Positions 1 through 64,000 of a DNA stretch of 64,000 nucleotides are shown here, in pieces. The notes beneath the pieces are model-generated. The model worked only from the letters and a program-made list of their open reading frames with translations. It ran no database searches and had not been told where the DNA came from. The DNA comes from Candidatus Omnitrophota bacterium (lineage in GTDB: Bacteria > Omnitrophota > Omnitrophia > Omnitrophales > JACROU01), in assembly GCA_029261035.1 (NCBI GenBank), contig JAJDCD010000012.1, forward strand, positions 6,958 through 70,957, written 5' to 3'. The translations under genes and the position numbers were made by a program. Positions within the stretch are counted from its first letter, which is position 1. Each line of letters opens with the position of its first letter.

Positions 1-2
1 AG

Positions 3-176
3 AAAGTTAAAAGACATATATACGAGCCTTTTCAATCCACTAAAAAAGGTGGGACAGGACTAGGATTAGCTATTGTTTATAAAATTGTTCAAAGTCATGA
101 TGGAACTATTGAAATGAAGAGTCAGGAAAATATTGGAACAGAATTTAACATACGTTTTCCAATCTATGCGGAGTAG
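3..176 (+). CDS. sensor histidine kinase, C-terminal fragment (5' end lies outside the window)
   Basis: Frame 3 reads ...IYEPFQSTKKGGTGLGLAIVYKIVQSHDGTIEMKSQENIGTEFNIRFPIYAE*. This contains the GxGLGL G2 box of the HATPase_c domain. The stop TAG is at 174-176, 4 nt before the response-regulator ATG. Confidence 0.8.
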   Translation, partial: KVKRHIYEPFQSTKKGGTGLGLAIVYKIVQSHDGTIEMKSQENIGTEFNIRFPIYAE

Positions 177-180
177 TTGA

Positions 181-1563
181 ATGGATAAACTAAAAACACC
201 TATTATGGTTATCGATGATGAAGAAGGTATCTTGAGCTTCTTAAGCAAAGCATTAAAGAGAGAGGGGTATGATGTCCATTGCTATGACAACCCTCAGATT
301 GCTGTTGCGAAACTGGAAAGCATTCAACCTAAGATTGTAATATCTGATATTGTAATGCAGCCCATGAGTGGGCTTGAGGTTTTGAGTAGAATCAAGGGTT
401 TTGATTTAGAGATAAATGTTATTTTGATTACAGCACATGCATCAGTCGATAGTGCTGTCTCTGCTGTTAGAGGAGGTGCTTTTGATTATCTAACCAAGCC
501 TTTTGATGTGGATGACGTCTTATTAACTGTAAAACGAGCTTTGAGTGCAAAACGTCTTCAAACGACAAATATTGATTTGGAAAAGAAAACTCAAAATAAA
601 TACCAATTTTCTAACTTGGTGGGTAAGAGCAGCAAAATTAAGGAAATTTACTCCATGTTAGAAAAAATTTCTAAAACCGAAAGCACTGTTTTGATTGCGG
701 GTGAGAGTGGCACAGGGAAAGAGTTGGTTGCTCGTGCTATACATTTTAATTCAAAGAGAAAGTCAGAATCTTTTGTCAGCGTTAATTGTGCATCTTTACC
801 GGATCAGTTATTAGAGAGTGAATTGTTTGGACATGAAAAAGGTTCTTTTACTGGGGCAATAGAAACTAAGCCTGGCTTATTAGAAGTAGCAAATAAAGGC
901 ACATTTTTATTAGATGAAATTGGAGACACTTCTCTAAATGTTCAAGCTAAATTGCTTCGAGTTTTACAAGAGAGAGAAATTAAAAGAATTGGAGGCGTTA
1001 AAAACATTCCTGTCGATGTTAGGGTAATAGCTGCGACAAGTAAAAATTTACCTGCAGAAATTGAAAATAAATTATTTAGAGAGGATTTGTTTTATCGGTT
1101 GAATGTTATCCCAATTTTTATGCCTGCACTAAGAGAACGAAAAGAAGATATTCCTCTTTTGATACAGCATTTTATTACATCTCTTAAATATAAATACCAG
1201 ATGGAAAAGGAGCTTATATTTTCTGAGGAGACTTTAGCTTATCTTGGTGAATATAATTGGCCTGGAAACATTCGCGAATTAGAGAATATTGTAGAAAGAA
1301 TTTATATGCTTTCGGAGGATAAAAATATAAATAAGGAATGTATTAATGATTTATTAGGTAAAGAGTTAAAGCCTGTTAAAGATATGACTAAGGGTGGGAC
1401 AATGCTTATTGAGTTAAAAAATGAAACGGAACGATTCGAAAGACAAATGATTGGTGAGGCTTTAGATAAAGCAAAAGGAAACAAGCTTCAAGCAGCAAAG
1501 AGACTTCATATAAGTAGACAAACTCTTCAATATAAGATCAAAAAGTACAATTTAGATGAATAA
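181..1563 (+). CDS. sigma-54-dependent response regulator (NtrC family, PilR-like by context)
   Basis: Receiver domain (ISDIVMQPMSG). AAA+ activator core with Walker A GESGTGKE, a GAFTGA-type loop ELFGHEKGSFTGA, and REDLFYRLNV. C-terminal Fis-type HTH AAKRLHISRQTLQYKIKKY. It lies between a kinase tail and a pilin gene. Confidence 0.9.
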   Translation: MDKLKTPIMVIDDEEGILSFLSKALKREGYDVHCYDNPQIAVAKLESIQPKIVISDIVMQPMSGLEVLSRIKGFDLEINVILITAHASVDSAVSAVRGGAFDYLTKPFDVDDVLLTVKRALSAKRLQTTNIDLEKKTQNKYQFSNLVGKSSKIKEIYSMLEKISKTESTVLIAGESGTGKELVARAIHFNSKRKSESFVSVNCASLPDQLLESELFGHEKGSFTGAIETKPGLLEVANKGTFLLDEIGDTSLNVQAKLLRVLQEREIKRIGGVKNIPVDVRVIAATSKNLPAEIENKLFREDLFYRLNVIPIFMPALRERKEDIPLLIQHFITSLKYKYQMEKELIFSEETLAYLGEYNWPGNIRELENIVERIYMLSEDKNINKECINDLLGKELKPVKDMTKGGTMLIELKNETERFERQMIGEALDKAKGNKLQAAKRLHISRQTLQYKIKKYNLDE

Positions 1564-1672
1564 TATTTTTACAGACTGACAAGTTTTTTTACAAAAAGTA
1601 CCCTGTGTGTCATAAGTAAACAAAAAAAGGCTTTAGTCTAGGTAATAAAATACCGTATTAAAGATTAACGTT

Positions 1673-1688
1673 TGGCATTCTATTTGTA
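1673..1688 (+). promoter_or_regulatory. putative sigma-54 (-24/-12) promoter of the pilin gene
   Basis: TGGCAT-TCTAT-TTGTA compared with the consensus TGGCAC-N5-TTGCW. The GG and the -12 G have the correct spacing, and the last -12 base is T instead of C. It is about 45 nt upstream of the pilin ATG, and a sigma-54 activator is encoded next door. Confidence 0.5.
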
Positions 1689-1733
1689 TGTATTATACGT
1701 AGTATTGTTAACTTTTTAAAAGGAGGCGTCATC

Positions 1734-2171
1734 ATGTTATGTAAATTAAATTCAAAAAAAGGTTTTACGCTTGTCGAAATTATGATTGTTGTTGCTATTA
1801 TTGCTCTACTTGCTGCTATTGCTATTCCTAACTTATTGCGAGCTCGATTAAACGCTAATGAGTCTGCTGCTAAGGCTTCATTAAGAACTGTTAGTAGCGC
1901 TTGTGAAAGTTTTCGTGCAGCACAGAATCCACCAAGCTATCCTGCGAATTTGGCAGCTCTTTCGGCTGCAAATCCACCTTATATTGATAACACGTTAGCC
2001 GCTGGAGCGAAACAAGGTTATACCTTTACTTATGCTCTAGTAAATGCCAATCAATATACGGTTACAGGAGCTCCAACAACAGCTAATATTACAGGTGTGA
2101 ATACATTTTTTGTTGATGAAACAGGTGTTATTCGATTCACCAATGCTGCGGGTAACCCGATTGAGGGATAA
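1734..2171 (+). CDS. type IV prepilin / pseudopilin with N-terminal cleavage-methylation motif
   Basis: Leader plus KKGFTLVEIMIVVAIIALLAAIAIPNLLRAR (G|FTLxE class). 145 aa. Strong RBS AAGGAGG at 1720-1726. Confidence 0.9.
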   Translation: MLCKLNSKKGFTLVEIMIVVAIIALLAAIAIPNLLRARLNANESAAKASLRTVSSACESFRAAQNPPSYPANLAALSAANPPYIDNTLAAGAKQGYTFTYALVNANQYTVTGAPTTANITGVNTFFVDETGVIRFTNAAGNPIEG

Positions 2172-2198
2172 ATTGCCTCTGTTATAAAAAACATCTTT

Positions 2199-2235
2199 CC
2201 AGGGATATCTTCAGGTATCCCTGGGATAGTATTTT
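2199..2235 (+). terminator. hairpin after the pilin gene (terminator or attenuator before pilM)
   Basis: CCAGGGATA (2199-2207) pairs perfectly with TATCCCTGG (2216-2224) across an 8-nt loop. A partly T-rich stretch GATAGTATTTT follows. Confidence 0.5.
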
Positions 2236-2251
2236 AAAAGAAAGAGATGTT

Positions 2252-3304
2252 ATGAATCTTAACAGCTGGCAAAAAAAAACATTAGAATGGATAAGACCTG
2301 TTCCTATTGAGTATTATTTGTCTTTACATTTAGGGAATAGCAATTTAGTTTTATCTGAGTTTGAAAAAAATCAAGACACGTTTAAGTTAATACGCTTGTC
2401 TCATCACCCTCTTTCTAATCAACAAGATAAAAGAGAAGATTCATTTAAAACTCTTTTGGATAAAGAGGTTTTAGCTAATAAAAAAATTTTTATTTCTGTT
2501 CCTTGTGAATCAGGTATTTCTCGTATTATTCAATACCCTATTATGGACACAAAGCAGCTTAAAGATTCTCTAAACTTTCAAGCTGAAAAATATTTACCCT
2601 TTTCCTTATCTGAAATTTATTTTGATTGCCTGCCTATAAACCAATTTCAGAAAAAATCAAACTTAAATCAAATGGATGTTCTTCTCGTAGCTTGTAGAAG
2701 AGACGTTGTTATGAAAGCAATACAATCTATTCAAAAACATAATGGAGAACTATCTGGTATTAATTTGGATTCTATAGCGTCTCTTAATTCGTTTTTAAGA
2801 TGGGCTCCTTCAGAAAGTAAATCAATTTATCTTTATCTAGATGTTGGATATCACGTTACAAATATTAGTTTTGTACAGGGCGGAAAGCTTTTGTTTGTAA
2901 GAACGGTTTCTTATGGTGGTATGGATTTAATAGAATATTTAGCTAAAAACTTAAATATACCTGTTGCTGAAGCTGAAAGTGTACTGGTGAATGAAAATGA
3001 TTACAACGTTTCGACTAAAACGGTCTTTAAAAAAGCTATAGAGAAAATGATGAATGAAGTTAAGGTAACTATAAATTATATGGAAAGTCAAAGTGATCAA
3101 CCTTTAAGTTTGGAGAATATCTATTTATCAGGAGGCATTAGTCAAAATTTAATATTTAGAGAAGGTGTTGAAAGCAATCTTTCAGTTCAAGTCTACGATT
3201 GGGACCCATTAAAGGGAATCGACATTGACCCTTTAATTGATGGGGAATTGTTAAAAAAAATACGGGGGATTTTGCCAGTGTCTAGCGGTTTGGCTCTAGC
3301 ATAA
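2252..3304 (+). CDS. pilM: type IV pilus assembly protein PilM (actin-like ATPase fold)
   Basis: 350 aa. FtsA/PilM-like phosphate motif LDVGYHVTNISFVQGGKLLFVRTVSYGG. It is the first gene of a conserved M-N-O-P-Q order. Confidence 0.75.
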   Translation: MNLNSWQKKTLEWIRPVPIEYYLSLHLGNSNLVLSEFEKNQDTFKLIRLSHHPLSNQQDKREDSFKTLLDKEVLANKKIFISVPCESGISRIIQYPIMDTKQLKDSLNFQAEKYLPFSLSEIYFDCLPINQFQKKSNLNQMDVLLVACRRDVVMKAIQSIQKHNGELSGINLDSIASLNSFLRWAPSESKSIYLYLDVGYHVTNISFVQGGKLLFVRTVSYGGMDLIEYLAKNLNIPVAEAESVLVNENDYNVSTKTVFKKAIEKMMNEVKVTINYMESQSDQPLSLENIYLSGGISQNLIFREGVESNLSVQVYDWDPLKGIDIDPLIDGELLKKIRGILPVSSGLALA

Positions 3305-3311
3305 TAAAAAT

Positions 3312-3977
3312 ATGTTTGAAATAAACTTATTACCGGAAGAATTTAAAAAAATTGATGAAAAACCCAGAGTCGTTTCTTTCCGATTTGCCATGATTGTCAC
3401 TTCGGTATTAGGCATACTACTATGGTCATCCCTTTCTTTTATGGTTGGAACCATTAAAGTGGATCTTAATAACCTTTCTTTGCAAAACCAAAGTTTGCAA
3501 ACGAAATCAGTTGAAGCCGACAAAATTATAAGTGAAATAAACCAAAATTATTTAGAACGAAACAAAGTAATATTTAGTATAAATCGATTTAATCAGTTGT
3601 GGGCTTTTGTTTTTAGCGGAATCAGCAATCAGTTGCCGGAGACAATATGGTTTGAAAAAATCAAATTGCAAATGAAAGGCCCTAATACATGGGAGTTCAT
3701 GCTAAGAGGTATGGCTCAAGCAAGTACGGATGAACCTGCAATTAAAATTGTTGGGAAATACATTAGTTCTATAAAAAAAGTCTTAGAAAGTTCTATTAGA
3801 TTGAGTTATGTGTATGAAGGAAATGATCTGGGTGAGTTAAATAATTTAAGTGAGAAGATTTCTTTAGAAACATCTACAAATCAAAAGAATGTTGAAGATG
3901 TTACTGTAACAGAGTTCAAGAGCTGGTATTTAATGCTTGAGAATGAGGGGAGTCAGGATGAAACTCGGAAAAGGTGA
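3312..3977 (+). CDS. pilN: type IV pilus assembly protein PilN
   Basis: N-terminal INLLPEE motif followed by a single TM helix (FAMIVTSVLGILLWSSLSF). The position after pilM fits. Confidence 0.7.
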   Translation: MFEINLLPEEFKKIDEKPRVVSFRFAMIVTSVLGILLWSSLSFMVGTIKVDLNNLSLQNQSLQTKSVEADKIISEINQNYLERNKVIFSINRFNQLWAFVFSGISNQLPETIWFEKIKLQMKGPNTWEFMLRGMAQASTDEPAIKIVGKYISSIKKVLESSIRLSYVYEGNDLGELNNLSEKISLETSTNQKNVEDVTVTEFKSWYLMLENEGSQDETRKR

Positions 3978-4548
3978 TCTTAAGAAGAAGTCTTTCAAAA
4001 TCCCTGATTTGAAGAGGAATAAATCCTCTTTTATTGGTGCTGCTTGTGTTCTTTTTATTTTTGCTGCAGGAATACTGCCAAGTAGTATCCAGTTTGTAAC
4101 TTTGAAATCTCAATCTGATAATGTAAAAAAACAGATCCTTCAATCACAGGAAAAAATTAGAAACCTTCCTCGTTTAGTTCAAAAGAAAGAAGAATACACA
4201 AAGAATATACGAAAATTAGAAAAACAATTTTTTGACGCTGTATTTTTACCTAATTTGATTGGTTTAATTTCCGAAGTAGCAAGTCAGGCCGATGTGAGAA
4301 TTTTATCTTCTAAACCAATGGAATTTGAGGGGGATGAAATGCTAGAAGAGAATAAATTCTACAAGCCTTTTATTATCAATTTAGAGTTAGAAAGTGGTTT
4401 TCATGAGTTGGGAAAATTCATTAATATTTTAGAGACGAATGAAAAGTGGTTTCGTATTAGTGAACTTAGTGTGACTAAGAAGAATGATGTTAAAGAGCAT
4501 AAACTGATTATTAATATGAGTATTTTGACTTTTTTGAAGAAAATTTAG
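3958..4548 (+). CDS. pilO: type IV pilus assembly protein PilO-like
   Basis: Single TM helix, then a coiled coil and a C-terminal alpha/beta region. The ATG at 3958 is preceded by GAGGGGAG. The ORF-track start at 3937 is an in-frame alternative. The gene overlaps the pilN 3' end. Confidence 0.55.
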   Translation: MKLGKGDLKKKSFKIPDLKRNKSSFIGAACVLFIFAAGILPSSIQFVTLKSQSDNVKKQILQSQEKIRNLPRLVQKKEEYTKNIRKLEKQFFDAVFLPNLIGLISEVASQADVRILSSKPMEFEGDEMLEENKFYKPFIINLELESGFHELGKFINILETNEKWFRISELSVTKKNDVKEHKLIINMSILTFLKKI

Positions 4549-4564
4549 TTAAAAGAGGTCTCGT

Positions 4565-4948
4565 ATGAAACATAGAATAAAGTTGAGTATTTGTCGTTTA
4601 TTTAAGGGAATAATTGGTGTAAGTCTCTTTTTTTTATGTATTTGTGAGATTTCATTTGGCGAGGAGGCAAAATTTTTGTATGATACCCATAGTCAAAGAG
4701 ATCCATTTATGCCTCTGATACAAAAAGTGGACCTTGAGAAGGATGCTGAGGATCCTAATTTTTCATGGGATCAGGTTAAACTACAAGGAATTGTGGTCGA
4801 TCCAATAGATGGTTCCTTCGTGATGATAAACGACGAGATATACCAAGAAGGCTCTCAAGTTGGGCCATATACAATTGAGCAAATATCAGATATGTTTGTT
4901 GTTTTTGCTTTTAACGATAAAAAATATCGTTTAGATATTGAGAGCTAA
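4565..4948 (+). CDS. small secreted or anchored protein, PilP-like by position
   Basis: N-terminal hydrophobic segment. The beta-rich C-terminus VKLQGIVVDPIDGSFVMINDEIYQEGSQVGPYTIEQI resembles the PilP/GspC HR-domain pattern. It lies between pilO and pilQ. Confidence 0.4.
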   Translation: MKHRIKLSICRLFKGIIGVSLFFLCICEISFGEEAKFLYDTHSQRDPFMPLIQKVDLEKDAEDPNFSWDQVKLQGIVVDPIDGSFVMINDEIYQEGSQVGPYTIEQISDMFVVFAFNDKKYRLDIES

Positions 4949-4970
4949 TTTAAAAAACAAGGCCAATTAA

Positions 4971-6407
4971 TTGAAAAAAATCATATTCGTATTTCTTTTC
5001 CTATTCTTCATATCTTCATTCACGGTGTATGCACAGCCCGTTTTACTTGCAGAAACGAATGATTTAGTAGCTCAAGAAACTCAAGTTTCTCAGAGCGCTC
5101 CCGAACTCCCTGACGGTTATGTCAGTTTGGATTTTAAAGACGCTGAAATTCAGAGTGTTCTTAGAGTAATTGCATTGAAGAGTGGAGTAAACATTGTTGC
5201 CGGCCCTGAAGTTGAAGGCCGCGTTACTATGAGGCTGAAAGATGTGCCTTGGGAAAAGGCCTTAGCTGTTTTGCTTAAGACTTATGGATATGTATTTGAG
5301 AAAGATCAAAATATAGTAAGAGTAACAACTTCGGAAAACCTTCAGAAGGAACCTTTGGAAACAGAGGCTTATATACTGAACTATTCAAAAGCAGCAGAAA
5401 TTGCAAGTGCTGTTTCTGAACTTCTTAGTGAAAGAGGTCGGGTTAAAGCTGTTAATAGAACCAATACCATCATTGTGACGGACATGGCTTCTAATTTGTA
5501 CAATATTAGAAAGATTGTCAGAAATTTAGATAAGAGAACGCCACAAGCTGCGATTGATTCTAAAATAGTTAACACTCAACTTACAGACACTGAAAACTTG
5601 GGGATTGATTGGAATATTCTCGGAACTTTATCGGGTTCTAGTATTCCCACAACGTTCCCATTTAAAACTTCTACAGGAAGTGCTCTTCCTGATTCTTCCG
5701 CATTGAGTGGTTTTTTTCCAGTTCTAAACGCAGCGGGTGCAGGACCAATTCCAAATGCTTTAAACCCTAGAAATTTCCCATCCTTAGATGCCGCAGCAGC
5801 TACGATTGTAGGGGATACCTACACGTTGGGTGCTTTGAACTTTTCTCAGCTTACAGCTGTTTTTCAATTTTTAAAATCAAGAACAAACACAAAGATTGTT
5901 TCAAACCCACGTATCGTTGTTTTGAATAACGAAACAGCGAAGATTCAAGTGGGGCAAGAAATTTATATTCCCAAATTTGAACTTAATGAACAAACAGGAG
6001 CTTATGTAGTAAATGATTTTGAAGTAAGAGATACAGGGGTAATTATGAATGTTACCCCGCATATTAATTCAGCAGATGAAATTTTAGTAGAGGTACGACC
6101 AGAGGTTGTAAACTTTATCGGAGATCGTGTAGTTATACCTGGTGTTTTAACAGCCCCTCAGTTTGGAACAACTGAAGCTGAAACACAAGTGTTGATAAAA
6201 GATGGTGAAACAATTGCTATTGGCGGTTTATTAACTGACAATAGAGCTACAACTTATAATCGAGTCCCACTTCTTTCTAACATTCCTTATTTAGGAAAAG
6301 TATTTCGTTCCAAGAGAGAGACTGCGGGAACTGGGATCAAAGTTGAAACCATTTTCTTTATAACCGTAGACATTGTTGATACAGAAGGTCAAGATACTCG
6401 ACAATAG
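4971..6407 (+). CDS. pilQ: type IV pilus secretin PilQ
   Basis: TTG start and a signal peptide. Secretin N-domain DFKDAEIQSVLRVIALKSGVNIV. Secretin core IVSNPRIVVLNNETAKIQVG and the C-terminal motif VPLLSNIPYLGKVFRS. Confidence 0.85.
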   Translation: MKKIIFVFLFLFFISSFTVYAQPVLLAETNDLVAQETQVSQSAPELPDGYVSLDFKDAEIQSVLRVIALKSGVNIVAGPEVEGRVTMRLKDVPWEKALAVLLKTYGYVFEKDQNIVRVTTSENLQKEPLETEAYILNYSKAAEIASAVSELLSERGRVKAVNRTNTIIVTDMASNLYNIRKIVRNLDKRTPQAAIDSKIVNTQLTDTENLGIDWNILGTLSGSSIPTTFPFKTSTGSALPDSSALSGFFPVLNAAGAGPIPNALNPRNFPSLDAAAATIVGDTYTLGALNFSQLTAVFQFLKSRTNTKIVSNPRIVVLNNETAKIQVGQEIYIPKFELNEQTGAYVVNDFEVRDTGVIMNVTPHINSADEILVEVRPEVVNFIGDRVVIPGVLTAPQFGTTEAETQVLIKDGETIAIGGLLTDNRATTYNRVPLLSNIPYLGKVFRSKRETAGTGIKVETIFFITVDIVDTEGQDTRQ

Positions 6408-6531
6408 TTATACAGAGTTGACATTGTAAGCACGGGTGCGTCCTCCTAAATAAAGTGAAAGTTACTTTATCTTCTAAAAGTTCATTCTGCCATATAAAAC
6501 ATAATATATTAAATGGAGAGAGTGAATTACC

Positions 6532-8079
6532 ATGGATAGAAAAATTCTAATTAGTTTAGAAGCAAATGAAAAAAGGGTGGCAATCCTTGAAAAAGGCCAT
6601 ATTGATGACTATTTTATCGAACGTCATGATAAACAGTATATGCTTGGTAATATCTACAAAGGTAAAGTAAGAACCATCATACCTGGTATTGAGGCCGCTT
6701 TTATTAATGTGGGCTCTGAGAAAGATGGGTTTTTATATGTTACCGATGCTGTTAGAAACCCTTTGGACGCGGAAGAGGAGCCAGAAATCGGTGGTACTGT
6801 AGCCGACGAAGAATGGGTTCCCAAGAAATTCAACAAGAATAAAGTGAAAATTAACGAGTTGTTGAAAGAAGGCCAGGAATTAATTGTTCAAGTTGTTAAA
6901 GAACCGATTAGAACTAAAGGCCCACGTTTAACGACATTCTTTTCTTTTCCAGCACGTTATTTAGTAATGATGCCCGGAGAAAATAAATTAGGAATTAGTC
7001 GAAAGTTAGACAACCCTAAAGAACGTGAAAGAATTAGAGAAATATTTAAGAGGTTAGATTACCCTTCAGACGTTGGTTTTATTGTAAGAACGGCTGGAAT
7101 GGGAAAGAGCGAGAAAGAGTTTAAGCGAGATGTTGATTATCTAGTTAGCATTTGGTCTCAAATTAAAAAAGATATTAATGTAAAGACTTCACCTTCTGTT
7201 ATTCATAAAGAATTAAGTCTTGTTGAAAGAATTATAAGAGATACCTTTTCAGAAGAATCAGATACGATCATTGTAGACGATCCTGCAACATTTAAAACAA
7301 TACAAGAATTTCTAAAAGAATATATGAAAGGGGAGAAGGTTAATCTTAAGCTTTACAAAGACACCGTCCCTTTATTTGAGAAATTTAATGTAGAGAAAGA
7401 AATTGAAAAATCTTTTCAGAAGAATGTGTATCTGAAGTCTGGTGGCCATATTGTAATTGAACAAACAGAAAGTTTGGTTGCTATCGATGTAAATACTGGG
7501 AAATTTACAGGGAGTCGAAATTTAGAAGAAACAGTTTACCGTACTAACTGTGAAGCTGCTAAAGAGATTGCTAAACAAATGAAGCTTCGAGACGTTGGCG
7601 GAATCATTATTATCGATTTCATTGACATGGAAGAAGAGGATCATAAAAAAAGCGTAATTAGAATTCTTAAAGAATCCGTTCGAAGAGATAGAGCTAAGAC
7701 AAATATTTTAAGAATTTCTGATTTAGGGTTAGTTGAAATGACACGTCAAAGAGTCCGCCCTTCCATTGAAAGTGCTTTATATCGTAATTGTAGTTATTGT
7801 AATGGAAAGGGTCTTGTAAAGTCAGAAACAACGATGGTGATACAAACGATAAAACAAATTCGACGTTCGTTTAGAGATGGCAAAAGAAAAACTCTAGAGG
7901 TCAATCTTAATCCAGATGTAGCGCAAAAGTTGCTACTTCAAGAAGCTAAGATGATTAAAACATTAGAACGCCAATATAAAAGTAAAATTATTGTAATTGC
8001 TAATCCATCTCTTCATATTGAAGAAGTGAAAATTGCTATAGTAAAGGCTCCTTCAAGATTGCGTATGTTTTCTAAGTAG
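6532..8079 (+). CDS. rng: ribonuclease E/G family protein (RNase G-sized)
   Basis: S1 domain GNIYKGKVRTIIPGIEAAFINVG. Catalytic-core motifs LVAIDVNTGKF and GGIIIIDFIDM. Zn-link-like CSYCNGKG. 515 aa. Confidence 0.9.
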   Translation: MDRKILISLEANEKRVAILEKGHIDDYFIERHDKQYMLGNIYKGKVRTIIPGIEAAFINVGSEKDGFLYVTDAVRNPLDAEEEPEIGGTVADEEWVPKKFNKNKVKINELLKEGQELIVQVVKEPIRTKGPRLTTFFSFPARYLVMMPGENKLGISRKLDNPKERERIREIFKRLDYPSDVGFIVRTAGMGKSEKEFKRDVDYLVSIWSQIKKDINVKTSPSVIHKELSLVERIIRDTFSEESDTIIVDDPATFKTIQEFLKEYMKGEKVNLKLYKDTVPLFEKFNVEKEIEKSFQKNVYLKSGGHIVIEQTESLVAIDVNTGKFTGSRNLEETVYRTNCEAAKEIAKQMKLRDVGGIIIIDFIDMEEEDHKKSVIRILKESVRRDRAKTNILRISDLGLVEMTRQRVRPSIESALYRNCSYCNGKGLVKSETTMVIQTIKQIRRSFRDGKRKTLEVNLNPDVAQKLLLQEAKMIKTLERQYKSKIIVIANPSLHIEEVKIAIVKAPSRLRMFSK

Positions 8080-8092
8080 GTTTAAGTCTTAT

Positions 8093-8479
8093 TTAAGATT
8101 TGAAATTTTGAATGAATGAGATGAGCTTTTGTGAGAAATTTGGGTCGTTGCGCAGATTGGCAAGATCAGAGTCTTGTTTTAAGTGATCTATATCGTTATA
8201 GCCTAAGTTGAAGGCTTCCTTTATTGCACTCAAACTTTTTTCTAGTTCTCCTAGTAAACTATAGCTACAGCTTAAATTATAAAAGACAGTATCATCTGTT
8301 GGTAAAAGCAAAGATAGCTTTTTGTCCAGTATTAAACCTTCTTGAACTCTTCCTGATTTAGTATATATTTCAGCTAATGCGGATAAAGCTTCTATATGAT
8401 CAGGTTTTGAGGAAATGAGCTGTTCAAAAAAAGCTGTTTCATATTCCAATTGGGCTTTGTTTTCAGTAGAATCCTTCAT
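8093..8479 (-). CDS. TPR-repeat protein
   Basis: 128 aa with helical repeats of TPR character (ALSALAEIYTKSGRVQEGLILDKK, VFYNLSCSYSLLGELEKSLSAIKEA). Confidence 0.5.
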   Translation of the reverse strand: MKDSTENKAQLEYETAFFEQLISSKPDHIEALSALAEIYTKSGRVQEGLILDKKLSLLLPTDDTVFYNLSCSYSLLGELEKSLSAIKEAFNLGYNDIDHLKQDSDLANLRNDPNFSQKLISFIQNFKS

Positions 8480-8569
8480 AGGGTATATAGTAGCAGATTT
8501 TTGAGTATTAGAAAATCATGTTTCAATTCTGTTTTAAGCGTCATATAATAAGGTTCAAAGGAGAAATAA

Positions 8570-9682
8570 GTGGATATTAGTATTCTGTTTGCATTACTGC
8601 TTTTGCTGGTTTGCGGCTTTGCCTTATTTGTATTTTTTAGTCGTGAATTCAAAAGAGATCTATCTAACACACAAAATCGTGTTGAGGATTTTGTTTTAAA
8701 CCAAAACAAAGCCCTCCAACAAGAAGTTAAATTTTTATCTTCAGAGATATCAGATAAGCTTAAAGATCAAAACTCGGTTCTTAACCTAACTCAAAAAACT
8801 GTTGGAGAACGTTTAGAAGGTGCTAATAAAGTTGTTTCTGAGGTTCAACACCGTTTAGGACGATTAGAAGCAGCTTCTCAAAAAATATTTGATTTAGGAC
8901 AAGACATTAAAGATTTAGAACATACGTTAAAGGCTCCTAAATTAAGAGGTGTTTGGAGCGAGCTCTATTTAGAGGAAATTCTAGAGCAGATGATTCCAAA
9001 AGCACATTTTAAAATGCAATACACTTTCAAATCGGGTAAAACGGTAGATGCTGTTATTCAACTACAAGATGGGTTAATTCCTGTTGATGCTAAGTTTCCA
9101 TTAGAAAATTTCAAAAAAATTACTCTTGCTGAAACGGATACACTCAAAAAACAGACAAAGACTTTATTTGCTAATAACGTTAAAAAACATATTGATGATA
9201 TTCACGATAAGTATATTTTACCCAATGAAAATACTTTTGACTTCGCTATGATGTACATCCCCTCAGAAAGCATCTATTATGAATTGTCTACAGGAAGAGA
9301 TGAGTTCTTACGGGATAAAGAAATTTTTGAGTATGCCCGTAAAAAAAATGTGATTCCAGTTTCACCTAATACGTTTTATTCTTACTTACAAACTATAATG
9401 CTAGGGCTTAAAGGTTTAACGATAGAACAGAGTGCCAAAGAAGTTCTAGAACAATTATCTCGTTTAAAGCATGATTTTGATCGCTTCAAAGGAGATTTTA
9501 AACTTCTAGGAACTCATATTAAAAATGTAAAACAAACTCAAGAAAAATGCGAAAAATCATTAGGTAGATTTGAGGACGAGTTATTACAAGTTGAAAAAGA
9601 GTCTGACGAACCCCAAGCTTTAGAATCCTTGAATTTGGACTCTGAGAATGCTGAAAAGGAAAAATATGAAAAAATTGGCTGA
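8570..9682 (+). CDS. rmuC: DNA recombination protein RmuC
   Basis: GTG start after AAGGAG. N-terminal TM helix, a coiled coil, and an RmuC core (LRGVWSELYLEEILEQ, IPVDAKFP, MMYIPSESIYYE). Confidence 0.8.
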   Translation: MDISILFALLLLLVCGFALFVFFSREFKRDLSNTQNRVEDFVLNQNKALQQEVKFLSSEISDKLKDQNSVLNLTQKTVGERLEGANKVVSEVQHRLGRLEAASQKIFDLGQDIKDLEHTLKAPKLRGVWSELYLEEILEQMIPKAHFKMQYTFKSGKTVDAVIQLQDGLIPVDAKFPLENFKKITLAETDTLKKQTKTLFANNVKKHIDDIHDKYILPNENTFDFAMMYIPSESIYYELSTGRDEFLRDKEIFEYARKKNVIPVSPNTFYSYLQTIMLGLKGLTIEQSAKEVLEQLSRLKHDFDRFKGDFKLLGTHIKNVKQTQEKCEKSLGRFEDELLQVEKESDEPQALESLNLDSENAEKEKYEKIG

Positions 9683-10016
9683 TTTGAATCATAAAAAAAT
9701 TGCTCGAATCTTATTTGGTATCTTACTCTTGTCCGTAATTTTTATCACACCGTTAGAGGCCCAGACTAAGAGCCCCATACCAGCATCCCTTTCAGATCTT
9801 ACAATTGTAAATGCAAGTAATGATGAAGTCATTGAAACAGGGGACGAGTTTACGGTTCTTGACATCCCTGAAAACTTCTTCTACTTTTCTCTTAAATCTC
9901 TTTCGGATTGCATAGCAAAATCCTGTGATATGACATTAAAAGGCGTTGACGCTTTTACTGGGTTGTTATTTAAACCCTTTAATCGTTCGGAAAAAGTAAA
10001 ACAATCTTCCTACTAA
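9666..10016 (+). CDS. hypothetical secreted protein
   Basis: The ATG at 9666 follows AAGGA. Signal-like N-terminus MKKLADLNHKKIARILFGILLLSVIFITPLEAQ. No family was recognised. Confidence 0.45.
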   Translation: MKKLADLNHKKIARILFGILLLSVIFITPLEAQTKSPIPASLSDLTIVNASNDEVIETGDEFTVLDIPENFFYFSLKSLSDCIAKSCDMTLKGVDAFTGLLFKPFNRSEKVKQSSY

Positions 10017-10038
10017 TCCATAAGATAATTTCTCGAGT

Positions 10039-10671
10039 GTGACAACCATGGATTTACTCTCAATTACGGACTATCCCCAATTTAAAAACAAATTACAAAA
10101 GTCGAATTGCCAAAAATGCACTTTGTCTTCAAAACGAAATCATATTGTGGTCGATAGGGGAAACTTTGATTCAAAGATTCTTTTTATAGGGGAAGCCCCA
10201 GGAGCAAAAGAGGATGATTCTGGTCTTTGTTTTGTCGGAAGAGCTGGGAAGATGTTGGACCTTATGTTTTCTGAAATTAACATTGATACGAATCAAGACA
10301 CTTTAATAGCTAATATTGCTAAATGTCGACCTCCTAAAAATCGTGTTCCTAATAAAATAGAAGCCGCAGCTTGCTTTCCTTTTTTACTTCATCAAATTTT
10401 GTTAGTTAAACCACAGGTCATTATCTTATTAGGAGCATCTGCTTTAAAATATTTAGATAAATCAAAAACATCTTTTGAGATGATTAATGAAGTTGGACGT
10501 TTTTTTAGATTGAAGGAGTTTGACGAAATTGACTTTTTTCCTATCTTTCACCCTGCTTATCTTTTATACAACCCAGGGAAAAAAAATCTATTTAAAGAAC
10601 ACCTACAAATTTTGAATCAATATTTAATTAAACAAAAGATTCATCCAAAAATAAACAAGGTCTCTAAGTGA
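10039..10671 (+). CDS. uracil-DNA glycosylase, family 4
   Basis: Motifs FIGEAPGAKEDDSGLCFVGRAGKMLD and HPAYLL. Cysteines are positioned as in the Fe-S family-4 UDGs. The start could be GTG 10039 or ATG 10048. Confidence 0.8.
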   Translation: MTTMDLLSITDYPQFKNKLQKSNCQKCTLSSKRNHIVVDRGNFDSKILFIGEAPGAKEDDSGLCFVGRAGKMLDLMFSEINIDTNQDTLIANIAKCRPPKNRVPNKIEAAACFPFLLHQILLVKPQVIILLGASALKYLDKSKTSFEMINEVGRFFRLKEFDEIDFFPIFHPAYLLYNPGKKNLFKEHLQILNQYLIKQKIHPKINKVSK

Positions 10672-10943
10672 AGAAGAAGAGAATTCATATTATTGTTTCG
10701 GGTCTTGTTCAGGGCGTTTTTTTTAGAGCTTCTACTTTGGATAAAGCTCGAAATTTAATAGTGGTAGGTTGGGTTCGGAATTTGCCAGATGGTACCGTTG
10801 AGATAAATGCAGAAGGCGAGGATGGGAAGCTTAGCCAGCTTTTAGACTGGGCTAGGAAGGGGCCGGTAGGGGCACGTGTTGATCATATTGATTATTTTTG
10901 GGATGATTATAGAGGTGAGTTTGAAAGCTTCTTTGTTAGATAA
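10668..10943 (+). CDS. acyP: acylphosphatase
   Basis: 91 aa. VSGLVQGVFFRASTLDKARNLIVVGWVRNLPDGTVEINAEG matches the acylphosphatase signature V-x-G-x-V-Q-G-V-x-F-R. Confidence 0.85.
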   Translation: MKKKRIHIIVSGLVQGVFFRASTLDKARNLIVVGWVRNLPDGTVEINAEGEDGKLSQLLDWARKGPVGARVDHIDYFWDDYRGEFESFFVR

Positions 10944-10958
10944 TTATAGGACTTAAAT

Positions 10959-12248
10959 ATGAACACAAAAATAAACCTCAAATATGAGGCTATAAGCATA
11001 GTAAAAACACTCAAAAAGGCTGGTTTTGAGGCTTTTTGGGCTGGAGGAGTGGTGAGAGACCTATTATTAAGAAAAAAGCCTCATGACTACGATATAGCCA
11101 CTTCTGCCCTTCCTAAAGATATTGAGAAGTTATTTAAGAAAGTTGTTCCAGTCGGTAGACAATTTGGCGTTATGATTGTGAATAAGGGAACTTATAATTT
11201 TGAGGTAACAACCTTTAGAGGAGAAGGTGCTTATTTAGATAACAGACACCCCACTAAAATATATTTCACTACGGCTAAAGAGGATTCAAAAAGAAGGGAT
11301 TTTACGATTAATGCCTTATTTTATGATCCTATTGAAAAAAAAGTGATTGATTTCGTTAAAGGGAAGAAAGACTTAGAGAAAAAAATAATTCGAACCGTAG
11401 GGGATCCTAAAGAACGTTTTACTGAAGATCATTTAAGAATCATCCGCGCAGTCCGTTTTGCTGCAAATTTGGGATTTGAAATTCATCCTAAAACTTGGAA
11501 ATTCGTTAAGGAAATGTCTCCTTTAATTAATAAAATGAGTCAAGAACGTATTAGAGATGAACTCATTAAAATGTTTACACGACCTAATCCAGGGGAAGCT
11601 CTTCATTTATTAAACGTCTCGGGATTACTTAAAGAAATTCTTCCAGAGATTGCTTTGATGAAGGGAATTAAAGAATCTAACAAAGATTTGTTGTTTTATA
11701 CTCAGCTCGTTTTAGAGTCTCTAAAGGAACCCAATCTAACAACAGTATTTTCTGCTTTATTTCTAGACTTGGGCAAAGCTTCTGCGAAACAGGTAAAAAA
11801 CATTCCCCATAGCTCTTCTGAATCTAGTGTTAAAATTGGAAATCGTATTTTAAAACGTTTAAAATTTTCAAATAAAACTACGAGCAGAATTATTTCTTGT
11901 ATAAGAAATCAAATCTTATTTGATGAAGTAAGGAGCATGAAAGAATCTCAATTAAAAAAACTAGCGGCTTCTGGTACCTTTGAGGATGCTCTAGAGCTCT
12001 TTCATGCAATCTGTTTGACGGGTAAGGGAGATTTGAGAAATTACCGTTTTATTAAAAATAAAATGAAGACGTTTCAAAAAATTAATATTAAACCAAAAGC
12101 TATTCTTTCCGGCTCGGACTTAATTGAATACGGATTGAAACCCTCAGCAGTTTTTAAGGACCTCTTATCAAGACTATACGATCTGCAATTAGAGGGTAAG
12201 GTTGAAACGAGGTCAGAAGCTTTAAAATGGCTCAAAAAACAACTTTAG
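10959..12248 (+). CDS. cca: CCA-adding enzyme / poly(A) polymerase-family tRNA nucleotidyltransferase
   Basis: Head-domain motifs GGVVRDLLLRKKPHDYDIAT and RRDFTINALFYD. Confidence 0.85.
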   Translation: MNTKINLKYEAISIVKTLKKAGFEAFWAGGVVRDLLLRKKPHDYDIATSALPKDIEKLFKKVVPVGRQFGVMIVNKGTYNFEVTTFRGEGAYLDNRHPTKIYFTTAKEDSKRRDFTINALFYDPIEKKVIDFVKGKKDLEKKIIRTVGDPKERFTEDHLRIIRAVRFAANLGFEIHPKTWKFVKEMSPLINKMSQERIRDELIKMFTRPNPGEALHLLNVSGLLKEILPEIALMKGIKESNKDLLFYTQLVLESLKEPNLTTVFSALFLDLGKASAKQVKNIPHSSSESSVKIGNRILKRLKFSNKTTSRIISCIRNQILFDEVRSMKESQLKKLAASGTFEDALELFHAICLTGKGDLRNYRFIKNKMKTFQKINIKPKAILSGSDLIEYGLKPSAVFKDLLSRLYDLQLEGKVETRSEALKWLKKQL

Positions 12249-12276
12249 GGGCTTTTCATGAGCCCCTATTTTCTTC
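12248..12276 (+). terminator. Rho-independent terminator after cca
   Basis: GGGGCT (12248-12253) pairs with AGCCCC (12261-12266) across a 7-nt loop, followed by TATTTTCTT. Confidence 0.7.
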
Positions 12277-12365
12277 CTTGAAAAGAGTTCTATATATGAG
12301 AGAATTAGAGAAGAAGAGTATTATCAAATCTTAGATTTAGAGTAAAAAGGGAAGGGGATAATAAA

Positions 12366-12830
12366 ATGAGTGTTCCTAAGAATTTAAAAAAATTTCTAGA
12401 TAAAAATCACGCATCTTACCAACCTTTGACTCATGAACGTGTCATCACGACATCCGAAGTGGCAGAAGTTCATCATACGCCAGGAAGAGAAGTGATAAAA
12501 TCTGTTGTCATTAAAGATAATGAGAATTATTATTTGTTTATTTTACCTTCTTCAAAGGAAGTAGATTTTTCGCGTATAAGAAAGATTTTGAATTCAAAGT
12601 CTGTTGATTTAGCTAGTGAAGAAGATTTTAAAGAGATATTTTCTGACTGTGAATTAGGGGCCATGCCACCCTTTGGAGAGCTTTATGGTCTTAAGACCTA
12701 TGCAGATGAAATGTTAAAAGAAGATGCTAATGTGCTTTTTAACGCAGGGACTCACGAAGATACAGTTAAAATGAGTTTTGAAGATTTTAACAAATGTGGG
12801 CATCCTATTTATGCTAACTTTGCAGCTTAG
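12366..12830 (+). CDS. YbaK/ProX-type aminoacyl-tRNA deacylase domain protein
   Basis: 154 aa. The pattern HTPGREVIKSVVIKD...LFILPSSKEVDF...GAMPPFG is typical of the YbaK/aaRS-associated editing domain. Confidence 0.55.
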   Translation: MSVPKNLKKFLDKNHASYQPLTHERVITTSEVAEVHHTPGREVIKSVVIKDNENYYLFILPSSKEVDFSRIRKILNSKSVDLASEEDFKEIFSDCELGAMPPFGELYGLKTYADEMLKEDANVLFNAGTHEDTVKMSFEDFNKCGHPIYANFAA

Positions 12831-12841
12831 AAAATTAAAAT

Positions 12842-13240
12842 ATGGATAAACCCGAATTACAATTTTCAGTCATCTGTGATGACATCCGTCGAGAAGATAA
12901 TGGTAAGTTTATGCTTATCGGCTTATTTGAAGCTATAGGAAGCGCAGTGTTTCCAGCTGTTCATTCTAAATTATTTATAGCTAATCGATGGTGTAAATGG
13001 GATGGGGAGTTTAAAGAAAGAACCCGAATCATCTTTTCTGAGACAAAAGAAATTATTGCTGAGAGCGCAGAAGTAGCCGTAAGTTTAAAGGATTTTTCGA
13101 CTCATCATACCGTTATATCTCAATTTAATAACATTCGCTTTCCTGAAGCGGGTAAATACTTTGTCGAAATTCTTTTCAATGATGATTTATTCCGATATTA
13201 CCCAATTAACCTCTCAAAGATTGAAAATGAAACATCTTAA
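12842..13240 (+). CDS. hypothetical protein
   Basis: 132-aa ORF in the co-directional gene array. No family was recognised. Confidence 0.4.
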   Translation: MDKPELQFSVICDDIRREDNGKFMLIGLFEAIGSAVFPAVHSKLFIANRWCKWDGEFKERTRIIFSETKEIIAESAEVAVSLKDFSTHHTVISQFNNIRFPEAGKYFVEILFNDDLFRYYPINLSKIENETS

Positions 13241-14012
13241 ACTTATAACTACCGTCATAATTATAATCTTATGTCCCGGCCTTTCGTATGGGGATATCTA
13301 TTACAAAACTGAAATTCAATCCTCCTTTGAAACAGATAAACGAATAGAAGAAACTTTTATTTCTGGAACAAAAATGAAAACCTTAATTAATGGCACCTAT
13401 GGCTGGCTTATTGATTTAAAAGAAGGAACCATTCTAGATTATGATTTAAAAGAGGGTACTTATACCGAGTTAACAATAGAAAAGTTTAAAGAAAATTTAA
13501 ATTCACTGGGTGAGGATATGTTAGGGATGAGTGAACTGTATCAAAATGAAGAAGACCTTGTCGAAGAAAAAAAAGTGTTAGAGAAAACATCCGGACCTGT
13601 AGATTCGGCTCCCATAGGAAAACTTATGAGTCGAGATTTTCAACCTTTGCTTAAAAAAGTTAGAAAGAAAAAAGAAATAAATGGAGAAGAATGCTATTTG
13701 ATTAATGTCGATATTAGCAGAACTCAACAACAAGAAATGTGGGTTACGGAAGACTTACCTTATACTCAGGAAGTTATTAATTTTTGGAAGGCTTTCTACC
13801 GTCTATCAAGTGATACTTTAAAATCTTTTCCTGAACTCAAAAATCACTTTCAGGTTTTGTCGCAAATTGATGGATTCGTTATGTCTAGGAATATCACTAT
13901 GCAGATGGGGGTAGATCAGACCTATAAAGAATCAGAGCTTGTAAAAGAAGTGTCTCAGCAAAGTTTTGATGAAGATATGTTTGTGTTGCCAAAAAATCTT
14001 CGAAAAGTTTAA
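13227..14012 (+). CDS. hypothetical secreted protein
   Basis: The internal ATG at 13227 gives a signal peptide MKHLKLITTVIIIILCPGLSYG. The track start at 13161 would overlap the previous gene by 80 nt. Confidence 0.45.
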   Translation: MKHLKLITTVIIIILCPGLSYGDIYYKTEIQSSFETDKRIEETFISGTKMKTLINGTYGWLIDLKEGTILDYDLKEGTYTELTIEKFKENLNSLGEDMLGMSELYQNEEDLVEEKKVLEKTSGPVDSAPIGKLMSRDFQPLLKKVRKKKEINGEECYLINVDISRTQQQEMWVTEDLPYTQEVINFWKAFYRLSSDTLKSFPELKNHFQVLSQIDGFVMSRNITMQMGVDQTYKESELVKEVSQQSFDEDMFVLPKNLRKV

Positions 14013-14032
14013 TTATAAGAAAAGGTGAAATT

Positions 14033-14572
14033 ATGGAAAAGGTAATCGTAACAGTCTTAGGAAAAGATCAGCCGGGCATTGTTGCTCAAGTAACACAAGT
14101 TCTACTTGATAACGGTTGCAACCTTGAAGATTCAAGTATGACGATTTTAGAAGGCGACTTTGCAATGTTAGTGATTGCATCTCTTCCAGAATCTATGAAT
14201 TTGCAAGAAATTAAAGAAAAGTTTAATGTCATGAACGACGCTATGAATTTGTGTGTAGAGGTGAGACCTTTTACAGAAAATAAAAGCCCTTCAAAACAAA
14301 ACGGCAAAAATTACATTCTTTCTGTCATTGGTGCTGACAAACCTGGCATTGTACAAAATATTTCACAATTATTAGCAGATAACAAAGTTAACATTACGGA
14401 TGTTGAGACGAAAAGAATAGGGACTGAAGGGAAAAGAGTTTACGCCATGATTATCGAAGTCTTTATTGATGAAAGCATGAATGTTAAAAGTTTAGAAGAG
14501 AAAATTTCTAATTTGTGTAAGAGCTTATCCGTTGATATGACTTTTAAACCTATAGATTCTCTAACTTTTTAA
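14033..14572 (+). CDS. tandem ACT-domain protein (GcvR-like)
   Basis: Two ACT-type repeats starting VIVTVLGKDQPGIVAQVTQVLLDNGCNL and ILSVIGADKPGIVQNISQLLADNKVNI. Confidence 0.6.
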   Translation: MEKVIVTVLGKDQPGIVAQVTQVLLDNGCNLEDSSMTILEGDFAMLVIASLPESMNLQEIKEKFNVMNDAMNLCVEVRPFTENKSPSKQNGKNYILSVIGADKPGIVQNISQLLADNKVNITDVETKRIGTEGKRVYAMIIEVFIDESMNVKSLEEKISNLCKSLSVDMTFKPIDSLTF

Positions 14573-14573
14573 G

Positions 14574-15071
14574 ATGCCGATACAGTCAGTCATTGAATAC
14601 CCCAATCCTATTTTAAGAAATCTCTCAGAGCCTGTAGAAAGCATAAACGACTCTTGTTTGAAGCTAATATTGGACTTAAAGGATACAATGTTCTCTTTTC
14701 CTGGTTGTGTCGGATTAGCCGCTAATCAGATAGGAAGTAAAGAGAGGGTTGCTGTTGTTGATGTTTCTAGTAAAATAGAAGGTTCAGAGTTACGGGTCCT
14801 TATTAACCCTAGAATTTTGCATCAGAGTAAACATAAGATTTTAAGAGAAGGCTGTTTAAGTATTCAAAATTTAACAGCTAATGTTAAAAGAGCAGAACAA
14901 GTTGAAATTGAATACATGGATGTTTCAGGTGAAATAATAAAATATCAAGCACAAGGTCTCGAAGCTATTTGCATTCAACATGAAATTGATCATCTGGATG
15001 GAAATCTTTTTATTGATCATGTGATATCTGCAAAAACGGATATTTTTCGGAGAAAAAGATATTTACATTAG
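14574..15071 (+). CDS. def: peptide deformylase
   Basis: All three PDF motifs are present: GLAANQIG, EGCLS and QHEIDHLDG. Confidence 0.9.
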   Translation: MPIQSVIEYPNPILRNLSEPVESINDSCLKLILDLKDTMFSFPGCVGLAANQIGSKERVAVVDVSSKIEGSELRVLINPRILHQSKHKILREGCLSIQNLTANVKRAEQVEIEYMDVSGEIIKYQAQGLEAICIQHEIDHLDGNLFIDHVISAKTDIFRRKRYLH

Positions 15072-15097
15072 AAATCTAGAATGGAGAAGGATGAAAA

Positions 15098-15916
15098 ATG
15101 GAAACGATGAATAAAATTCAATCTGTAATTGAAAAAATAATTAGAATATTTGAGGTTAATAATTCAGGCTCTAGTTTTAATGCGATAGAAAAAAAAGCTC
15201 ATAAAATTTTAGGGGTTATTATTATTCTAACTCTTATTCAGTTTTTTTTATTTATCATGACTCTAAATTTATTTTCAAAAATAAAAACGAATTTTCCTTC
15301 TGAGCCTATTGGAACCCAGGAATCAACGATCTCTGAAATTCAAACGCCACCAGAAACTCAGCGTAATCCAAAGGAGATCTTAAAGGAAGCTGTTCCAGCA
15401 TTTTCTCTTTCCTTCGATACAAAGTCTGAAATGCCTGTCATAGGGCAAGGGCTTAAGCTAGTTCAAACAAACCCTAATGAACTTATGAGTGCCGTCGATT
15501 TAGAATATGAAGAAAGCGCTGCTCTTGGGGATGATGGTTTTGGGTTGAAATTCAGTTATTATTTTGCTGAGACCTTGGATGTAACTGAGGGGAGTGAGGA
15601 TTGGTTAGGAGCTATTTTTACAATTCCAACAATTGAAGTCAGTGAAGAGATGAATATTAGCTTTTGGTTAAAGGGAAATCTTGATGATGGTTATAACTCT
15701 ACAATTACAGTAGCAATCGTCGATGACAAAGACAAAAATATAAAAATACCTGTTCATAAAATATCAAATCTATGGACAAAGAAAACATTACCTTTATCTC
15801 AATTGAAAACTTATTTAGATATAGAGAATATTAAATTTATTACCTTTTTTATTGGAGGAAAAGATCTCACTACAAAAAAAGGTTCTTACAGTATTGATCA
15901 AATAGAAATTAAATAA
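15098..15916 (+). CDS. hypothetical membrane-anchored protein
   Basis: One TM helix (ILGVIIILTLIQFFLFIMTLNLF) followed by a beta-rich C-terminal domain. Its stop overlaps the next ATG (TAATG). Confidence 0.4.
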   Translation: METMNKIQSVIEKIIRIFEVNNSGSSFNAIEKKAHKILGVIIILTLIQFFLFIMTLNLFSKIKTNFPSEPIGTQESTISEIQTPPETQRNPKEILKEAVPAFSLSFDTKSEMPVIGQGLKLVQTNPNELMSAVDLEYEESAALGDDGFGLKFSYYFAETLDVTEGSEDWLGAIFTIPTIEVSEEMNISFWLKGNLDDGYNSTITVAIVDDKDKNIKIPVHKISNLWTKKTLPLSQLKTYLDIENIKFITFFIGGKDLTTKKGSYSIDQIEIK

Positions 15917-16851
15917 TGATCACGACACTAACTTTAAATCCTGCCATTGATTTAACGATGGAAGTCAATGGAATTACGATTGAAGATGTAAATAGAGTAC
16001 AAACTTTTACAGAAGTTCCTGGTGGCAAAGGTGTTAATGTCTCCATAGTTTTAAATCGATTTGGATACAAACCTTTAAACACTTTAGTTGCCTTGGGTGG
16101 CTTGAGGGGAGAAAGGTTTAAAGAGGATTTAAGAGAAATCAATTTAAAATTCAGATCAATTGATATTAAAAACGAAACTAGAGTTAATTTAGTCTTATTC
16201 GATCGTGTGTCAAAAAAAACGACAAAGCTAAATCAACTTGGTCCTCATATATCCTCCAAAGAGCTTAATCAGCTGATTGATATTTGCAAGAAAAACGCTA
16301 AAAAAAGTCATTACTTTGTTCTTTCAGGGTCTTTGTTGCCTAATATGAGAAAAGGCTGGTACGCGCAATTAATCGCTAAAATTCAACGTTCAGGATTAAA
16401 TATTGTTGTCGATGCTGATGGGGATGTTCTTAAAAATGTCCTTAAGATGCGTCCATTTTTAATTAAGCCCAATATTCATGAAGCAGAAAGAGTTTTGGGA
16501 GCAAAGTTTCGAACCGAATCCTCTTATTGGAATGCCGCGAAATGGCTCCAAAAAAAAGGTGCTCAAAATGTTCTCTTGTCATTAGGCTCCAAAGGGGCTT
16601 GTTTTTTAGATGCTCAAGGAAATCAATATAGAGCTCATACGATACCTATAAATGTAAAATCGACAACAGGTGCAGGAGATTCTTTTCTTGCAGGGTTTTT
16701 ATACCAACTTAGTAATAAAAAATCTATTTCTGAATCATTAAAATATGGAATGGCCTGTGGCACTCACACAGCAATGACAGCCGCAAATGATTTATGCCAA
16801 AAGTCTTCAGTGGAAAAAATAGTCAAAAAAATTAAAATTAAAAAAATTTAA
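15916..16851 (+). CDS. PfkB-family sugar-phosphate kinase (1-phosphofructokinase-like)
   Basis: N-terminal TLNPAIDLT, GGKGVNV, and the C-terminal ATP-site motif TTGAGDSFLAGF. Confidence 0.8.
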   Translation: MITTLTLNPAIDLTMEVNGITIEDVNRVQTFTEVPGGKGVNVSIVLNRFGYKPLNTLVALGGLRGERFKEDLREINLKFRSIDIKNETRVNLVLFDRVSKKTTKLNQLGPHISSKELNQLIDICKKNAKKSHYFVLSGSLLPNMRKGWYAQLIAKIQRSGLNIVVDADGDVLKNVLKMRPFLIKPNIHEAERVLGAKFRTESSYWNAAKWLQKKGAQNVLLSLGSKGACFLDAQGNQYRAHTIPINVKSTTGAGDSFLAGFLYQLSNKKSISESLKYGMACGTHTAMTAANDLCQKSSVEKIVKKIKIKKI

Positions 16852-16876
16852 GTCACAAATAATTAAGGGGAGTGTA

Positions 16877-18535
16877 ATGGGAGCGAGTCCAATCATATCT
16901 AAAATGAGACAATTACTAACTTCAAACGACAAAGATCTAGTTATTTCAACAATAAAAGTTACAAGAGCTCTTAAATTAAAAGATGCTGGAATTATTAAAG
17001 CGCTCAAAAAGCACCTTGAATCAGAAGATCATCAACTGCAATTATTAGCCATAGATTCCATCGGAGATCTCGGAGGTAAAGAAGCGGGGCAACTCCTTTT
17101 TGATATCTTCAAAAAAAAGATTAATCTTCGATTACAAATTGGTAAGTCCTTGTCTCAAATTGGAGATCCAATTATTCCATTATTAAAAAAAGAATACAAA
17201 GAGCATAAAAATGATCGGATGTATAAGAAATCACTTATAAGTATTATTTCAAAAATAAAAACATTTAAATCTATTCAATTCTTACTCAATTGTCTTTATG
17301 AAACAGATTTGGAAATTTTAAAGCATGTTTGTTATGAGATAAGAAACCCATTAAGTGCTATTGATAAAAAAGGAATGCCCGCCTTAGTTAAAGAATTGAA
17401 TGCTCACTTAAAAGAGGCTAAAACTAAAAAACTTTCTAATGCTTTAGTTTCCTTAGTCATTATTATTGGGTATACCAAAGATCCTAAATTCGAAAAACCT
17501 CTTTTGACTTACTTAGACCCTAAGTTTCCCTTTGTTTTAAGAAGAAATACCCTCTTCGCAATAGAAAGACTGGGATTGACAGGGAAGGGGCATGAGACCC
17601 TTGTTAAGGCTTTATTACCCCTGTTAGAAGATCATCATTTTAGTGCAGTTACTCGCTCTATATCAGCTATATTAGAGAAAGTTAGCTTTGGTAAAATCTA
17701 TCAGAAAAAGATGATTAAATTAGTAGAATCCAGAAACTTTGAAGTTAAGAAACTGGCCATGAGTAAGATTGCTCAAATTGAATCTAAAGAAGTTGTAACT
17801 CTGTTATTAAATCATCTCTTTGACAAAAATTACGATATTAGAACAGCTGCTGAAAAGGCCCTCCAAAAAATGCCATCAAGCACAACATATCTATTTCCAT
17901 TACTCATAAAAAAAGACAAACCTGAAGAAATTAACGCCATAGGCAAAATCTTAGCTTACCACAAAGGAAAAGTAACCCCTTTAAGACTTAAAGAAATATT
18001 CAAATTAATGAATAAATCAATGGCCAAATGGGAAGATGAAAAAACTCAGAGTTATTTCAATATATTAAGACAAATTAATCCTGACTTTATCCATTCAACA
18101 TTCATTAAAGAATCCGCCTCATACAGAAAGAAGAAGAAATACAAACAAGCCATTCAGCTTTTAGAACTCTTATCCAAAACCACGGTTTACACAAAAGAAG
18201 TAAAGTGGGAATTAATGCTTAATTATTTACTTAGCTCAGAATTACAACTATCATCCGTTGAACGTAATCGCGATAAAGCACTTTTTATCATCCAAGGATG
18301 CTTAAAATCGGGTGATAAAGACGTGTTAAAAAAGATAAAAAAGGAAAAAGCCTTATCCATGGAACACCTATACTATATAGGATTCCATTTCTCAGAAAAA
18401 TTATTTGAATTGAAGGAATTTGGAGTTAGTCTTTTAAAGAGTATGATTAAAAAATCCCCAAGAAATAAATATTCCATTAATGCAAAAAAACGATTGCAGT
18501 CTGTTGGAGAAGCCTCAAAAATATTGAGTAAATAA
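16877..18535 (+). CDS. HEAT/ARM-like repeat protein
   Basis: 552 aa, all-helical and repetitive (e.g. DHQLQLLAIDSIGDLGGKEA, NYDIRTAAEKALQKM). No enzymatic motif was seen. Confidence 0.45.
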   Translation: MGASPIISKMRQLLTSNDKDLVISTIKVTRALKLKDAGIIKALKKHLESEDHQLQLLAIDSIGDLGGKEAGQLLFDIFKKKINLRLQIGKSLSQIGDPIIPLLKKEYKEHKNDRMYKKSLISIISKIKTFKSIQFLLNCLYETDLEILKHVCYEIRNPLSAIDKKGMPALVKELNAHLKEAKTKKLSNALVSLVIIIGYTKDPKFEKPLLTYLDPKFPFVLRRNTLFAIERLGLTGKGHETLVKALLPLLEDHHFSAVTRSISAILEKVSFGKIYQKKMIKLVESRNFEVKKLAMSKIAQIESKEVVTLLLNHLFDKNYDIRTAAEKALQKMPSSTTYLFPLLIKKDKPEEINAIGKILAYHKGKVTPLRLKEIFKLMNKSMAKWEDEKTQSYFNILRQINPDFIHSTFIKESASYRKKKKYKQAIQLLELLSKTTVYTKEVKWELMLNYLLSSELQLSSVERNRDKALFIIQGCLKSGDKDVLKKIKKEKALSMEHLYYIGFHFSEKLFELKEFGVSLLKSMIKKSPRNKYSINAKKRLQSVGEASKILSK

Positions 18536-18644
18536 TTCGGAAATAACGACAACTTAGAAGATCCATTCGAACGCCTAATCAGCCAAAAAGAAATGACAGA
18601 CCTCCAAGAAAAACACCCAAACAAAAACTATTGATTCTGACGTA

Positions 18645-18695
18645 CTGTGGTAATGCTGGATAATCTAAGCTCTAACTTATCCAATATTACCACAG
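18645..18695. repeat. 51-nt bipartite hairpin in the convergent intergenic region
   Basis: CTGTGGTAAT (18645-18654) pairs with ATTACCACAG (18686-18695). TGGATAA (18657-18663) pairs with TTATCCA (18677-18683). There is a 2x2 internal loop and a 13-nt apical loop. Confidence 0.6.
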
Positions 18696-18756
18696 CACTT
18701 GGACAACTCTAAAGAGTTGACCACAGACTCAACAGTACTACGACTATATTTTAGTT

Positions 18757-18826
18757 AAGAAAAGAAAAGCTTTGATTATGGGCCTAATTTAAATAGACAT
18801 AGGATTAAATGGACCATAATCAAAGC
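18757..18826 (-). terminator. putative terminator of the ykgJ-yqeY-yfcE-like unit
   Basis: A perfect 13-bp inverted repeat, GCTTTGATTATGG (18769-18781) with CCATAATCAAAGC (18814-18826). On the minus strand it is followed by TTTTCTTTTCTT. The 32-nt loop is large. Confidence 0.45.
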
Positions 18827-18958
18827 CATATTACAGGATTTATATAGCTATTTGAGGATAGAGGAAAAATAAGTATATAGTCCTATAATGTATCTTATGT
18901 TAACTTTACCATATAGTAAATGCATAAATAACGTAAAAACAGCCTTTAATACAAATCC

Positions 18959-19315
18959 CTAAACTTCATACTGCTTTTGAAGCTTTTTTAACCCTTCGCA
19001 ATAATCCAAGGAATCCTTAGTCCGCCAGGCAAACGGAAATTCTTTACACTGTTTTGGTTTAACTTCTTGAATCATGCATTGATTATCTTTCAAGAATATA
19101 CAACTATCATCTTCATTAGTTTTTAATGTTAATCGCGGTTTCATGATCAAATCGCAATAATGATCTAAGAAGAACTTATGATCTAAATTCAGATGTTTTG
19201 ATATGGTTTCAGACTCATCCAAACCTATGTAAACATAGCCTGGATTTCGACAACAATTACCACATTTCTGACACTCAAATTTATCAATATGCTTAAGGTA
19301 ACCGTACTTATCCAT
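18959..19315 (-). CDS. YkgJ-family cysteine-cluster protein
   Basis: CQKCGNCCRNPGYVYI plus downstream Cys residues, a CxxCxxCC pattern. Confidence 0.7.
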   Translation of the reverse strand: MDKYGYLKHIDKFECQKCGNCCRNPGYVYIGLDESETISKHLNLDHKFFLDHYCDLIMKPRLTLKTNEDDSCIFLKDNQCMIQEVKPKQCKEFPFAWRTKDSLDYCEGLKKLQKQYEV

Positions 19316-19761
19316 TAAGCCAATAAAGATGCTACGATCTGGTTAATAGCCTTTCCATCCGCTTTACCGCCAACTTCAGCCATAATCAGCTTCATAGCCT
19401 GTCCCATTTGAGCTTTAGTTTCTATATTATTGTCTTTTAGCACCTTTTCTACGATAGGTTTTAACTCATCATTAGACATTTGTTCCGGTTGATATACCTT
19501 TAAAATATCTAACTCATCTTGTTCTTTTTTAGCCAAGTCCTCACGGTTGGCCTTATTGTATTCTTCAATACTGTCTTTACGTTGTTTTATCTGCTTCACA
19601 ATCATTCTTAACACATCTTCATCTGAAGCTTTATCAAGCTTATTGTCAATAAGATGAGATTTTATTGCGGATTTCAACATTCTTAAGGTCTGTAATTTTA
19701 ATTCTGATTTAGCTTTCATTGCGTCGATCACATCTTTATTTATAAGTTCTTCTAATGTCAC
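19315..19761 (-). CDS. GatB/YqeY domain protein
   Basis: 148 aa. The N-terminus LEELINKDVIDAMKAKSELKLQTLRMLKSAIK and the C-terminal GGKADGKAINQIV are typical of YqeY. Confidence 0.85.
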   Translation of the reverse strand: MTLEELINKDVIDAMKAKSELKLQTLRMLKSAIKSHLIDNKLDKASDEDVLRMIVKQIKQRKDSIEEYNKANREDLAKKEQDELDILKVYQPEQMSNDELKPIVEKVLKDNNIETKAQMGQAMKLIMAEVGGKADGKAINQIVASLLA

Positions 19762-19782
19762 AGGATGCTCCTTTTGTTATAT

Positions 19783-20274
19783 TTAATAAACTTCTCCTAA
19801 TTCATGAATATCTGCATTACTTGTTTCTAAATCCAACAAAGCTACCGTTGGTTTTCCTGTATTCGTACCACAACCTTCGCCAGGATTAATAATTACAGCA
19901 CGGTTCATTTTCTCTATTCTTGGCTTATGCGTATTACCGCAAATGATGTAATCCACAACTTGACTTTCTTTATCCATATTAACCGTAGATTCATCGTGAA
20001 TAATGAGAAAAGATTTTTCTTCTAGAATTAAATAATACGGAGGTTCTTTGATAGATCCTCCAGAGATTTCACGGGGTCCCTTTGTCAAAGAATCCATATT
20101 ACCCAAAACAGCATAAAATAAAATTCCAGAATTAATAAATTCTTTAGCTGCTTCCTGTGTTGTAAAATCACCCGCATGAATAATTGCTTTCACATCATTC
20201 TTTTTGAAAAATTCTATCGCACTGTGTATTTCCAAAAATGCATCATGTGTGTCTGAGATAATTCCAATTTTCAT
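19783..20274 (-). CDS. YfcE/MJ0936-family metallophosphoesterase
   Basis: MKIGIISDTHD, HAGDF, GNMD and GNTHKP metal-binding motifs. Confidence 0.8.
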   Translation of the reverse strand: MKIGIISDTHDAFLEIHSAIEFFKKNDVKAIIHAGDFTTQEAAKEFINSGILFYAVLGNMDSLTKGPREISGGSIKEPPYYLILEEKSFLIIHDESTVNMDKESQVVDYIICGNTHKPRIEKMNRAVIINPGEGCGTNTGKPTVALLDLETSNADIHELGEVY

Positions 20275-20330
20275 TTTAAACTTTCTGGTAATTCATTTTG
20301 TTTTCTTTTAAATAAATCTTCGCTTTCAAA

Positions 20331-23057
20331 CTACCAATCTTTAGCAACTTCTAGGTTCCTTGATTGCTCAGGAGGACGTCTAAGATATAACAAATCTTTC
20401 TCTGCTTCTTGTAAGGCATTTAGTATGCGCATAGCGCTATCTTTAGATATCTTACTTCCTTTTTGCTGATATCCACCCTGACCTATAGACTGCGGCAAAT
20501 TCTGCTCTCCTGGCTCACCTCCCCCACCTCCATTCATACCCTCTTCCAGTTCCTTTCTAAGCTCTTCTGTTGACTGTGGCCCCATAGAAGAACCTGCTCC
20601 TTCTTGCTCATTTTTCTCATCTAAAGTAGGGTCGTCTTCAGGGAATGGAATTGTTTCATCTTCTAAAGAATCTTCTTCTGGAGTTGGTATTTCAGCCTTC
20701 CCTTCTTCATCATCCTTCTCTTGATTAGAACCGTCTTTTTTCTCTTCATCTTCAGCCCCTTCACCCTCAGACTTCTTTTCCTCAGACTCTTCTTCGCCCT
20801 CATTTTTATCTGACTGATTCGACTCTGATTCCTCTCCCTTTTGCTGAGATTTTTCTTGTTCTTTTTGCTGCTGATTCCGTTGGTTGGTACCAGATTGAGA
20901 TTTTTGTTCCGACTGACTCTGTTGCCCATTCGACTGCTGGTCCTGGCTTTGAGATTGATTATTTTCTGAGTCTTCTCCCTGATCTTTCTCTTCTAACTTT
21001 TCTTGCTCTGATTTTTGTTCTTCTTCAGATTCACCTTTTTCTTTATCAGACTCCCCTTTACTTTCTTCTAATTCATTTTTGTCTTTGTCACTTTTCTCTT
21101 TACTGGATTGAGCGCTTTGATTATTGCTTTGTTGAGACTGCTCATTTTCATTTTGTTTCTCTTGCTCAGATTGCTGATTTTTAGATTGGGATTTCTGCTG
21201 CTCATTACCTTGCTCCTGAGAAGACTCAGACTGCTGTTGCTGATTTTCTTGACCTTCCCTGTTCTGCTGCTCTTGATTTTGCTGCTGAGATTGGCTTTGA
21301 GATTGTTGTGACTGTTGATCCTGGTTTTGTTGTTGTTGATTTTCTTGGCTTTGCTGCTGCTGAGACTGACTCTGGCTTTGTTGTGACTGTTGCTGTTGTG
21401 ATTGTTGATCCTGGTTTTGTTGTTGATCTTGCTGCTGACTCTGAGATTGCTGCTGAGATTGGCTTTGGTTCTGCTGGGACTGTTGTTGTTGATCTTGATT
21501 TTGCTGCTGATCCTGTTGCTGGTCTTTGTTTTGTTGGTCCTTTTGGTCTTTTTCTTTCTGTTGTTTTTCGTAATCTTCGTTTTCTTTCTTTTCCTCTGGA
21601 GACCTTCTCTCATCCTGCTCTTTTTCGTAATCTTCTTTTTTCTTTAACAAGAACTCTAAATTGTATTTAGCGTCTTTATCCTTCGGATTCAGGTCCAACA
21701 CTTTTTTATAAGCTGAGATAGCTTTATCAAAATTCCCTAAACGATATTGAGCATTTCCATAATTATACAAGCTTTTACCTATCAATTTTCCTTCTTCAGT
21801 CTTGTCTAAACCCTTTAGAGAAGTTTCAAAAGCGTTATTCGCTTCCTTAAATTGTTTTAACTGATACAAGGAACTCCCCATGTTATATAAAATTTTAGGG
21901 TTATCCTTATCTTTCTTAGCCGCTTCCCTATAAGTTTCCAAGGCTTGTCGGTACCTTTTTTCTTGGAAGAGTTCATTAGCCTTATTATTCAAAGCTGTTT
22001 TTGTTTCAATAAAACCCGTTAACATAGGGTACATAAGAAGTAAGAAAACAAAAGCTTTCATTTTTTTTCTATCCGTTAAAAGAAGTTCTGCTATAAACAG
22101 CAGAAAAGCCACAAAAAGAAAAAGTTGAAAATGATCTTCCTTCTCTGTAATTTCTCTTTCTTTAAAGGTTTTCTTTCCTAATCCTTGGATATGTTTGTAG
22201 ATAATATCTATTTCCTTTTCTCCAGGAGTTGAAGGAAAATATAGCCCCCCTGTTTCTTTCGCTATTTCCTCTAATTTAGAGCCATTTAATTTAGAGATGA
22301 CCACTTGCCCTAAACGATCCTTTTTAAAGCCTGTAATACTGTTTCTACCCCCTTTTAAGGGTATAGGGGCACCTTTTCTAGTCCCTACCCCCACGGAATA
22401 GATTCGAATATTGGATTCTTGCGCTTTTTTAACAATCCCCTCCAAACCTCCACTATGCTCTTCCCCATCCGAAAACACGATCATAGCCTTGTGCTTCCCC
22501 TTAGTATCAGGAAATGCTTTCAAGCCCGTCTTTAAGGCATTAGAAAGAGAAGATCCTGGGTCTGGAATATACCCAACCTTCACCGTATCTAAAAAGAGAT
22601 AAAAGGCTGAGTAATCAATCGTAAGAGGCGTTTGAAGAAAAGAGCTTCCGGCAAAGGCAACTAATGCAATTCTATCTCCTTTAATTCTACGAACAAAATT
22701 TCTGATTTCAAGTCTCGCTTTTTCAATTCGATTTGGTTTTATATCTTCAGCCAGCATGCTCAGTGAAGTATCTAACAAAAAGACAATATCCACTCCTTTC
22801 CTCTGAATTTTTCTTTTCTCCTCTCCCCATTGCGGTTGTGCTAAAGCTAAAATCAGAAAGAGAAAAGCCCCCAAAATTAGAGCGATTTTTATTTGAGCTT
22901 TCTTTTCTGAAGTAAATGGGGATAGTTTAGGAATTAATTTTAGAGAAGCAAATTGAGACAGAATACTTTCCTTTCGCTTCTTTCTCCAAAAAAAGAGTAA
23001 AGCAACTAAAGGAATTCCTAAAATAAAAAAAAGTATTGTTTCATTATAAAATTGCAT
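20331..23057 (-). CDS. BatB-like VWA protein fused to a TPR (BatC-like) module and a long Gln/Ser/Glu-rich low-complexity tail
   Basis: N-terminal TM helices. VWA domain with MIDAS DIVFLLDTSLSM. Two further TM helices (aa ~310-350). TPR repeats (aa ~355-470). Low-complexity region aa ~475-845. Conserved-looking C-terminal ~60 aa. Confidence 0.8.
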   Translation of the reverse strand: MQFYNETILFFILGIPLVALLFFWRKKRKESILSQFASLKLIPKLSPFTSEKKAQIKIALILGAFLFLILALAQPQWGEEKRKIQRKGVDIVFLLDTSLSMLAEDIKPNRIEKARLEIRNFVRRIKGDRIALVAFAGSSFLQTPLTIDYSAFYLFLDTVKVGYIPDPGSSLSNALKTGLKAFPDTKGKHKAMIVFSDGEEHSGGLEGIVKKAQESNIRIYSVGVGTRKGAPIPLKGGRNSITGFKKDRLGQVVISKLNGSKLEEIAKETGGLYFPSTPGEKEIDIIYKHIQGLGKKTFKEREITEKEDHFQLFLFVAFLLFIAELLLTDRKKMKAFVFLLLMYPMLTGFIETKTALNNKANELFQEKRYRQALETYREAAKKDKDNPKILYNMGSSLYQLKQFKEANNAFETSLKGLDKTEEGKLIGKSLYNYGNAQYRLGNFDKAISAYKKVLDLNPKDKDAKYNLEFLLKKKEDYEKEQDERRSPEEKKENEDYEKQQKEKDQKDQQNKDQQQDQQQNQDQQQQSQQNQSQSQQQSQSQQQDQQQNQDQQSQQQQSQQSQSQSQQQQSQENQQQQNQDQQSQQSQSQSQQQNQEQQNREGQENQQQQSESSQEQGNEQQKSQSKNQQSEQEKQNENEQSQQSNNQSAQSSKEKSDKDKNELEESKGESDKEKGESEEEQKSEQEKLEEKDQGEDSENNQSQSQDQQSNGQQSQSEQKSQSGTNQRNQQQKEQEKSQQKGEESESNQSDKNEGEEESEEKKSEGEGAEDEEKKDGSNQEKDDEEGKAEIPTPEEDSLEDETIPFPEDDPTLDEKNEQEGAGSSMGPQSTEELRKELEEGMNGGGGGEPGEQNLPQSIGQGGYQQKGSKISKDSAMRILNALQEAEKDLLYLRRPPEQSRNLEVAKDW
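21300..21480. repeat. about 90-nt (30-codon) imperfect tandem duplication inside the Gln-rich region
   Basis: The 23-nt string TGTTGATCCTGGTTTTGTTGTTG occurs exactly at 21313-21335 and again at 21403-21425, with similar flanks. Confidence 0.7.
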
Positions 23058-23072
23058 TCTTTATCACCTGTT

Positions 23073-24053
23073 TTAAGGAAGCTTTAAAAGAATCGTACTT
23101 CCTAACAATATTTCCAAAATCAAAAGCAGAATCGCTGGCCACAATAAATAAGGAAAGAGCTCGTTATAATTTGCATACTCCTTAACCTTAACTTCTGTTT
23201 TTTCTAATTCATCAATCTTTTTATAGATCTGTTCTAAACTACGCTCATCTCTTGCTCTAAAAAAAACTCCTCCTGTCATATCTGCTATTTGTTTTAACAT
23301 CTTTTCATCAATATCTACTTTTGCTTGAACATAACGTCTTCCGAAAAGAGGATCGTCCACAGGAAAAGGAACAAGACCTCCCCTGCCAATTCCAATAGTA
23401 TATATTTTAATGCCAAAACCTTTGGCTAGCTCAGCCGCCGTAACGGGATCAATGTTTCCAGAATTATTTTCACCGTCGGTAATTAATATGACAACCTTAC
23501 TTTTAGCATCGCTTTCCCTCAATCTATTGATTGCATTAGCTATAGAAAGGCCCACAGCTGTGCCATCTTTGATCATCCCAATCTTAACTTCGTCCATTAA
23601 AGAAACTAAAACATCATAATCTAATGTTAAAGGACATTGAGTGTAGCTTTGCCTTGCAAAAACAACTAAACCAATACGGTCATTCTTCCTTCCTTTTACA
23701 AATTTCTTAGCTTCTTCCTTTGCTACATAAAGACGGTTTTCAGGGGCAAAATCTTCAGCCTGCATTGAACCCGAAACATCCAGAGCTATAACAATATCAA
23801 TACCTTTTGTACTTAATTCTTTTTCACTTTCAATGGCCTGAGGACGAGATAAAGCGAGCACAATTAAAATCAACGTAATTATCCTCAACATCGAAAGAGC
23901 TCTTATAGGGTTCTGAGAACCGGCAATTTTAATCTTCTTGATCTCATTCAGAGTCGGAAACCTCAAACTACTACTTTTCTTTCGTATCGAAATAAAGTAC
24001 AAGAAAGGCAAAACGATTAAAAATATTAAAAATAAAGGCGATTCAAAATGCAT
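23073..24053 (-). CDS. BatA-like VWA-domain membrane protein
   Basis: Two N-terminal TM helices. MIDAS DIVIALDVSGSM. ILITDGENNSG. C-terminal TM helix. Confidence 0.85.
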   Translation of the reverse strand: MHFESPLFLIFLIVLPFLYFISIRKKSSSLRFPTLNEIKKIKIAGSQNPIRALSMLRIITLILIVLALSRPQAIESEKELSTKGIDIVIALDVSGSMQAEDFAPENRLYVAKEEAKKFVKGRKNDRIGLVVFARQSYTQCPLTLDYDVLVSLMDEVKIGMIKDGTAVGLSIANAINRLRESDAKSKVVILITDGENNSGNIDPVTAAELAKGFGIKIYTIGIGRGGLVPFPVDDPLFGRRYVQAKVDIDEKMLKQIADMTGGVFFRARDERSLEQIYKKIDELEKTEVKVKEYANYNELFPYLLWPAILLLILEILLGSTILLKLP

Positions 24054-25036
24054 TATCCAATCTCCTTTTCATTAATAACTTTCATTTTTTCTTCCCCATC
24101 TTTTTCTAAAGGCTCAGCTTCTCTCTCATATGTGTTTTCAATGATTTTCCAGGCCATCTTAAAGTCTTTTTGTATTTCTTCTGTTTGAGGGGTGTGTTTT
24201 GCGTATTTAACCATTTCCAAGGAATTAAAATATTCCATAATTAAACGGACATCTTCCTCAGATAAATTTAATCTCTTTATAGATTTAAATATTTCTAATT
24301 TCGTTTCCTCGATAGCATTAAATTTATATCTTTTTGAGAGGTACAATTTAATCACTTCGGATAAACCATAGTAGTAAGCCTTATGTTCTCCTCTAACCAA
24401 CATCCCACTATCTTTTATTCGATTGAGTGACTGAAAGGCTGCTTCATGAATCTTTAAAGGGGGTGTCTTAAAACGATCTAGAAGGTGAGGGTTTTTCCTT
24501 AAGAAAAAGAAAAGAAATATAAGGAAGAGAAAAAAAACAGCTCCGAAAATTATAAAAAAGAACTTCCAAAATTGAGAAGGTATTTCTGTAACCCCTTTAA
24601 TCCCTCGTATATCCTTCTTAACGGCACCCTTTTTATCAATGGAATGTACCGTGATATATAGTTTATTTGTTTTAATCTCTTTTTCTTTTCCGTCAATATC
24701 CTTAAAGCGAAGAGTTATTGGATCGATTACGTATTCACCCAACGTATAACTTGTTATTTCATAAGTTTTACCTTCAATGACCTGAGCTCCTTCTTTTCGA
24801 GGGGTAATATCAAGGGAAGACTTTATTTCAAAATTTTTTAACTTTTTTTGATCTAAAGAACTTAAAATCTCAATTTGCGGGTTTCTTTTAATTTCAATTC
24901 GATATTCTACTTTATCTCCTACGGTAATAAATGCTTTATTCACCGAAGCTTTAACAGAAATATCACCCACATCTTGAGAGTAAATTAATGGAGTCATTAG
25001 GGAAAACAATATTAAAAATAAAATCGACCGTCTCAA
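24053..25036 (-). CDS. BatD-like membrane protein (signal peptide, beta-rich ectodomain, TM helix, helical tail)
   Basis: Architecture only: signal peptide MRRSILFLILFSLMTPLIYSQ, a TM helix FFFIIFGAVFFLFLIFLFFFL, then a basic stretch. It lies inside the Bat-type operon. Confidence 0.5.
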   Translation of the reverse strand: MRRSILFLILFSLMTPLIYSQDVGDISVKASVNKAFITVGDKVEYRIEIKRNPQIEILSSLDQKKLKNFEIKSSLDITPRKEGAQVIEGKTYEITSYTLGEYVIDPITLRFKDIDGKEKEIKTNKLYITVHSIDKKGAVKKDIRGIKGVTEIPSQFWKFFFIIFGAVFFLFLIFLFFFLRKNPHLLDRFKTPPLKIHEAAFQSLNRIKDSGMLVRGEHKAYYYGLSEVIKLYLSKRYKFNAIEETKLEIFKSIKRLNLSEEDVRLIMEYFNSLEMVKYAKHTPQTEEIQKDFKMAWKIIENTYEREAEPLEKDGEEKMKVINEKEIG

Positions 25037-25074
25037 ATTATATCCTCTTCCTCATATAAGCTAACTCTAACAAT

Positions 25075-25959
25075 CTACTGCCTTCTTTTGCGAGCGTCTC
25101 TTTCTTTGAAAAATTTCATCAATGGATCTACATAAGATTCAGTAATATCTATTTCTATCTTATCCAATCCCGTCTTCTTAAATAGCTCGTCTATTTGGTC
25201 TAGATTTGCTTGAGTTTTCATGCAAAATTGTTTTTGAAATTTTTTACTTTGTGTATTTACAATTACCTCATCCCCTGTCTCCAAATCCTCTAATGCGAGA
25301 TAACCTATCTTAGGAATATCTCTTTCTCTTGGATCAAAAAGATGGACCCCAATAATGTCATGCTCTTTCCCTAAAATTTTTAGAGGCTTTTCGTAGTTTG
25401 AGTCTATGAAATCTGAAATTAAAAAGATAACTGCTTTTCGGGTTAGCACCTTATGCATGTATTCCAACACCATAGAAAGATCGGTTTTGTTATACTTAGG
25501 TTCATATGAGAGAATTTCTCGGACTACACGCAAAGCATGTTTTCGACCCTTCTTAATAGGAATGTATTTCTCAACTTGATCTGTAAAAAATATAAGTCCC
25601 ACTTTGTCGTTATTCTTCACAGCTGAAAAAGCGAGAAGCGCTGTGATCTCTGCTGCTATTTCAGATTTAAGCTTTTCACCCGAACCAAAAAAACAAGAGT
25701 ATGAAGCGTCAACAACAAAAAAAACAGTAAGTTCCCGTTCTTCAACAAACTGTTTTATATAAGCAGTTTCACTTCGCGCTGTTACATTCCAATCAATAGA
25801 ACGGATATCATCGCCAGGGACATATTCTCTAACGTCTGAGAATTCAATCCCCTGCCCCTTAAAAACAGACTCATATTCTCCTCCAAACAAATCATTAACT
25901 AAACGATTTGTTTTTATTTCAATGAGTTTTACTTTGCTTAATAGTTCTTTTGGTAACAA
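25075..25959 (-). CDS. DUF58-family protein (MoxR-associated)
   Basis: Motif DDIRSIDWNVTARS and a VWA-like core FFVVDASYS. It lies downstream of the MoxR ATPase, as in Bat operons. Confidence 0.85.
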   Translation of the reverse strand: MLPKELLSKVKLIEIKTNRLVNDLFGGEYESVFKGQGIEFSDVREYVPGDDIRSIDWNVTARSETAYIKQFVEERELTVFFVVDASYSCFFGSGEKLKSEIAAEITALLAFSAVKNNDKVGLIFFTDQVEKYIPIKKGRKHALRVVREILSYEPKYNKTDLSMVLEYMHKVLTRKAVIFLISDFIDSNYEKPLKILGKEHDIIGVHLFDPRERDIPKIGYLALEDLETGDEVIVNTQSKKFQKQFCMKTQANLDQIDELFKKTGLDKIEIDITESYVDPLMKFFKERDARKRRQ

Positions 25960-26074
25960 TTTAAGCTCCTTAAGGGACTGTCACTCATCTCCATTCAAAA
26001 TTTTAGCAATTAAGTTCTTAAAGTAAATTAATTTATATTTTGCATCTTCACTTTTTTGGCCCTGCCCTTTACCT

Positions 26075-26211
26075 AGGGGACACGCACTTTTGCCACAATT
26101 GCTGTCGCAATGGTTACAAAAGTCCATGTCCCCAACTTCGAGCTGTGCTAATTTGGGGACATGGATTTTTGATACTGTTGCTTGCAACTGTGTCAAAAAT
26201 GCGTGTCCCCT
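26075..26211. repeat. 137-nt nested inverted repeat (long imperfect hairpin) in the MoxR-DUF58 gap
   Basis: The outer arms AGGGGACACGCA (26075-26086) and TGCGTGTCCCCT (26200-26211) are perfect. The inner arms TCCATGTCCCCAA (26123-26135) and TTGGGGACATGGA (26153-26165) are perfect. The segments between them are largely complementary. Confidence 0.8.
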
Positions 26212-26231
26212 TCCTCAATATTAACCTTCTA

Positions 26232-27233
26232 CTACGGAACTTCTATTTGGTCGAATATTTTCTTAACAATATCTTCGGAAGTCATGTCTTCAGCTTCCGC
26301 CTCATACGTAATTAGGATACGGTGTCTTAGCACGTCCAATCCAATTTGCTTCACGTCTTCAGGTGTAACATAAGCTCTTCCTTTTAGAAAAGCATGAGCC
26401 TTTGAAGCTTTCGTTAACATAATACTTGCCCGAGGAGACCCTCCAACTGAGATTAAATTCTTTAATTCTTCCAATTTATATAATTCTGGATTACGCGTAG
26501 CAAAAACAATATCCAGAATATAATCTTTTATTTTTTCATCGATATAAATATCATTAACCAAACCTCTTAATCGAAGAATGTCTTTAGGATTAATCACTGC
26601 ATTTACATCAATTTCATCGCTTTTAGTAACTTTTTCAAGAATTAATTTTTCTTCTCTTTTATTGGGATAAGTAACGTTAAGTTTAAGCATAAATCGATCT
26701 ACTTGAGCTTCAGGTAGCGGATAGGTCCCCTCTTGCTCAATTGGATTTTGAGTTGCCAAAACTAAAAAAGGTTCTTCAAGCTTATATGTATTTTCACCAA
26801 TAGTAACTTGTCTTTCTTGCATCGCTTCCAGCAAAGCACTTTGCACTTTTGATGGAGCACGGTTAATTTCGTCAGCCAGAATGATATTGGAAAAAATAGG
26901 TCCCTTTTTAGTCGTAAAATTACCGTCTTTTGGGTTATAGACAAGAGTACCAATTAAATCTGCCGGCAAAAGATCTGGCGTAAACTGAATTCTTTGAAAT
27001 TTAGTGTCGATGGCTTGAGCCAAGGTATGAACAGATTTTGTTTTAGCAAGGCCCGGAAGACCTTCAATCAACACATGACCATTTGCCAAGATGCTGATAA
27101 GAAGTCTTTCTATCAGATACTCCTGCCCCACAATCACTTTATGAATCTCAGTGATGAGAGCTTCCACCAATTTGTGTTCATTTTTTACTTTTTCTGTAAT
27201 TTCTTTTATTACTGCTTCCATGACTACCTCCAT
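26232..27233 (-). CDS. MoxR-family AAA+ ATPase
   Basis: Walker A GLPGLAKT, Walker B and sensor region ILADEINRAPSKVQSALLEAMQERQVT, and ATQNPIEQEGTYPLPEAQVDRF. Confidence 0.92.
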   Translation of the reverse strand: MEVVMEAVIKEITEKVKNEHKLVEALITEIHKVIVGQEYLIERLLISILANGHVLIEGLPGLAKTKSVHTLAQAIDTKFQRIQFTPDLLPADLIGTLVYNPKDGNFTTKKGPIFSNIILADEINRAPSKVQSALLEAMQERQVTIGENTYKLEEPFLVLATQNPIEQEGTYPLPEAQVDRFMLKLNVTYPNKREEKLILEKVTKSDEIDVNAVINPKDILRLRGLVNDIYIDEKIKDYILDIVFATRNPELYKLEELKNLISVGGSPRASIMLTKASKAHAFLKGRAYVTPEDVKQIGLDVLRHRILITYEAEAEDMTSEDIVKKIFDQIEVP

Positions 27234-27264
27234 ATTCTATAGTTATTACGAATGAAAATTCATT

Positions 27265-28164
27265 TTAGTTTCTTGGTTCAAACTCACCTTTGGGTTCGTT
27301 AACCAGTTTTGATTCAAAAAATCGTTCTGACAATCTTTTAACTTCAGTGCTTTGTGCATATGTTAATTTAGTTTGAGAGTACTTACAGGATTCTAATTTT
27401 AATATTATTTCTAATAAAATATTTTTATCTTCGTCTGTCAAAGATTCACAGGACTGTATGTTGTTTTCATCCAAAACAATTAACTGATAGGTGTCACTCA
27501 GATATTTACTTATTTTTTTGGACAACAATTCCATAAACTCTGAAAATTGTCCATCTTCAAGCAAGCTACCCAATCTATTAATTTCATTTAAAACCTCTTG
27601 CTCTATACTAGGTTTTGAATCTTCAATTATCTTCTTCTTTTTTTTCTGTTCTTTAATAAAAAAAACGAGCATCAAAAGAAAAACCACAATTCCAGCAGAG
27701 GTTATCCATTTCCAAGGAATAACTAAGGGTGGTTTTCTAATAGATACATTTTGACCTGGGACTTCAATTTGACTCATAGAGCTCTTCCCCGTCTCTATGT
27801 ATTGAATAGGAAAGGAAGGAATAGTCACTTTGCCAGCTCTTGCTGCAATAAGTGTGAAATTAAAAATTCTTCTTTGAATTAACCAACCATTTTCAGTTTG
27901 AGCAGATTCAGACGATACCCCTGTGTTTTCAATTGTAAAACCTTCTATTTCTAATACGGGTGGAATAAATTTGACCTGATCTTCATTTCCTAACCATTCG
28001 ATGGAAACCTCTAAAATAGCCTTAGAACCAATAGTTGGCTCTTCGTCTTGAAACGTTATACTCTTATTAATGGTTAAGGATATAGGAGAATCTTCTTGAG
28101 CATATAAAGCATTGGCGGGTAATACAAAAAGGACAAGAACTGTAAAAATATAAATCCATTTCAT
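27265..28164 (-). CDS. BatD-like membrane protein (first gene of the Bat-type operon)
   Basis: Signal peptide MKWIYIFTVLVLFVLPANALYA, a beta-rich ectodomain, a TM helix AGIVVFLLMLVFFI followed by KEQKKKKK, and a helical tail. The architecture matches 24053-25036. Confidence 0.5.
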   Translation of the reverse strand: MKWIYIFTVLVLFVLPANALYAQEDSPISLTINKSITFQDEEPTIGSKAILEVSIEWLGNEDQVKFIPPVLEIEGFTIENTGVSSESAQTENGWLIQRRIFNFTLIAARAGKVTIPSFPIQYIETGKSSMSQIEVPGQNVSIRKPPLVIPWKWITSAGIVVFLLMLVFFIKEQKKKKKIIEDSKPSIEQEVLNEINRLGSLLEDGQFSEFMELLSKKISKYLSDTYQLIVLDENNIQSCESLTDEDKNILLEIILKLESCKYSQTKLTYAQSTEVKRLSERFFESKLVNEPKGEFEPRN

Positions 28165-28219
28165 ATTTAAACACTTTACTGTTAATAGGTTAGTAAAATT
28201 ACTTCAAAAGAGAATCCTT

Positions 28220-28247
28220 ATTATAGCAAGAAGGAATGAAGAGTAAA
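28220..28247 (-). promoter_or_regulatory. putative sigma-70 promoter of the Bat-type operon
   Basis: The minus strand reads TTTACT-16 nt-TATAAT (-10 at 28225-28220, -35 at 28247-28242), about 55 nt upstream of the ATG at 28164. Confidence 0.3.
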
Positions 28248-28384
28248 AGCAGGGATTTTTGGATCGGCACCAGATCTCAACACTTGGCACTGTTTCAGCT
28301 AATGCAAAATAGGGTTTTTCAATGGTTTAGAGGTTTGAGTGCCTGATCTTTAGACCTGACATTGTTGGGGCTTAAAGGTTTGTG

Positions 28385-28410
28385 TGTGCCAGACCTGAAG
28401 GCCTGGCACA
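28385..28410 (-). other. stable hairpin 73 nt downstream of the giant-ORF stop
   Basis: On the minus-strand RNA, UGUGCCAGGCC-UUCA-GGUCUGGCACA forms 11 bp including one G-U pair. The same position is an A-C mismatch on the plus strand. No U tract follows. Confidence 0.55.
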
Positions 28411-28482
28411 TTCGGTACGAAACTTGGTACACCCAACAAAAGTGATTGAGTTTGAATCAAACCTTTATTTTGAGATCAAACG

Positions 28483-31400
28483 TTAGGCAGCTGCTTGAAT
28501 GGCTTTCCAAGCATTGATGTCAGCAAGTAATGTATCCCAAAGAGCGGCTCCACCTGCTAATTCAATACCGGTATATATCTTGGTATCAAATTGCTTACGA
28601 CTGAAGTCCAGAAGTTTCTTAGCAAGCAAGGTAGCTGTTAAGTTGTGTTGTGTTGTATCGCCAGAAGAGACTTTAGCTAATAACAGTCCTCTTTGAGCCG
28701 TTACATCTCCAACAACCTCTTCAACACCCACAAGACCTGTCGGAACTTTCTGCAATTTAATTGTTTCATTTAGACTACGATCGAGATTCTCTGGAGCAGA
28801 AACAATCACTAAGTTATCTGGATAGAGACCATATTCAGCAATAGCCAGATCTCGAACCTCCGTTTTTAAGGCTGCTATTCGTTCAGCATTACCAGAAAAC
28901 CACAAGGTCAACTTTAATGCTTTATCCATACCTGCAAGCAAGACAAGTTCTTGTAAATCAGTAGCCACTGTCTTGTCTGTCACTTCTCTATGCACAAACA
29001 AGGCTCGTGATGTACTTGTATTTGCATCTGGAAGTACATTAAAGATTCGCCCCAATTCCTGAGTTGCCGTTGGTGTTAAGCGAATAACATCCGCACTCAA
29101 GATCGTATTATCTGCGATTTGAGCCAACTCAGCTGGAAGAGCAATATCGAAAGAAGTTAATACTTGTTCTTGAAGTTCTCTTCCGTACTCTTCTAAGACC
29201 AATGGTAGAGTTAAATCTCTTGGTCCTGTAAAAATTGTTTTAAACTCAGGAGTAACAAAGCTTGCAACCTGAGCTCCTAAACTTTTTGCTGCTGTTTGAG
29301 CTTCAACAATTACTCTTGTTTTATCGAGTACCTTAGAAGCATTCTCGATTATAGCTTCAGTTGCTATTGGTGTAACCACTTCAAGAGGTGAACTATTTTG
29401 TCTTATAGATTCCCCCACAAGAAAACCAACACGTTCACCTATGGATTCAACAATACTTGGCATATCTAATCCAAGTATCGTCGTAAATACACCAGAAACA
29501 CCACCCCCATTAATAACGTAGTCTACAGCCCACAGAATACCTGTGTCGAATAATTGCGCAGATAATTGACGTGCTTTATTAGCAACAAATTGTTCATTTG
29601 CAGCACCTGCAACAATTTTAATTCCAGCTTCACTCAATCTTGCAATAGTATCCTGATCCAAAATATATTTAATTGCTGTTGGACTAAATACAGATGCCGG
29701 AACATCATAAATCTGATCTGATTTTGCAAGCAAAGCAACACTTCCATTCTCAAGACTACCAAAATTAAATGTTGAAACATCTGGAATTGTAGGAACGTTG
29801 GAATAAGTTTCTTTGACAATAGCATGTTGACTATCAAGTTCACTCATAACGACAATAGCTCCCTCTTCTATCAAAGCTTTAACTAAAGGAGTTCCAACAC
29901 CACCCTGTCCGCCTTGAACAGCTATTATTTTACCTTCAAGAGTTACATCTTCACCAAATACTTTTTGAATAGAAGCCTTAATCCCATTAAAAACACCTCT
30001 TGCTGTCCAAGGAGATGCATTATCACCCCCAAGAGCAAGATCTTTGTGCCCTACAACGTGACTTGGGGAAGTTTCCCCTATCGTCAACAATAAGGGTAAT
30101 GGTGTATTCATGTCTTGTCCCACAAATGTCACTGGTATATTCTCTAAAACTCTACCAAGACTGAGATATGCATCTCTTAATTTTCCTCTTTCAACCTGAG
30201 AAAGGTTCTCAATTTTTTTATTTGGATCAAGACCATCTACCTGAATCATTGTCTTTGACCCGCCTAAAGGTAATAAATCGAGACCAATCATGGCATTCTT
30301 ACTTGTCATAGCTCGAGATAAAGTCAAAGCTGAAATCATTTGAGCTTCTCTAGAATCCCATTTTAATCGGCGAACACCTCCAATAGCACCAGACATCAAC
30401 CATTGTTCTGTTCCATATTTCTTATAAGGAAGTAAATGATGTAAACCAATAATAGCTGTATAACCAACACTCTCATTTCTAGCAATAACAAGTCCCACAT
30501 GACCTTCCCAAACATCACTTACATGAGAAGGTAAACTAGAAGGATCTGTTATTCTGGTTACCTTTGTTCCATCATTTAATGTCAGACCTTCTTCAGGAAT
30601 CAAATTCTCAACCCATTGACGTCCTAGTATTTGCATTTCCTTGAATGCTCCATCCCCCAAAGAATTTGCTATAGCAGATTCTAATTTAGATTGTTCATCA
30701 ATAATAAACGAAGGAACATTTTTAAGCTTTCCTAGAAAATCTCTTCTACCAGAAACTTCTTGTTCCCAATAACCAGAATCAACTGTAGTTGTAATGCTTA
30801 AAAGATCTGATGGATCAATATCCACCCCATCAAAATGAACACTCCCCTTTTTAGGGACAAGACCAACAGAAGTTTCAGTATAGTTATCAGCTCCACTAGC
30901 TCTCTCTAACGCCCAAAGAATAACTCGAAAGTTTTCCATAAACCCAGGCCAAATATAACTACCATCTTCGTTTTGTCTAAACCAATTAACATGAAAGAAA
31001 GCTGGAGCTTGCTCTCCAAGAGAACCAATCACTCTTAATTTATTTTCCATATCTGCTGCTTCTGTTTGAGAAAAGAAAGGACGATTTGCAAAAGGATCTC
31101 TTTTCATAACACCTTCTTCTCCAGCTGCTGCTGCTGTACCCATAACACCCATAACAGCACCATCATAGATACCTGATTCTATCGTAGGAAGCTGACGTAC
31201 TAAAAGTTCTCCTTCAGGAATACGACCACCCCAGAAGATTGCGCTAATACGAACACCCTTAGGATCTCTCCAGTGTTCTGACATGATTTCATCTTGAACA
31301 CGTTCTGCAGATGCTGCATAGCGTGCATTTGGATGAGCCCATTCTCTTGGCTCTAGCTTTTTGGACACTTTATTCTTTTGAAGTCGTTCTCCAGAAGACC

Positions 31401-34400
31401 AGTCAGCAATCTTTTCTCCGGTCCAATCTTCCCAACCTTCTAGATCTGGAGTTCCAACTTTAAGGGTTTCAGACCCTTCTATATATGTTTCTTCTCCAAA
31501 TGCCCATGCTTTGTAATGAGCTTTACTTTTAAATCCTGGAGGGAATTTGGTTTTATCTGTCCACCATACTTCATTTGTAATTGTGTTAATTGCAACATTG
31601 GTAAATATTGTCCCCGTGTTTGGACCAATGGCTACCATTGCTTTTGGTGTTTGCTCCGCATTCGTACCTTTTGCAACACCAAAATAACCATTCTCAGCAT
31701 TGGTTGCATAAAGCCCTTCACCTTCACGAGCACGTGCGAAAATAATGTCATCACTGACAACACGAACTTCGTACTTACCTTTAAGAGCATCTGGAACTTC
31801 GATCATAGCAAAATTCGTTTTCCCAGAAGCACTTGGCGCTGCATATGCTACATAATCAAGTTTTCCTGTTTCAAGATTCTTGATTTCAACCACAGCCATA
31901 TGCTCTGCTAACCAACCTTCTTTAATTGCACTCCAAGTTGCATAACGAAGTGCATGAAACTTTTTGTTTAATAGAGCATTCCCACCATAATTAGAGCCGT
32001 AAGACATAATCAACATTTCATCAGGAAAAATACCGTAATTCCTTAAATCGACACCATCTTCAGCTTCTTCAATAAACTCTTTTCTAGCATCGCCTTCAAG
32101 ACCCAACTCATTCGCTTCTTGTGTTGCTTTCTCATTCGCTTCTGCAATAAGAGAGTATATTTTATCTATATCACCAGGTTCATGAACACCACGAACAAAT
32201 TTTTCTTCATCACCTAGTTCTGCCAGAGCTACATTACCTACCTTAGCAAGTCTGAACATATTTAAAGCCACATATCGACTTGATGTTACCTGAACACCCA
32301 CCTGAGAAAGGTCAGAGCCAGCAGTTCCCATTAGATATGGAAGAACATACATTGTTTTGCCAGCCATAGAACCTTTTAACAGACCTTCCATAACTTCTTT
32401 CTTTTCTGCTGTTGGACTCCAGTTGTTATAGTGCCCTGCATCCTCTGGGTTTTCTGTTGCGACAAACGTCTTTTTAACAGAACGCGCCGTATCTTTTTTA
32501 TGAGAACGTGTGTAATAGTTACCATCTGCGAGTTTTGTTAATTCTCCTGCGGCAACAGCTTGCTCAAGTAAAGCAGCGTCATCTGATTCGTCTACAATCT
32601 GAATATCCGCAGCCCCTGTAAACTCAACCATTTCACGAATCCAGCTTTGCAACGCAACATTAGATAAAGTTGAAATCTTATCTTCAATTGCTGCACCTAA
32701 ACTAGAAGCTTCTGTTGTTGTTTGAGTCCAATCGTATACGCTCAAAGGAAAAGTATCATAAACAAAGTCATGAGCCTCCAAAGCTTTCTGAGCTAAAGTC
32801 AATCGACTTATATTTTGAATTGTTGCTTTTTCTGATACTTTCGCTTTGGCATTACTAAGTTTTTTAGTAACATTTTCACGAGAATCAAAAATTGCATCCA
32901 ACAAAGCATCTCTCTCAGAAGCATTCGATTCAATTACAGCTAGCAGCACACGCGAACCATAAGTAATCCATTCATCGTGAGTCAATTTTCTTTTTAATAT
33001 TTCCATAATGACAGGAGATTTGCTTTTATCAAAAGCCCCACCTGGATTATCATTAAAGTATTCAGTTACCGTCAAATCTCTTTCTTGTAACATTTCAAGA
33101 ATAAGTTCTTTAGTAACTTTTTCGCCATTTTTAACTTCTCTACCATCATGAAGAATTTGTCCACCTTCATCCAACTCGATACCATGAATTTCTAACAACT
33201 TAACCCAATGCCAGAAAATTTCATAAGTAGCAAAGTCGTTCATTAAACGTTTACCTGTAAATACGTGTTTACCCGCATCATTGGTAAGACGTTCTTTTTC
33301 CGTTTTATAATCATCAACAGCGGCTGCATTATTTCCATTCAACTGTTGGAACCCATACTCTGAAGCCATAAAAATTGCATAACGAATTCCATCTAGTGTT
33401 ACTTTACCAGTTGGAGTTGTGAATATTTTCGCATAAGCTTCTTCAGAGAATAACTCATCTAAATCTTTTTGAGTAACGATATAAGGAGTAATTCCTCCTG
33501 CATCAGAAACAAGTCCTAAGTTAATGAATTTTTGTCTTTCTTCTACAGATAAACCATCTACTAAAGCTTGCAAGTCTTCTCTAGTTGCTTGTAACGGTTT
33601 AGCGCCTGCCTCTACATATTTCGTGGATACAGTAGCAACCCAACTTTGACGATAGGCATCAAACTCAACTCCATCTATAACAAGAAGACCTGTTAATCGT
33701 TCACGGAGTTTATCTAAAAACATTGCTTGAACAGCACCGTCATTAGTAGCTTTCTTAGCCGCAGCAATCTCTTCCGTGTCTGTTGCTTTAATTGGAGTTT
33801 CCATTACAGCAGACATTCCACCGATCGGCATACCATTCTCCAGAGCACCCGTTTCACGATTTCCTGTTACTAGTACTGTAATTAAAGCATTCCTACGCGT
33901 GTATTCCGTCATAGAGGCTTCTGTCATACCAACGCTATTAGGATCAGGAAATACTTTTGAAGGGTCATCTTTAACCATCTCAAAACGCCCATTAATATAA
34001 TCCCAACGACCTACATTAGGTCCAATTAAGTTTTCTCTTAAAATCCAAAGAATTACTTCTTGCTGAGCAGCATAAGTCCCTCTTTCATTCAACATTTCTA
34101 TTTTTATAGAACCCCTTTCAAGACCTAGAGTTTCTTCAAATCGCTTAAGAATCTTAGAAATAATCAAAGCTTCTTCAGGAGATTCAATTTTAGGGACATA
34201 AAAGTAAACATTACTCTCATTTTCTTTTTGAGCATCATAGTTATTCAATAAATGGATTGTAAATGCTGCAATCGTCGCAGGAATATTTCTACCATCTAAA
34301 GTAATTTGTCTGTTTTTTAGATGAAGCCCAGGAACACGATGAAAAATGGTTGGCCATTGATCACGATCCACTTTGATACTATATTCTTTAGGTTCACCTT

Positions 34401-37400
34401 CTTTATTTTTCTTTGTAGGATGTTTGAACGCACGTCCTATCCAGGTACCCGATATCACTTCCTTAATATAAGTCCATGCTTGATAGAGTTTTTGTTGATA
34501 GTCATTACCCGCGTCCTCCCAGTCAAACATCCAAGACACAGCGCCTTTTAACCCTGCGTTAATAGCTCCCATCAACATACCCATATCATCGGCTGGCCCC
34601 GTTCCTTGCAGACCGGCTTTTAGAACTTCTGCTGGGACTGGCACTGTTGAGTTCATAACCCAACGATACTGAGAGTCTTTATTTATTAAACCTTCACGAA
34701 TTTGTTCAACCGTTAAAGTGTTTCCATCCGCGTCGGTCAATTCTTTTGAAGGGTCCGCAAAACCATAACCTTCACCCGAATCTCGTCGAGCTTTTCTAGC
34801 GTGTAGTTGCTTTCCAATTTCTAAACCAAATTCACGCGTCAACGATTCAATCGTTCCTTCTACATTTACCGTTCTGCCATTTACTTCTTTATCACCGAAA
34901 AGACCTGAAAAATCTTCAGCCAAATCTTCGCGAACTACAAGCCCTTCTGTTGTGGTATTTACATCAACATCAGATTTAGCAGAAAGATTAAATTGATTAG
35001 ATGTATCAACATCATTACCTTTTTCTCTTGAAGAGGCTGTTCCATTTGCTATTCTGTTAATAGATGCTAATTGAGCACCTCTCACTTCAGCACCTGCAGA
35101 ATTTTGATGTCTATTGGTGAAAGGAGATCCTATTTTCTGACCCACCTGCTGAACCATAGACACAAATGCATAAGCACCCACTTTAACTAATTCTCTCATT
35201 ACTCGATAAACGTTTAAATGAGCAACATGATCTTGAAAAATGGTTACGAATTGGAATGCAAAACCTTGCTTACCCATATCCGTACTAAAAGTTCTTAAAG
35301 CATCAACCATCGCCTGAACATCTTCAGGGTTGTCACCCCATGTATCCGGTTGACCCCAATCAAAATCTTTTGATTGCATTGCTTTTTTAATATTAGCTCT
35401 TTGCTCTAAGCTCAAAGCAGCATGCCAGTTATCAGGGTTATTCCAGTTAAAAGATGGAGATAAATTCACTGCCTTAAGTGGTTTAAAACCTAACTCTGGA
35501 TCATTGTCTACAATATCAGCAAACGCTTTTGCATTTTTTAAATCGGGTTCTTTTTGTTCCATCCACAAAATATCTGCTGCACGAGCTGCCATTCTCAAAC
35601 GGATCCCTGCATTTGTAACACCCAACGAGTTATCAATTTGAAAAAAACCTTCACTTGTTTGAGCTAACGTGTGATCCCAATAAATTTCAATATTAAAACT
35701 ATTTATTGCTAACTCTCTTAAATCCTGAAAATCCAAAGTAATCTCTAAAGGATTAGTAGCTTCGTTCCATGCCTCGACTTCACCGCTACGGCCAGCTTCC
35801 ACCAAAGCTCTTTCAACAGCTTGAGGATAAGTCATAACATCTGCTTCTTGAGCCCAAACATTAGTCAACCTAGAAGATGCCGCAACCTCCTCTTCCCAGC
35901 CGGAGACTTCCGCATCTAAGACTTCTTGAATTGTCCACTCTTTACCAGAAGCATCAACAACAACGTTATTTAAACGCACTCTAAAGTTCGGATCTTCTAG
36001 CTCAATAGCAAGTCTATTCGACCAAAGTTCATCCACATAAACAGGGTTTCCACCATACTTTGGAGTCAAACTTTCATTATGCTCTAAAAGCCTCTCTTTT
36101 TCTTCTCCTCTAATATTCCAAACCTCTCTAATAGAAGCCGCAATTTTGGGAAAATTAGCTTCGATTTCCGAAAGCCTAACTTCAGGGTCAACACCTCTGT
36201 TATATTCTTTTTTATGAGATAAACGAATCACATCTTTTAAAGAAGGTATTCCTTCAACTGTAGCACCTTTAATAAAGTAATGATCTTCAGCTGAATTATC
36301 ATCTTCAAGTAACTTTGCTCCTTCAGCATCACTGCGTGCAATAATTACCAAAGTTGAGCTTCGACGAATGGCTTCATAACGAATATCCCATAGACGCTTC
36401 ATAAACTCACCTAAAGAAGTCAACACTTTACCAGCCATATGACCACATTTTTTTTGTCCATGTGCTTGGTCTTCAATATGAATCGATGCTGATTTTGCAG
36501 CAATAAACAAAGAAGCTAATTGAGTCGGAGATTTATGAGCAGTATCTCCATCAGCGTAAATAGGAATTAATGCATTTAATAAAACATCATTCAAATTTTC
36601 AAGAACTCCAGCCACTGCTTTCTCTCTATTTGCCTTTAAGTTGTCACTAGAAAAGCCTACATAATTTTCTCGATTACTAATTAATTCAGAAATAAAGCCA
36701 TCCCCTAATTCTGTAGCAAAGTTTTCAAAATCTTCTCTAACTTCTATTGTAAATATATACTGTCTTGCTCTAACAGAATCGACAAACGAGCGAATCAATG
36801 CTGGCTTCATTTGCTCTAAAGATGCTTTGTTAGGAGCCCTTCTTAATATTTGGAATAAATTGGGAAAGAACTTTTTAGTTAGATCTCTAGACAAAGTTCT
36901 GAATTGATATTGTAAGTTTTTGTCCAAGTTAACTAAACCCGTGTAAATTTCTTTAACTTCATTTGGAACACTATCCAATTGGTACTGAGCTAAATCTGGC
37001 TCCCCCATATGATGCGATGTTTGCCAACCACTTAAATACAAAGCTTCTGCCCCTGCCTCAACAGCTGCTTTAGCTGTTACAGAATCCATCACACCACCGG
37101 TCGCTGCAAAAGTACCTTGCTCCGCATGCTTCATAACAAGATAATACAAAGAATCTGCTAATGCATTAGCTGTTTCTGGCACATCTAAAACGCTCCCTGC
37201 CAATCTGTGAAACTCTTCAGCAGTCCATTTCTTATCCTCTCTCATAAATTTAGCAATTCGACTAAATCGATCTTGAGCTAAGAATTTTTTAAAATGTGCT
37301 ACTGTGGGTTCAATTCTTTTAGCCTCTGGCAAAGCACCCAAACTATTGGCAGATACATTAACCACTTCATTAAAAACTGGAAATTCCGCCAACAGATCCT

Positions 37401-39195
37401 GCCCCTCAACAGAAAGTTGAATTCCAACTCTGTTATTCCAGGAAGAAAATTGTTTTCCCCAAGGACTTTCGTTAAGCGTAGTCTGAAGCCCTAAAATATC
37501 CCCAGCTTCTATAACTCCGCTACCAACCAAAGCTCTTCTAGCAGAAATGATGAATTCAGGAGCAACACCACCAAAGTAATCAACACCTAAAGCAACCAAT
37601 GCTTCTACAGAAGTTCCTCCAAAGAAAGGTGTTTCAATTGTTGAGTCCTTTAAACCATGGCTACTTGTCTTAAGGAATGAATGAACGTAAGTTTCTTGCC
37701 CTTCAACAGAATCAATTTGAGGAGCAATTAAAGAATAGTTCGATTTGTCTTCATAATAATTCTTAAAAGATTCAGAGTGAAACCCCCCTGTAATAATGGC
37801 TACATTCTTAGCTCTTCTAGATTCAATTAAAGAAGTAGCTTTATCAAACATACCTGAATCACGCTGAATAGCACCTTCGTAAAATTGCACCGATTTCCCG
37901 AATAGAGCTTTCACTTCTTCTAAATTCTCAATTTGTGTTTTCTTGACACGAGACAATGTATTGATTTCATGAATAATTCGACTAGGGTCTAAAGTGTTTC
38001 CTTTAGACTTCAATGCCTTATAGTCTTTTGGTGTTAACTGTAGCTCAAATAACCGGCTCAATAGTTCAAAGTTTAAAATCAGTTCCAACACCCTCTTCTG
38101 TTCTTTAGACTCTGTTAATTTATCTAAGATCTGAGCATTTAACTTCTCAGATTCATTAAACAACCTATCTCCAACCAACTCATTTTTCAAAAGAAAGTTT
38201 CCAACAAAAAATGAAACATTAGGATATACATCAAAATTAAAATTTGCTGGCAATTTCCTAACCACAGATTCCATCAACAGCGCAAGAGCACCCTCAGCAT
38301 CAGAATCAACAGAGTTAAAAAATGCTTTCAACTGTTTGTGCTCTTTAGCAGAAACAGTTTTGCGTGCAAGTTTTAAAAAAGCATTTTTTTCTTTGTGAAA
38401 CTGTTCTAAATTAAATTGATCTTGAAACTTTTGGAGTTTAAAAACTCTAAAAAGCATTGGCCAATCCAATTGCTGACCCGGTTGATCAAAATCAATATTT
38501 AAGATTTGATTCGCTTGTTTTTTTAAATTTTCTAATCTCTGAATAAATGTGATTTTCTTCTGGTCAAAGTCTTTTTTGTTTTTTAAACTAAGTCGAATAT
38601 CTGCATTCAACAAAGAAGACTTGAGGCCTTCTACCTTAGCTTTTATATTGGATAAAAACAAACTCGTCTTCTCTCTTTGAGATAATACAGCTACAAAGTC
38701 TTTTGAGTTACTCATATAAGATGCTTCATCTTCTATACCATAAGCTTTAACTTTAGGATTATTCATTAAGAATAATTCTGCTCCCTTAAGATAAGCTTTG
38801 CGAGTTAAATCATCTGCAATTTGTGCGTTGATTTTTTTATCACGAACAAACTGAAGCAGTTCAGGTTCTAACTCCGAAACGGAGCCTTCTAAAAGAAGTA
38901 AGTCTATTTTTTTGTTTTGATTTAAATAATTAAGAATGGATTCTATATTTTTTTGGGCTTGATAATTACCATGAGCTGTTTGAATATGAAATACATTTGT
39001 TTCATGTATTTTGGGTGTTTGATGCTGAATAACACCAAGCTCACGAGGTAATGTAAAATTTGAATTGTTAAGTGATACGGATGAAACTGTATTTAATTGC
39101 GTTAAACCTTGCGAATATCCAGTCCCTGAGAAAATAAAAGTTAATGCAACGAACAAGTTTATTGCCTTTAATCTAGCGAAGTAATTAAGAAACAT
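28483..39195 (-). CDS. giant multi-enzyme fusion protein: leader + TraB/GumN-like domain + isocitrate lyase + malate synthase + GTP-PEP carboxykinase + ELFV-type dehydrogenase + unknown C-terminal domain
   Basis: Uninterrupted 3,570-codon ORF in an AT-rich genome. AAGGAG lies 9 nt upstream of the ATG (39193-39195). Hallmark motifs of four enzyme families occur in series (see the domain entries). Confidence 0.9.
   Translation of the reverse strand: [3570 protein letters not shown]
28486..29274 (-). other. domain (aa ~3308-3570): C-terminal region of unknown function
   Basis: About 260 aa of non-low-complexity sequence after the dehydrogenase module. I recognised no motif. Confidence 0.5.
29311..30618 (-). 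other. domain (aa ~2860-3295): Glu/Leu/Phe/Val-dehydrogenase-like NAD(P) oxidoreductase
   Basis: [21 protein letters not shown] (Lys2981), [16 protein letters not shown], Rossmann motif [12 protein letters not shown] (aa 3090-3101), VAGAANEQ and [10 protein letters not shown]. The classical ELFV signature is only partly matched. Confidence 0.7.
30691..32667 (-). other. domain (aa ~2177-2835): GTP-dependent phosphoenolpyruvate carboxykinase
   Basis: [47 protein letters not shown], P-loop APSASGKTN (Lys2459), [20 protein letters not shown], and [25 protein letters not shown] (aa 2734-2758). Confidence 0.9.
32971..34878 (-). other. domain (aa ~1440-2075): malate synthase (A-type-like)
   Basis: FDWEDAG (aa 1557-1563), [32 protein letters not shown] (aa 1725-1733), and [13 protein letters not shown], where Asp1987 sits at the position of the catalytic base. 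Confidence 0.85.
35011..37278 (-). other. domain (aa ~640-1395): isocitrate lyase, long form with insertions
   Basis: YLSGWQ (aa 720-725), IYADGDTAH, the ICL signature KKCGHMAGK (aa 915-923, nt 36427-36453), [38 protein letters not shown] and [10 protein letters not shown] (aa 1362-1371). Confidence 0.9.
37711..39018 (-). other. domain (aa ~60-495): TraB/GumN/ChaN (Tiki-superfamily)-like, tentative
   Basis: [37 protein letters not shown] (TAH aa 73-75, Glu103) resembles the GTxH...E motif of this superfamily. [33 protein letters not shown]...YSLIAP (GGFH aa 470-473) resembles its C-terminal R-[ND]-x2-[MW]...VGxxH motif. This rests on pattern recall only. Confidence 0.35.
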
Positions 39196-39689
39196 ATGAT
39201 GAATCTCCTTTTCGAGGATTATTTTTTTGAAAGCAAAACAAGTTTGCTAGGGTATTTCTTTTGCTAAATTTAAATACATGTTTTGAAAGAACAAAACGAT
39301 AATTACGTTTTCCGCAATCCGTTGATTTTTTTCGAATTCATCCGTGAAGAGAGATCAAAATATAATAGAATTTCAGATAAAAGTCAATTTAATGTTGAAT
39401 GAAAAGAAAAAAAAATAATTAAAAAAGTAGTGTTAAAAACATTTAAGAATTTACTTTTCGATTCATTTCTCTCTTATTTTGAATATTGCTAAATTATTTA
39501 CATTAAAAAAATACTTATTAAATTTATTTATAATATTATTTATTAAGCTGATTTTAAAATACTTACATCATCCCCTATTATTTATAAGGAAGAAGTTCAA
39601 TAATTGATTGTAAAAATAGCATATCTATCATGAATATTAATTATAATAATAGAGGTAATTCAATATAGGATATATTTCTTAGGCAGGAA

Positions 39690-39726
39690 TAAAAAAATAA
39701 GGGAGCAGTGCAATAACCGCTCCCTT
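39690..39726 (-). terminator. Rho-independent terminator of dnaK
   Basis: The minus strand reads AAGGGAGC-GGTTATTGCACT-GCTCCCTT followed by ATTTTTTTT. It starts 21 nt after the dnaK stop. Confidence 0.8.
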
Positions 39727-39746
39727 ACCTTAAGCATTACTTAATA

Positions 39747-41690
39747 CTATTTAGTTTCTTTATCTTTGTCTTTATCTTCGTCAACAACTTCGAAATCAGC
39801 ATCAACAACATCTTCTTTTTTTTCTTCTGGTTGTTCTTTGCTATCACCTGTTGCTTCCTGATTTTTAGCAGCTTCTTCTTGCTGTTTTTTAGCGGCTTCT
39901 TCATACATTCTCTGAGCCAACCCTTGAGAAGCTTGCCCTAACTTTTCAGAAGCTTTATCTAAAGTTTCTTTGTCTTCAGTTTTCAAAGCTTCTTTAGCTT
40001 TCTTAATGGCATCTTCAATACTCTTTTTCTCTTCGTCCGTTGCTTTGTCTCCACTTTCTTTCAAGGTTTTTTCAACAGAATAAACAAGAGTATCCAAGTT
40101 GTTACGTGATTGAATCAGTTCATGCTTTTTCTTATCTTCTTCTGCATGAGCTTCCGCTTCTTTCACTAGCTTTTCAACATCATCTTTAGACATTCCAGCA
40201 GAAGACTCAATACGAATTTTTTGTTCTTTTCCAGTAGCTAAATCTTTAGCGTGAACATGAACAATACCATTCGCATCAATATCAAACGTAACTTCGATCT
40301 GAGGAACACCTCTAGGAGCTGCTGGAACACCTACAAGATCAAACCGGCCTAGCGTTCTGTTATCCGTAGAGATTTCTCTTTCTCCTTGAAGAACATGAAT
40401 GCTTACAGCTGTTTGATTATCTGCAGCTGTAGAAAAAATTTCTGATTTTCTGATAGGAATAGTGCTATTTCTATCAATTAAGCGAGTCATAACACCCCCT
40501 AAGGTTTCAATACCCAAAGACAAAGGTGTAACATCCAACAAAAGAACGTCTTTAACGTCCCCTTGAAGAACTCCTGCTTGAATTGCAGCACCGATAGCAA
40601 CCACTTCATCCGGATTCACCCCTTGGTGAGGATCTTTTCCAAACAATTTTTTTACTCTTTCTTGAACAGCAGGCATACGACTTTGTCCGCCTACCAAAAT
40701 TACTTCATCAATCTCAGAGGCACTAAACCCTGAGTCTTTTAATGCTTTTTCACAAGGCGAAATAGAACGATCTACTAAATCACTTACTAATTGCTCTAAC
40801 TTTGAACGTGTAAGCGTCATTACTAAATGCTTTGGCCCAGATGCATCGGCTGTAATGAATGGAAGATTAATTTCTGTTTCCATAGAGGTTGAAAGTTCAC
40901 ACTTTGCTTTTTCAGAAGCTTCTTTTAAACGTTGAAGAGCTGTTTTGTCTTTAGACAAATCCACACCTTCTTGTTTTTTGAATTCTTCCATAATATGTTC
41001 TGTTACTGCATGGTCAAAGTCATCTCCACCTAGATGAGTATCTCCATTAGTTGCTTTTACTTCAAAAACCCCATCTCCAATTTCTAAAATAGAGATATCA
41101 AAAGTACCTCCGCCTAAATCGTAAACAGCAATTTTCTCATCCTTCTTCTTATCTAAACCATAAGCAAGAGAAGCCGCTGTTGGCTCATTAATAATACGAA
41201 GTACTTCTAAGCCAGCAATTTGCCCAGCATCTTTAGTTGCCTGTCTTTGACTGTCATTAAAATAAGCAGGAACAGTAATAACAGCTTGAGTAACAGGCTC
41301 ACCTAAATAAGCTTCTGCATCTTGTTTTATTTTTTGAAGTATGATGGCTGAAATTTCTTGAGGCGTTTGATCTTTACCATTAGCTTCAATAAGCACATCC
41401 GAATTTTTTCCTTCTTTTACTTTAAAAGGAACAAGCTCAGCTTCCCTACCAATTTCATTGAAATTTCTTCCAATAAATCTTTTGGCGCTAAAAATAGTAT
41501 TTTCAGAATTGGTTACCCCTTGTCTTTTTGCGGGCAAACCAACAAGTCTTTCCCCAGCTTTTGTAAAAGCAACAATAGAGGGCGTTGTTCTATTACCTTC
41601 TTTATTTGCAATAACCTTTGGTTCTCCACCTTCCATGATTGCAAAACATGAATTCGTTGTTCCTAAATCGATTCCGATAACTTTTCCCAT
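39747..41690 (-). CDS. dnaK: molecular chaperone DnaK (Hsp70)
   Basis: [28 protein letters not shown], and an acidic C-terminal tail. 647 aa. AAGGAG RBS. Confidence 0.98.
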
Positions 41691-41741
41691 GACATTTCTC
41701 CTTCTTTTGATTAATAGCTAAATTTAGCTTACCCTATTACT

Positions 41742-41757
41742 ATCAAGTAGCATGCCA
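41742..41757 (-). promoter_or_regulatory. sigma-54-like -24/-12 element upstream of dnaK
   Basis: The minus strand reads TGGCAT-GCTAC-TTGAT, with the same TGGCAT-N5-TTG geometry as the pilin promoter at 1673-1688. The -12 GC is GA. It lies ~50 nt upstream of the dnaK ATG. Confidence 0.3.
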
Positions 41758-41858
41758 AAGACCTATTCTCTGATAGTTTCTTTAACTTATTGATATATAA
41801 TCATTTAGGATTTTTTAGTATTTTGATTATTGAGTCAGAAGTGTAACCCTGTAACGGG

Positions 41859-41879
41859 ATGGCACAAATAGTGTGCCAT
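41859..41879. promoter_or_regulatory. perfect palindrome between the sigma-54 activator gene and dnaK (candidate activator-binding site, terminator stem or alternative -24/-12 element)
   Basis: ATGGCACA-AATAG-TGTGCCAT (8-bp arms). On the minus strand it also reads TGGCAC-ACTAT-TTGTG. It lies ~110 nt upstream of the element at 41742-41757 and 21 nt downstream of the regulator stop. Confidence 0.4.
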
Positions 41880-41899
41880 TTTTAATAAAAATAGCTCTA

Positions 41900-43270
41900 C
41901 TACAGTTCGTATTCGTCAATTTTTCTATATAACGTTCTACGAGATATTCCTAATATCTTTGCGGCTTTAGATTTATTACCATCTGCCTCAACGAGTTTCT
42001 GACGAATCATTTCTTTTTCCATATCATGAATATTACCTTGGGTCCTGTTATCCCCAGAAAAAGCTAAACTATTATCAGAAGAAATGTTCTCTCCCCTTAT
42101 ATCATTTGGAAGATCAAATAGCTCTAAAACAGACTCATTAGCAAGAACGATCAATCTTTCTATTACATTTTTTAGTTCTCTAATATTACCAGGCCAATTA
42201 TAATGTTTCATTGCCTCTAAAGCATTATCTGCAATGCCTGTAATTGTCTTGTGATTGATCGCCGCAAAATGCTTAATGTAATGCTCGACCAACGGCTTTA
42301 TATCTTCTAGTCTTTCTCTTAAAGGAGGGGCTTCCAACAAAATAACATTAACCCTGTAAAATAAATCTTCTCGAAAAGTTCCTTTCCTTACCTCATCTAG
42401 AAGGTTTCTATTAGTAGCAGCAATAAGTCGGACATTAACCTTTATTGTTTTCGTACCTCCAACTCGTTCAAACTCTCCTTCTTGAAGCACCCGAAGAAGC
42501 TTTACCTGCATTGACTCTGGAATTTCCCCAATTTCATCCAAAAACAATGTTCCATTATGAGCTCTCTCAAATCTACCGATCTTTCTCTCTGTAGCTCCAG
42601 TAAAAGAACCTTTTTCATGTCCGAACAACTCACTTGCTAATAAGGTCTCTGTTAAAGATGCACAGTGGACTGCGATAAAAGAATTATCTTTTCTAGGACT
42701 CATATTATGGATTAAATGAGCAATCAGCTCTTTTCCTGTTCCGGTTTCACCTTGTATTAATACGGAGGAATCGGATTGAGCCACTTTTGTTGCCATATCA
42801 ATAGCTTCTTTCATCTTTTGAGATTCACTGATTACCTCAAAAGCTTCGTATTTATCTTTAATAATATCTTTTTTTAATTCCTTATTCTCCAATTCTAATT
42901 TTTGACTTGATAATGCTTTCTTAACCATAAACTCTAACTCATCTAAATTAACAGGTTTAGTCAGGTAGTGAAACGCCCCTGCCTTAATAGCTTTTACCGC
43001 ATTTTCTACAGAACCATAAGCAGTCAGTAATATTACCGGAATTTGAGCATCAAGGGCTTTAATTTGGTGAAGTAAGGACATCCCATCAACATCTGGCATT
43101 CTTATATCCGAGAGAACTACATTTGGAGCTTCGCTTTTTACTATGGCTAGAGCTTCTTCAGCTGAAGAAGCTAAAGAAATATCGTAGCCCAAAGAACCTA
43201 AGAATTTACCCAAACCTTCTCTCGTGTTCTTTTCATCATCAACAATTAAAATGGTTTCCCAATGCGACAT
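41900..43270 (-). CDS. sigma-54-dependent response regulator (NtrC family)
   Basis: Receiver domain (LSDIRMPDVDG). Walker A GETGTGKE. GAFTGA-type ELFGHEKGSFTGA. REDLFYRVNV. C-terminal HTH AAKILGISRRTLYRKI. Confidence 0.92.
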   Translation of the reverse strand: MSHWETILIVDDEKNTREGLGKFLGSLGYDISLASSAEEALAIVKSEAPNVVLSDIRMPDVDGMSLLHQIKALDAQIPVILLTAYGSVENAVKAIKAGAFHYLTKPVNLDELEFMVKKALSSQKLELENKELKKDIIKDKYEAFEVISESQKMKEAIDMATKVAQSDSSVLIQGETGTGKELIAHLIHNMSPRKDNSFIAVHCASLTETLLASELFGHEKGSFTGATERKIGRFERAHNGTLFLDEIGEIPESMQVKLLRVLQEGEFERVGGTKTIKVNVRLIAATNRNLLDEVRKGTFREDLFYRVNVILLEAPPLRERLEDIKPLVEHYIKHFAAINHKTITGIADNALEAMKHYNWPGNIRELKNVIERLIVLANESVLELFDLPNDIRGENISSDNSLAFSGDNRTQGNIHDMEKEMIRQKLVEADGNKSKAAKILGISRRTLYRKIDEYEL

Positions 43271-43299
43271 TTCAAGCTCCTTTTTTACAAAATTCAGAA

Positions 43300-44466
43300 T
43301 TACTTATCATTGAAAGACAATTGCTTCTTCTCATTTCTCATAGGTAATAACAAAATGAATTCCGTTCCTTTATCATTCAAATTCTTAACCTCTATCTTTC
43401 CACCATGAAGAAGAACAACACTGTATACAATAGTCAAGCCTAACCCAGAACCTTCTTCCTTTGTTGTAAAGTATTCTTCAAAAATATGCTCAACCTTATC
43501 CTCCGATATTCCGACTCCAGAATCTGCGAAAGAAATAGAACAAACCTGATCCTTAAAACTTGTTTCAACAGATAAAGACCCTCCTTTAGGCATTGCTTCC
43601 ATCGCATTTTTTATAAGATTAACAGAAAGCTGATAAATTTTATTTCGATCAAATAAAAAGTCAGGAAGTTTTTTATCTAGTTTCAAACTAATCTTAATCT
43701 TCATTTCATTCAATTCGGGCTCAAAGAAACGAACAGCCTCTTCTATGGGTTCATTTATAGCTCCTAACTCAAAGTCCGCAGGCGTTTGCCGTGTTGTCTT
43801 TAGAAAATTTTTAATTATTTGATCCATTCTAGAAGTCTCCTCCAACAAAACCTGTATGGACTGGTTAAATTCATTTTGATCTTTCTCAGGAAGGGTTTCT
43901 GATTTTTGAGAAAGAAGCTTTAAATGAATTAAAATAGAATTAAGAGGATTTCCAAGTTCATGAGCAATTCCTTGCGATAGCTTAACTAGGGATGAGATTC
44001 TTTCTAACTGTCCTAACTCCTTATCTTTTATTCGAATGGATGTAATATCCATAAGAACAAATAGAAAATAATCCACATTGCCTTCATTATTATAAAAAGG
44101 TTTTATGCTTAATATCAGAAAACGAGGCTTTGGATAAAACACTTCCTTTTCTTCACTCAATATCCCATCTTGTTTATCCATTTTATCTTCAGCCCAATGA
44201 AGCAAATCTGCATCAAAAATCATTTCTGAGAGGACTGTACTCTTATTAGGGTCAAATGAGACCCCTAAAGTACTTTGCGCAATTTTATTTGCCCATAAAA
44301 TCTTTTGATTGGGTTCTACAGCCATAAGACCTATAGGCAAATCCACCAATAATTCCTTTAGATCTTGTCTCTCTTCTTCAATCTGTAGGATATATTTCTG
44401 AACCGCTTCTTTGTCTATCTTTTCTAAACGTTCTAATAATTTATTTGTAAATAATGATTTAGACAT
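43300..44466 (-). CDS. cytoplasmic PAS-domain sensor histidine kinase
   Basis: No TM helix. PAS-like N-half. H-box GIAHELGNPLNSI. N-box LIKNAMEAM. G-boxes DSGVGI and GSGLGLTIV. The ATG overlaps the trpC stop by 8 nt. Confidence 0.88.
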   Translation of the reverse strand: MSKSLFTNKLLERLEKIDKEAVQKYILQIEEERQDLKELLVDLPIGLMAVEPNQKILWANKIAQSTLGVSFDPNKSTVLSEMIFDADLLHWAEDKMDKQDGILSEEKEVFYPKPRFLILSIKPFYNNEGNVDYFLFVLMDITSIRIKDKELGQLERISSLVKLSQGIAHELGNPLNSILIHLKLLSQKSETLPEKDQNEFNQSIQVLLEETSRMDQIIKNFLKTTRQTPADFELGAINEPIEEAVRFFEPELNEMKIKISLKLDKKLPDFLFDRNKIYQLSVNLIKNAMEAMPKGGSLSVETSFKDQVCSISFADSGVGISEDKVEHIFEEYFTTKEEGSGLGLTIVYSVVLLHGGKIEVKNLNDKGTEFILLLPMRNEKKQLSFNDK

Positions 44467-45250
44467 TTTTCCCTACCAATTCTTTTGTTTTCTCCAGTAT
44501 TTTTTTTGACTTAAGCAAACTTGTCCCAATTAAGAAGGCATGTACTCCTTTTGATAAAAAAGTTTCAATCTCTTCTCGAGTAGACAGGCCACTTTCAACC
44601 ACAACTGTTTTGTTTTTAGGAACTCTGGACAACAATCTTTCTGAAACCCCTAGATTTGTAGACAATGTACTTAAGTTCCTATTATTTATTCCTATTATAT
44701 CGCAATCAATTTTCAACACTTTATCCATATCCTCTTCAGAATGAACTTCTACAAGAACATCTAGGTTTAGAGATTGTGCTAATTGATAAAACTCTCTCAA
44801 TTCTTCCTCCGTCAAAAACATAGCAATAAGAAGGATCGCATCTGCAGACAATACTTTTGATTCATATATTTGATAAGTATCCAGAATAAAATCTTTTCTT
44901 AGAATGGGGAGCTTTGTTACTTTTCGAATGGTTTTTAAATAACTAGGTCTTCCTAAAAAATATTTCGTCTCCGTTAAAACCGACAACGCTTTTGCACCAC
45001 CCTGTTCGTACCACTCTGCTATCTTAAGAGGATTAAAATCCTCAACGATAATCCCATTTGATGGACTCGCCTTTTTTATTTCCGCAATAATATGAGTTCC
45101 CTTATTAGAAGAAATTGCTTTTTTAAATGAAAAAGAATCTGGCTTAAAGCTATTTTCCTCAATAGATTTAATTAATCTTTTTTCAGGAAAACGGAGTTTT
45201 AGCTCCTCAACTTCCCTTTTTTTGTTCTTTATAATTTCATCTAGAATCAT
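44459..45250 (-). CDS. trpC: indole-3-glycerol phosphate synthase
   Basis: IAEIKKASPSNG, LSVLTETKYFLG, LRKDFILD and INNRNL motifs. Confidence 0.9.
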   Translation of the reverse strand: MILDEIIKNKKREVEELKLRFPEKRLIKSIEENSFKPDSFSFKKAISSNKGTHIIAEIKKASPSNGIIVEDFNPLKIAEWYEQGGAKALSVLTETKYFLGRPSYLKTIRKVTKLPILRKDFILDTYQIYESKVLSADAILLIAMFLTEEELREFYQLAQSLNLDVLVEVHSEEDMDKVLKIDCDIIGINNRNLSTLSTNLGVSERLLSRVPKNKTVVVESGLSTREEIETFLSKGVHAFLIGTSLLKSKKILEKTKELVGKNV

Positions 45251-45282
45251 TTCTTCACACCTTGATTAGTTAGAAAAATCAA

Positions 45283-46308
45283 TCAACTTGGCAACACAAT
45301 TCCATTAGATATTTCTATCGCTTTTTTAAGTTGAGCATAAGCTCTGCCGGTTTCTATAGAATACAATCCTAGCGCAACTCCCTCTTTAATGCTAGAGGCT
45401 CTTCCAGAGGCAAACAACCCCAAAGCCGCATTCGCAAGAACAACATTTCTTCTTGGACCCTTTTCCTTTCCTTGCAATATATCTAAAGCTATTCTTTTAT
45501 TTTCTTTAAGGTTCTTAGTATTCAAATCCTTAGGGTTTATCTTTTTCATTCCAAAATCAGAGGGCGACAATGTATGTTTTTGGATTTTGCGTTTATATAA
45601 TTGAGTCCCATGAGCATCTCCTGTTAGAGAAATTTCATCATATCCCCCCTCACTCATAAATACCCACACATGTTTAGAACCTAGTTTTTTTAATATATCT
45701 ATATACACACCCACCAAAGAAGGTTCTGAAACACCTATAATTTGATTTTTAACTTTAGCAGGGTTTAGTAAAGGACCTAAAAAATTAAAGATAGATTTGA
45801 TTTTCAGTTTCTGACGAATGGGTTGAATCTTAGCAAATGCTGGATGATAAAATGGAGCATGCAAATAAGTGAAATTGCTTTTTTTAACTAATTTAGTAAG
45901 ATCAGACTTCTTAAGTTCTAAGGAGTACCCAAAAGCCTCCAACAGATCTGAGCTGCCACACTGAGAAGAAATAGATCTATTTCCATGCTTAATTATCTGA
46001 GCTCCAGCTCCAGCAGCAATCAGAGCGGCAATCGTAGAAATATTAAATGTGTTTTTCCCATCCCCTCCGGTACCACAAAAATCAACTGCAAAAGGTTGAT
46101 TATGATGAACAACATTCATTTTCTTTCTCAACAATTGGACGGCAGACAATAGTTCTACAGCAGATTCTCCTTTTTTTCTTAATAAAAGAAGAGAAAGTAA
46201 GTTAGAATACATAGAATTAGAACTATTGAAGTAACTCTGAATAAGCTCCAGAGCTTCTTTCGAGTTTAAATCCGTATTATTTAATAGCTTTTGTATAATA
46301 GCATCCAT
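45283..46308 (-). CDS. trpD: anthranilate phosphoribosyltransferase
   Basis: FCGTGGDGKNTFNISTIAALIAAGAG and KHGNRSISSQCGSSDLLEA. Confidence 0.9.
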   Translation of the reverse strand: MDAIIQKLLNNTDLNSKEALELIQSYFNSSNSMYSNLLSLLLLRKKGESAVELLSAVQLLRKKMNVVHHNQPFAVDFCGTGGDGKNTFNISTIAALIAAGAGAQIIKHGNRSISSQCGSSDLLEAFGYSLELKKSDLTKLVKKSNFTYLHAPFYHPAFAKIQPIRQKLKIKSIFNFLGPLLNPAKVKNQIIGVSEPSLVGVYIDILKKLGSKHVWVFMSEGGYDEISLTGDAHGTQLYKRKIQKHTLSPSDFGMKKINPKDLNTKNLKENKRIALDILQGKEKGPRRNVVLANAALGLFASGRASSIKEGVALGLYSIETGRAYAQLKKAIEISNGIVLPS

Positions 46309-46323
46309 ATAAGGCCCATCTAA

Positions 46324-47085
46324 ATGAAAATAAAATATTTAAAATTACTTCTAATTTATTCTTTCTTACTCTGTTTACCCTTAAGTTCCTGCAGTAAACT
46401 TTTTCCGCCAAAAGAGATTACAGTTCAAATAATACCTCAGGAAAAAGGCTTCATTGCTCATTTAAACATTTCAAGAAAAGGTCAGGTTCTAATTATACAA
46501 ACTGAGGAAATCAACCCCTCTCATCCAGAACTTAAAAAAATATTAGAGACTCCAAACACTTCTTTTACGCTTATTCTTCCATTAATAAATGAAACTTTAA
46601 TCAAAACAATTTCTCAACCCTTATGGATTGAGAAAATGAATGAATTTCACTATATCGATCTTAACTCAGTACCTGAATATCTTAAAAAGTATTTGTTAGA
46701 GCTTAAATCAAAAAAAATATTTTCCAAACCAACACGTCAAAACAGATACGTCCCTCTTAAAGACGCCGTTCTTATCTCTGTCTCACCTCACGAAAGCCTC
46801 GAATATAAAGAATCAACTAAAATTTGCTTTAAATTAATTCGAGGAAAAACTTCCTTTGTATTCACCCCAGAACTTACCCTGAAACTGATTGCGGATATGA
46901 AGAAAACATTTGGCAAACGTGGCATGAGAACAGACTTACTTGTCTCCAGCTCCATAACAGACGTTCCAGATATACTTTTGAATGAGTTCTTTGGAACACC
47001 TCATGTTATCAACATATCTCAAAGCGATTATACAGAAACTCCTATTTTTGAATCACAGGGTAAAGTAATAAAACAAATAAACTAG
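46324..47085 (+). CDS. hypothetical lipoprotein, opposite strand to the surrounding trp genes
   Basis: Lipobox LPLSSC after a hydrophobic leader. It is the only long ORF in this interval on either strand. There are 15 nt to the trpD start and 3 nt to the trpG stop. Confidence 0.55.
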   Translation: MKIKYLKLLLIYSFLLCLPLSSCSKLFPPKEITVQIIPQEKGFIAHLNISRKGQVLIIQTEEINPSHPELKKILETPNTSFTLILPLINETLIKTISQPLWIEKMNEFHYIDLNSVPEYLKKYLLELKSKKIFSKPTRQNRYVPLKDAVLISVSPHESLEYKESTKICFKLIRGKTSFVFTPELTLKLIADMKKTFGKRGMRTDLLVSSSITDVPDILLNEFFGTPHVINISQSDYTETPIFESQGKVIKQIN

Positions 47086-47088
47086 CTT

Positions 47089-47661
47089 TTACTTCACACT
47101 CAAAAAATTCTTAAGCAAGATCTTGCCTTCTTTAGTCATAATCGATTCTGGATGGAATTGAACACCCCATGTAGGATAATTTTTGTGTTTAATACCCATA
47201 ATTTCTTGACTGCTCGTCCATGCATTGACAATAAAATCCTTAGGCAAGGTGTTTTTGTCAATCAATAAGGAATGATAACGTGTTGCAATAAAAGGATTAC
47301 TCATAGATTTATAGATTGGATCATTCTTATGTTTAACCTCAGAGGTTTTTCCATGCATAATCTTTTTAGCACGAACAATTTTAGCTCCGTAACTATAGCC
47401 TATACATTGATGCCCTAAACAAATTCCTAATATGGGTATTTTTCCATTAAACTCTCTTATGACATCATTAGAAATCCCTGCTTCTTTTGGGGTACAAGGA
47501 CCTGGAGATATTACTATTTTATCTGGTTTCATCCGTTTAATTTGCTGAATACTCGTTTCATTGTTACGAAACACCTTCAATTTACCTCCGAGTTCACCTA
47601 GGTACTGTACGACGTTATAAGTAAATGAATCAAAGTTATCTATCATAATAATTCTATTCAT
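47089..47661 (-). CDS. trpG: anthranilate synthase component II (glutamine amidotransferase; TrpG/PabA type)
   Basis: Class-I GATase triad motifs GICLGHQ and QFHPES. It overlaps trpE by 4 nt. Confidence 0.88.
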   Translation of the reverse strand: MNRIIMIDNFDSFTYNVVQYLGELGGKLKVFRNNETSIQQIKRMKPDKIVISPGPCTPKEAGISNDVIREFNGKIPILGICLGHQCIGYSYGAKIVRAKKIMHGKTSEVKHKNDPIYKSMSNPFIATRYHSLLIDKNTLPKDFIVNAWTSSQEIMGIKHKNYPTWGVQFHPESIMTKEGKILLKNFLSVK

Positions 47662-49094
47662 AACAAATCATTTCCTTCTGATATCTGTATCGCATGAATC
47701 AATGCTTTTGCTTTATTAACAGTCTCTTCATACTCTTTTTCTGGATTAGAATCATAAACAATTCCTGCTCCTGCTTGAACATAAGCGTGATCTTTATCTA
47801 CAACCACTGTCCTTATAGCAATACACATATCCATATCTCCCGTTAAACTAAAATAACCTACAGCACCCGCGTAAGGGCCTCTTTTATCCTTCTCAAGCTC
47901 GTCAATAATTTCCATTGCTCTAATTTTAGGAGCTCCAGACACCGTCCCCGCAGGAAATGTAGCTTTCAATAGATCAAAATCTGTTTTGTTTGACTGTAAT
48001 GTTCCCGTTACATCCGTAACTAAATGCATCACATGAGAATAACGTTCAACCCGGGCGTAATCATCCACTTCCACAGTATTCGTTTTTGAAACACGCCCCA
48101 AATCATTACGCCCCAAGTCAACTAGCATTAAATGTTCTGCCATTTCTTTCTTCGAATTCTTAAGGTCTTGTTCTAATTTCTTGTCTTCTTTCTCAGTCTT
48201 CCCTCTGGGTCTTGTTCCAGCAATCGGACGAACCTCTGCCGTCGTTCCTGTTTTCTTAACTAGAAGCTCGGGACTAGAACCAATAAGTTTCAAGTTATTG
48301 TGTCTAAAGTAAAACATATAAGGAGATGGATTCAAGGATCTTAAAACGCGATAAATAGAAAAATCATCTTGAACTTTTCCCAAATCAAAACGTTGACTCA
48401 TTACAACCTGAATACAATCTCCTTGGCGAATATAGTTCTTAATTTTCTTAACTTTACTCGTAAAACTTTGCTTAGATAAATTAGATTTTAATTTAAAAGC
48501 TGAAGGTCGAGTAGCTCTTTTCTTAACAACAACTTTCGTATCTAAAAGTTTGTGGTATTTATTTAGGTCGACCTGCACTTTCTTATAGTTACTTTCTAAG
48601 TTCTTATCACACTCTATAAGTTGAACAATACGCATCTTTTTTTCTAAATGGTCAAAAAGAATAAAGTGATCAACCCAATAAAAAACACTTTCAGCAATGG
48701 GAAGACTTGGTTTTTTATTTTGAATTGATACCGATTCAAAATAACGAACATTTTCATAGGACAAGTACCCAACAAGCCCACCTTGAAAATCAGGCAAATA
48801 TTCTGATTTTTGAAATTTCTTTCTTTTGGGTTCAATCTCTTTTTCCAAAGTTTCTAATACACTTTTATCTTGATTAAATACAAACTCTTTCTTTGGAGAT
48901 GGGCAAATAAAAGAGTATCTACCTAGTTGAGCCCCTAATTCTACCGACTCTAAGAGAATGGCGGGATTGTCTTCCTTATTTAATTTAAGAAAAACAGACA
49001 CAGGAGTCTCTAGATCAGCCATAATCTCCTTGAAAACTGGAGTAATTGTTCCTTTTTTATATTTTTTCAACTCGCTCAATGAGGGTGATATCAT
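47658..49094 (-). CDS. trpE: anthranilate synthase component I
   Basis: LLESVE N-terminal motif. The chorismate-binding core has GAPKIRAMEIIDELE, RGPYAGAVGYF and IAIRT. Confidence 0.9.
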   Translation of the reverse strand: MISPSLSELKKYKKGTITPVFKEIMADLETPVSVFLKLNKEDNPAILLESVELGAQLGRYSFICPSPKKEFVFNQDKSVLETLEKEIEPKRKKFQKSEYLPDFQGGLVGYLSYENVRYFESVSIQNKKPSLPIAESVFYWVDHFILFDHLEKKMRIVQLIECDKNLESNYKKVQVDLNKYHKLLDTKVVVKKRATRPSAFKLKSNLSKQSFTSKVKKIKNYIRQGDCIQVVMSQRFDLGKVQDDFSIYRVLRSLNPSPYMFYFRHNNLKLIGSSPELLVKKTGTTAEVRPIAGTRPRGKTEKEDKKLEQDLKNSKKEMAEHLMLVDLGRNDLGRVSKTNTVEVDDYARVERYSHVMHLVTDVTGTLQSNKTDFDLLKATFPAGTVSGAPKIRAMEIIDELEKDKRGPYAGAVGYFSLTGDMDMCIAIRTVVVDKDHAYVQAGAGIVYDSNPEKEYEETVNKAKALIHAIQISEGNDLL

Positions 49095-49097
49095 AAT

Positions 49098-49856
49098 TTA
49101 CCTTCTTACAGGAACGTCCTTATTCATTAAATACTCTTTTACTTGCGTTACTGTTAATTCGCCAAAATGAAATAAACTTGCAGCCAAAGCAGCGTCTGCC
49201 TTTCCTTCTTTAAAAGCTTCTTCAAAATGCTCCAATTTCCCAGCCCCACCCGAAGCTATCACAGGTACAGAAACGGCATCAGATACTTTTTTTGTCAGGT
49301 CTAAATCATAACCTTCCTTAGTGCCATCACAATCCATACTTGTTAATAAAATTTCTCCTCCTCCAAGACTTACAACTTCTTTTGCCCATTCGACAACATC
49401 TCTACCTGTATCTATTCTCCCACCATGAGTAAAAACATTCCAACTACCTTCGGAATTTCTTTTAGCATCTATGGCAACAACAATACATTGAGAACCAAAT
49501 TGGTCTGAAGCTTTTTTTACGAGCTCGGGCTTTTCGACTGCTCTTGTGTTCAAGGACACTTTATCGCATCCTGCTTTAAGCAAATCTCGAATATCTCCAA
49601 CCCCTTGAATTCCTCCACCTACCGTAAAGGGGATATAAATAGATTCCGCTACTTTCTCAACGATCTTTAGTAAAATAGGTCTTTCCTCATGAGAAGCTGT
49701 AATATCCAAAAAAACAAGCTCATCCGCATTCTGCTTATCATAGGCAATAGCACACTCAACAGGATCTCCAGCGTCTACAAGGTCAACAAATTGAACCCCT
49801 TTAACAACACGGCCTTCATGAACATCTAAACACGGTATAATTCTTTTTGTTAACAT
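49098..49856 (-). CDS. hisF: imidazole glycerol phosphate synthase cyclase subunit
   Basis: [20 protein letters not shown] and ASGGAG motifs. Confidence 0.95.
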
Positions 49857-49874
49857 TCAATAATCTCCAGCGAG

Positions 49875-50600
49875 TTACTTTTTAACCAACTCAACGGCTT
49901 CTTTTAAATTAATTTTATCTTCATATAAAGCACGGCCAATAATAGTTCCATTAAAATTAGGTTCTTTAATTTCCAAAACTTTTTTTACATCCTCAATATT
50001 TGCCATGCCTCCAGACAATATAAACTCAATGGATGGTTGCAAGTTCAAAACCTCTTTCAAACCTTCTATATTAGGCCCTTGCAGCATTCCATCTTTAGAA
50101 ATATCCGTCCAAACACCGTAAGAAGCTCCCATCTCCGCAATATGATTTAAGAAATCTTCTTGGTTAACTCCGCTCCCTTTCTTCCAACCATGCGTTTGAA
50201 CTAACCCGTCACGCACATCCATACCAATTGCAATCTGACTAGAAAATTCAGAAAGAATCTCTTTAACAAATCCTTTATCAACAGCACGAGTTCCAACAAT
50301 AACTCTGGAAACACCTATATCTAAAGCCGTCTTAATTTGCTCAATTGTTCTTACACCTCCACCAAGCTGAACTGGGGTATGAGTCTCATCAATGATCTTT
50401 CTTACGTATTCAAAATTTTTAAATTCACCATGAACTGCTCCATCTAAATCAACTACATGTATAAAATCTGCTCCCGCTTCTTGCCACCGCCTAGCATAAT
50501 CCACAGGTTCTCCTGGATACTCTGCCACCTGAGCAAAATCACCTCTTCGAAGTCGTACTACTTTTCCGTCCAAAATGTCAATAGAGGGGTATAACAACAT
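49875..50600 (-). CDS. hisA: ProFAR isomerase (1-(5-phosphoribosyl)-5-[(5-phosphoribosylamino)methylideneamino]imidazole-4-carboxamide isomerase)
   Basis: LYPSIDILDGKVVRL, HVVDLDGA and GGGVRT. Confidence 0.93.
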   Translation of the reverse strand: MLLYPSIDILDGKVVRLRRGDFAQVAEYPGEPVDYARRWQEAGADFIHVVDLDGAVHGEFKNFEYVRKIIDETHTPVQLGGGVRTIEQIKTALDIGVSRVIVGTRAVDKGFVKEILSEFSSQIAIGMDVRDGLVQTHGWKKGSGVNQEDFLNHIAEMGASYGVWTDISKDGMLQGPNIEGLKEVLNLQPSIEFILSGGMANIEDVKKVLEIKEPNFNGTIIGRALYEDKINLKEAVELVKK

Positions 50601-50613
50601 AACTTTTTCTCCT

Positions 50614-51219
50614 TTAATAATTAATAAAGTTTTCTAAAATTTTAAGTCCTTCCGATTGGCTTTTCTCAGGGTGAAACTGAGTCGCCCAAACATTCTCTTT
50701 TTCAATAATTGCAGGAAAATCCACACCGTAAGACGCCTTACCAACAACAATGGAGGGGTCTTCTGGAATGGCATAAAAAGAATGCACAAAATAGAAATAG
50801 GTATCTTTTTTTGTATCCTTAAAAATACCGCTCTGACCTTCATTTGGAACAATCGAGTTCCATCCCATATGAGGTACTTTTAAATCCCGGTTTTGAAATC
50901 GAGCTATTTTCCCCTTAAATATATTCAACCCCGGAATATCTGGATTTTCATCGCTAGATGAAAATAAAACTTGTAATCCTATGCATATGCCCAAAAAAGG
51001 TTTGTTATTCTGAATCACTTTTTTAATCGGAGAAATTAAATTTCTTTTTCTCAGTTCACACATCGCGTCTCCAAAAGCACCCACTCCCGGAAGAATAACC
51101 TTATCCGCCTGAAGAACGACATCCTTATCTGATGTCACAACAACACTCGCTCCCAATTTTTCTAACGCCTTGGATACACTTCGAAGATTTCCTGAGCCAT
51201 AATCAATAACTGCTATCAT
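50614..51219 (-). CDS. hisH: imidazole glycerol phosphate synthase glutamine amidotransferase subunit
   Basis: IAVIDYGSGNLRSV, GICIGLQ and QFHPEKS. The ATG at 51219 is preceded by AAGGGAG. The track start at 51258 is an upstream in-frame alternative. Confidence 0.93.
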   Translation of the reverse strand: MIAVIDYGSGNLRSVSKALEKLGASVVVTSDKDVVLQADKVILPGVGAFGDAMCELRKRNLISPIKKVIQNNKPFLGICIGLQVLFSSSDENPDIPGLNIFKGKIARFQNRDLKVPHMGWNSIVPNEGQSGIFKDTKKDTYFYFVHSFYAIPEDPSIVVGKASYGVDFPAIIEKENVWATQFHPEKSQSEGLKILENFINY

Positions 51220-51306
51220 TAAAAAAACTCCCTTAAAGATTGCATCAAATTTACACACTTTATAAGCAAAACATGCCCTATTATAAATTAACAGAATTGC
51301 CTTAAG

Positions 51307-51960
51307 TTATTCTTTTAACTTTCCCTTAGTAGAAGGAATGCCTTTGCTACGGGGATCAATTTGAGTGGCCATATCTAAAGCCTTAGAGACACACTTAAAG
51401 AGCGCCTCTATGACATGGTGAGGATCTGTACCAAACTGAATAATCACATTCATATTAATTCCAGCGTGTTGGACAAAAGTCTTAAAGAATTCTCTAGCAT
51501 CATTTAAAAGATAAGAATTCTTGCGCTCAGTAATTTTCACCTTACGGTCTACTGTGTAATGAAATGAAGGTCGATCTGATATGTCTAGTGCTACTTGAAC
51601 TAAAGCCTCATCCATTGGAAGTATAAAAAAACCATAACGCTTAATTCCTTTTTTCGTACCCAAACACTCGCTAAAAGCTTTCCCCAAACAAATGGCCGTA
51701 TCTTCATTAGTATGGTGTATATCAATGTGAATATCTCCAACAGCCTTAACTTCTATATCGAATAAACCATGCTTTGCGAATCCTTCTAACATATGATCCA
51801 GAAAAGCAACGTCGGTCTTTACTTTTGATTTTCCACTTCCATCAATTTTTACTTTAACTTGAATATCTGTTTCGCTTGTCTTTCTCTTAAAACTTGCGGA
51901 TCTCTTATTAGATTTAACTGACTTTGTATTCATTCGATTCTCTTTTCTTATGCCTAACAT
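51307..51960 (-). CDS. hisB: imidazoleglycerol-phosphate dehydratase
   Basis: RKTSETDIQVKVKIDGSG, and the His-rich metal motifs DIHHTNEDTAI and DPHHVIEALFK. The real start may be the internal ATG at 51933. Confidence 0.92.
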   Translation of the reverse strand: MLGIRKENRMNTKSVKSNKRSASFKRKTSETDIQVKVKIDGSGKSKVKTDVAFLDHMLEGFAKHGLFDIEVKAVGDIHIDIHHTNEDTAICLGKAFSECLGTKKGIKRYGFFILPMDEALVQVALDISDRPSFHYTVDRKVKITERKNSYLLNDAREFFKTFVQHAGINMNVIIQFGTDPHHVIEALFKCVSKALDMATQIDPRSKGIPSTKGKLKE

Positions 51961-51980
51961 TTAGGGACTACTATAAAACG

Positions 51981-53225
51981 TCATTTTTTCTTAGTATCTA
52001 CAAAACGTGCTTCCATTGAAATTTTGTGCAAAATAAGACCCTCAATATCTGTTAACACCTTTACAAATTCTCGTCCTTTATTCAACGCATCTTTAGTATA
52101 ATGAATCACTTGAAAGCTCTTTATAAAGCTTGAAGAGCTTAAGGGTGAAAAAAAGCGTGCTGTCCCTGCTGTCGGTAGGACATGACTAGGCCCTGCGATG
52201 TAGTCTCCAATAACTGTCGGAGAATAAGGTCCTATAAAAACTGTCCCTGCATGTTTTATCTTTTTTAGATAAATATTAGGAGATTTAGTGATAATCTCCA
52301 AATGTTCCGGAGCCATCTCATTTACAACCTCACAACCCTCTTCTAAAGAAGATACCATAATAATATAGCCCGGTTCGACTCTTTTTCTAATCTGCTCTGC
52401 CAACTTCTTTGAGTTCGTCACCAAAAAGCCAGACCCACCAATATGTTCTGTTTGAGCTAGAAGGTCACAGGTGACAAAATTAGGATCGGCTGACGCATCT
52501 GCTAAAATACAAATTTCACTTGGTCCAGCCACCATGTCAATGTCTACATAACCATACACCTGCCTCTTTGCTTCTGTTACATAGGAGTTTCCAGGCCCAA
52601 CGATTTTATCGACTTTCTTAATTGTTCTTGTTCCAAAAGCCAAAGCAGCAATTGCTTGAGCACCACCACAACGATAAATCTCTTTAATCCCTAACAAATT
52701 AGCCACTACTAATATTTGAGGATTGATATCTTCTGTATCCCTTTGAGGTGGAGTAACCAAAACCAGATCTTTTACCCCTGCAATTTTCGCAGGTAATGCT
52801 GTCATCAAGACAGTAGAAATTAATGGTGCTTGTCCTCCAGGAACATAGATGCCAACACGCTCTAAAGGAGAATAACATTTACTTAATTTCGCTCCATCGC
52901 AGCCCTTTACAGAGTAACTCTTTTTAATATCTTTTTCGTAAAACTGTTTAGCGTTACTCTGAAACTCTTTTATTAAAGGAACAAAATCATACCCTTCTAC
53001 TTTTTCATAAGCCTTGTTAATTTCCCCTTCGGAAACTCTTAATTTTTTCAAAGGTATATCAATACGATCAAACTCCTTAGTAAATCTTCTCAATGCTGCA
53101 TCTCCATGAGTCCGAACTTCTTGAAGAATCTTATGCACTTTTTTAAAAAGTAGCTCATCAAACTCAACTTCTTTGAGACGGCTAATCTTTTTTTGAGTTG
53201 TCTTATCCCATTGCACGACTTGCAT
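51981..53225 (-). CDS. hisD: histidinol dehydrogenase
   Basis: 414 aa. VGIYVPGG, GAQAIAALAFGT, VDMVAGPSE, and QTEH in LAQTEHIGG. Confidence 0.93.
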   Translation of the reverse strand: MQVVQWDKTTQKKISRLKEVEFDELLFKKVHKILQEVRTHGDAALRRFTKEFDRIDIPLKKLRVSEGEINKAYEKVEGYDFVPLIKEFQSNAKQFYEKDIKKSYSVKGCDGAKLSKCYSPLERVGIYVPGGQAPLISTVLMTALPAKIAGVKDLVLVTPPQRDTEDINPQILVVANLLGIKEIYRCGGAQAIAALAFGTRTIKKVDKIVGPGNSYVTEAKRQVYGYVDIDMVAGPSEICILADASADPNFVTCDLLAQTEHIGGSGFLVTNSKKLAEQIRKRVEPGYIIMVSSLEEGCEVVNEMAPEHLEIITKSPNIYLKKIKHAGTVFIGPYSPTVIGDYIAGPSHVLPTAGTARFFSPLSSSSFIKSFQVIHYTKDALNKGREFVKVLTDIEGLILHKISMEARFVDTKKK

Positions 53226-53241
53226 AATAGATTTCCTTTTT

Positions 53242-55845
53242 CTACGATTCTAATATCGTAATAATATTACTCATCAATTCTTTAATTTTCTCGGGGTTTC
53301 TGCCCCCACCCTGAGCCATATCTTTCCGACCTCCTCCAGAACCTTCTAAAGGAATAACAACTTTCTTTAGAATATCGTTGGAGCTTACATTGCTTTCTTT
53401 CATATCTTGACTAAGGGCCACAATCACATTTGATTTTTGCTCTTCAATTGAAAATAAAATTAAAATAGAACTCTTTGTTTTTTGTTTCAAAACATCAATA
53501 GTATGTCTCAATTCAGAAATCGGAATGGAATCAAAACATGCTGCAATCACATTAAAACCATTCCATTTTTTGGCATTTGAAATCAATGAATTTAAATCTA
53601 TCGATTTAGCTTTTGCTCCCCTATTTCCTTTTTCAAGTTCCCTCATCCTAATTTGTAGTTTTTCAATACGTTGAGAAATATCCTCTGGACTCGATTTCAA
53701 CGTATTAGCCACTTCTAAAATCTTAACTCGCTGTTCTTGAATTGCTTTAAGAGCATTTATTCCCGTCAAAGCCTCAATTCTTCGAGTCCCACTTGAAACA
53801 GATGAATCCGAGGTGATTAAAAAAGCTCCAATATCTCCTGTACGAGAAACATGAGTTCCTCCACAAAACTCCAAACTCACTTCACCCACTCGTAGAATAC
53901 GAACCTTATCCCCATACTTATCACCGAAAAAAGCTAATGCACCTTCTTTTCGTGCTTCTTCTAGCGTTTTCACTTCTGCTTCAGCTGGAATATTTTCTAA
54001 AATAATTTCATTAACTCTAGTTTCTAACTTTTCTATTTCACTCCTTGTTAATGCTTGAGAATGGGCGTAATCGAATCGCAACTTATCTTCATTAACCAGA
54101 GACCCCATCTGCCTTACATGAGACCCTAAAACATCTCTCATAACAGCCTGGAGAATATGCGTCGCTGTATGATTTCTTTTCGTAGACGCCCTCAAAGCCC
54201 GATCAATAATTGCATTAACATGATCTCCAACCATAACAGAGCCTTTTTTAATCTCTACATAATGAACAATTCTTTCCCCGTCTTTTTTAGAATCTTTAAC
54301 TACAGCGGAAAAATTAGAGTTCTCTAACTCACCTCGATCTCCTACTTGCCCACCTCCTTCACCGTAAAAAGGAGTCTTATTCAATATCACTACCGCTTCA
54401 GTCCCTGACTGTTCAACGAAAAGAACTTCAGCTTCCTCAAATGAGCATAGATCATATCCCAAAAACTCTGTATCTGGAATATCCGCAATTTTTTTCGAAA
54501 GCTCAGATACAACAAAGATATCCCCAGAGATTCCACTGGACTGCTTTGATCTTTCCTTTTGCTGCCTCATCTCAAGGTCAAACCCTTTTCTATCAATCGT
54601 AAGTCCTTCAGCATCTAAAATCAACTCAGTCAACTCGTCAGGAAATCCAAATGTGTCATAAAGTTTAAACACATTACTGCCTGTAAGCTGCTTTTTCTTA
54701 TCTTTCTTTGCTACGAGAATCATTTTATTTAAAATATCAATTCCCTGCTCCAAAGTATCCCAAAAACGTTCTTCTTCCATTTTCATATTCAGAAAGATAG
54801 AATCTCTATTTGATTTAAGCTCTGGATAAACCCCTGCCATCTCATCAATAATAATATCAACTAACTCATTTATAAAAGGGCCATCGGCACCCAATTGTTT
54901 TCCATACCAAGTCGCACGTCTTATTAACTTCCGAATAACATAACCCCGACCTTCATTTACAGGAACGGCGCCGTCGTTAATAGCAAAAATCGAAGCTCGA
55001 GCATGATCAATAATGGTATAGACAATACTTCTGTTATTTTCTACAGCCTCATTATTTAAACCTAAAACCTTAATCAGCTTTTTAATCATAGGTTGAAATA
55101 AATCTATTTCAAAATTTGTTTTCTTACCTTGAAGAACACACACCAAGCGTTCCAGACCCATACCTGTATCAATATTCTTATTTGATAATGGCTCAAGAAC
55201 TCCTCCGTCTTTCCGATCAAATTGAGTGAATACTAAATTCCAGATTTCAGCAAAGCGCCCACACTCACAATCAATATTACACGCCTCATTACATTTAGGA
55301 TTTTTCCCTTGATCGTAATAAATCTCTGAACAAGGTCCACAGGGTCCGTTAGGACCATCCTTAGGGGCATTAGAAGGCCAGTAATTAGACTTATCTCCCA
55401 GCTTCGTGATGTGAGATTCTTCTATTTTTATTTCATCTTTCCAAATTTTGTAAGCCTCATCATCACTTTCATGCACACTGATCTGAAGTTTTTCAGCTGG
55501 GATTGAAAGTTCCTTTGTTAAAAACTCCCAAGCCCATTCAATAGCTTCACGCTTAAAGTAATCTCCAAAAGAAAAGTTTCCTAGCATTTCAAAGAAAGAA
55601 TGATGATAAGGAGTTTTCCCTACATTCTCCAAATCTCCTGTTCGTATACATTTTTGAGAACTTGTTGCACGGGTCATATCTTTCTTTATACCTAAAAAAT
55701 ATTCTTTAAATTGATTCATTCCAGCACCCGTAAAAAGGAGGGTCGGATCATTTTGAGGAATCAATGAATCAGAAGAGACAATACGATGGCCTTTTGACTC
55801 GAAATATTTTAAATATTTATCTCTAACTTCATTAGTTGTAATCAT
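53242..55845 (-). CDS. alaS: alanine--tRNA ligase
   Basis: 867 aa. Class-II core FTGAGMNQFK and FFEMLGNFSFGDYFK. Editing-domain HTATHIL. C-terminal DHHA1-like region. Confidence 0.97.
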   Translation of the reverse strand: MITTNEVRDKYLKYFESKGHRIVSSDSLIPQNDPTLLFTGAGMNQFKEYFLGIKKDMTRATSSQKCIRTGDLENVGKTPYHHSFFEMLGNFSFGDYFKREAIEWAWEFLTKELSIPAEKLQISVHESDDEAYKIWKDEIKIEESHITKLGDKSNYWPSNAPKDGPNGPCGPCSEIYYDQGKNPKCNEACNIDCECGRFAEIWNLVFTQFDRKDGGVLEPLSNKNIDTGMGLERLVCVLQGKKTNFEIDLFQPMIKKLIKVLGLNNEAVENNRSIVYTIIDHARASIFAINDGAVPVNEGRGYVIRKLIRRATWYGKQLGADGPFINELVDIIIDEMAGVYPELKSNRDSIFLNMKMEEERFWDTLEQGIDILNKMILVAKKDKKKQLTGSNVFKLYDTFGFPDELTELILDAEGLTIDRKGFDLEMRQQKERSKQSSGISGDIFVVSELSKKIADIPDTEFLGYDLCSFEEAEVLFVEQSGTEAVVILNKTPFYGEGGGQVGDRGELENSNFSAVVKDSKKDGERIVHYVEIKKGSVMVGDHVNAIIDRALRASTKRNHTATHILQAVMRDVLGSHVRQMGSLVNEDKLRFDYAHSQALTRSEIEKLETRVNEIILENIPAEAEVKTLEEARKEGALAFFGDKYGDKVRILRVGEVSLEFCGGTHVSRTGDIGAFLITSDSSVSSGTRRIEALTGINALKAIQEQRVKILEVANTLKSSPEDISQRIEKLQIRMRELEKGNRGAKAKSIDLNSLISNAKKWNGFNVIAACFDSIPISELRHTIDVLKQKTKSSILILFSIEEQKSNVIVALSQDMKESNVSSNDILKKVVIPLEGSGGGRKDMAQGGGRNPEKIKELMSNIITILES

Positions 55846-55848
55846 GAC

Positions 55849-56364
55849 CTACCAATCTATGCTACTATTTGAATCCATTTTTTCAACAATCGTTCTACAT
55901 ATTTCAAAATCAAAGCCTTTTCGTGCAAGAAAATTATAAATTCTGTTTTTTACCTTATTATCAAATTCTCCGTTTGATGGCATTCGAGATTGAGCTAACT
56001 CCATAGCTCTTTCCATTTGAGATGTGCTATTTTCAGGTTCAAAATTTTCTTCAATTTGCGTTGTTGTAATTCCTCTTTGTTTTAGCTTATTTACAATCTG
56101 AAGATTCCCAACACCTTTGTCTCTTAGCTCTTCAACATAAACCTCTATAAAACGAACGTCATTAATCAACCGGTTCTTTTTTAATACGTCTAATGTTTCT
56201 TTTATATCAGCAGAAGTGTGTTTCTTTAATACCATTTTCTTAGTTAGCTCTGCTTCCGAATGCATCCGAATGCCTATCACTCTCAAAGCATAAAGAAGCG
56301 CTTTATTCTTTACTGGCTCTTTATTCTCTTTAGATTTATTCTCTTTTAATTGCCTCATAATCAT
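55849..56364 (-). CDS. recX: recombination regulator RecX
   Basis: 171 aa with three-helix repeats (ALLYALRVIGIRMHSEAELTKKM). It occupies the conserved recA-recX-alaS position. Confidence 0.7.
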   Translation of the reverse strand: MIMRQLKENKSKENKEPVKNKALLYALRVIGIRMHSEAELTKKMVLKKHTSADIKETLDVLKKNRLINDVRFIEVYVEELRDKGVGNLQIVNKLKQRGITTTQIEENFEPENSTSQMERAMELAQSRMPSNGEFDNKVKNRIYNFLARKGFDFEICRTIVEKMDSNSSIDW

Positions 56365-56372
56365 GCTTTTCC

Positions 56373-56418
56373 ATAAAAACAGAAACGGCTCCCTGGAATT
56401 CGTAAAGAAGGAGCCGTT
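56373..56418 (-). terminator. hairpin / attenuator between recA and recX
   Basis: AACGGCTCC (56384-56392) pairs with GGAGCCGTT (56410-56418). On the minus strand the stem is followed by TCTGTTTTTATGG. Confidence 0.55.
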
Positions 56419-56437
56419 CTAAGAATAAAGTTATTAA

Positions 56438-57505
56438 TTAAACAGTTACTGGTTGAGCAAATATTTTATCTTTTACTTTTGTTTCGATCTCATCTAAAAC
56501 CTTAGGGTTCTCTTTTAAGAAGGCTCGAACATTCTCTCTTCCTTGACCAATTTTTTCATTCTTATAAGAAAGCCAAGATCCTGATTTTTCAAGAATATCA
56601 TTTTCCACAGCCAGATCAATAATCGTTGCAGAGCGAGAGATTCCTTCATCAAACATAATGTCGAATTCAGCTGTTTTAAATGGAGGAGCCACTTTATTCT
56701 TTACAACCTTAACACGCACTCGGTTTCCAATAATCGAATCACCTTTCTTGATTGACCCAATTCTTCGAATATCCATTCTCAACGATGAAAAGAATTTCAA
56801 AGCCTTTCCACCAGGAGTTGTCTCAGGGTTACCAAACATAACACCAATTTTATCTCGAATTTGGTTAATAAATATAACGCTGGTTTTAGATCGACTAATA
56901 ACAGAGGTTAGTTTTCTTAATGCTTGAGACATCAAACGTGCTTGAGAGCCCATTTGATGATCCCCTATATTGCCTTCAATTTCCGACTTAGGAACCAAAG
57001 CAGCTACCGAGTCTACAACAATCAAATCAACAGACTCTGATTTCACTAACATTTCCACAATCTGAAAAGCCTGTTCTCCATGATCCGGTTGAGAAATTAT
57101 CAAGTCCTCCACTTTTACACCTAGTTTTTCAGCGTAGATAGGATCCAAAGCATATTCCACGTCAATAAAAGCGGCAACGCCACCTTGTTTCTGTAATTGA
57201 GCTATTACTGAAAGAGTTAAAGTTGTTTTTCCACTCGATTCAGGTCCAAAGATTTCCATAACGCGACCTCTTGGAACGCCGCCAATTCCAATAGCCATAT
57301 CTAACGTCATTGCGCCTGTAGGAATGGATTCAATTTGTTCAAGATTGTTTTGGTCTCCACCCATTTTCATGATGGAACCTTTTCCAAACTGTTTTTCAAT
57401 ACTTTGCAATGTTTGCTGGAGCATTTTTTGTTTTTGGTTTTCGCCCCCAGCTGTTCCTGCTTTTTCTTTTGTTTTTGCTGTCTTTTTTTCTGTTTTATCT
57501 GACAT
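56438..57505 (-). CDS. recA: recombinase RecA
   Basis: [10 protein letters not shown] Walker A, VVDSVAAL, and the L2 loop region [22 protein letters not shown]. Confidence 0.98.
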
Positions 57506-57550
57506 TTTTAAGCTCCTATTTACAGTTAAATCGAGTTTTCCCAGTTAAAT

Positions 57551-57579
57551 ATTATAATCCCGAAGCCTCTCAAAGTAAA
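57551..57579 (-). promoter_or_regulatory. putative sigma-70 promoter of recA
   Basis: The minus strand reads TTTACT-17 nt-TATAAT, about 45 nt upstream of the ATG. Confidence 0.3.
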
Positions 57580-57620
57580 GCCTCTGTAAAGGTTCCGGAT
57601 AGAAAGTTACAAAATTGTGG

Positions 57621-58274
57621 TTAAGACCTATTTCTCTTAAAGACCGGGCTTTCAGTCCCCTTAAAAAGCCTTGAAATATTCGTCCGATGCATAACGATAA
57701 TAAGCCCACAAAGCAGCGAAGATAAAGCTATTAAAAATCCAAACTCAGGAATAGCACTATAATACAGGAAAATAAAGCCCACAAAGGCAATACTGGCTAC
57801 TATTGAACCTAAAGCTATGTAGTTAAAGACGAAAACACAAAACACAAATACAACAAATGCACTAAGAGCCGCTAAAGGCAATATAGCCAAAAAGACCCCC
57901 AAAGAGGTGGCTACACCCTTTCCACCCTTGAACCTAAGCCATACTGGCCAATTATGTCCAAAAATAGCTGCAATTCCAAAAACCAAAGATAATGTGATTG
58001 AAGAAAAGGTAAATGGAAATACAGAATTAAGCTTCTCAATAGAAATCAAATGCCAAAACAACAATGCAGGAATAAAACCTTTTAACAAATCTACAAATAA
58101 AACAACCGCCCCCCACTGCTTGCCAATAACACGAAAAACATTGCTCGCACCAACATTACCACTCCCATGCTCTCGAATATCAATTTGCTTTACCCACTTA
58201 CCAATCAAAAATGCTGTTGGGATGGATCCGACCAAATAACTAAAAAATAGCAGCAGAATAAAAAGTATCATCAC
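57621..58274 (-). CDS. plsY: glycerol-3-phosphate acyltransferase PlsY
   Basis: Polytopic membrane protein with GSGNVGASNVFR and KGGKGVAT motifs. Confidence 0.92.
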   Translation of the reverse strand: MMILFILLLFFSYLVGSIPTAFLIGKWVKQIDIREHGSGNVGASNVFRVIGKQWGAVVLFVDLLKGFIPALLFWHLISIEKLNSVFPFTFSSITLSLVFGIAAIFGHNWPVWLRFKGGKGVATSLGVFLAILPLAALSAFVVFVFCVFVFNYIALGSIVASIAFVGFIFLYYSAIPEFGFLIALSSLLCGLIIVMHRTNISRLFKGTESPVFKRNRS

Positions 58275-58281
58275 AGACCCT

Positions 58282-59625
58282 TTATTTTTCCTTTGTTTTT
58301 TCTTCTACCAAATTCATTTTTAAGCCAACTCCACGAACTTTAAAATGGCTCATAAATTGATTTTCTAGAAACCCCCAATAATCTCTAGGGACTCTCTGCT
58401 TTCCTTTAACAAATAAATTAAACCGCAAGGGACGTCGATGTGTTTGAACTAAATACTTTAGCTTCCCACCTTGTGGAGGTTTTTTCTTCTTAAGCATTTC
58501 TAAAAAGTCATTCAATTCTTTAGTACTAAATAACTGATTGTAGTACTCAAAAATTTTAAAAGATTCTTCAATAGGCTGTAAAATATTCTTAGCTTTTAAT
58601 CCTGAAGTAAAAAAAATAGGGAAATGTTTCAAAAAACCATTTGCCTCAACAAGGTCATTTTTATAACGAGCCATTTCTCTCTGACTCGATAGATCCCATT
58701 TATTACCAACCAAAATCAAAGCTTTTCGTTCCTCTAATATTTTTTTTAATATATTTTTAGAATCTCTTTTCAATCCTAAAGTAGCATCAAACAGCAAAAC
58801 AATGACATCCGCTTTTTTAAGAGCCTCTTTAGTTCTAGTAAAACTAAAAAACTCTGTTGCAGACTTCATTTTTTTCTCAGATCTCAACCCAGCAGTGTCT
58901 ACAAGTCGGATTTTTTTACCTTCATATTCAAAAGATTCTTCTACTAGATCTCGAGTTGTCCCAGGAATCTCAGAAACAATAACCCTATCTTTTTCCAACA
59001 AAGCATTTAGATAGGTGGATTTTCCAACATTAGGCTCTCCAATAATAGAGAGATTAAAAAGATAAGGATCTTCTTCAATCAACTCATGCTGTTCTGGGAG
59101 ACTTTTACACATATCAGTTAACAATTCATCAATCCCATGCCCGTGTGCCGCAGAAATTCCTAATACCGTATCAAACCCCAAATGATAAAACTCCCCCAGC
59201 TGTAAAGGCCCACGCTTATCATCCAGCTTATTTACCACAACTCGGACAGGTCTATTAATTTTTCTTAAAATATCGGCAAATCGTTCATCTGTATGCGTAA
59301 TCCCACTTGCTCCATCTACAACAAATAAAATCTCATCTGCTTCTGCAATTGCTTTCTCAACTTCCTGATCAACCATAAATTCCATTGTATTTGATTTTGC
59401 AAACTGAAATCCTCCAGTATCGACAATACGAATAGACTGATTGTCCACTTGAATGGTTTCATAGTTCCGATCTCTCGTAGTGCCGCTTTCTCTTTGAACA
59501 ATAGCCTTTCTTCTTCGGATTAATCGATTAAACAGAGTAGACTTTCCTACATTAGGTCGCCCCACAATAGCAACGAGAGGCAAAGCACTCATTAATGAAT
59601 TTGTCACTGTTAAATTTCCTTCCAA
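58282..59625 (-). CDS. der: ribosome-associated GTPase Der (EngA)
   Basis: Two tandem G domains (GRPNVGKST...DTGG...NKLD and GEPNVGKST...DTAG...NKWD) plus a KH-like C-terminus. The real start may be the internal ATG at 59592. Confidence 0.95.
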   Translation of the reverse strand: MEGNLTVTNSLMSALPLVAIVGRPNVGKSTLFNRLIRRRKAIVQRESGTTRDRNYETIQVDNQSIRIVDTGGFQFAKSNTMEFMVDQEVEKAIAEADEILFVVDGASGITHTDERFADILRKINRPVRVVVNKLDDKRGPLQLGEFYHLGFDTVLGISAAHGHGIDELLTDMCKSLPEQHELIEEDPYLFNLSIIGEPNVGKSTYLNALLEKDRVIVSEIPGTTRDLVEESFEYEGKKIRLVDTAGLRSEKKMKSATEFFSFTRTKEALKKADVIVLLFDATLGLKRDSKNILKKILEERKALILVGNKWDLSSQREMARYKNDLVEANGFLKHFPIFFTSGLKAKNILQPIEESFKIFEYYNQLFSTKELNDFLEMLKKKKPPQGGKLKYLVQTHRRPLRFNLFVKGKQRVPRDYWGFLENQFMSHFKVRGVGLKMNLVEEKTKEK

Positions 59626-59644
59626 ATCAAACTAAAAAAGCTCT

Positions 59645-59699
59645 TAAAAAACAAAAAACCACAGCCATAGAAAATTAAAAAACTCTTCTATAGCTGTGG
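59645..59699 (-). terminator. Rho-independent terminator after the glycine-zipper lipoprotein gene
   Basis: On the minus strand a 14-bp stem, CCACAGCTATAGAA with TTCTATGGCTGTGG (one mismatch), is followed by TTTTTTGTTTTTT. Confidence 0.8.
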
Positions 59700-59707
59700 T
59701 TTGGAAA

Positions 59708-60148
59708 TTACTGTAAAAATTTTAATTCGTCGCCAGATGCAGGGTCGAATTTAAATCGCTCAGGAAATGTTTGACCTGTTTTAGGATTATATTTCGTGTG
59801 AACTTCTTGCACTTGAGACTGAGGCGTAAACGCTTGCTGCTGAGGAGCTGCATACCCCTGTGATGCCAATTGCTCTCTTCTCAACTCTTCCTTAATTTCT
59901 CGTTTAGCTGATTCTTTAGACCTTCTCATCCCTTCTCCAACTAAAGCTCCGAGTAAGGCTCCAGAACCTGCTCCGATAGCAGTACCCGCTCCCGTATGAC
60001 CCGTAGTACTTCCAATAATTGCTCCCAAACCAGCACCCGCAGCAGCACCACCTAAAGCACCTGCAGCTGGTTCATTAAGCGTAGTTTCACAACCTGTCAG
60101 TGAAACCATAATTAATAACAATAAAGCTAAACCTTTGTTAATAGACAT
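59708..60148 (-). CDS. glycine-zipper lipoprotein
   Basis: Lipobox SLTGC. Gly-zipper GALGGAAAGAGLGAIIGSTTGHTGAGTAIGAGSGALLGALVG. 146 aa. Confidence 0.6.
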   Translation of the reverse strand: MSINKGLALLLLIMVSLTGCETTLNEPAAGALGGAAAGAGLGAIIGSTTGHTGAGTAIGAGSGALLGALVGEGMRRSKESAKREIKEELRREQLASQGYAAPQQQAFTPQSQVQEVHTKYNPKTGQTFPERFKFDPASGDELKFLQ

Positions 60149-60153
60149 ATTCT

Positions 60154-63100
60154 TTATTCCTCCTTATTATCTAACATTCCAACTAATTGAGACGACTTTT
60201 CATTGTCTTTATTCACCTTAACAGACACAACCTTAGAAACCCCTGTATCTTCCATTGTTACTCCATACAATGCATCCCCCATAGCAATGGTTTTACGACT
60301 ATGAGTAATGATAATAAATTGAGACTGATCCAAAAAGGTCTGCACTACCTTCAAAAAGCGTTCAATATTAGCCTCATCCAATGGAGCGTCAATTTCGTCC
60401 AAAACACAGAAAGGCGAAGGTTTAATTTTAAATAATGCAAACAACAAAGCTATAGCAGTCATCGCTTTTTCTCCCCCCGAAAGGAGCGTTATATGTTGCA
60501 ACTTTTTCCCAGGAGGTCTCACCATAATTTCTATTCCTGACTCCAAAGGATTAACCTCATCCACCATAGTCAACATAGCTTCACCCCCATTAAATAGGGT
60601 GGAAAAAAATCCTTGAAACTCTCTTTGAACAGCATCAAAAGTATCTTGAAACAACTTCTTAGTTGTTTTATTTATCTTACGAATTGCACTTAACAGAGAC
60701 TCTCTCGCTTCTGTCAAATCATTCTGTTGGCCTGTTAAAAAATCAAACCTCTCTTTAAGTTCGTTGAATTCATCTACCGCCAGCAAATTAACAGCTCCAT
60801 ATTTATCTAATTTTTCTTTTAAATGATCAATTTGAAGAGACAACTCTTCTGTAGACATATCCGTATTTTCTAATGCATCAGAGGTCGCTTCTAATAAATC
60901 AATTTTGTAAGTTTCTTTAATTCTTTCTAGAATAGCTTGCTGAGAATAATTCGCTTCAACTTTTTTCATTTCCAGATGATGTAACTCTTCTTTGAACTGT
61001 TCTAATTCTTTTCTTATATCTTCTACGTCAAGAGCCAATTGTTTGGTTTCCGTTCTTTTCATTTCCAAATCAGCAAGAATACCTCTTAATCGGTGCTCAA
61101 TCTCAGAGTGATTTACTGCCAAGCCTTGGATTTCCGTTTGATGCTGTTCATTCTCAGAAGACAACTGTAGAATCTGCTCTTCTCCGTCAACAATTCCTTT
61201 TTGTTTTACTTGGATTCTCTGACTCTCTTCATGAATTGATTTATTATTTCTTTCCAAATTACTTTTTAGAAAAGTTAACCTTTCATTTAAATTCTTAAAT
61301 TCTGTTTCCAATTCCACCTTTTTAAATCTCTCTGACTCTAAAACTTTAGATTGCTCAGATTCTTTATTTCTAAGTAATAAGATTTTTTGTTTAACATTAT
61401 TTTCTTCATGATTCAAATTTTGTTCTTTTTCTGTATGCTCCAATATCTGAGCTTCCGTTTCTTTCAAGCCTATTTCGGCAGCAGCAATACTTTGCTCTAT
61501 CTGTTCTATCTTTTGATGGAATTGCTTTAAATCTTCGTTAAGACGCTCAAGAAATTGATTTTCCGTTTCTGATTTAATTTGCAATTTAGAATATTGATCT
61601 TTTCTTATCTCAAATTTATTGTCAAAATCAGATTTTTCTTGAATGAATCGCTTCTCCTTTTCTCTGTTTTCAGATAAACGAATCTCTAAGCTCGCTTTTT
61701 CATCCCGTAAACTTTTTAATTTATCCTCAAATTCAACAACTTCAGATTGAGCAGATTGCGGTAATGTAAGTTGGTTACCCGGTCCCAAAAGAATGCCATC
61801 CTGTGTCAAAACTTGATTTTGAAATAAAAAAGAACGCAAATCTTTTTTCAAGAACTCCGAGGCCTTCAAATCAGTCAAGTAGATATGATTTAAAACACTC
61901 ATCAGCTCATGAGGAAACTCACCCTTCAGGTCAAGCATAAAACGCACCGGCTTCAACTCGACGCCATTTAAATTTACAATCTCTGGATTATTTGACTCGT
62001 TGCTTTCTTGAACAAATGTGGTCAAAGACTTATTTCGAGATCTATCTGTAAGCTCAGATAAATCATCAATTAACTCCGATTTACACAACACCAAAACTTC
62101 TTCAGAAAACAAGTGAGCAAGCTTTTCAAAAATCAATTCACAACCTTCTTTAGGAGCTAGAATATCTCTCAAAAAATAAGCTTGATTAAACAAACTTGAG
62201 CTCTCATCGGTCTGCTTTTCTTTTATTGTAGAGAGTAACTTTTGTGTAAACTTCTCAGAACTCTTTTCTAGAATAATCTCAATTTGAGCATCAATTTCGT
62301 TTGATCTAGATTCAGACTTAATCAACCAAGCTCGTAACTCCGAAAGCTCCAATTCCTTTCTCTGTAAAGCCTCTCTGGTTGCTTCTAATTCATTTGAAAG
62401 CGCTCCTCGCTCTTCATTAAGATTTTTCTCCGATTCTCTTCTTTTGCTAGATTCCTCTATGTTTCGATTTAATTCATTTTTAAGCACAACCAAAGATTCT
62501 TCTTGGTGGTTGAATTGTGCTTTAAAAGAAGCTAAGTTACTTTCCAATTGTATCTTTTCATGATGACATTTTGTCTTCTCTTCATGAATTAAGTTTTGTT
62601 GATTAAATAGATTTTGAATATTTGTTTGTACCGAAGAGAACTTAGAAGTTTCTTCAGCAATTTTAGCTTCTAATTGAGCGAATTGTTCATTAAATTGATT
62701 AAAGGTCGTTTCTTTTTCAAGGGTTTCAGTATTATTTTTTTCATTTTCCTGATTGAAGTTACTAATTCGATTCTTACACAGCTGAATTTCGTTCTCAGCT
62801 TCATCCTTTTGATTTTTTAAAGATCCGACTCTTTCTGTATTAAAATATGTTTTATCTTTCAGAGAGTTAATCTTTGAAGAAAGCTCCACCTTCTTAACTT
62901 CCCCTTCGTTATACTCTGTTTCGAGTTTTCTCACGCCTTCTAGCTTCTGATTCAAAAATTCTTCTTTTTCATTAAAAAGCTGCTGCGTTTCTTTTACGTT
63001 ATTATTGGTCTGATTCTTTTTATCTTCAAAGGCCAAAAATTGTTTTTTTAACTCATCCAACTCAAGGCTAGCTTTAGTTAGTTCTAGTTTTTTAAGGGTT

Positions 63101-63759
63101 TCAAATTGTTCTTTGTATTTTTCAGCTTTTTTTGCTTGTCTCTCTGCATATTTAATATTCTTTTCAACTTCAGCAACGATATCCCCAAGTCTTAAAAGGT
63201 TACCTTCCGTTCTCTCTAATTTTCTTATAGCTTCTTCTTTTTTAGATTTAAACTTAGAGATTCCAGCAGCTTCCTCAATGAGATACCTTCTTTTTTCTGG
63301 GTCCGCAGTTAAAATGTAATCAATACGACCTTGCTCAATCATGGAATAAGAACTTGATCCGATTCCCGTATCCATAAGCAAATCTTGAATATCTTTATAA
63401 CGACACTGCGTTTTGTTTATAAAATATTCACTTTCCCCAGAACGATAAAGCTTTCTAGAGATAACAACTTCATCATATTCAATAGGCATGATTTTGTTTT
63501 GATTATCAATGGTGAGGTGAACTTCAGCAAATCCTAGAGGCTTCCTAAAATCAGTTCCATTAAAAATAACATCTTCCATTTTGGAACCACGAAGCATTTT
63601 CGCACTGCGTTCTCCGAGAACCCAGCGAATAGAGTCAGACACATTGCTCTTTCCGCAACCATTAGGACCTACAATACAAGTCACTCCTGGCTCAAAGAAC
63701 ACTTCCGTCTTATCTGCAAATGATTTAAATCCAAAAACTTCAATTTTTTTAAGGCTCAT
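60154..63759 (-). CDS. smc: chromosome segregation protein SMC
   Basis: 1,201 aa. N-terminal Walker A GPNGCGKSN. Long coiled coils with a central hinge. C-terminal signature LSGGEKA and Walker B FCVLDEIDAPLD. Confidence 0.97.
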   Translation of the reverse strand: MSLKKIEVFGFKSFADKTEVFFEPGVTCIVGPNGCGKSNVSDSIRWVLGERSAKMLRGSKMEDVIFNGTDFRKPLGFAEVHLTIDNQNKIMPIEYDEVVISRKLYRSGESEYFINKTQCRYKDIQDLLMDTGIGSSSYSMIEQGRIDYILTADPEKRRYLIEEAAGISKFKSKKEEAIRKLERTEGNLLRLGDIVAEVEKNIKYAERQAKKAEKYKEQFETLKKLELTKASLELDELKKQFLAFEDKKNQTNNNVKETQQLFNEKEEFLNQKLEGVRKLETEYNEGEVKKVELSSKINSLKDKTYFNTERVGSLKNQKDEAENEIQLCKNRISNFNQENEKNNTETLEKETTFNQFNEQFAQLEAKIAEETSKFSSVQTNIQNLFNQQNLIHEEKTKCHHEKIQLESNLASFKAQFNHQEESLVVLKNELNRNIEESSKRRESEKNLNEERGALSNELEATREALQRKELELSELRAWLIKSESRSNEIDAQIEIILEKSSEKFTQKLLSTIKEKQTDESSSLFNQAYFLRDILAPKEGCELIFEKLAHLFSEEVLVLCKSELIDDLSELTDRSRNKSLTTFVQESNESNNPEIVNLNGVELKPVRFMLDLKGEFPHELMSVLNHIYLTDLKASEFLKKDLRSFLFQNQVLTQDGILLGPGNQLTLPQSAQSEVVEFEDKLKSLRDEKASLEIRLSENREKEKRFIQEKSDFDNKFEIRKDQYSKLQIKSETENQFLERLNEDLKQFHQKIEQIEQSIAAAEIGLKETEAQILEHTEKEQNLNHEENNVKQKILLLRNKESEQSKVLESERFKKVELETEFKNLNERLTFLKSNLERNNKSIHEESQRIQVKQKGIVDGEEQILQLSSENEQHQTEIQGLAVNHSEIEHRLRGILADLEMKRTETKQLALDVEDIRKELEQFKEELHHLEMKKVEANYSQQAILERIKETYKIDLLEATSDALENTDMSTEELSLQIDHLKEKLDKYGAVNLLAVDEFNELKERFDFLTGQQNDLTEARESLLSAIRKINKTTKKLFQDTFDAVQREFQGFFSTLFNGGEAMLTMVDEVNPLESGIEIMVRPPGKKLQHITLLSGGEKAMTAIALLFALFKIKPSPFCVLDEIDAPLDEANIERFLKVVQTFLDQSQFIIITHSRKTIAMGDALYGVTMEDTGVSKVVSVKVNKDNEKSSQLVGMLDNKEE

Positions 63760-63881
63760 GAATAGTCTCTATTATCTATAAGAATGTTGAGTGGTGTATC
63801 TAAAAACAGAGCGATTCTAACATTCTACAGAGCGAATCTCAAGATATGTCTTAAATTAGAGGAAAACTTCTAAGTATTGTG

Positions 63882-64000
63882 CTACCCATCAAATCGACCA
63901 AAACACAACGTGGCGTTATGCCCCCCAAATCCTAAAGAGTTAGAAAGGGCAAAATCAACCTTTCTTTCCTTAGCTACGTTTGGAGTATAGTCTAAATCAC
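63882..64000 (-). CDS. fabF: beta-ketoacyl-ACP synthase II, C-terminal fragment (5' part outside the window)
   Basis: The minus-strand frame reads [38 protein letters not shown]. The SNSxGFGGxNA motif marks the KAS C-terminus. Confidence 0.75.

Follow-up and report, generated by a model that had tools for sequence, protein, structure and literature searches.

The 137-nt imperfect palindrome in the spacer between moxR and the DUF58 gene of this Candidatus Omnitrophota contig is probably (at roughly 70%) an inverted doublet of a small dispersed repeat of REP/REPIN-like or MITE-like character, inserted 20 nt 3′ of the moxR stop codon. Its hairpin unit belongs to a repeat family that is shared with a related genome, in which the copies occupy non-orthologous sites, and the palindrome is non-coding at the moxR-DUF58 locus. 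The best reading of the family as a whole is that it is lineage-restricted and constitutes a new family of the known REP-like kind.

The stretch of DNA analysed (64,000 nt, hereafter the window) is assigned to Candidatus Omnitrophota by its MoxR homologues. On its − strand lies a Bat-type operon with genes for BatD-like, MoxR and DUF58 proteins, an unnamed gene, BatA/VWA, a VWA-TPR gene and a metallophosphoesterase. The moxR-DUF58 gap, at 272 nt, is the only gap in this operon that exceeds 60 nt, and the DUF58 gene, which begins 115 nt past the palindrome, has a ribosome-binding site (AAGGAG) of its own. The features of the gap and its borders are as follows.

26232–27233, − strand: moxR (AAA_3 ATPase), the upstream gene, whose stop codon lies 20 nt before the palindrome.
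26075–26211, no strand assigned: the imperfect palindrome in its full length of 137 nt, which comprises two inverted hairpin units and a linker.
26155–26210, + strand: unit 2 (56 nt), “forward” on the + strand and antisense to the operon, with left arm GGGGACATGGATTTTTGATACTGTTGC, loop TT and right arm GCAACTGTGTCAAAAATGCGTGTCCCC.
26134–26154, no strand assigned: the 21-nt linker, AACTTCGAGCTGTGCTAATTT, the apical part of the long hairpin.
26076–26133, − strand: unit 1 (58 nt), “forward” on the − strand, in operon sense, the more diverged copy.
25075–25959, − strand: the DUF58 gene, downstream, with a TTG start and AAGGAG 7 nt ahead of it.

An earlier note on this DNA had described perfect outer arms (AGGGGACACGCA at 26075–26086 and TGCGTGTCCCCT at 26200–26211) and perfect inner arms (TCCATGTCCCCAA at 26123–26135 and TTGGGGACATGGA at 26153–26165); its coordinates and sequence strings for the arms and the gap all match the sequence. 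A repeat search of the window extends the outer arms to 28 nt with 89% complementarity and the inner arms to 32 nt with 81%. The remark that the gap is more GC-rich than other spacers also holds, as GC peaks at 0.46 over the palindrome against ~0.30–0.38 in the flanks. Folding in both orientations, which the same note had recommended, gives a single long hairpin on either strand (about −81 to −83 kcal/mol; z = −10.4 and −11.1), and none of the 200 shuffles was as stable. The long hairpin is favored over two local hairpins (−80.8 vs. −61.9 kcal/mol). The palindrome belongs to no known RNA family: Rfam yielded no match at the gathering threshold in the window, and below it only generic long-hairpin types, such as miRNA precursors and HBV epsilon, appeared.

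The arms had been read as a nested palindrome. They are real, and they are better described as two inverted copies of one asymmetric unit of 56–58 nt, an imperfect hairpin composed of two unlike 27-nt arms and a loop of 2–6 nt. Because this unit is asymmetric and the two units are inverted, the outer arms resemble each other, as do the inner arms, and the palindrome looks nested. A repeat search of the palindrome found the 27-nt arm four times, in alternating orientation, and this arm motif has four matches in the window, where none is expected. The heptamer GGGGACA had been noted four times in the palindrome and had not been seen elsewhere in the window: its four copies in the palindrome were confirmed, whereas its absence from the rest of the window was not, since a fifth match lies at 31609–31615 (− strand) and five matches do not exceed chance. 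All five units now known, including those described below, start with GGGGA(C/A)A. The two orientations of the unit are clearly distinct under a covariance model (81–86 bits forward vs. 49–60 bits reverse across units): unit 2 scores 83.7 bits on the + strand and 60.2 bits on the − strand, and unit 1 scores 81.0 bits on the − strand and 52 bits on the + strand. The two window units differ from each other at 8 of 54 stem positions.

Apart from the two units in the window, three single units are located on a related contig, Ga0315338_1000003 (2.17 Mb), which also bears the MoxR that is 88% identical to that of the window. This contig was the only one hit by an exact-pattern scan of 241 million JGI metagenome records, in which it matched twice; the third copy, which is more diverged and lies 4.4 kb from one of the pattern-matched copies, was detected on the same contig by nhmmer and the covariance model. 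The three copies are located as follows.

L024:6364–6421: 22 nt 3′ of a glycoside hydrolase family 1 (GH1) gene, before a HemL-like aminotransferase gene.
L024:10821–10878: across the stop codon of the guanylate kinase gene (gmk), upstream of rpoZ.
L023:2516–2573: in frame within a stop-free ORF of at least 1157 aa, encoding GKWIFDTVSEATVSKMRVP.

At gmk, the last three codons and the TAG stop (…LGK, stop) come from the left arm of the hairpin (L024:10821–10830), and thus the C-terminus of the protein has been remodelled by the insertion. The L023 ORF was aligned with its paralogues (in L019 the gene of 1379 aa, and in the window and L020 the N-terminal parts of the giant genes), which show a gap of 12–20 residues at the position of the unit in alignments of only 26–29% identity; this is suggestive of an in-frame insertion of the unit. 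A search for orthologues of the L023 ORF gave no match. The reading frame used in L023 is open in both orientations of L024a and L023, the units with a 6-nt apical spacer.

The covariance model detected no further unit in the other 63.9 kb of the window or in ~130 kb of the 10 relatives' loci that had been obtained by means other than a match to the unit (L019–L022 and L025–L029). A looser pattern run against 185,579 species-representative genomes returned no true copy; the 18 loci that it matched, almost all in Mucilaginibacter, represent one orthologous intergenic sequence in which a single arm matches by chance and the hairpin partner is missing. This 27-nt intergenic sequence, GGGGACA(A/G)GTAATTTTGTTACTTTTGC, is kept at one orthologous locus in ~16 Mucilaginibacter/Sphingobacteriaceae genomes and in two other Bacteroidota MAGs (L001–L018). 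Viral contigs and plasmid and phage collections contained no copy of the unit, and a composite peptide query made of its open translations had no protein match at E ≤ 10. The family is narrow in its range, and either its copy number is low, to judge from these searches, or its copies diverge quickly. The check for further copies that had been proposed in the earlier note was therefore positive, as a related genome carries the unit at three unrelated loci, and the copy number found is low.

No consistent direct duplication of a target site flanks any of the five units, and a weak similarity to YAGTTMA is seen 2–8 nt 3′ of three of them. No transposase was found among the 32 ORFs of the window and 10 ORFs of the other loci that were scanned against Pfam. 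Integron attC sites were considered and rejected: by eye, the hairpin ends have no R″/R′ core (GTTRRRY), and the genes on either side have housekeeping functions and do not form cassettes. CRISPR repeats were ruled out because the orientation of the units alternates.

Comparison with the same gap in related Bat operons, likewise proposed earlier, also points to an insertion. The relatives are listed below by locus.

L019 (closest relative): MoxR identity 88%; an extra gene of 1379 aa lies between moxR and DUF58.
L020–L022: MoxR identity 84%; moxR-DUF58 gap of 85 nt.
L025 and L026: MoxR identity 81%; gap of 5 nt.
L027: MoxR identity 80%; gap of 105 nt.
L028 and L029: MoxR identity 79%; gap of 46 nt.

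The covariance model found no hairpin unit in the moxR-DUF58 gap (5–105 nt) of five other relatives. Thus, the palindrome was inserted in this lineage specifically and does not belong to the conserved make-up of Bat operons, and the suggestion in the earlier note of a miniature inserted palindromic element is supported both by this absence and by the three unrelated loci. No pair of filled and empty sites is alignable at the nucleotide level, and L023 and L024 show no synteny with the window. The idea that the window gap is a remnant of the 1379-aa gene was discarded: the sole tblastn match in the window lies away from the gap, at the N-terminus of the giant gene.

A second, unrelated palindromic repeat, GTCA-TCCCGG-N5-8-CCGGGA-TCCAG(G), occupies intergenic gaps of the Bat operons in relatives and is absent from the window; copies lie at L019:10032–10050, 11071–11089 and 17356–17374, at L024:45–64 and 111–130, and at L027:5035–5125. 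It also occurs in many contigs of the viral collection that differ in GC content (16 IMG/VR loci, L030–L045). One L019 copy lies immediately 3′ of the moxR stop codon, and the L027 copy belongs to a nested palindrome between moxR and DUF58; since this repeat is found there in relatives, hairpin repeats seem to have landed repeatedly in the spacer 3′ of moxR. The MoxR of the sister contig (P0002, 353 aa) has probably been called ~24 codons too early (L019:10001–10072): its similarity to the window MoxR starts at 10073, and a copy of the second palindromic repeat lies within the extra N-terminal stretch.

Giant genes are typical of Omnitrophota, and one of them lies directly upstream of the Bat operon in the window (28483–39195, − strand). 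It encodes a fusion protein of 3570 aa, in which an N-terminal domain of ~500 aa with no assigned function is followed by isocitrate lyase, malate synthase, PEP carboxykinase and Glu/Leu/Phe/Val dehydrogenase; giants of 5725 aa (L019) and >3060 aa (L020) occupy the same position in relatives. The N-terminal domain, which carries the motif IH[IL]QDAHAN, defines a paralogous family (L019:11132–15271; L023:2–3472, − strand; window 37650–39195, − strand). The stand-alone member of 1379 aa is the one situated between moxR and DUF58 in L019, and the member of at least 1157 aa in L023 is the one that carries the hairpin unit in frame.

Structure statistics were taken across the five units and their 27 pairs. 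Seventeen of these pairs never vary, and four are changed on both sides, a number that was equalled in none of 500 shuffles and in no slid control. The compensatory changes in unit 1 fall at pairs 12/47, 18/41 and 23/36, and the compensated positions (12, 18 and 23) coincide exactly with mismatches of the long hairpin. It is thus the local single-unit hairpin, rather than the long 137-nt hairpin, that has been preserved by evolution. Two mismatches, G·G at 10/49 and the pyrimidine-pyrimidine mismatch (U·U) at 22/37, are invariant, as is a U·G wobble at 8/51 in the five units. The wobble cells on the forward strand comprise 12 G·U and no A·C, and this strand is 9–16 kcal/mol more stable than its complement. 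Such a pattern is consistent with selection on a folded single strand, whether this is RNA or single-stranded DNA that a strand-specific enzyme recognises.

Conservation of the unit extends to its sequence. Unit 2 of the window is identical to the copies of the sister genome at 50–53 of 54 stem positions (93–98%), with 53 of 54 shared with the copy at L024:6364–6421; stem identity of unit 1 to the other units is 78–85%. When the window is compared with the sister contig, moxR and the DUF58 gene are 75% and 74% identical in nucleotide sequence, respectively, and identity at third codon positions of identical residues is 0.49 for moxR and 0.45 for DUF58, which means that synonymous sites are saturated (~47% identity). 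Relative to the surrounding genes, four of the five units (the three single copies and unit 1 of the window) are in sense orientation. This bias and the asymmetry in G·U are equally consistent with an RNA function under selection and with transposition as single-stranded DNA.

The signatures just described form the case for reading the unit as a host-selected cis-acting RNA module, that is, a protein-binding, processing or stability hairpin present twice in the window, and not as selfish DNA. The 93–98% conservation of sequence, beyond pairing, in the face of saturated synonymous sites, the invariant mismatches, the restriction of G·U wobbles to the forward strand and the fact that the three single copies and one window unit lie in sense orientation all agree with it, and small hairpins (z ~ −2) are also found 3′ of moxR in L019 and L020. 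However, a REP-type element would show the same signatures, one copy is located within a large ORF and another across a stop codon, the genes flanking the copies are functionally unrelated, one window unit is antisense, no Rfam family was matched and the moxR-DUF58 gap of relatives lacks the unit. A module of this kind is therefore an unlikely explanation, though one that retains some weight. The structured mRNA element suggested in the earlier note is compatible with the data as a consequence of the insertion, given the stable hairpin, the G·U bias and the sense orientation of four of five units; its conservation in Bat operons is not borne out. That the palindrome serves as an intrinsic terminator or attenuator between moxR and the Bat genes that follow is very unlikely. 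Such a role would suit a highly stable hairpin 20 nt 3′ of the moxR stop codon, with a promoter-like site downstream (26027–26000, − strand). Yet no U-tract follows the hairpin on either strand (3′ flanks CUAGGUAAAGG on the − strand and UUCCUCAAU on the + strand), a scan of 26075–26211 reported no terminator-like site on either strand, the stems of 27 to at least 60 bp are far longer than those of intrinsic terminators, and the unit also occurs between gmk and rpoZ and inside an ORF. The promoter-like site itself, an extended −10 (TTTACT-16 nt-TG-TAAAAT) situated between the palindrome and DUF58, is at chance level (1 found vs. 1.2 expected).

Two further readings deny that the palindrome is an element at all. 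The earlier note had allowed for a genuine small Cys-rich protein gene with incidental palindromy, and both of the ORFs that it named are present with their Cys-rich strings:

25981–26196, − strand: an ORF of 71 aa with a TTG start, a by-product of the palindrome and not a gene.
26040–26315, + strand: an ORF of 91 aa with a TTG start, antisense to moxR and overlapping its 3′ end, likewise a by-product of the palindrome and not a gene.

Open frames on both strands and a CxxC-like spacing speak for such a gene. Neither ORF has a Pfam match, and the 71-aa ORF has no true homologue among 1.84 billion representative proteins, its sole match there (P0121, 13 stretches, E = 1e-23) being a junk tandem-repeat translation that is unrelated to the 1379-aa gene of similar length. 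Moreover, neither ORF was called as a gene in the source record, in which the flanking MoxR and DUF58 genes were called; the TTG start of the ORF falls inside the stem; the 91-aa ORF runs antisense to moxR and overlaps it; and the Cys-rich frame is interrupted by stop codons in the other four units. A protein gene is thus highly improbable, and this part of the earlier note has to be given up. Finally, a chimeric palindrome created during assembly or amplification would come to mind for any palindromic feature on a metagenome-assembled contig. The imperfection of the arms (81–89%), the differences between the units at 8 of 54 stem positions, with those in unit 1 compensated, and the occurrence of the hairpin unit in an independent assembly reduce the likelihood of such an artefact to almost nothing.

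A dispersed repeat present here as an inverted doublet remains the preferred reading, and it can be compared with known systems. A REPIN is defined as an inverted pair of REPs separated by a spacer (PMC3337134, PMC3116915), and the two window units (26076–26133 on the − strand and 26155–26210 on the + strand) show this very arrangement, with a 21-nt spacer and a long hairpin. Like the REP/BIME/REPIN elements that are associated with RAYT in Enterobacteria and Pseudomonas (PMC3116915, PMC3337134), the Omnitrophota units are short, imperfectly palindromic and dispersed among small gaps that follow genes, they occur as singlets too, their conservation is well above that of neutral sites and their structure is strand-specific. 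By contrast, they are longer (27-nt arms vs. roughly 10–15), they lack the 5′ GTAG, which is absent from the flanks in either orientation as well, and only five are known here, compared with tens to hundreds per genome; in addition, one copy is intragenic, no RAYT is found among the ORFs scanned here and the phylum is Omnitrophota. Because the 5′ GTAG is absent and the scanned ORFs include no RAYT, membership of the RAYT-associated REPs is not claimed.

Palindromic elements can be inserted in frame in genes (PMC10969869), and the L023 copy, in which an in-frame palindrome would add the short peptide GKWIFDTVSEATVSKMRVP, is reminiscent of the Rickettsia palindromic elements (RPEs) in this respect. 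The RPEs are ~100–150 bp long and Rickettsia-specific, and the host phylum here is Omnitrophota; the in-frame case described here is a single copy that rests on paralogue alignments at 26–29% identity. The Correia elements (CREE/NEMIS) of Neisseria (PMC2649163) and ERIC are also similar in that they measure ~100–155 bp and are co-transcribed as long hairpins, which are cleavable by RNase III, as in the case of Correia hairpins (PMC2649163), or alter mRNA stability; a like effect of the window copy would be expected by analogy only. The Correia elements differ in that their core is bounded by 26-bp terminal inverted repeats and that they have an IHF site and a TA target duplication. The window element, made up of two complete hairpin units, shows none of these features. 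PATEs and MITEs derived from IS200/IS605 are similar in carrying imperfect hairpins near their ends, in subterminal position, whose recognition is confined to one strand of the DNA, and they need no signature of terminal repeats plus duplication. On the other hand, their left-end and right-end hairpins are unlike each other and in the same orientation, and neither TnpA/TnpB nor a parent insertion sequence was found in the scanned ORFs or in the plasmid, phage and viral collections. In the narrower sense of a MITE, with terminal inverted repeats and a target-site duplication, the element does not qualify, as the whole unit is an inverted repeat and no consistent duplication is present.

The mechanism that these features suggest is one in which the unit is copied by a strand-specific machinery recognising the folded single strand, and an HUH/Y1 enzyme (RAYT or IS200/IS605-type) acting on single-stranded DNA would be the obvious candidate for it. 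Once transcribed in the Bat mRNA, the doublet must fold into a very stable duplex, which, by analogy with REP, ERIC and Correia elements, is probably a barrier to 3′–5′ exonucleases and/or a site for RNase III. Such a duplex would uncouple the level of moxR mRNA from that of the downstream DUF58-batA-batB, and the palindrome may in this way act as a stable mRNA hairpin that affects the Bat operon.

To our knowledge, small palindromic repeats have hardly been described in Omnitrophota. A bolder proposal, which is on balance doubtful, is that the 57-nt hairpin represents a long-lived, sequence-specific replicator or structured-RNA system of an Omnitrophota clade, conserved at 93–98%, whose folded strand would be recognised through the fixed G·G, U·U and G·U by a putative RAYT-like HUH enzyme or an RNA-binding protein, and which may be able to reside in frame in giant genes. 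If true, it would give an ultra-small, host-dependent candidate phylum its first described system of REPIN-like or RPE-like type. In more immediate terms, two spurious small Cys-rich “genes” are kept out of annotation, and the only large spacer of the Bat operon is to be seen as a late insertion and not as a conserved regulatory site. If whole genomes were examined, the family would offer a compact test case that combines conservation far above neutral, strand-specific constraint and an in-frame copy in a large gene, from which one might learn how elements of the REP type are maintained in streamlined genomes and what effect they have on operon expression and on the evolution of giant genes.

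Follow-up and report, generated by a model that had tools for sequence, protein, structure and literature searches.

A divergent leucine dehydrogenase-type module and a shared C-terminal tail in a multi-enzyme protein of Omnitrophota

Results and Discussion

One open reading frame in the 64,000-nucleotide stretch of Omnitrophota DNA analyzed here (the window) joins isocitrate lyase (ICL), malate synthase (MS) and GTP-dependent PEPCK to a module of the Glu/Leu/Phe/Val (ELFV) dehydrogenase type and a C-terminal domain of about 260 residues. We tentatively propose, with somewhat less than even confidence, that the ELFV cassette keeps the chemistry of an amino-acid dehydrogenase, with glyoxylate and glycine as our guess for its substrates, and that the C-terminal domain is a non-catalytic tail shared with other proteins.

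Architecture of the multi-enzyme protein

The product of this ORF (Table 1) is identical in sequence to P0041 of our representative library. ICL, MS, PEPCK and ELFV tile the one chain in that order, behind a signal-peptide-like start and an N-terminal domain (the head) and ahead of the tail. The ICL module, with KKCGHM at aa 915–920, scored 229 bits against TIGR01346, under the equivalog cutoff, and the MS module scored 128 bits against malate_syn_A, far under the cutoff; both PEPCK_N and PEPCK_GTP of Pfam matched the PEPCK module. N-termini similar to that of the window protein, and homologous heads, were present in P0042, P0051 and an AceK protein of L002 (head profile scores of 891 bits for the window protein, 893 for P0042 and 597 for the AceK protein). 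A motif resemblance would suggest a TraB/TIKI-like protease for the head, a reading for which Pfam, phmmer against the PDB and a PDB profile search gave no match. A Kyte-Doolittle scan of the whole protein (19-residue window, threshold 1.6) found no transmembrane helix. The sequence-only reading of this DNA had remarked that the protein lacks an LDH/MDH domain, and Pfam and NCBIfam searches over all 3570 residues (E ≤ 0.01) bore this out, with no Ldh_1_N, Ldh_1_C, malic-enzyme or MQO domain; nor was an LDH/MDH-family domain found in the 64-kb window.

Table 1. Features of the multi-enzyme protein and their positions in the window
Feature	Residues (aa)	Window positions	Strand	Remarks
Multi-enzyme protein, single ORF	3570 in all	28483..39195	(-)	stop included
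Signal-peptide-like N-terminus, MFLNYFARLKAINLFVALTFIFSGTGYSQG	1-30	39106..39195	(-)	read from sequence
N-domain (head)	31-617	37345..39105	(-)	no Pfam or PDB match
Linker motif ANSLGAL	616-622	37330..37350	(-)	N-domain/ICL boundary
ICL module	~640-1460	34816..37278	(-)	Pfam ICL, E 4.9e-60
MS module	~1480-2160	32716..34758	(-)	Pfam MS_TIM-barrel, E 2.8e-32
Linker motif ASSLGAA	2163-2169	32689..32709	(-)	MS/PEPCK boundary
GTP-dependent PEPCK module	~2170-2844	30664..32688	(-)	NCBIfam PRK04210, 523.9 bits, cutoff 504
Linker motif ANSLGDG	2843-2849	30649..30669	(-)	PEPCK/ELFV boundary
ELFV cassette pre-domain	~2848-2894	30514..30654	(-)	W..LIP.EG..L.DGTKVTRI.DP..LP; clade-specific
ELFV core (LeuDH/PheDH/TrpDH-type)	~2895-3295	29311..30513	(-)	
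Lys2981 codon (catalytic-type Lys)	2981	30253..30255	(-)	LeuDH K80 equivalent; role per PMC6033044
Glu3201 codon	3201	29593..29595	(-)	carboxylate-binding Asn position (LeuDH N261/262, PheDH N262); role per PMC6033044
Linker motif AKSLGAQ	3303-3309	29269..29289	(-)	ELFV/tail boundary
C-terminal tail domain	3310-3570	28486..29268	(-)	ends ...AIQAAA
Tail alpha/beta core	~3395-3570	28486..29013	(-)	

Family and fold of the ELFV module

Residues ~2895–3295 form a real, divergent ELFV module of the LeuDH/PheDH/TrpDH type, with matches far beyond chance. Each motif that the sequence-only reading had set in ELFV order across aa ~2860–3295 was re-located in its place: GGVRRLKW (2939–2946), LPLGGSKTM (2975–2983, with Lys2981), VGQDMNT (3025–3031), ASPWTARGV (3060–3068), IIAVQGGQGGVG (3090–3101), VAGAANEQ (3195–3202) and VDYVINGGGV (3224–3233). 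Pfam ELFV_dehydrog (PF00208) matched aa 3063–3234 with 38.5 bits (E 1.4e-9; gathering cutoff 23.4). The N-terminal ELFV family PF02812 scored 16.9 bits, under its gathering score of 25.3, but LeuDH alignments that start at residue ~36, together with the fold match, show that the N-terminal domain is present in divergent form. The classical catalytic-Lys signature of PROSITE is [LIV]-x2-G-G-[SAG]-K-x-[GV]-x3-[DNST]-[PL]. As had been described, LPLGGSKTMIQVDG keeps it only in part, with M at [GV] and G at [PL]; the Lys itself (K2981) is present.

Against the PDB, phmmer aligned chain residues ~36–328 of leucine dehydrogenases at E 1e-26 to 2e-23 and gave glutamate dehydrogenases at E 6e-12 and weaker. 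The best NCBIfam match was Trp_DH_ScyB (NF035922; 106 bits, E 1.8e-30, aa 2934–3252). An AF2 model of the module (pLDDT 84.3, pTM 0.86), in which the pre-domain is part of the domain and was modelled with pLDDT ~90, brought LeuDH, TrpDH and PheDH to the top in Foldseek (E ~1e-24 to 1e-20, target-normalised TM 0.74–0.89), with glutamate dehydrogenases clearly weaker (E 1e-16 versus 1e-24). Profiles and Foldseek alike placed the module in the LeuDH/PheDH/TrpDH branch of the ELFV family, in agreement with the initial assignment to ELFV.

Like leucine dehydrogenase (PDB 1LEH, 6ACF, 8HPE, 3VPX), the module has the two-domain ELFV fold, the catalytic Lys, a second Lys and the Asp, and hydrophobic residues at the L40, V291 and V294 positions. 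It differs from these enzymes, to which it is 26–28% identical, in carrying Glu for N262, Gln for E114, S-G for G37-P38 and K-T-M for K-T-V, in insertions of ~11 aa and ~20 aa plus the N-terminal pre-domain of ~50 aa, and in being embedded in a 3570-aa chain, whereas the leucine dehydrogenase subunit is a free protein of ~365 aa. Tryptophan dehydrogenase (ScyB/NpTrpDH; PDB 5B37), although the best NCBIfam match, is matched far under the 600-bit equivalog cutoff of NF035922. Foldseek recovered TrpDH (5B37) and PheDH (PDB 1C1D, 1BW9) at E 1e-20 to 1e-23, the TM of PheDH reaching 0.89; N262 of PheDH is Glu in the module, which has no scytonemin or aromatic-metabolism context.

Active-site residues

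Alignment with LeuDH equates K2966 with K68, K2981 with K80, D3028 with D115 and E3201 with N262, and puts the glycine-rich loop of the core at aa 3094–3101. In LeuDH, K80 is the catalytic Lys, K68 the carboxylate Lys, and D115 lies at the substrate amino group, while N261/262 of LeuDH and N262 of PheDH are the carboxylate-binding Asn (PMC6033044). The equivalents of K68, K80 and D115 were invariant in the window protein and in its two fused relatives, L001 and P0045, at 39–41% mutual identity. All three members have Glu in place of the carboxylate-binding Asn. We compared these residues in an alignment (A1) of 26 rows, in which the 25 others are all stand-alone relatives. Asn occupies the N262 column in at least 90% of the rows, and the columns of an A-E-D triad are conserved at the same level; the triad reads G-Q-D in the window protein (A113 is Gly, E114 is Gln), and the E114 position is Q, P or V across the fused subfamily. 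At seven such columns (at least 90% of rows agreeing), within or next to the conserved active-site motifs, the subfamily has other residues. An acidic residue after beta-2 (...VVMSE...) may set the cofactor preference. The glycine-rich loop of the window protein has a one-residue insertion, GGQGGVG, where L001 and P0045 have GxGxxG/A/S.

K80 and D115 stay invariant at ~40% identity, which argues for retained catalysis, and we consider amino-acid-dehydrogenase-type chemistry probable for this module. We propose that aa ~2848–3302 would act as an accessory enzyme cassette, with an SLG linker motif on both sides, catalyzing NAD-linked oxidative deamination or reductive amination. Lys2981 would serve as general base and Lys2966 would help to bind the carboxylate, with Asp3028 placed at the amino group. 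Of the two suggestions made by the sequence-only reading, the better one is a true amino-acid dehydrogenase that couples the pathway to nitrogen.

The altered residues invite a different thought. Leucine and phenylalanine dehydrogenases have been engineered into amine dehydrogenases by K68S/E114V/N261L/V291C (PMC6033044), and two of these four positions, E114 and N261/262, are naturally altered in the fused subfamily (Q/P/V and Glu). With Glu at the Asn position and E114 lost, the substrate is possibly no 2-oxo acid at all, and the module might be a native amine dehydrogenase (for a ketone, aldehyde or amino alcohol) or a non-catalytic domain sensing NAD(H) or amino acids; the atypical glycine-rich loop of the window protein would fit. 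We hold this improbable: K68 is kept in 3/3 members, K80 and D115 are invariant, and every fusion partner acts on carboxylic acids. The module also differs from the engineered enzymes in keeping V291 and in having an acidic residue at 261/262, where theirs is hydrophobic. A natural replacement of the carboxylate-recognition residue of Leu/Phe dehydrogenases is of direct interest for reductive-amination biocatalysis.

In the substrate pocket, V291 and V294 of LeuDH are kept, A113 is Gly, and I2938 and V3236 occupy the LeuDH L40 and V294 positions. In glutamate dehydrogenase these last two positions are K89 and S380, which bind the distal carboxylate; Baker et al. reportedly described the correspondence in 1995. 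The comparison with GDH and LeuDH suggested by the sequence-only reading showed Ile and Val where GDH has K89 and S380. This argues against the oxaloacetate/Asp and 2-oxoglutarate/Glu pairs, two of the three nitrogen-linked variants that had been put forward; glyoxylate/Gly, the third, gains from the ICL and SHMT contexts described below. A dehydrogenase of the aspartate or glutamate type would couple a TCA/shunt node to nitrogen, it would be in keeping with ELFV superfamily membership, and oxaloacetate is the substrate of PEPCK. Even so, the far weaker GDH matches in PDB phmmer and Foldseek, and the added E3201, which would disfavour a dicarboxylate in the site, make such an enzyme decidedly improbable.

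The fused subfamily and its genetic contexts

The module belongs to a small, distinct and constrained subfamily. Only two relatives carry its signature, L001 and P0045, both truncated by contig ends. The three have in common the motifs GSKTM, G[QPV]DM and GAANEQ, two insertions and the ~50-aa pre-domain, which is conserved in L001 and P0045 only. In contrast, all 80 metagenome relatives and the aligned stand-alone database matches have GG[GA]K[AS]V (where the Lys motif was found), AED and GAANNQ, and the 7 metagenome sequences aligned with the subfamily carry AED and ANNQ. The genome scan added L001 alone to the subfamily, and the 80 sequences from the metagenome scan were ordinary stand-alone ELFVs with no new member among them; word-indexed protein searches returned no member, and the query itself was also absent from their results.

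The contexts of these relatives bear on function. In P0045 the order is ICL C-terminal tail, SLG, ELFV, SLG, tail; the fragment at its N-terminus aligns with the tail of the ICL module of P0042 and shares the HQ...G...QF pattern with a genuine stand-alone ICL. L001 joins ELFV to serine hydroxymethyltransferase (SHMT; PF00464, E 4e-109) in one ORF, and no similarity to the tail domain was found downstream of its ELFV. The available sequence of P0045 and L001 contains no MS or PEPCK. A sister protein, P0042 (L002), has the same N-domain, ICL, MS, PEPCK and tail and no ELFV; a 117-aa linker takes its place. We considered whether this linker is a decayed ELFV and rejected the idea, as it has no homology to ELFV.

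The other idea of the sequence-only reading was a recruited ELFV module, acting as a 2-hydroxy-/2-oxo-acid oxidoreductase that converts malate to oxaloacetate and would thereby close the isocitrate-to-PEP route within one polypeptide. The proposal is attractive, with no LDH/MDH-family domain in the protein or the window, MS and PEPCK in the same chain as the module, and an altered carboxylate and amine environment in its active site. We found it unsupported. P0042 keeps N-domain, ICL, MS, PEPCK and tail without ELFV, and the isocitrate-to-PEP route is therefore independent of the module. In its other contexts the module follows ICL or accompanies SHMT, and in the window protein it comes behind PEPCK instead of separating MS from PEPCK. 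The deamination residues Asp3028 and Lys2981 are conserved, the pocket is hydrophobic, and the positions that would bind the C4 carboxylate hold no positively charged residue. No ELFV enzyme is known to us to act as a hydroxy-acid dehydrogenase. It is very unlikely that the module stands in for malate dehydrogenase; malate oxidation would instead have to be supplied in trans. Separately, we rejected a reading as a MaeB-like malic enzyme plus PTA (PDB 6ZN9) after Foldseek of the ELFV module and the structure search with the tail; MaeB-type hybrids pair an enzyme resembling amino-acid dehydrogenases with a non-catalytic PTA-like domain at the C-terminus.

A possible substrate

Within amino-acid-dehydrogenase chemistry, the substrate pair would be a neutral, non-dicarboxylic 2-oxo acid and its amino acid. 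As a guess we settle on glyoxylate + NH4+ + NADH <-> glycine, by which the product of ICL would gain a nitrogen-assimilating exit parallel to malate synthase. This pair gains support from context: in P0045 an ICL tail immediately precedes the ELFV module, and in L001 the module shares an ORF with SHMT. Nevertheless, we regard glyoxylate/glycine as the physiological pair only as a possibility, and a rather doubtful one. The assignment rests on three subfamily members and on guilt by fusion, a weak argument, against which it counts that other members of the tail family combine unrelated enzymes; moreover, the pocket lacks the narrowing expected for glycine, which counts against the guess. Should glyoxylate be the substrate, the module would be a glycine dehydrogenase of the ELFV type, through which C2 assimilation connects with nitrogen and one-carbon metabolism.

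Homology alone points elsewhere. Gly at A113 (a larger pocket), the retained V291 and V294 and a TrpDH as best NCBIfam match suggest a hydrophobic amino acid, and the closest relatives in sequence and structure are LeuDH, PheDH and TrpDH. Gly at the A113 position is a PheDH-type feature. A genuine Leu/Ile/Val/Phe-like dehydrogenase could deaminate amino acids derived from prey or the environment, with the carbon passing through acetyl-CoA to the shunt and PEPCK of the same chain; breaking amino acids down to acetyl-CoA and then using the shunt and gluconeogenesis is metabolically coherent. Such an enzyme nevertheless seems unlikely: seven positions conserved in at least 90% of rows are changed, including N262E and E114Q, the direct fusion to the ICL C-terminus or to SHMT is left unexplained, and genes for branched-chain 2-oxo-acid dehydrogenase were not found in the 64 kb. 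The glyoxylate proposal has a difficulty of a different kind, which concerns location. A signal-peptide-like start without transmembrane helices means that the chain is possibly exported from the cytoplasm, and chemistry with NADH and CoA would be unexpected outside it.

A tail domain shared by unrelated enzymes

The C-terminal domain had been called an orphan of ~260 aa. It is true that no described family matches: searched separately, aa 3308–3570 gave no Pfam, NCBIfam or PDB sequence match, and a structure search with the AF2 model, a confident alpha/beta fold, gave no specific structural relative. It is not an orphan, however, but a conserved modular tail. An exhaustive search of 1.84 billion representatives found 12 homologues besides itself (E down to 3.7e-47), in each of which the match stops no more than 52 residues short of the C-terminus, and in most reaches it; a word-indexed protein search with the tail alignment had no matches. 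Just four columns, Ala, Gly, Gly and Ala, are invariant. The cargo of tail-bearing proteins is mutually unrelated, comprising ICL/MS/PEPCK, ELFV, a phosphomannomutase-like enzyme, a protein kinase, and a methyltransferase with HATPase. All homologues with a source name are from Omnitrophota (P0043, P0045 and P0050 are annotated Candidatus Omnitrophica/Omnitrophota). The tail, a Rossmann-like domain, is probably a non-enzymatic module used family-wide. It terminates a family of modular proteins and presumably helps the whole chain to be assembled, localised or processed, with no part in catalysis.

Linker motifs and the question of a polyprotein

SLG occurs 8 times in the window protein against 1.5 expected and falls exactly at 4/5 of its module boundaries; it is also at 5/5 boundaries of P0042, at 2/2 of P0045 and on both sides of AceK in L002. 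A sister clade uses R[AS]E[VAIL]R, with 8 copies in P0053 against 0.06 expected and 14 in the L087 ORF. In both AF2 models, ELFV and tail, the end that contains AKSLGAQ has low pLDDT. Codons vary at the SLG sites, which places the constraint on the peptide, and DNA recombination sites were rejected for this clade on that ground. The R[AS]E[VAIL]R sites show a synonymous-codon bias, which hints at an origin at the nucleic-acid level or by duplication.

Both motifs are candidate processing sites. If they were cut, the chain would be a metabolic polyprotein releasing a free ELFV enzyme of ~450 aa, with the tail acting only before cleavage; this concerns the system rather than the chemistry and is compatible with the other explanations. 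The enrichment of both motifs, and the boundary placement, low-pLDDT location and varied codons of SLG, speak for this possibility, and cleavage of Omnitrophota giant proteins, without cleavage points, has been proposed by West-Roberts et al. 2023 (10.1101/2023.11.21.568195). Pfam and NCBIfam found no protease domain in the window protein, however, docking or flexibility would explain a conserved linker just as well, and the codon bias in the sister clade runs counter, so that we judge processing into free enzymes unlikely on present evidence. It is more speculative still, and quite unlikely, that a pathway block is delivered as a polyprotein and cut into working enzymes. The parts of such a head-cassette-tail system would be a signal peptide and ~590-aa head, swappable cassettes, SLG/RxExR processing sites and the ~260-aa tail. 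Equally conjectural are cassettes that include a new glyoxylate-aminating ELFV subfamily, and a destination in an extracytoplasmic compartment or a host or prey cell. These parts have so far been seen almost only in Omnitrophota-annotated sequences. If true, bacteria would have a metabolic polyprotein, and cleavage points would be defined for Omnitrophota giant proteins. Our literature searches on the fusion, on bacterial polyproteins and on the RxExR peptide gave no specific precedent.

Metabolic-cluster giant proteins of Omnitrophota, as far as the accessible text of two preprints goes (bioRxiv 10.64898/2026.06.07.730766; 10.1101/2023.11.21.568195), resemble the window protein in combining many enzyme families per polypeptide and in their frequent signal-peptide-like starts, and they contain PGM/PMM, methyltransferase and HATPase modules, as do the tail-bearing relatives here. 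The window protein, at 3570 aa, is well below the survey threshold of at least 10,000 aa (10.64898/2026.06.07.730766), and that same accessible text does not contain the ICL-MS-PEPCK-ELFV set, the head and tail domains or the inter-module motifs. Tail, head and motifs offer testable handles on whether and where multi-enzyme chains are processed and how they are sorted, a question that these papers leave open.

Nematodes and Euglena have a bifunctional isocitrate lyase-malate synthase, a fusion of two enzymes. It unites glyoxylate-shunt enzymes in one chain, as the window protein does, but has no PEPCK, ELFV, head, tail or linker motifs. The metazoan case of fused glyoxylate-shunt enzymes has been described (PMC1630690). 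Among the tail-bearing proteins, P0043 ends in MS, SLG and tail. The P0042 gene adjoins an AceK gene, and a gene order is common to the window, L002 and L088.

Family, fold and active site of the ELFV module

The Glu/Leu/Phe/Val dehydrogenase-type (ELFV) module near the C-terminus of the 3570-aa window protein is real and is a member of the small leucine/phenylalanine/tryptophan dehydrogenase (LeuDH/PheDH/TrpDH) branch. Every motif quoted in the sequence-only reading was found where the reading had placed it, as were Lys2981 and the glycine-rich segment of aa 3090–3101. The reading's assignment of the module as a divergent ELFV dehydrogenase was borne out by a PF00208 score above cutoff and by LeuDH, TrpDH and PheDH matches in both sequence and fold. 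In phmmer searches against PDB sequences, leucine dehydrogenases matched the module at E values of 1e-26 to 2e-23 and a tryptophan dehydrogenase at 7e-21, with glutamate dehydrogenases at only 6e-12 and weaker. The best NCBIfam model was Trp_DH_ScyB (E 1.8e-30), far under its equivalog cutoff. An AlphaFold2 prediction that drew on 25 homologues (pLDDT 84.3, pTM 0.86) was compared with the PDB using Foldseek; LeuDH, TrpDH and PheDH were returned at E values of 1e-24 to 1e-20 with target-normalised TM scores of 0.74–0.89, and glutamate dehydrogenases followed behind at 1e-16 and weaker.

Residue equivalences were taken from alignments with a B. sphaericus LeuDH sequence that is consistent with the PDB alignments. 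K68, K80 and D115 of LeuDH correspond to K2966, K2981 and D3028, and all three are present. According to a review (PMC6033044), the substrate carboxylate is held by K68 and K80, the latter also being the general base, and the amino group by D115; in PheDH, Asn262 is another ligand of the carboxylate. Departures were scored against an alignment that includes 25 stand-alone relatives, at positions where at least 90% of the sequences agree. The usual G-P at LeuDH G37-P38 is S-G in the module, K-T-V after the catalytic Lys is K-T-M, A-E at A113-E114 is G-Q, the Cys of A-P-C-A is T, and N262 is E3201. E114 and N261/262, altered here, are also two of the four positions mutated in converting LeuDH to an engineered amine dehydrogenase (PMC6033044). 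The acidic residue after strand beta-2 (...VVMSE...) would, under the usual Rossmann rule, favour NAD over NADP as cofactor. In the window copy the dinucleotide-binding loop is GGQGGVG; compared with the GxGxxG/S loop in LeuDH and in the two closest relatives of the module, it has one extra residue. At the positions that set glutamate dehydrogenase apart (K89 and S380), the module has hydrophobic residues (I2938 and V3236). The aspartate and glutamate variants of the amino-acid dehydrogenase that the earlier reading had offered as its second option are disfavoured.

A small fused subfamily

The signature of the module (GSKTM, G[QPV]DM, GAANEQ, two insertions and a ~50-aa pre-domain) is common to only two other sequences, L001 and P0045, giving a subfamily of three including the window copy, two of them truncated. 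The three modules share 39–41% identity with one another; with all other sequences the figure is ~35% at most. L001, a 5.6-kb contig (1–5627) from a MAG labelled Planctomycetales, is a single open frame end to end, in which a serine hydroxymethyltransferase (SHMT) domain (PF00464, E 4e-109) lies alongside the ELFV module. This frame also contains two ~130-aa internal repeats and further unassigned sequence. The Omnitrophica protein P0045 (MBI4398216.1), truncated by the end of its contig, has the order isocitrate lyase (ICL) end, SLG, ELFV module, SLG, tail domain. Its first 50 residues align with the end of the ICL module of P0042, a related giant, and show the same HQ..G...QF pattern as a genuine stand-alone ICL. 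A scan with the subfamily patterns returned 80 metagenome loci, all stand-alone 350–400-aa enzymes of the class; these had GG[GA]K[AS]V wherever the lysine motif was found, and all seven aligned sequences had AED and GAANNQ. Two more word-indexed searches added no further members.

What the ELFV module may do

Four enzymes were recognised in the window protein by Pfam and NCBIfam, in the order ICL, malate synthase (MS), GTP-dependent PEPCK and the ELFV dehydrogenase. Neither database detected an LDH/MDH family in the protein, as the sequence-only reading had stated, or a malic-enzyme or MQO family; nor were these families found in the other 42 window ORFs of at least 150 aa, which are ordinary housekeeping genes (e.g., pilMNOQ, dnaK, trp, his, alaS, recA, smc). 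The reading had gone on to suggest, as one of two speculative options, that the module stands in for the missing malate dehydrogenase, a proposal that now appears highly improbable. P0042, a 3052-aa protein found in the same exhaustive search as the tail domain, with a near-identical 3060-aa copy in several archives, shares with the window protein the signal-peptide-like start, the head, ICL, MS, PEPCK and the tail, and an unrelated 117-aa linker occupies the place of ELFV. Upstream of its gene is an AceK gene, and downstream are the Bat/MoxR/VWA genes that the window also has. Therefore, the isocitrate-to-PEP block exists, in an aceBAK-like setting, without the ELFV module. Also against malate dehydrogenase replacement are the retained deamination residues and hydrophobic pocket of the module, and its partners elsewhere, ICL in P0045 and SHMT in L001.

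ICL, MS and SHMT have glyoxylate/glycine as their common link, and on this basis the most likely reaction is tentatively glyoxylate + NH4+ + NADH <-> glycine. Homology alone would predict a hydrophobic amino acid as substrate, a reading we consider only slightly less likely. The pocket shows no visible narrowing, and with Glu in place of the carboxylate-binding residue the substrate might be something else again. Judged against the literature found, the module is a known type of enzyme in a new form, and the protein that contains it belongs to a class noticed only recently.

Features of the window protein, its gene and the neighboring gene set
Feature	Location	Strand	Remarks
Multi-enzyme ORF	window 28483..39195	minus	uninterrupted, 3570 aa; ELFV and tail at 3' end
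Head domain	window 37345-39105	minus	~590 aa
SLG, N-domain/ICL	aa 618; window 37330-37350	minus	
ICL	KKCGHM, aa 915-920	minus	Pfam E 4.9e-60
MS, divergent	window protein	minus	Pfam MS_TIM-barrel E 2.8e-32
SLG, MS/PEPCK	aa 2165; window 32689-32709	minus	
GTP-dependent PEPCK	window protein	minus	NCBIfam equivalog cutoff passed, 523.9 vs 504 bits
PEPCK kinase-1a loop	aa 2454-2461; window 31813-31836		PSASGKTN
SLG, PEPCK/ELFV	aa 2845; window 30649-30669	minus	
ELFV dehydrogenase domain PF00208	window protein	minus	38.5 bits vs cutoff 23.4
Dinucleotide-binding loop	aa 3090-3101; window 29893-29928		
SLG, ELFV/tail	aa 3305; window 29269-29289	minus	
Tail region of alignment A2	window 28486-29310		internal (S/T)LG
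Bat/MoxR/VWA gene set, window	window 20331-28164	minus	gap to megaprotein gene 318 nt
Same, L002	13065-19672		gap 92 nt
Same, L088	1410-7121		gap 89 nt

A C-terminal tail shared by different giants

The last ~260 residues had been considered an orphan domain. A phmmer search with aa 3296–3570 among 1.84 billion representative proteins instead gave 13 matches, the window protein itself (P0041, 100%) and 12 further homologues (E 3.7e-47 to 1.3e-5). No match stops more than 52 residues short of the end of its protein, and most run to the very C-terminus. The cargo ahead of the tail varies from protein to protein: ICL-MS-PEPCK in P0042, a malate synthase end in P0043, the ICL end plus ELFV in P0045, a protein-kinase domain in P0050, a phosphomannomutase-like enzyme in P0052, and Methyltransf_28 plus HATPase_c in P0053. 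P0051 has no recognisable enzyme before the tail; it has the head domain of the window protein, two hydrophobic segments and a coiled coil. The source-named tail proteins are from Candidatus Omnitrophica/Omnitrophota, except P0052, named only “phosphomannomutase” by JGI; going by these homologues, the window is probably from Omnitrophota too. All 13 terminate in ...AA or ...SA. Within the tail itself, both clades retain an (S/T)LG motif ~20 residues ahead of the first strand.

Linker motifs at module boundaries

SLG occurs eight times in the window protein (1.5 expected), and four copies lie exactly at module boundaries, marking four of the five. The longer form [AG]-x-S-L-G is found at each of the five junctions between P0042 modules, the two ends of the 117-aa linker among them, at both P0045 boundaries, at the P0043 MS/tail junction and on both sides of AceK in L002, the P0042 locus. 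Beyond the window, loci with this boundary motif are L002, L003 and L088. The SLG codons vary from site to site, and therefore the constraint acts on the peptide. The sites fall in the low-confidence ends of both predicted models (ELFV and tail), and [AG]-x-S-L-G could be a site of processing or of docking.

Module boundaries in the second clade of tail-bearing proteins have R[AS]E[VAIL]R in place of SLG, with eight copies in P0053 (L004 2–7711; 0.06 expected) and 14 in the L087 frame (2–12211; <0.1 expected). The codons are unusually uniform (CGC-TCC-GAA-GTG-CGN or CGC-GCC-GAG-GTG-CGG); CGC encodes the first Arg of 11 of the 14 copies, yet its frequency over the whole ORF is 0.20 (P = 3e-6). 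R[AS]E[VAIL]R could be a motif of the peptide, an element acting in the nucleic acid, or the trace of a recent duplication. Three of the 12 other tail proteins terminate in RSEIR(R/K)AA, a copy of the linker motif at the extreme C-terminus. The L087 frame is stop-free for at least 4070 codons, and MBI3312946.1, annotated as a 737-aa “protein kinase,” is its 3' end; two called minus-strand genes (Pfam PIN_10/DUF5615 and DUF433) lie antisense within it. Neither SLG nor RxExR linkers were found in L001 (1–5627).

The head domain

The head domain had no Pfam or PDB match. It recurs on P0042, P0051 and the 1165-aa AceK protein of L002 (23–3520), and each copy, including that of the window protein, is preceded by a signal-peptide-like start, as called by eye and hydropathy scan. 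Its conserved motifs (hHIQ(T/D)AHG, LEG and TGGFH) presumably recall TraB/TIKI-type proteases. In the P0051 genome (L085 1–2571 and 10001–14935), stand-alone MS and ICL genes lie 7–9 kb upstream; this 432-aa ICL is only 25–34% identical to the long ICL module of the giant.

Relation to described giant proteins

A 2026 preprint lists “multi-enzyme metabolic cluster” giants as one Omnitrophota architectural class (10.64898/2026.06.07.730766). The proteins surveyed there have at least 10 kAA and abound in PGM/PMM, methyltransferase and HATPase domains; most are predicted to have a signal peptide and/or TM segments, and the preprint leaves their biochemistry open. West-Roberts et al. 2023 suggested proteolytic processing of such giants, with cleavage points not known (10.1101/2023.11.21.568195). 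Our literature searches found no paper on the ICL-MS-PEPCK-ELFV chain, the tail or head domains, or the linker motifs, and the head/linker/tail organisation, as deduced from sequence, may be new.

Gene composition and setting

The GC content of the giant gene is 0.37–0.40 per 2-kb bin, against 0.33–0.37 in nearly all flanking bins. The exceptions are bin 38001–40000, spanning the 5' end of the gene and the AT-rich upstream spacer, and one flanking 0.38 bin over a VWA-TPR gene. GTP-PEPCKs usually have a reactive Cys in the kinase-1a loop (PSACGKTN); the window protein and P0042 both have PSASGKTN instead. Directly downstream of the glyoxylate-shunt megaprotein gene, three genomes have the same set of genes, on the same strand, encoding BatD-like, MoxR, DUF58, ~320-aa, BatA/VWA and VWA proteins, which could reflect conserved synteny or a functional link.

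Follow-up and report, generated by a model that had tools for sequence, protein, structure and literature searches.

The giant open reading frame and its surroundings

On the minus strand of the 64-kb stretch of DNA analysed here (hereafter the window) lies a giant open reading frame (ORF) that begins with an ATG preceded by a Shine-Dalgarno sequence and, as read directly from the sequence, stays open throughout (Table 1). Both the unbroken frame and the AAGGAG before the start codon had been reported in the first-pass annotation and were recovered here. A chance origin of a 10.7-kb open frame in DNA of 34-40% GC is impossible, and GC3 is even across the ORF (0.19-0.28 per module) and the same as in the neighbouring genes. 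The giant ORF is one real gene, from a bacterium related to the Omnitrophota. A terminator-like hairpin parts dnaK from the giant gene's own upstream region (39196..39746). The number of sites found in a scan for sigma-70-type promoters was no higher than in shuffled sequence, and no tRNA or Rfam features were found in the window.

From its N-terminus, the encoded protein consists of a signal-peptide-like segment, an N-domain, isocitrate lyase (ICL), malate synthase (MS), GTP-dependent PEP carboxykinase (PEPCK), a Leu dehydrogenase (LeuDH)-like dehydrogenase (DH) and a C-domain, and internal TM segments are absent. The four enzyme families had been proposed in the first-pass annotation; profile searches supported all of them, with the order and limits claimed, and every motif quoted there sits at the residue numbers given. 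The N-terminal signal-like segment, the N-domain, a pentapeptide at the module junctions and the single cysteine had been overlooked.

Table 1. Features of the giant gene and its upstream region, with positions in the window and in the protein.
Feature	Residues	Position	Strand	Basis
Whole ORF, 3,570 aa plus stop codon		28483..39195	-	ORF list and translation
Shine-Dalgarno AAGGAG, 9 nt 5' of ATG		39205..39210	-	Sequence read directly
Terminator-like hairpin 3' of dnaK, 16 pairs and T run		39694..39731	-	Consensus scan only
Signal-peptide-like N-terminus	1-30	39106..39195	-	Hydropathy and by eye
N-domain, alpha/beta core with large helical insert	~40-560	37516..39078	-	Predicted model
Junction motif 1, ANSLG, N-domain to ICL	616-620	37336..37350	-	In low-confidence linker of model
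ICL, long eukaryote/ICL2-like type with insertions	~640-1395	35011..37278	-	Pfam, NCBIfam, PDB phmmer, motifs
Cys917 codon, sole cysteine, catalytic Cys of ICL KKCGH	917	36445..36447	-	Residue count
MS, A-type, divergent subfamily	~1440-2150	32746..34878	-	Pfam, NCBIfam, PDB phmmer, alignment
Junction motif 2, ASSLG, MS to PEPCK	2163-2167	32695..32709	-	Motif scan
GTP-dependent PEPCK with ~70-aa insertion	~2172-2840	30676..32682	-	Pfam, NCBIfam, PDB phmmer
Junction motif 3, ANSLG, PEPCK to DH	2843-2847	30655..30669	-	Motif scan
Leu/Phe/Trp-dehydrogenase-like (ELFV) domain	~2872-3290	29326..30582	-	Pfam, NCBIfam, PDB phmmer, motifs
Junction motif 4, AKSLG, DH to C-domain	3303-3307	29275..29289	-	Motif scan
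Conserved C-terminal domain	3308-3570	28486..29274	-	Orthologue alignment

Enzyme modules and terminal domains

The ICL module carries the motifs YLSGWQ (720-725), KKCGHMAGK (915-923), NLSPSFNW (1244-1251) and RHQNSAGAEV (1362-1371), and the KKCGH catalytic loop is kept in the window protein and in all relatives. NLSPSFNW matches the succinate-site motif (N/C)xSPSFNW, which is specific to ICL. Both Pfam (ICL 204 bits versus PEP_mutase 39 bits) and PDB phmmer searches (ICL 2e-47 versus methylisocitrate lyase 8e-9) placed the module with isocitrate lyases. Its match to the NCBIfam equivalog TIGR01346, split by insertions into four stretches, reached 229 bits, below the cut-off of 275.9, and the module is therefore filed as an ICL-family domain and not as a confirmed equivalog.

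In the MS module, which contains FDWEDAG (1557-1563), GPNVGRWDY (1725-1733) and Asp1987, residues Arg1620 (RVPGLHL), Glu1704 (MLNERG), Asp1732 (GRWDY) and Asp1987 align with the catalytic and Mg-binding residues of E. coli malate synthase A. We take the counterparts to be R166, E250, D278 and D447, with R166 and D447 catalytic and E250 and D278 Mg ligands; this numbering was cross-checked against the alignment offsets. Loss of the catalytic Arg, which the sequence RVPGLHL in place of RVRGLHL might have implied, was ruled out by the same offsets, the first conserved Arg being the catalytic one. The module scored 112 bits with Pfam MS_TIM-barrel and 5e-27 with malate synthase A in PDB phmmer; its 128 bits with the NCBIfam malate synthase A model TIGR01344 are far under the cut-off of 594.5. 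Its subfamily is shared with stand-alone genes in MAGs of Acidobacteria, Verrucomicrobia and Lindowbacteria.

The PEPCK module exceeded the equivalog cut-off of NCBIfam NF003253 (524 versus 504 bits, residues 2172-2844), and gave 186 bits with Pfam PEPCK_N, 306 bits with PEPCK_GTP and 5e-97 with chain 5i67_A in PDB phmmer. It has the P-loop (kinase-1a) APSASGKTN at 2453-2461 with Lys2459, and the guanine-binding FHVNWFR region at 2734-2758. The DH module has MTSK2966NA, GGSK2981, GQD3028MNT and the Rossmann motif GGQGGVG (3095-3101), and its Lys/Lys/Asp set aligns with that of LeuDH chains 8hpe and 6acf (LeuDH K68, K80 and D115). The scores were 38.5 bits with Pfam ELFV_dehydrog (cut-off 23.4) and 3e-27 with LeuDH in PDB phmmer; the NCBIfam model Trp_DH_ScyB gave 106 bits versus a cut-off of 600, and no equivalog cut-off was reached. 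Judged by its sequence, the module is a LeuDH/TrpDH-type amino-acid dehydrogenase and not a malate dehydrogenase (MDH). The possibility that it is the missing MDH was rejected on this alignment and on its amino-acid-dehydrogenase catalytic residues. No LDH/MDH-family or malic-enzyme domain was matched by Pfam or NCBIfam in the 3,570 residues, and none was found in the relatives scanned.

All checked catalytic and metal-binding residues are kept in ICL, MS, PEPCK and DH. The enzyme modules look catalytically competent, in line with the earlier view that the protein is not a decayed relic. The ICL module would split isocitrate, MS would join glyoxylate and acetyl-CoA into malate, PEPCK would turn oxaloacetate into PEP, with malate dehydrogenase supplied separately, and DH would deaminate a hydrophobic amino acid.

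In the N-terminal 30 residues, MFLNYFARLKAINLFVALTFIFSGTGYSQG, the n-region is positively charged, the hydrophobic core is 12 residues long, and the residues at -3/-1 are small (G-Y-S). Equivalent segments lead nearly all complete members of the family described below; all these signal-peptide calls were made on hydropathy, charge and the -3/-1 rule alone. Pfam searches of the N- and C-terminal regions at E<=1 gave nothing usable. A search with the N-terminal 640 residues as one sequence gave no homologues, and those of the N-domain surfaced only in a profile search with four sequences. The predicted model of the domain had no significant match in a Foldseek search of the PDB; its fold neighbours include the effector or toxin domains HopBA1, RRSP and PMT. 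With His75, Gln81, Glu103 and Gly-Gly-x-His473 (protein numbering) conserved, the N-domain (~500 residues) is probably a hydrolase-like domain of the EreA/ChaN/Tiki/TraB superfamily, as judged from the model. It also leads proteins with beta-helix passengers (P0026), a type usual in secreted proteins.

The C-domain shares 41-42% identity with the C-terminal parts of two orthologues (L019 and P0030). It had no Pfam match, and PDB phmmer at E<=10 returned only noise; its AF2 model, built on a two-sequence alignment, had a pLDDT of 41.7 and was left out of the fold search. The idea of a CPD-like cysteine protease was rejected, as the C-domain contains no cysteine.

Relatives, cysteine depletion and the junction motif

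The locus is syntenic with that of the Omnitrophota MAG GCA_016214265.1 (trpEGDC, histidine kinase, sigma54 response regulator, DnaK and the giant gene), with flanking genes 57-78% identical and DnaK 78%. The orthologue in this MAG has the architecture N-ICL-MS-C, without PEPCK or DH. Since MS abuts the C-domain directly in it, PEPCK-DH represents an in-frame insertion in the window gene. In an independent assembly (L021), the orthologue P0030 is one complete ORF of 3,052 aa with the order N-ICL-MS-PEPCK-C, followed as in the window by BatD/MoxR/DUF58/BatA (MoxR 84% identical) and preceded by a gene for an N-domain-AceK fusion.

Other giants shuffle ICL, MS, PEPCK, FBPase, aldolase, TIM, PGM-like, PGI and amino-acid-deaminating domains. 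Examples are DH-FBPase...MS-ICL (L010, 6,139 aa), MS-ICL-FBPase(glpX) (L015), DH-MS (L013), PALP-DH-DH-PGM-like-PEPCK-TIM (P0029), PEPCK-MS-aldolase-ICL (P0039) and PGI-PEPCK (P0061); L008 has at least 6,893 aa. L010-type relatives have many TM-like segments, and the hydropathy-based topology of L008 and L010 is ambiguous. All giant relatives are poor in cysteine. The window protein belongs to this previously undescribed family of Omnitrophota-like bacteria, a mosaic of giant enzyme fusions that are led by signal peptides and almost free of cysteine. The exact combination ICL-MS-PEPCK-DH was not met in any other protein found, but the protein does not stand alone in its kind, as co-linear relatives such as P0030 show.

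Among its 3,570 residues the window protein contains a single cysteine, whereas ~24 were expected; cysteine makes up 0.67% of the other ORFs of the window and, in the median, 1.7% of stand-alone PEPCKs. The depletion is family-wide (0 in 4,177, 1 in 5,945, 2 in 6,139 and 0 in 2,704 residues). The sole cysteine that selection has kept is the catalytic residue of ICL. In some bacteria, cysteine is avoided by exported proteins (PMC2823432).

Of the five module junctions, four carry the pentapeptide A-x-S-L-G, which is missing only between ICL and MS. Written as [AS][ASNKQ]SLG, the motif has four copies in the window protein, exclusively at junctions, and no match in the 17,603 residues of the other window ORFs; none of 20,000 shuffles reached four copies. 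The motif was defined post hoc and then confirmed on other proteins: it lies likewise at the junctions of P0030, P0006, the AceK fusion and P0177, with a single match in 63,678 residues of stand-alone homologues. It is not present in the L010-, P0029- and P0039-type giants. The earlier suggestion that the protein is possibly processed into parts gains support from this conservation. Most likely, the A-x-S-L-G sequences would be proteolytic processing sites, which would make the protein a polyprotein, and the N-domain, a putative hydrolase, is a candidate protease for the cuts.

Possible roles and comparison with known systems

We consider it fairly probable that the protein is a Sec-targeted multi-enzyme precursor of the mosaic giant family, probably cut at its junction motifs. 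As to where it would act, an extracytoplasmic site has about an even chance, the cytoplasm or inner-membrane face of the producer is a lesser but substantial possibility, and something else accounts for the small remainder. Export to the periplasm fits poorly, because all four enzymes and the AceK fusion of L021 need acetyl-CoA, GTP, NAD(P) or ATP plus IDH.

Two readings dispense with a working multi-enzyme protein. The probability is almost nil that assembly or annotation has fused an aceA-aceB-pckA-ldh-like operon, or fragments from more than one genome, into a single frame. The closest MAG relative (L020) does have a frame break within the ICL region, and several other phyla encode the ICL and MS of this subfamily in two neighbouring ORFs. 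However, P0030 occupies a syntenic position in a single ORF of an independent assembly, the segments that flank PEPCK-DH in frame on either side adjoin each other directly in the relative, and the family's own linker motif marks four of the five junctions. The ORF is even in GC3 and codon usage, both of which match the host genome, whereas the GC content of relatives spans 42-66%; many assemblies contain giants that are 3,000 to >6,800 aa long. A chimeric misassembly of PEPCK-DH was rejected on the contiguity in the relative, the single ORF in L021 and the uniform GC3. It is also very improbable that this is a surface protein whose enzyme-like modules catalyse nothing and serve as scaffold or for binding, as might be thought from ICL and MS scores far under the equivalog cut-offs, from the large insertions in ICL and PEPCK and from a signal-peptide-led layout that recalls giant surface proteins. 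Against this stand the retained catalytic and metal-binding residues of all four enzymes, the catalytic role of the only cysteine left, and the ~50% identity of the MS/ICL subfamily across phyla, stand-alone genes included.

The assembly line proposed in the first-pass annotation, an intact cytoplasmic metabolon channelling isocitrate and acetyl-CoA via malate and oxaloacetate to PEP, seems unlikely to us, although ICL, MS and PEPCK stand in pathway order and the enzymes' cofactors are cytoplasmic. The AceK gene adjoins the orthologue in L021 as in aceBAK operons, and the missing steps are possible in trans, since IDH and MDH occur in ~94% of complete Omnitrophota genomes according to a preprint. 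Nevertheless, there is no MDH module and the DH is LeuDH-like, which leaves a gap in the line from isocitrate to PEP. Moreover, relatives differ in module content and order (MS-ICL; PEPCK-MS-aldolase-ICL; DH-FBPase...MS-ICL), which argues against ordered channelling as the reason for the fusion. A cytoplasmic metabolon also leaves unexplained the features typical of exported proteins, namely the conserved signal-peptide-like N-termini with positive n-regions, the EreA/ChaN/Tiki-like domain and a loss of cysteine that has no cytoplasmic rationale (the window's other cytoplasmic proteins have normal cysteine), as well as the conserved junction pentapeptide. What the fusion would most likely provide is joint expression and targeting of the enzymes at a fixed stoichiometry, rather than ordered channelling.

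The idea of a Sec-targeted precursor can be made more specific, in a form which we regard as doubtful but worth stating: a metabolic effector polyprotein directed at a host or prey. After Sec export, the precursor would be delivered or exposed to the cytoplasm of the host or prey and cut at A-x-S-L-G, where its Tiki-like N-domain may act as the protease, to release ICL-MS, PEPCK and amino-acid dehydrogenase in active form. Through these enzymes, TCA carbon and amino acids of the victim would be turned into PEP and sugars that feed the Omnitrophota cell, while the N-domain-AceK sister protein would switch off the host isocitrate dehydrogenase. Only action in another cell's cytoplasm would reconcile a signal peptide and cysteine exclusion with cofactor-dependent enzymes, and AceK on the same leader domain has no conceivable periplasmic substrate. 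The fold neighbours of the N-domain (HopBA1, RRSP and PMT), its place at the head of beta-helix-passenger proteins and published portrayals of Omnitrophota as ultra-small predators or host-dependent cells point the same way, as may the likeness of the S-L-G junctions to cut sites of MARTX and large clostridial toxins. On the other hand, neither a translocation apparatus nor a host has been identified, there is no CPD-like protease domain in the protein, the many TM segments of L010-type relatives suggest membrane residence rather than release, and the fused enzymes fill gaps in the reported core metabolism of Omnitrophota, which makes self-use plausible; the case is also built wholly on sequence.

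MARTX and large clostridial toxins are multi-effector polyproteins that are auto-processed at Leu followed by a small residue. By analogy, the window protein would share with them the giant precursor, serial modules and short linkers with Leu-small sites, and RRSP, a MARTX effector, is together with PMT among the fold neighbours of its N-domain. It differs in having no cysteine protease domain and no RTX or glucosyltransferase repeats (Pfam gave no match to a MARTX-type C80 protease, repeat regions or a T1SS signal), in an N-terminal Sec-type signal instead of T1SS, and in modules that are housekeeping metabolic enzymes, not toxins. Pentafunctional AROM, a cytosolic protein, carries consecutive steps in a conserved order. 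A parallel may be drawn in that several enzymes of one route lie on one chain with fixed stoichiometry and co-regulation, whereas the steps in the window protein are non-consecutive (no MDH), their order varies in relatives and the protein has export-type features.

A bacterial ICL-MS fusion, that of Anaeromyxobacter dehalogenans, was noted in 2006, besides nematode ICL-1/GEI-7 and Euglena MS-ICL (PMC1630690), and a 2026 preprint describes a 'multi-enzyme metabolic cluster' class among long Omnitrophota proteins (bioRxiv 10.64898/2026.06.07.730766). The bifunctional proteins, like the window family, join both enzymes on one polypeptide and occur in both domain orders. They have ~1,000 aa, two enzymes and a cytosolic or glyoxysomal location, whereas the window protein has 3,570 aa and four enzymes; they lack the signal peptide, N-domain, PEPCK, DH and junction motif, and cysteine depletion is unreported for them. 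In the window protein, ICL is a long, eukaryote/ICL2-like form and MS falls within the divergent subfamily (RVPGLHL, LMNDFATYEI).

Giant genes of Omnitrophota have been catalogued (bioRxiv 10.1101/2023.11.21.568195), and in the 2026 preprint 94% of the long proteins are given a signal peptide or TM helices (bioRxiv 10.64898/2026.06.07.730766). The window protein probably comes from the same lineage, as its synteny indicates, and likewise has many unrelated enzyme Pfams tiling one polypeptide. According to the main texts, signal peptides and TM helices dominate among the long proteins, and possible cleavage by N-terminal peptidase domains is discussed; the catalogues cover proteins of >=10,000 aa with stress on sugar, kinase and regulatory domains, whereas the window protein has 3,570 aa. 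Term searches of the main texts of both preprints turned up neither fusions of isocitrate lyase, malate synthase or carboxykinase nor cysteine depletion, and those of the 2026 preprint no ChaN-type domain.

If the protein is real and active, central-carbon fusions would go from two enzymes (ICL-MS) to four per chain, and a whole family would come to light in which glyoxylate-shunt, gluconeogenic and amino-acid-deaminating enzymes are recombined. Divergent embedded ICL and MS domains escape KO/equivalog-based annotation; the preprint catalogues record no ICL or aceB KO in any of 176 genomes, one preprint scores the glyoxylate shunt as missing in all 176 complete Omnitrophota genomes, and metabolic reconstructions for these candidate phyla may therefore be wrong. 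The co-occurrence of an export signal, cysteine exclusion, a junction motif and cofactor-dependent cytoplasmic enzymes raises a clear question that can be put to the test: either these giants have signal peptides and avoid cysteine for reasons other than export, or housekeeping enzymes are deployed outside the cell's own cytoplasm. Action in a host or prey, if true, would define a new class of bacterial effectors built from housekeeping central-carbon enzymes and would account for the signal-peptide-led, cysteine-free state of the whole family. The A-x-S-L-G sites and the lone catalytic cysteine offer handles for proteomics and mutagenesis.

The giant ORF and its predicted enzymes

The first-pass annotation had described the giant gene as one uninterrupted ORF with an ATG start and a Shine-Dalgarno sequence, and had quoted a series of active-site motifs; the ORF was found as stated, and each motif lies in the translation at the residue number given. 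A strong terminator-like hairpin follows dnaK and so sets off a 550-bp upstream region that belongs to the giant gene alone. The four enzyme families proposed for the product, isocitrate lyase (ICL), malate synthase (MS), PEP carboxykinase (PEPCK) and a dehydrogenase, were confirmed by Pfam, NCBIfam and PDB sequence searches. Pfam gave 204 bits for ICL (split into four stretches), 112 bits for MS_TIM-barrel, 186 and 306 bits for PEPCK_N and PEPCK_GTP, respectively, and 38.5 bits for ELFV_dehydrog. In NCBIfam, GTP-PEPCK scored above its equivalog cut-off (524 versus 504), whereas ICL (229 versus 276) and malate synthase A (128 versus 594) fell below theirs; the top dehydrogenase model was Trp_DH_ScyB (106 bits). 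The best E-values in the PDB search were 5e-97 for PEPCK, 2e-47 for ICL (long eukaryote/ICL2-type), 5e-27 for malate synthase A and 3e-27 for leucine dehydrogenases (LeuDH). We rate the probability as high that the ORF is truly fused and that its four domains are correctly assigned. A 131-aa ORF antisense within the PEPCK-coding region (31516-31911, plus strand) is probably a chance ORF.

Coordinates of the giant gene, its junction sites and other features of the window
Feature	Position	Strand	Basis or remark
Giant ORF	28483..39195	minus	ATG start, uninterrupted, 3,570 aa
Shine-Dalgarno AAGGAG of giant gene	9 nt 5' of ATG	minus	sequence
Terminator-like hairpin, strong, after dnaK	39731..39694	minus	sequence scan
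[AS][ASNKQ]SLG, N-to-ICL junction	37336-37350, aa 616	minus	pattern match
[AS][ASNKQ]SLG, MS-to-PEPCK junction	32695-32709, aa 2163	minus	pattern match
[AS][ASNKQ]SLG, PEPCK-to-DH junction	30655-30669, aa 2843	minus	pattern match
[AS][ASNKQ]SLG, DH-to-C junction	29275-29289, aa 3303	minus	pattern match
BatD/MoxR/DUF58/BatD-like/BatA/BatB(TPR) operon	20331-28164	minus	immediately downstream of giant gene
Pilin-like ORF, N-terminal hydrophobic helix	1734-2171	plus	
Cys-free secretin	4971-6407	plus	Pfam Secretin, Secretin_N, STN

The ICL module retains KKCGH and NLSPSFNW. In the MS module, R1620, E1704, D1732 and D1987 align with the catalytic and metal-ligand residues R166, E250, D278 and D447 of E. 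coli MSA. The MS motif RVPGLHL is unusual in having Pro in place of the second Arg of E. coli; it is common to the entire MS subfamily, stand-alone genes included, and judging by alignment offsets the Pro would leave the catalytic Arg unaffected. The PEPCK module has a P-loop, APSASGKTN, identical to that of the top PDB match (chain 5i67_A), and the FxVNWFR guanine region. The dehydrogenase module (DH) aligns with LeuDH, with the Lys/Lys/Asp catalytic set and the Rossmann motif present and with similar pocket residues, and is predicted to be an amino-acid dehydrogenase, not a malate dehydrogenase (MDH). All four modules are catalytically plausible. Pfam and NCBIfam scans found no MDH-like domain in the giant ORF, so that the contiguous line from isocitrate and acetyl-CoA to PEP, proposed in the first-pass annotation, breaks at the malate-to-oxaloacetate step. 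ICL, MS and PEPCK would form part of a route from C2 units to PEP, and DH is predicted to deaminate an amino acid.

Relatives and gene neighbourhood

The giant gene is flanked by ordinary bacterial genes; dnaK, a sigma54 response regulator, a histidine kinase and trp genes lie upstream. An exhaustive HMMER search with the PEPCK-DH region against 1.84 billion representatives found P0030, a relative of 3,052 aa with the architecture N-ICL-MS-PEPCK-C, where N is a leader domain of ~500 aa (probably EreA/ChaN/Tiki/TraB-like) and C a conserved C-terminal domain. Its gene is complete, lies on a contig from an independent assembly (run SRR7811943) and is followed on the 3' side, as in the window, by BatD/MoxR/DUF58/BatA (MoxR 84%, DUF58 76% and BatA 73% identical). 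Directly upstream of it (locus L021, 23-3520), a 1,165-aa fusion of the same signal peptide and N-domain with AceK, the isocitrate dehydrogenase (IDH) kinase/phosphatase, is encoded; this neighbourhood is aceBAK-like, with the leader domain on every member. The Omnitrophota MAG GCA_016214265.1 has trpE/G/D/C, kinase, regulator, DnaK (78% identical) and an N-domain-ICL gene in the same order as the window. Its giant gene is split over two contigs, and on the second the end of MS passes directly into a homologue of the window C-domain; this implies that N-ICL-MS-C is the core and that PEPCK-DH of the window protein is an in-frame insertion between MS and C. In L020, the locus of the closest MAG relative, the frame changes at 13579-13642, in the C-terminal part of the ICL domain, and ~60 residues are missing, owing either to an indel in the assembly or to pseudogenisation; the gene caller split the gene into two overlapping ones.

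Among the other giants, two proteins of 'Elusimicrobia' MAGs (L010, 6,139 aa; L008, at least 6,893 aa) carry the N-domain, TM-like segments, DH, class I FBPase, ~1,600 unassigned residues, MS and ICL. Further architectures are MS-ICL-FBPase(glpX) in L015, DH-MS in L013 (Omnitrophota), PLP enzyme, DH, DH, methyltransferase, PGM-like, PEPCK and TIM in P0029, PEPCK, MS, class I aldolase and ICL in P0039, and PGI-PEPCK in P0061. MAGs of Verrucomicrobia, Lindowbacteria and Acidobacteria encode the same MS and ICL subfamilies (~50% identical) as separate adjacent genes. The search of the 1.84 billion representatives found no second protein in which DH comes directly after PEPCK, and the 90% cluster of the window protein has one member. 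Two loci, L009 (DATDTA010000086.1, 'Candidatus Nanoarchaeia archaeon') and L010 ('Elusimicrobia bacterium RIFCSPLOWO2_02_FULL_39_32'), are equal in length, GC, match identity and E-value and share the same 6,139-aa open frame with identical motif positions; one of the two taxonomic labels is probably a binning error. The L008 open frame (1-20679) has identical 19-residue hydrophobic segments, GFTFSEFIPALTVFFAAVV, at aa 2284 and 3492, ~1,200 aa apart, a repeat that points to the recent duplication, within this giant, of a module containing a TM segment.

Junction pentapeptide, proposed processing and likely reason for fusion

A pentapeptide of the pattern [AS][ASNKQ]SLG occurs four times in the giant protein, which has five module junctions; each copy marks one of them, and only the ICL-to-MS junction has lost it. 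The pattern was set after the sites had been seen and was then checked on independent proteins, where it holds. The other window ORFs (17,603 residues) contain no match, and none of 20,000 shuffles of the giant protein had as many as four. P0030 carries the pentapeptide at the N-to-ICL, ICL-to-MS and MS-to-PEPCK junctions and after PEPCK, and the relative P0006 at N-to-ICL; in the N-domain-AceK fusion it follows the N-domain and recurs close to the C-terminus. About eleven copies are present in P0177 (6,752 aa), and stand-alone PEPCK and DH representatives gave one match in 63,678 residues. All 24 sites have Ala or Gly at position -3 and Ser at position -1; the one at aa 616 falls in an unstructured part of the predicted model. 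The pentapeptide is best explained as a putative processing site. Small residues at -3 and -1 precede its Leu-Gly, as in signal-peptidase sites. With the cut placed between Leu and Gly of Ser-Leu-Gly, it would resemble the cleavage sites of MARTX and clostridial toxins, which also follow a Leu. The N-domain, conserved and hydrolase-like, would be an obvious, if speculative, candidate for the protease. Giant genes of Omnitrophota were the subject of a 2023 paper, which mentions peptidase domains at the N-terminus, close to signal peptides, that 'might cleave the giant proteins' (bioRxiv 10.1101/2023.11.21.568195).

A mis-join artefact is very unlikely, judging from the sequences compared: the syntenic orthologue P0030 from an independent assembly is a single ORF across ICL, MS and PEPCK, both flanks of the PEPCK-DH block are in frame and contiguous in a relative, and the family pentapeptide recurs at the junctions. 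Moreover, the modules are uniform in GC3 (0.19-0.28) and in codon usage and in both match the neighbouring genes, whereas relatives have 42-66% GC. As to why the enzymes were joined, ordered channelling, the assembly-line idea of the first-pass annotation, is unlikely as the selective reason, since the relatives differ freely in which modules they contain and in what order, and the steps that are linked are not consecutive. Likelier reasons are co-expression, co-targeting and a fixed stoichiometry. Our best explanation, taken as a whole, is a precursor of several enzymes that is targeted by a Sec-type signal and probably processed at its junctions; we regard it as moderately probable.

Cysteine exclusion, site of action and known long proteins

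Residues 1-30 look like a Sec signal peptide, in that a positively charged n-region is followed by a hydrophobic core of 12 residues and positions -3/-1 are small; no further TM-like segments are present elsewhere in the giant protein. Nearly all complete family members have such a start, also those that have no N-domain. The sole cysteine of the giant protein, Cys917 (codon 36445-36447), is the ICL catalytic residue. At the rate of the other 46 window ORFs (0.67%), ~24 would be expected, and the Poisson probability of one or fewer, estimated from that rate, is ~1e-9. Cysteines are scarce throughout the giant family, with 0-4 per 2,700-6,900 aa (P0029, 0/4,177; P0035, 1/5,945; P0177, 3/6,752; P0030, 2/3,052; L010, 2/6,139; L008, 4/6,893; L013, 0/2,704; L015, 1/3,259); the median Cys content is 1.7% in stand-alone PEPCKs, and the values are 0.14-1.0% in ICL and MS proteins that share the subfamily of the giant modules but stand alone. 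The likely exported window proteins (secretin, BatB and the BatD-like protein) are Cys-free too, and some bacteria are known to keep cysteine out of the proteins that they export (PMC2823432).

The conserved putative signal peptide, the cysteine exclusion and the relatives of the N-domain point to an extracytoplasmic site; the enzymes depend on acetyl-CoA, GTP and NAD(P), and the AceK fusion on ATP and IDH, which points to a cytoplasm. The site of action is a real puzzle, with two readings. The modules may serve the producer itself, working at the membrane or after processing. A passage in a June 2026 preprint gives IDH and MDH in ~94% of complete Omnitrophota genomes and citrate synthase in 21 of 176 (bioRxiv 10.64898/2026.06.07.730766). 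Alternatively, the protein might be a host-directed effector whose enzymes act inside another cell's cytoplasm, which we think improbable. The hydropathy of TM-rich relatives is too ambiguous to choose between self-use and an effector.

The same preprint considers Omnitrophota proteins of 10,000 aa or more and distinguishes among them a class named 'multi-enzyme metabolic cluster'; of these long proteins, 94% have a signal peptide or TM helices. Term searches of the main texts of the 2023 paper and the 2026 preprint gave no match for an ICL, MS or carboxykinase fusion or for cysteine depletion, and a ChaN-type domain had no relevant match in the preprint main text. Where the preprint scores ICL and aceB, both are absent in 176 of 176 genomes; probably the embedded divergent domains miss the KO thresholds, since those of the giant protein also miss the NCBIfam cut-offs. 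The remaining literature search found nothing closer to the giant protein. The novelty suggested in the first-pass annotation stands for the four-enzyme combination, unique so far, but the protein is not one of a kind: it has relatives and is a variant within the recently recognised multi-enzyme long proteins of Omnitrophota. Three of its features are new and testable: its leader domain, the pentapeptide at its junctions and its exclusion of cysteine.

Elsewhere in the window, a type IV pilus/secretin-like cluster with several small membrane ORFs occupies 1734-6407 (plus strand). The GC skew, positive at first, turns negative at ~16000-19800, and the genes change from plus-strand to minus-strand orientation (convergent) at ~18.5-19.3 kb; together, these changes look like a replication terminus. 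At 20001-22000, inside the BatB/TPR gene, the AT skew is -0.375, far beyond the range in the rest of the window.

Follow-up and report, generated by a model that had tools for sequence, protein, structure and literature searches.

In the MARTX toxins of Vibrio, a protease domain of the same chain releases the modules by cutting short linker sites after Leu (PMC6254334, PMC6315884). Picornaviruses, flaviviruses and alphaviruses obtain many mature proteins from one ORF, with a short, lineage-specific consensus at the boundaries, and in nematodes and Euglena a bifunctional chain joins isocitrate lyase (ICL) to malate synthase (MS). Within the Omnitrophota themselves, giant proteins (Archaeovorins and other very long ones) of 10-147 kAA have been published, for which C39/S8 peptidase domains were invoked (10.1101/2023.11.21.568195; 10.64898/2026.06.07.730766). 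According to West-Roberts 2023, these giant proteins are perhaps cleaved, at cleavage points that are unknown (bioRxiv 10.1101/2023.11.21.568195).

The window analysed here, a stretch of 64,000 nucleotides from Candidatus Omnitrophota bacterium (contig JAJDCD010000012.1), holds an ORF whose product is identical to P0003 of the public representative library. Like MARTX, it is a giant bacterial protein with conserved N- and C-terminal regions around variable, swappable enzyme modules, and the MARTX effector RRSP shares the fold of its head (PMC6254334). Unlike MARTX, it has neither RTX repeats nor a C80 cysteine protease domain (Pfam scan), and it carries a putative Sec-type signal, whereas MARTX depends on type I secretion. 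Its separators, A-x-SLG or, in relatives, RxExR, follow a much stricter consensus than MARTX sites, with cleavage here predicted only, and the cargo comprises central metabolism and regulators (ICL, MS, PEPCK, AceK, TIM, CsrA) where MARTX carries cytotoxins. With viral polyproteins the family shares, besides the single ORF and the boundary consensus, small spacer peptides and an N-terminal candidate protease, but it is encoded in a cellular chromosome and the candidate has a TIKI-like fold, not a chymotrypsin- or papain-like one. The Archaeovorins come from the same phylum and resemble it in multi-enzyme content, in signal peptides and in a SecA-like cargo, also found in the family member L034. 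As in nematodes and Euglena, ICL precedes MS within a single polypeptide, and in the window protein no separator stands between them. Unlike that enzyme, the fusion is embedded in a longer chain, and P0004, a homologue, differs from the window protein in having AAAHSLGT at the ICL/MS junction. No description of these separators was found in the literature on Omnitrophota polyproteins and motif strings, and in the 2026 preprint (10.64898/2026.06.07.730766) the stems 'cleav', 'motif', 'linker' and 'polyprotein' are absent and the head/separator/tail grammar is not described.

Layout of the window protein

Several autonomous, normally stand-alone proteins (ICL, MS, PEPCK and a dehydrogenase) are contained in this single ORF (Table 1). 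Mapping with Pfam and PDB places the module cores at about aa 640-1400 (ICL), 1440-2160 (MS) and 2897-3303 (Leu/Glu-dehydrogenase-like), and the native termini of GTP-PEPCK at about 2170-2843. These PEPCK termini coincide with separator positions, query residue 2177 corresponding to residue 17 of the chain in the PDB match, and query residue 2836 to its residue 598/605. A Pfam scan of the whole protein returned only ICL, PEP_mutase, MS, PEPCK and ELFV dehydrogenase, together with a sub-threshold DUF6986. The linker that follows the head is probably flexible, as judged from the structural models.

The signal-like N-terminus consists of a positive n-region and an h-region of ~14 aa, followed by SQG/L, and family members show the same signal-peptide-like pattern with AxA-like ends. 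This creates a topology paradox: the cargo behind the putative Sec-type signal depends on substrates of the cytoplasm (acetyl-CoA, GTP); the same holds for cargo with cytoplasmic partners, such as AceK acting on IDH and CsrA on RNA. Genes for RecA, AlaRS, SMC and Trp surround the ORF, as in a cellular chromosome, and the locus is syntenic with JACROU010000063, which, like the taxonomic range of the family, points to an Omnitrophota origin.

Table 1. Features of the putative polyprotein gene, in window positions
Feature	Position (nt)	Strand	Basis or remarks
Whole gene	28483..39195	minus	3570 aa + stop, by translation
Sec-type signal-peptide-like N-terminus, aa 1-30	39106..39195	minus	read from sequence
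Head domain, aa 31-513	37657..39105	minus	TIKI/EreA/ChaN/TraB/RRSP-superfamily fold; invariant H75, E103, E140, E155, R445, H473
Linker from head to first separator, aa 514-615	37351..37656	minus	pLDDT <50 in both models; poorly conserved
Separator 1 (head/ICL), A616-N-S-L-G-A621	37333..37350	minus	kept in P0001 (KAASLGI) and P0004 (AASSLGT)
Cargo 1, aa 622-2162, ICL-MS fusion	32710..37332	minus	Pfam and PDB
Separator 2 (MS/PEPCK), A2163-S-S-L-G-A2168	32692..32709	minus	P0004: AAAASLGV
Cargo 2, aa 2169-2842, GTP-dependent PEP carboxykinase	30670..32691	minus	PDB mapping
Separator 3 (PEPCK/dehydrogenase), A2843-N-S-L-G-D2848	30652..30669	minus	P0004: SANSLGS
Cargo 3, aa 2849-3302, Glu/Leu/Phe/Val-dehydrogenase-like module	29290..30651	minus	Pfam, PDB, alignment to P0004
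Separator 4 (dehydrogenase/tail), A3303-K-S-L-G-A3308	29272..29289	minus	P0004: GLSLGP
C-terminal tail domain, aa 3309-3570, ends IQAAA-COOH	28486..29271	minus	iterated HMM

The separator in the window, in homologues and across the family

An earlier note on this DNA had described A-x-S-L-G-[AD] at four inter-domain junctions, its absence from the ICL/MS linker and at least four SLG tripeptides inside domains, and had warned that part of the signal could be chance or composition. These observations were all reproduced: the 3570-aa translation has exactly four matches to A.SLG[AD], at aa 616, 2163, 2843 and 3303, the nucleotide coordinates given in the note hold, the ICL/MS linker has no copy, and the internal tripeptides (TSLGE 927, NSLGV 1190, GSLGE 2725 and LSLGR 3012, which bring the SLG total of the ORF to 8) all lie within enzyme cores. 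Across the remaining 42 ORFs of the window, 15,414 aa in all, there are one A.SLG and 7 SLG. All four motifs abut module termini, and junctions make up ~8% of the protein. The fixed pattern has an expectation of 0.02 copies, and at least 3 copies were reached in 0/20,000 shuffles, a test that is nevertheless post hoc; when any pattern with 4 fixed positions in 5 is admitted, at least 4 copies appear in 22.8% of shuffles (p about 0.23). The raw count is not significant after this correction for pattern choice, which justifies the warning as far as the count goes, and the case therefore rests on position and on conservation in homologues.

The note had expected a genuine junction motif to be conserved where the internal tripeptides are not, and the closest full homologue, P0004 (3052 aa, 42% identity), agrees with it: SLG is kept at 4/4 junctions (Table 1), and the internal copies are not preferentially kept. 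In local-pair alignments of the three motif junctions that align, only 0-3 of 23 flanking residues are identical on one side at least; for the fourth, a module deletion restricts the alignment with P0004 to the global one. Among the internal tripeptides, those at 927 and 2725 are lost and that at 1190 persists within a core block of ICL, a conservation no better than that of their well-conserved surroundings. Junction 1 also keeps the motif in P0001. P0004 lacks the whole dehydrogenase module and has instead a ~110-aa spacer between two separators, so that, read from the alignment, a complete cassette with separators at its borders has been inserted or lost. A metagenome scan with the tail gave again only the P0004 protein, and the orthologue sample for the exact cargo set thus stays at two. 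The codons of the motif differ among copies (AGT/TCT, TTG/TTA, GGT/GGG/GGA), with synonymous variation in the window, L007 and L034, and hence there is no conserved DNA or RNA word at the motif. The motif is shown to be under protein-level selection, and it is very probably a selected functional separator.

An exhaustive HMMER search together with a genome scan revealed a head-defined family of 7267 cluster representatives, almost exclusively from Omnitrophota, in which the head is without exception N-terminal; head-based word-index homology searches, in a database mostly without these proteins, had returned only P0001 and P0002. The family layout comprises a signal peptide, a TIKI/ChaN/RRSP-fold head, one to dozens of cargo modules and a conserved tail ending in [AS]A-COOH, an ending present in 86/150 representatives. 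The tail, which matches no Pfam family, was found by iterated HMM at the exact C-terminus of 20 members. The majority separator is R-[SAT]-E-[AVLMI]-R, with 772 copies against 10.3 +/- 3.7 in shuffles (~75-fold enrichment); its first copy lies at a median of aa 622, the median spacing is 247 aa, and 2/772 copies fall within the first 500 aa (the head). On these sequence comparisons, A-x-S-L-G is a minority version of a family-wide separator and not a peculiarity of the window protein.

The stand-alone proteins embedded in relatives include TIM, CsrA and AceK: TIM (Pfam 1181-1441) lies between RSEAR copies at 1169-1173 and 1446-1450, and CsrA begins directly after RAEVR. A-x-SLG separates M20 peptidase/GNAT, SecA-like and ACT cargo in L034, with all sites outside the Pfam matches, separates unrelated cargo in L032 too, and brackets AceK in a single-cargo head protein that adjoins P0004 in the same genome. 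The separator is thereby shown to be portable between unrelated cargos. In 22-23% of cases a homology block has its start or its end no more than 10 aa from a separator, versus ~6% under random placement, and such blocks run across a separator 92 times versus 263 at random. Both motif versions occur as tandem separators with 12-17-aa spacers, and some separators lie 5-7 aa from the C-terminus.

The motif version is shown to be uniform within, and specific to, each genome. Three paralogues of JAUYMS carry 17/17 RSELR, and both JACROU paralogues, L002 and L032, use A-x-SLG, although the L002 head has 47% identity to R-type heads versus 34% to its genome-mate L032. A covariation between head clade and motif type, initially read from an NJ tree, was discarded on the pairwise identities, in which the version follows the genome. 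Every member has a TIKI-fold head, yet the motif version does not track head relatedness. A Met after the separator, considered as the start mark of fused ORFs, was also rejected: over the 772 sites, Met at +1 is not enriched (2.2% vs 1.8%), which indicates that the modules are not simply concatenated ORFs.

Candidate protease and competing explanations

The explanation that we favour, at a probability of about 60%, is that a bacterial polyprotein is processed endoproteolytically at the separators. The cut would probably fall just after the motif, with Gly at P1 here and Arg in the majority form; both forms would present a hydrophobic P2 and a small P4. From the window protein this would release a head of ~66 kDa, a fused ICL-malate synthase of ~170 kDa, a PEPCK of ~76 kDa, a dehydrogenase of ~50 kDa and a tail of ~29 kDa. 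The reader of the motif may be the head, if it works on polyproteins pooled in the cell, or a single dedicated protease per cell that acts in trans.

The head has an alpha/beta fold in which helices flank a parallel beta-sheet core, as in the TIKI/EreA/ChaN/TraB superfamily, where the EreA esterases and the haem-binding ChaN are not proteases. Proven endopeptidases of this superfamily are TIKI and RRSP, and a catalytic His-Glu pair, or 2His-2Glu set, is conserved across it (PMC6254334). In the heads, H75, E103, E140, E155 and H473 do not vary in sets of 36 and of 126 sequences, and the H75-E103 spacing of 28 residues equals that of RRSP H3902-E3930, a residue match that comes from the sequence pattern only. 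The head's Q-T-A-H resembles the GTxH motif, and its His473, in GGFH, resembles GxxH (PMC6254334); unlike the rest of the superfamily, the head is ~480 aa long, with a large helical insertion, and is fused to polyproteins, its hydrolase activity being putative. Sub-threshold Pfam matches of heads were Cofac_haem_bdg (9/36, best E 0.0018), DUF5694 (8/36) and Erythro_esteras (2/36); the window's own head gave no Pfam match, and a PDB profile search with the head gave no match. A comparison that included only 6 A-x-SLG heads found no specificity-switch residues between these and RxExR heads, and beside the family loci there was no conserved protease gene but housekeeping synteny only. The assignment of the head as the protease is a tentative one, which we hold to be possible but on balance doubtful.

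A distinctly less probable account than processing is that the separator stays uncleaved. It would then be a short linear element for docking or recognition, placed in flexible linkers, to which the head, the tail, a chaperone or an export factor binds, and the enzymes would remain tethered in one intact chain. The conservation of the motif, its portability and its genome-specific versions would fit any single reader and not a protease alone, and the Omnitrophota literature treats long proteins as intact membrane-associated assemblies (10.64898/2026.06.07.730766). Moreover, ICL and MS stay fused without a motif in the window protein, which means that tethered enzymes are tolerated. However, a docking site need not sit exactly at the native termini of the cargo, and both the tandem sites with short spacers and the separators close to the C-terminus resemble processing sites. 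CsrA is normally an interleaved homodimer, and TIM and ICL are normally oligomers, which is hard to reconcile with a permanent embedding in chains of >1500 aa. Cleavage by a general housekeeping protease, for example signal peptidase I, could explain why S at -3 and G at -1 fit the small-residue rule, with A at -5, in a protein that carries a Sec signal ending in SQG/L (AQG/L in P0001 and P0004). This is nevertheless improbable: the junction linkers have no hydrophobic h-region (in a Kyte-Doolittle scan, no segment of the window protein is >=1.6, and nothing downstream of the N-terminus is a hydrophobic segment), the Arg at -1 of the majority RSExR is incompatible with that enzyme, and the genome-specific versions argue for a dedicated, co-evolving reader.

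The two remaining explanations are less probable still. Modules do behave as cassettes, as a nucleic-acid-level signal (a site for cassette recombination, RNA processing or 2A-like recoding) would suggest, but the synonymous codon variation speaks against it, and a 2A-like mechanism is not known from bacteria. A chance or compositional effect of Ala/Ser/Gly/Leu-rich linkers could draw on the 23% of shuffles in which some 4-of-5 pattern reaches four copies, and on the SLG copies inside domains. It is already contradicted by the conservation in P0004, where SLG forms a conserved island in unconserved linkers, by the ~75-fold enrichment of the R-type analogue and by the neighbouring AceK protein; the placement of 4/4 copies at junctions and the recurrence of the same motif in unrelated cargo contexts also count against it.

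Meaning for the Omnitrophota

If the separators are cleavage sites, they would supply the first explicit rule by which giant Omnitrophota proteins can be parsed, and thousands of ORFs of 2-8 kAA, possibly much longer, could be split by computer into mature proteins. The bacterial polyprotein system so defined would be a new one, with a head, a tail and a site code of its own, and the question would arise of why a cellular organism makes housekeeping enzymes in the fashion of viruses behind a secretion signal. A wider hypothesis, which we regard as rather unlikely, is that the Omnitrophota use Sec-targeted polyproteins to make central-metabolic and regulatory proteins (ICL, MS, PEPCK, AceK, TIM and CsrA, besides unknown modules by the hundred), and that these polyproteins are cut by the TIKI-fold head or by one dedicated protease at a genome-specific five-residue code. 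In its boldest form, signal peptide and tail would serve the export of modules, and AceK, ICL, MS and PEPCK would make up an effector cocktail that diverts the TCA flux of a host cell towards PEP, to the benefit of these host-dependent nanobacteria. Were the wider hypothesis true, a cellular lineage would be using a virus-like expression strategy at scale.

Motif placement and conservation in the window protein

The giant protein of the window carries its enzyme modules as cargo between an N-terminal head domain of TIKI/ChaN/RRSP fold and a C-terminal tail (Table). An earlier note had placed a recurrent A.SLG[AD] string at four of its inter-domain junctions, and its coordinates are right (aa 616, 2163, 2843 and 3303), with all four copies adjoining module termini. 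By PDB sequence mapping, the native N- and C-termini of the GTP-dependent PEP carboxykinase (PEPCK) fall at ~aa 2170 and 2843, and Pfam and PDB sequence searches end the dehydrogenase-like module at ~aa 3303; the first 615 and last 262 residues have no Pfam family. The four further SLG tripeptides of the protein are exactly those that the same note named, and the linker between isocitrate lyase (ICL) and malate synthase (MS) does lack the motif.

Features of the window and of related loci
Feature	Position (nt)	Strand	Product and remarks
Polyprotein ORF	28483-39195	minus	3570 aa, translation
Window modules			isocitrate lyase, malate synthase, GTP-PEPCK, Leu/Glu-dehydrogenase-like (Pfam and PDB sequence searches)
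ICL/MS linker	35000-35130	minus	~aa 1395-1440
Tail	28486-29271	minus	aa 3309-3570; family-wide C-terminal domain, also in P0004, P0020, P0098 and other members
Bat aerotolerance-type operon, window	20331-28164	minus	BatD-like/MoxR AAA+/DUF58/BatA-VWA/VWA-TPR
BatA/VWA-TPR gene, window	20331-23057	minus	low-complexity region at ~aa 480-830
AceK-head protein gene, locus L049	23-3520		1166 aa
Bat aerotolerance-type operon, locus L049	13065-18972		P0004 genome
Frame change, locus L001	13560-13700		Omnitrophota MAG JACROU010000063

For the fixed pattern A.SLG[AD] only 0.02 copies are expected in the protein, although this is a post hoc test: when any pattern with four of five positions fixed is allowed, 23% of shuffles yield one with at least four copies, so that the signal from the window alone is suggestive and not significant, save for the placement of all four copies at junctions. 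Outside this ORF the window has 42 others, 15.4 kaa in all, with a single A.SLG among them.

The homologue comparison proposed in the note bore out its expectation that junction motifs would be kept and internal tripeptides would not. The closest full-length relative, P0004 (3052 aa, 42% identity, ordered head-ICL-MS-PEPCK-spacer-tail), retains SLG at all four window junctions, in linkers whose flanks are almost unconserved (at every junction, at least one side has only 0-3 of 23 positions identical), and has lost two of three internal copies. The dehydrogenase behaves as a whole-module indel between the two proteins, with separators at both bounds. Junction 1 is also retained, as KAASLGI, in the partial orthologue P0001, which shares with the window the upstream synteny TrpD-TrpC-histidine kinase-sigma54 regulator-DnaK. 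At the ICL/MS junction P0004 has an intact AAAHSLGT and the partial orthologue L001 only a degenerate GGSSLE, which, together with the bare linker of the window, points to an evolutionarily labile separator; the window organism would thus retain a fused ICL-MS, reminiscent of that of nematodes. The L001 gene changes frame near this boundary and continues with malate synthase to the contig end, through either an assembly frameshift or a pseudogene, so that the P0001 entry in the database represents a truncated product.

In the window as in the P0004 genome, the polyprotein gene is followed immediately downstream by a Bat operon; the upstream genes differ (DnaK versus the AceK-head protein). The adjacency may be inherited, or it may point to a functional tie to the MoxR chaperone system. 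The BatA/VWA-TPR protein of the window contains a Q/S/E/N-rich region of ~350 aa, which accounts for a strong AT-skew anomaly (-0.375) at 20-22 kb.

A family with two separator versions

A search with the head (aa 1-640) detected 47 loci in species-representative genomes, nearly all of them Omnitrophota MAGs, often several per genome and mostly in ORFs of more than 3900 aa. An exhaustive profile search gave 7267 cluster representatives (1610 with an E-value of 1e-30 or better), the longest of 7823 aa and all with an N-terminal head.

Most relatives carry another recurrent pentapeptide, R-[SAT]-E-[AVLMI]-R, found 772 times in 150 representatives against 10.3 +/- 3.7 in shuffles. The median position of its first copy is aa 622, just past the head (compare aa 616 in the window); all but two of the 772 copies lie beyond aa 500, outside the stretch that holds the head, and neighbouring copies are a median of 247 aa apart. 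The motif encloses entire proteins: in locus L003 a triosephosphate isomerase (Pfam 1181-1441) is flanked by RSEAR at 1169-1173 and 1446-1450, and in L004 RAEVR is followed directly by the start of CsrA. Compared with random placement, homology blocks between cargo regions have a start or end no more than 10 aa from a separator about four times as often, and they run across one about three times more rarely. Chance was judged an unlikely explanation of the separators, given this family-wide enrichment and the conservation of SLG in the homologue.

The A-x-S-L-G version is used by a minority (L034, L032, P0001, P0004 and the window protein). In L034, from Ca. Omnitrophus fodinae, all six copies lie outside the M20 peptidase, GNAT, SecA-like and ACT matches. 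The version is uniform within a genome: 17 of 17 copies read RSELR across three paralogues of JAUYMS, both paralogues of JAHFHI use RSEVR, and both of JACROU use A-x-SLG. Heads from one genome are not mutual closest relatives (the L002 head shares 47% identity with R-type heads and 34% with its genome-mate L032); one shared reader per cell would produce such uniformity.

Double separators with a conserved 12-17-aa spacer recur within single proteins, as RSEAR-SSLxTExTTGAV-RAExR in L007 (aa 1796-1817, 1934-1955 and 3782-3803) and as ASLGQLEQGADGASxRQALAGSLG in L034 (aa 1021-1043 and 3696-3718), and their spacers may be excised peptides.

Head, tail and the reading of the separators

In our view the motif is very probably a functional separator under selection. 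Our preferred reading, to which we give a probability of about 0.6, is that the chain is a bacterial polyprotein and that an endoprotease processes it at the separators. It would explain why they coincide exactly with native cargo termini, why tandem sites with short spacers exist and some separators lie a few residues from C-termini, the cassette behaviour and the genome-wide motif versions, and it fits the presence of a protease-family fold in every member. Counting against it, no specificity-determining residues were found in the head, and the N-termini of the family resemble cleavable signal peptides of the Sec type, which is at odds with a cargo dependent on cytoplasmic substrates. We consider the main rival, a docking or recognition element that is never cut, less probable. 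Signal peptidase I sites are unlikely, and so is a signal at the nucleic-acid level, since the motif codons vary from copy to copy, which argues that the peptide, rather than the DNA, is under selection.

The head is a tentative and rather doubtful candidate for the protease that would cut the separators. Its invariant residues are H75 (in QTAH), E103, E140, E155, R445 and H473 (in GGFH), and H75 and E103 are spaced exactly as the His-Glu pair described in RRSP (PMC6254334); Pfam support is sub-threshold. The tail sits at the exact C-terminus of 20 members (iterated HMM). Among the 150 representatives, 86 end in [AS]A-COOH and 10 more in MA, and the window protein ends in ...IQAAA; such endings resemble recognition signals that might, for example, serve secretion or be read by a tail-specific protease of the PDZ type or by a ClpX-like 'LAA' reader.

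Known systems and the Omnitrophota polyproteins

MARTX toxins and viral polyproteins would be the nearest functional analogues of this separator system; the window protein itself is not a MARTX toxin, as it lacks the C80 domain and RTX repeats. Giant multi-enzyme proteins of Omnitrophota have already been published: one preprint speculates on their cleavage and states that the cleavage points are unknown (10.1101/2023.11.21.568195), and cleavage, motifs and linkers go unmentioned in a 2026 catalogue of long proteins (10.64898/2026.06.07.730766). L034 carries as cargo, behind a head, a SecA-like DEAD/P-loop/preprotein-binding module (aa 1288-1869), reminiscent of the SecA-like domains that have been reported for the giant Archaeovorins, which suggests that the two protein sets overlap. 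No relevant paper turned up in literature searches for the motif strings, so that a processed polyprotein is a known kind of object and the head/separator/tail grammar is newly recognised.

In at least 12 Omnitrophota genomes (upstream flanks of L003, L004, L007, L009, L014, L020, L024, L026-L028, L030 and L043), one orthologous polyprotein locus lies in conserved housekeeping synteny next to FabF-like, LpxA-like and ribosomal protein S1-like genes, which argues that these genes are vertically inherited chromosomal residents rather than mobile islands. Directly upstream of the P0004 gene, a further head-domain protein (E 5e-66) consists of a signal-like N-terminus, a shortened head, FAASLGG, the isocitrate dehydrogenase kinase/phosphatase AceK as sole cargo, EAQSLGL and a 24-aa tail ending in KSA. 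Beside the ICL-MS-PEPCK polyprotein, it would place the whole glyoxylate-shunt toolkit in polyprotein form, written in one separator code.
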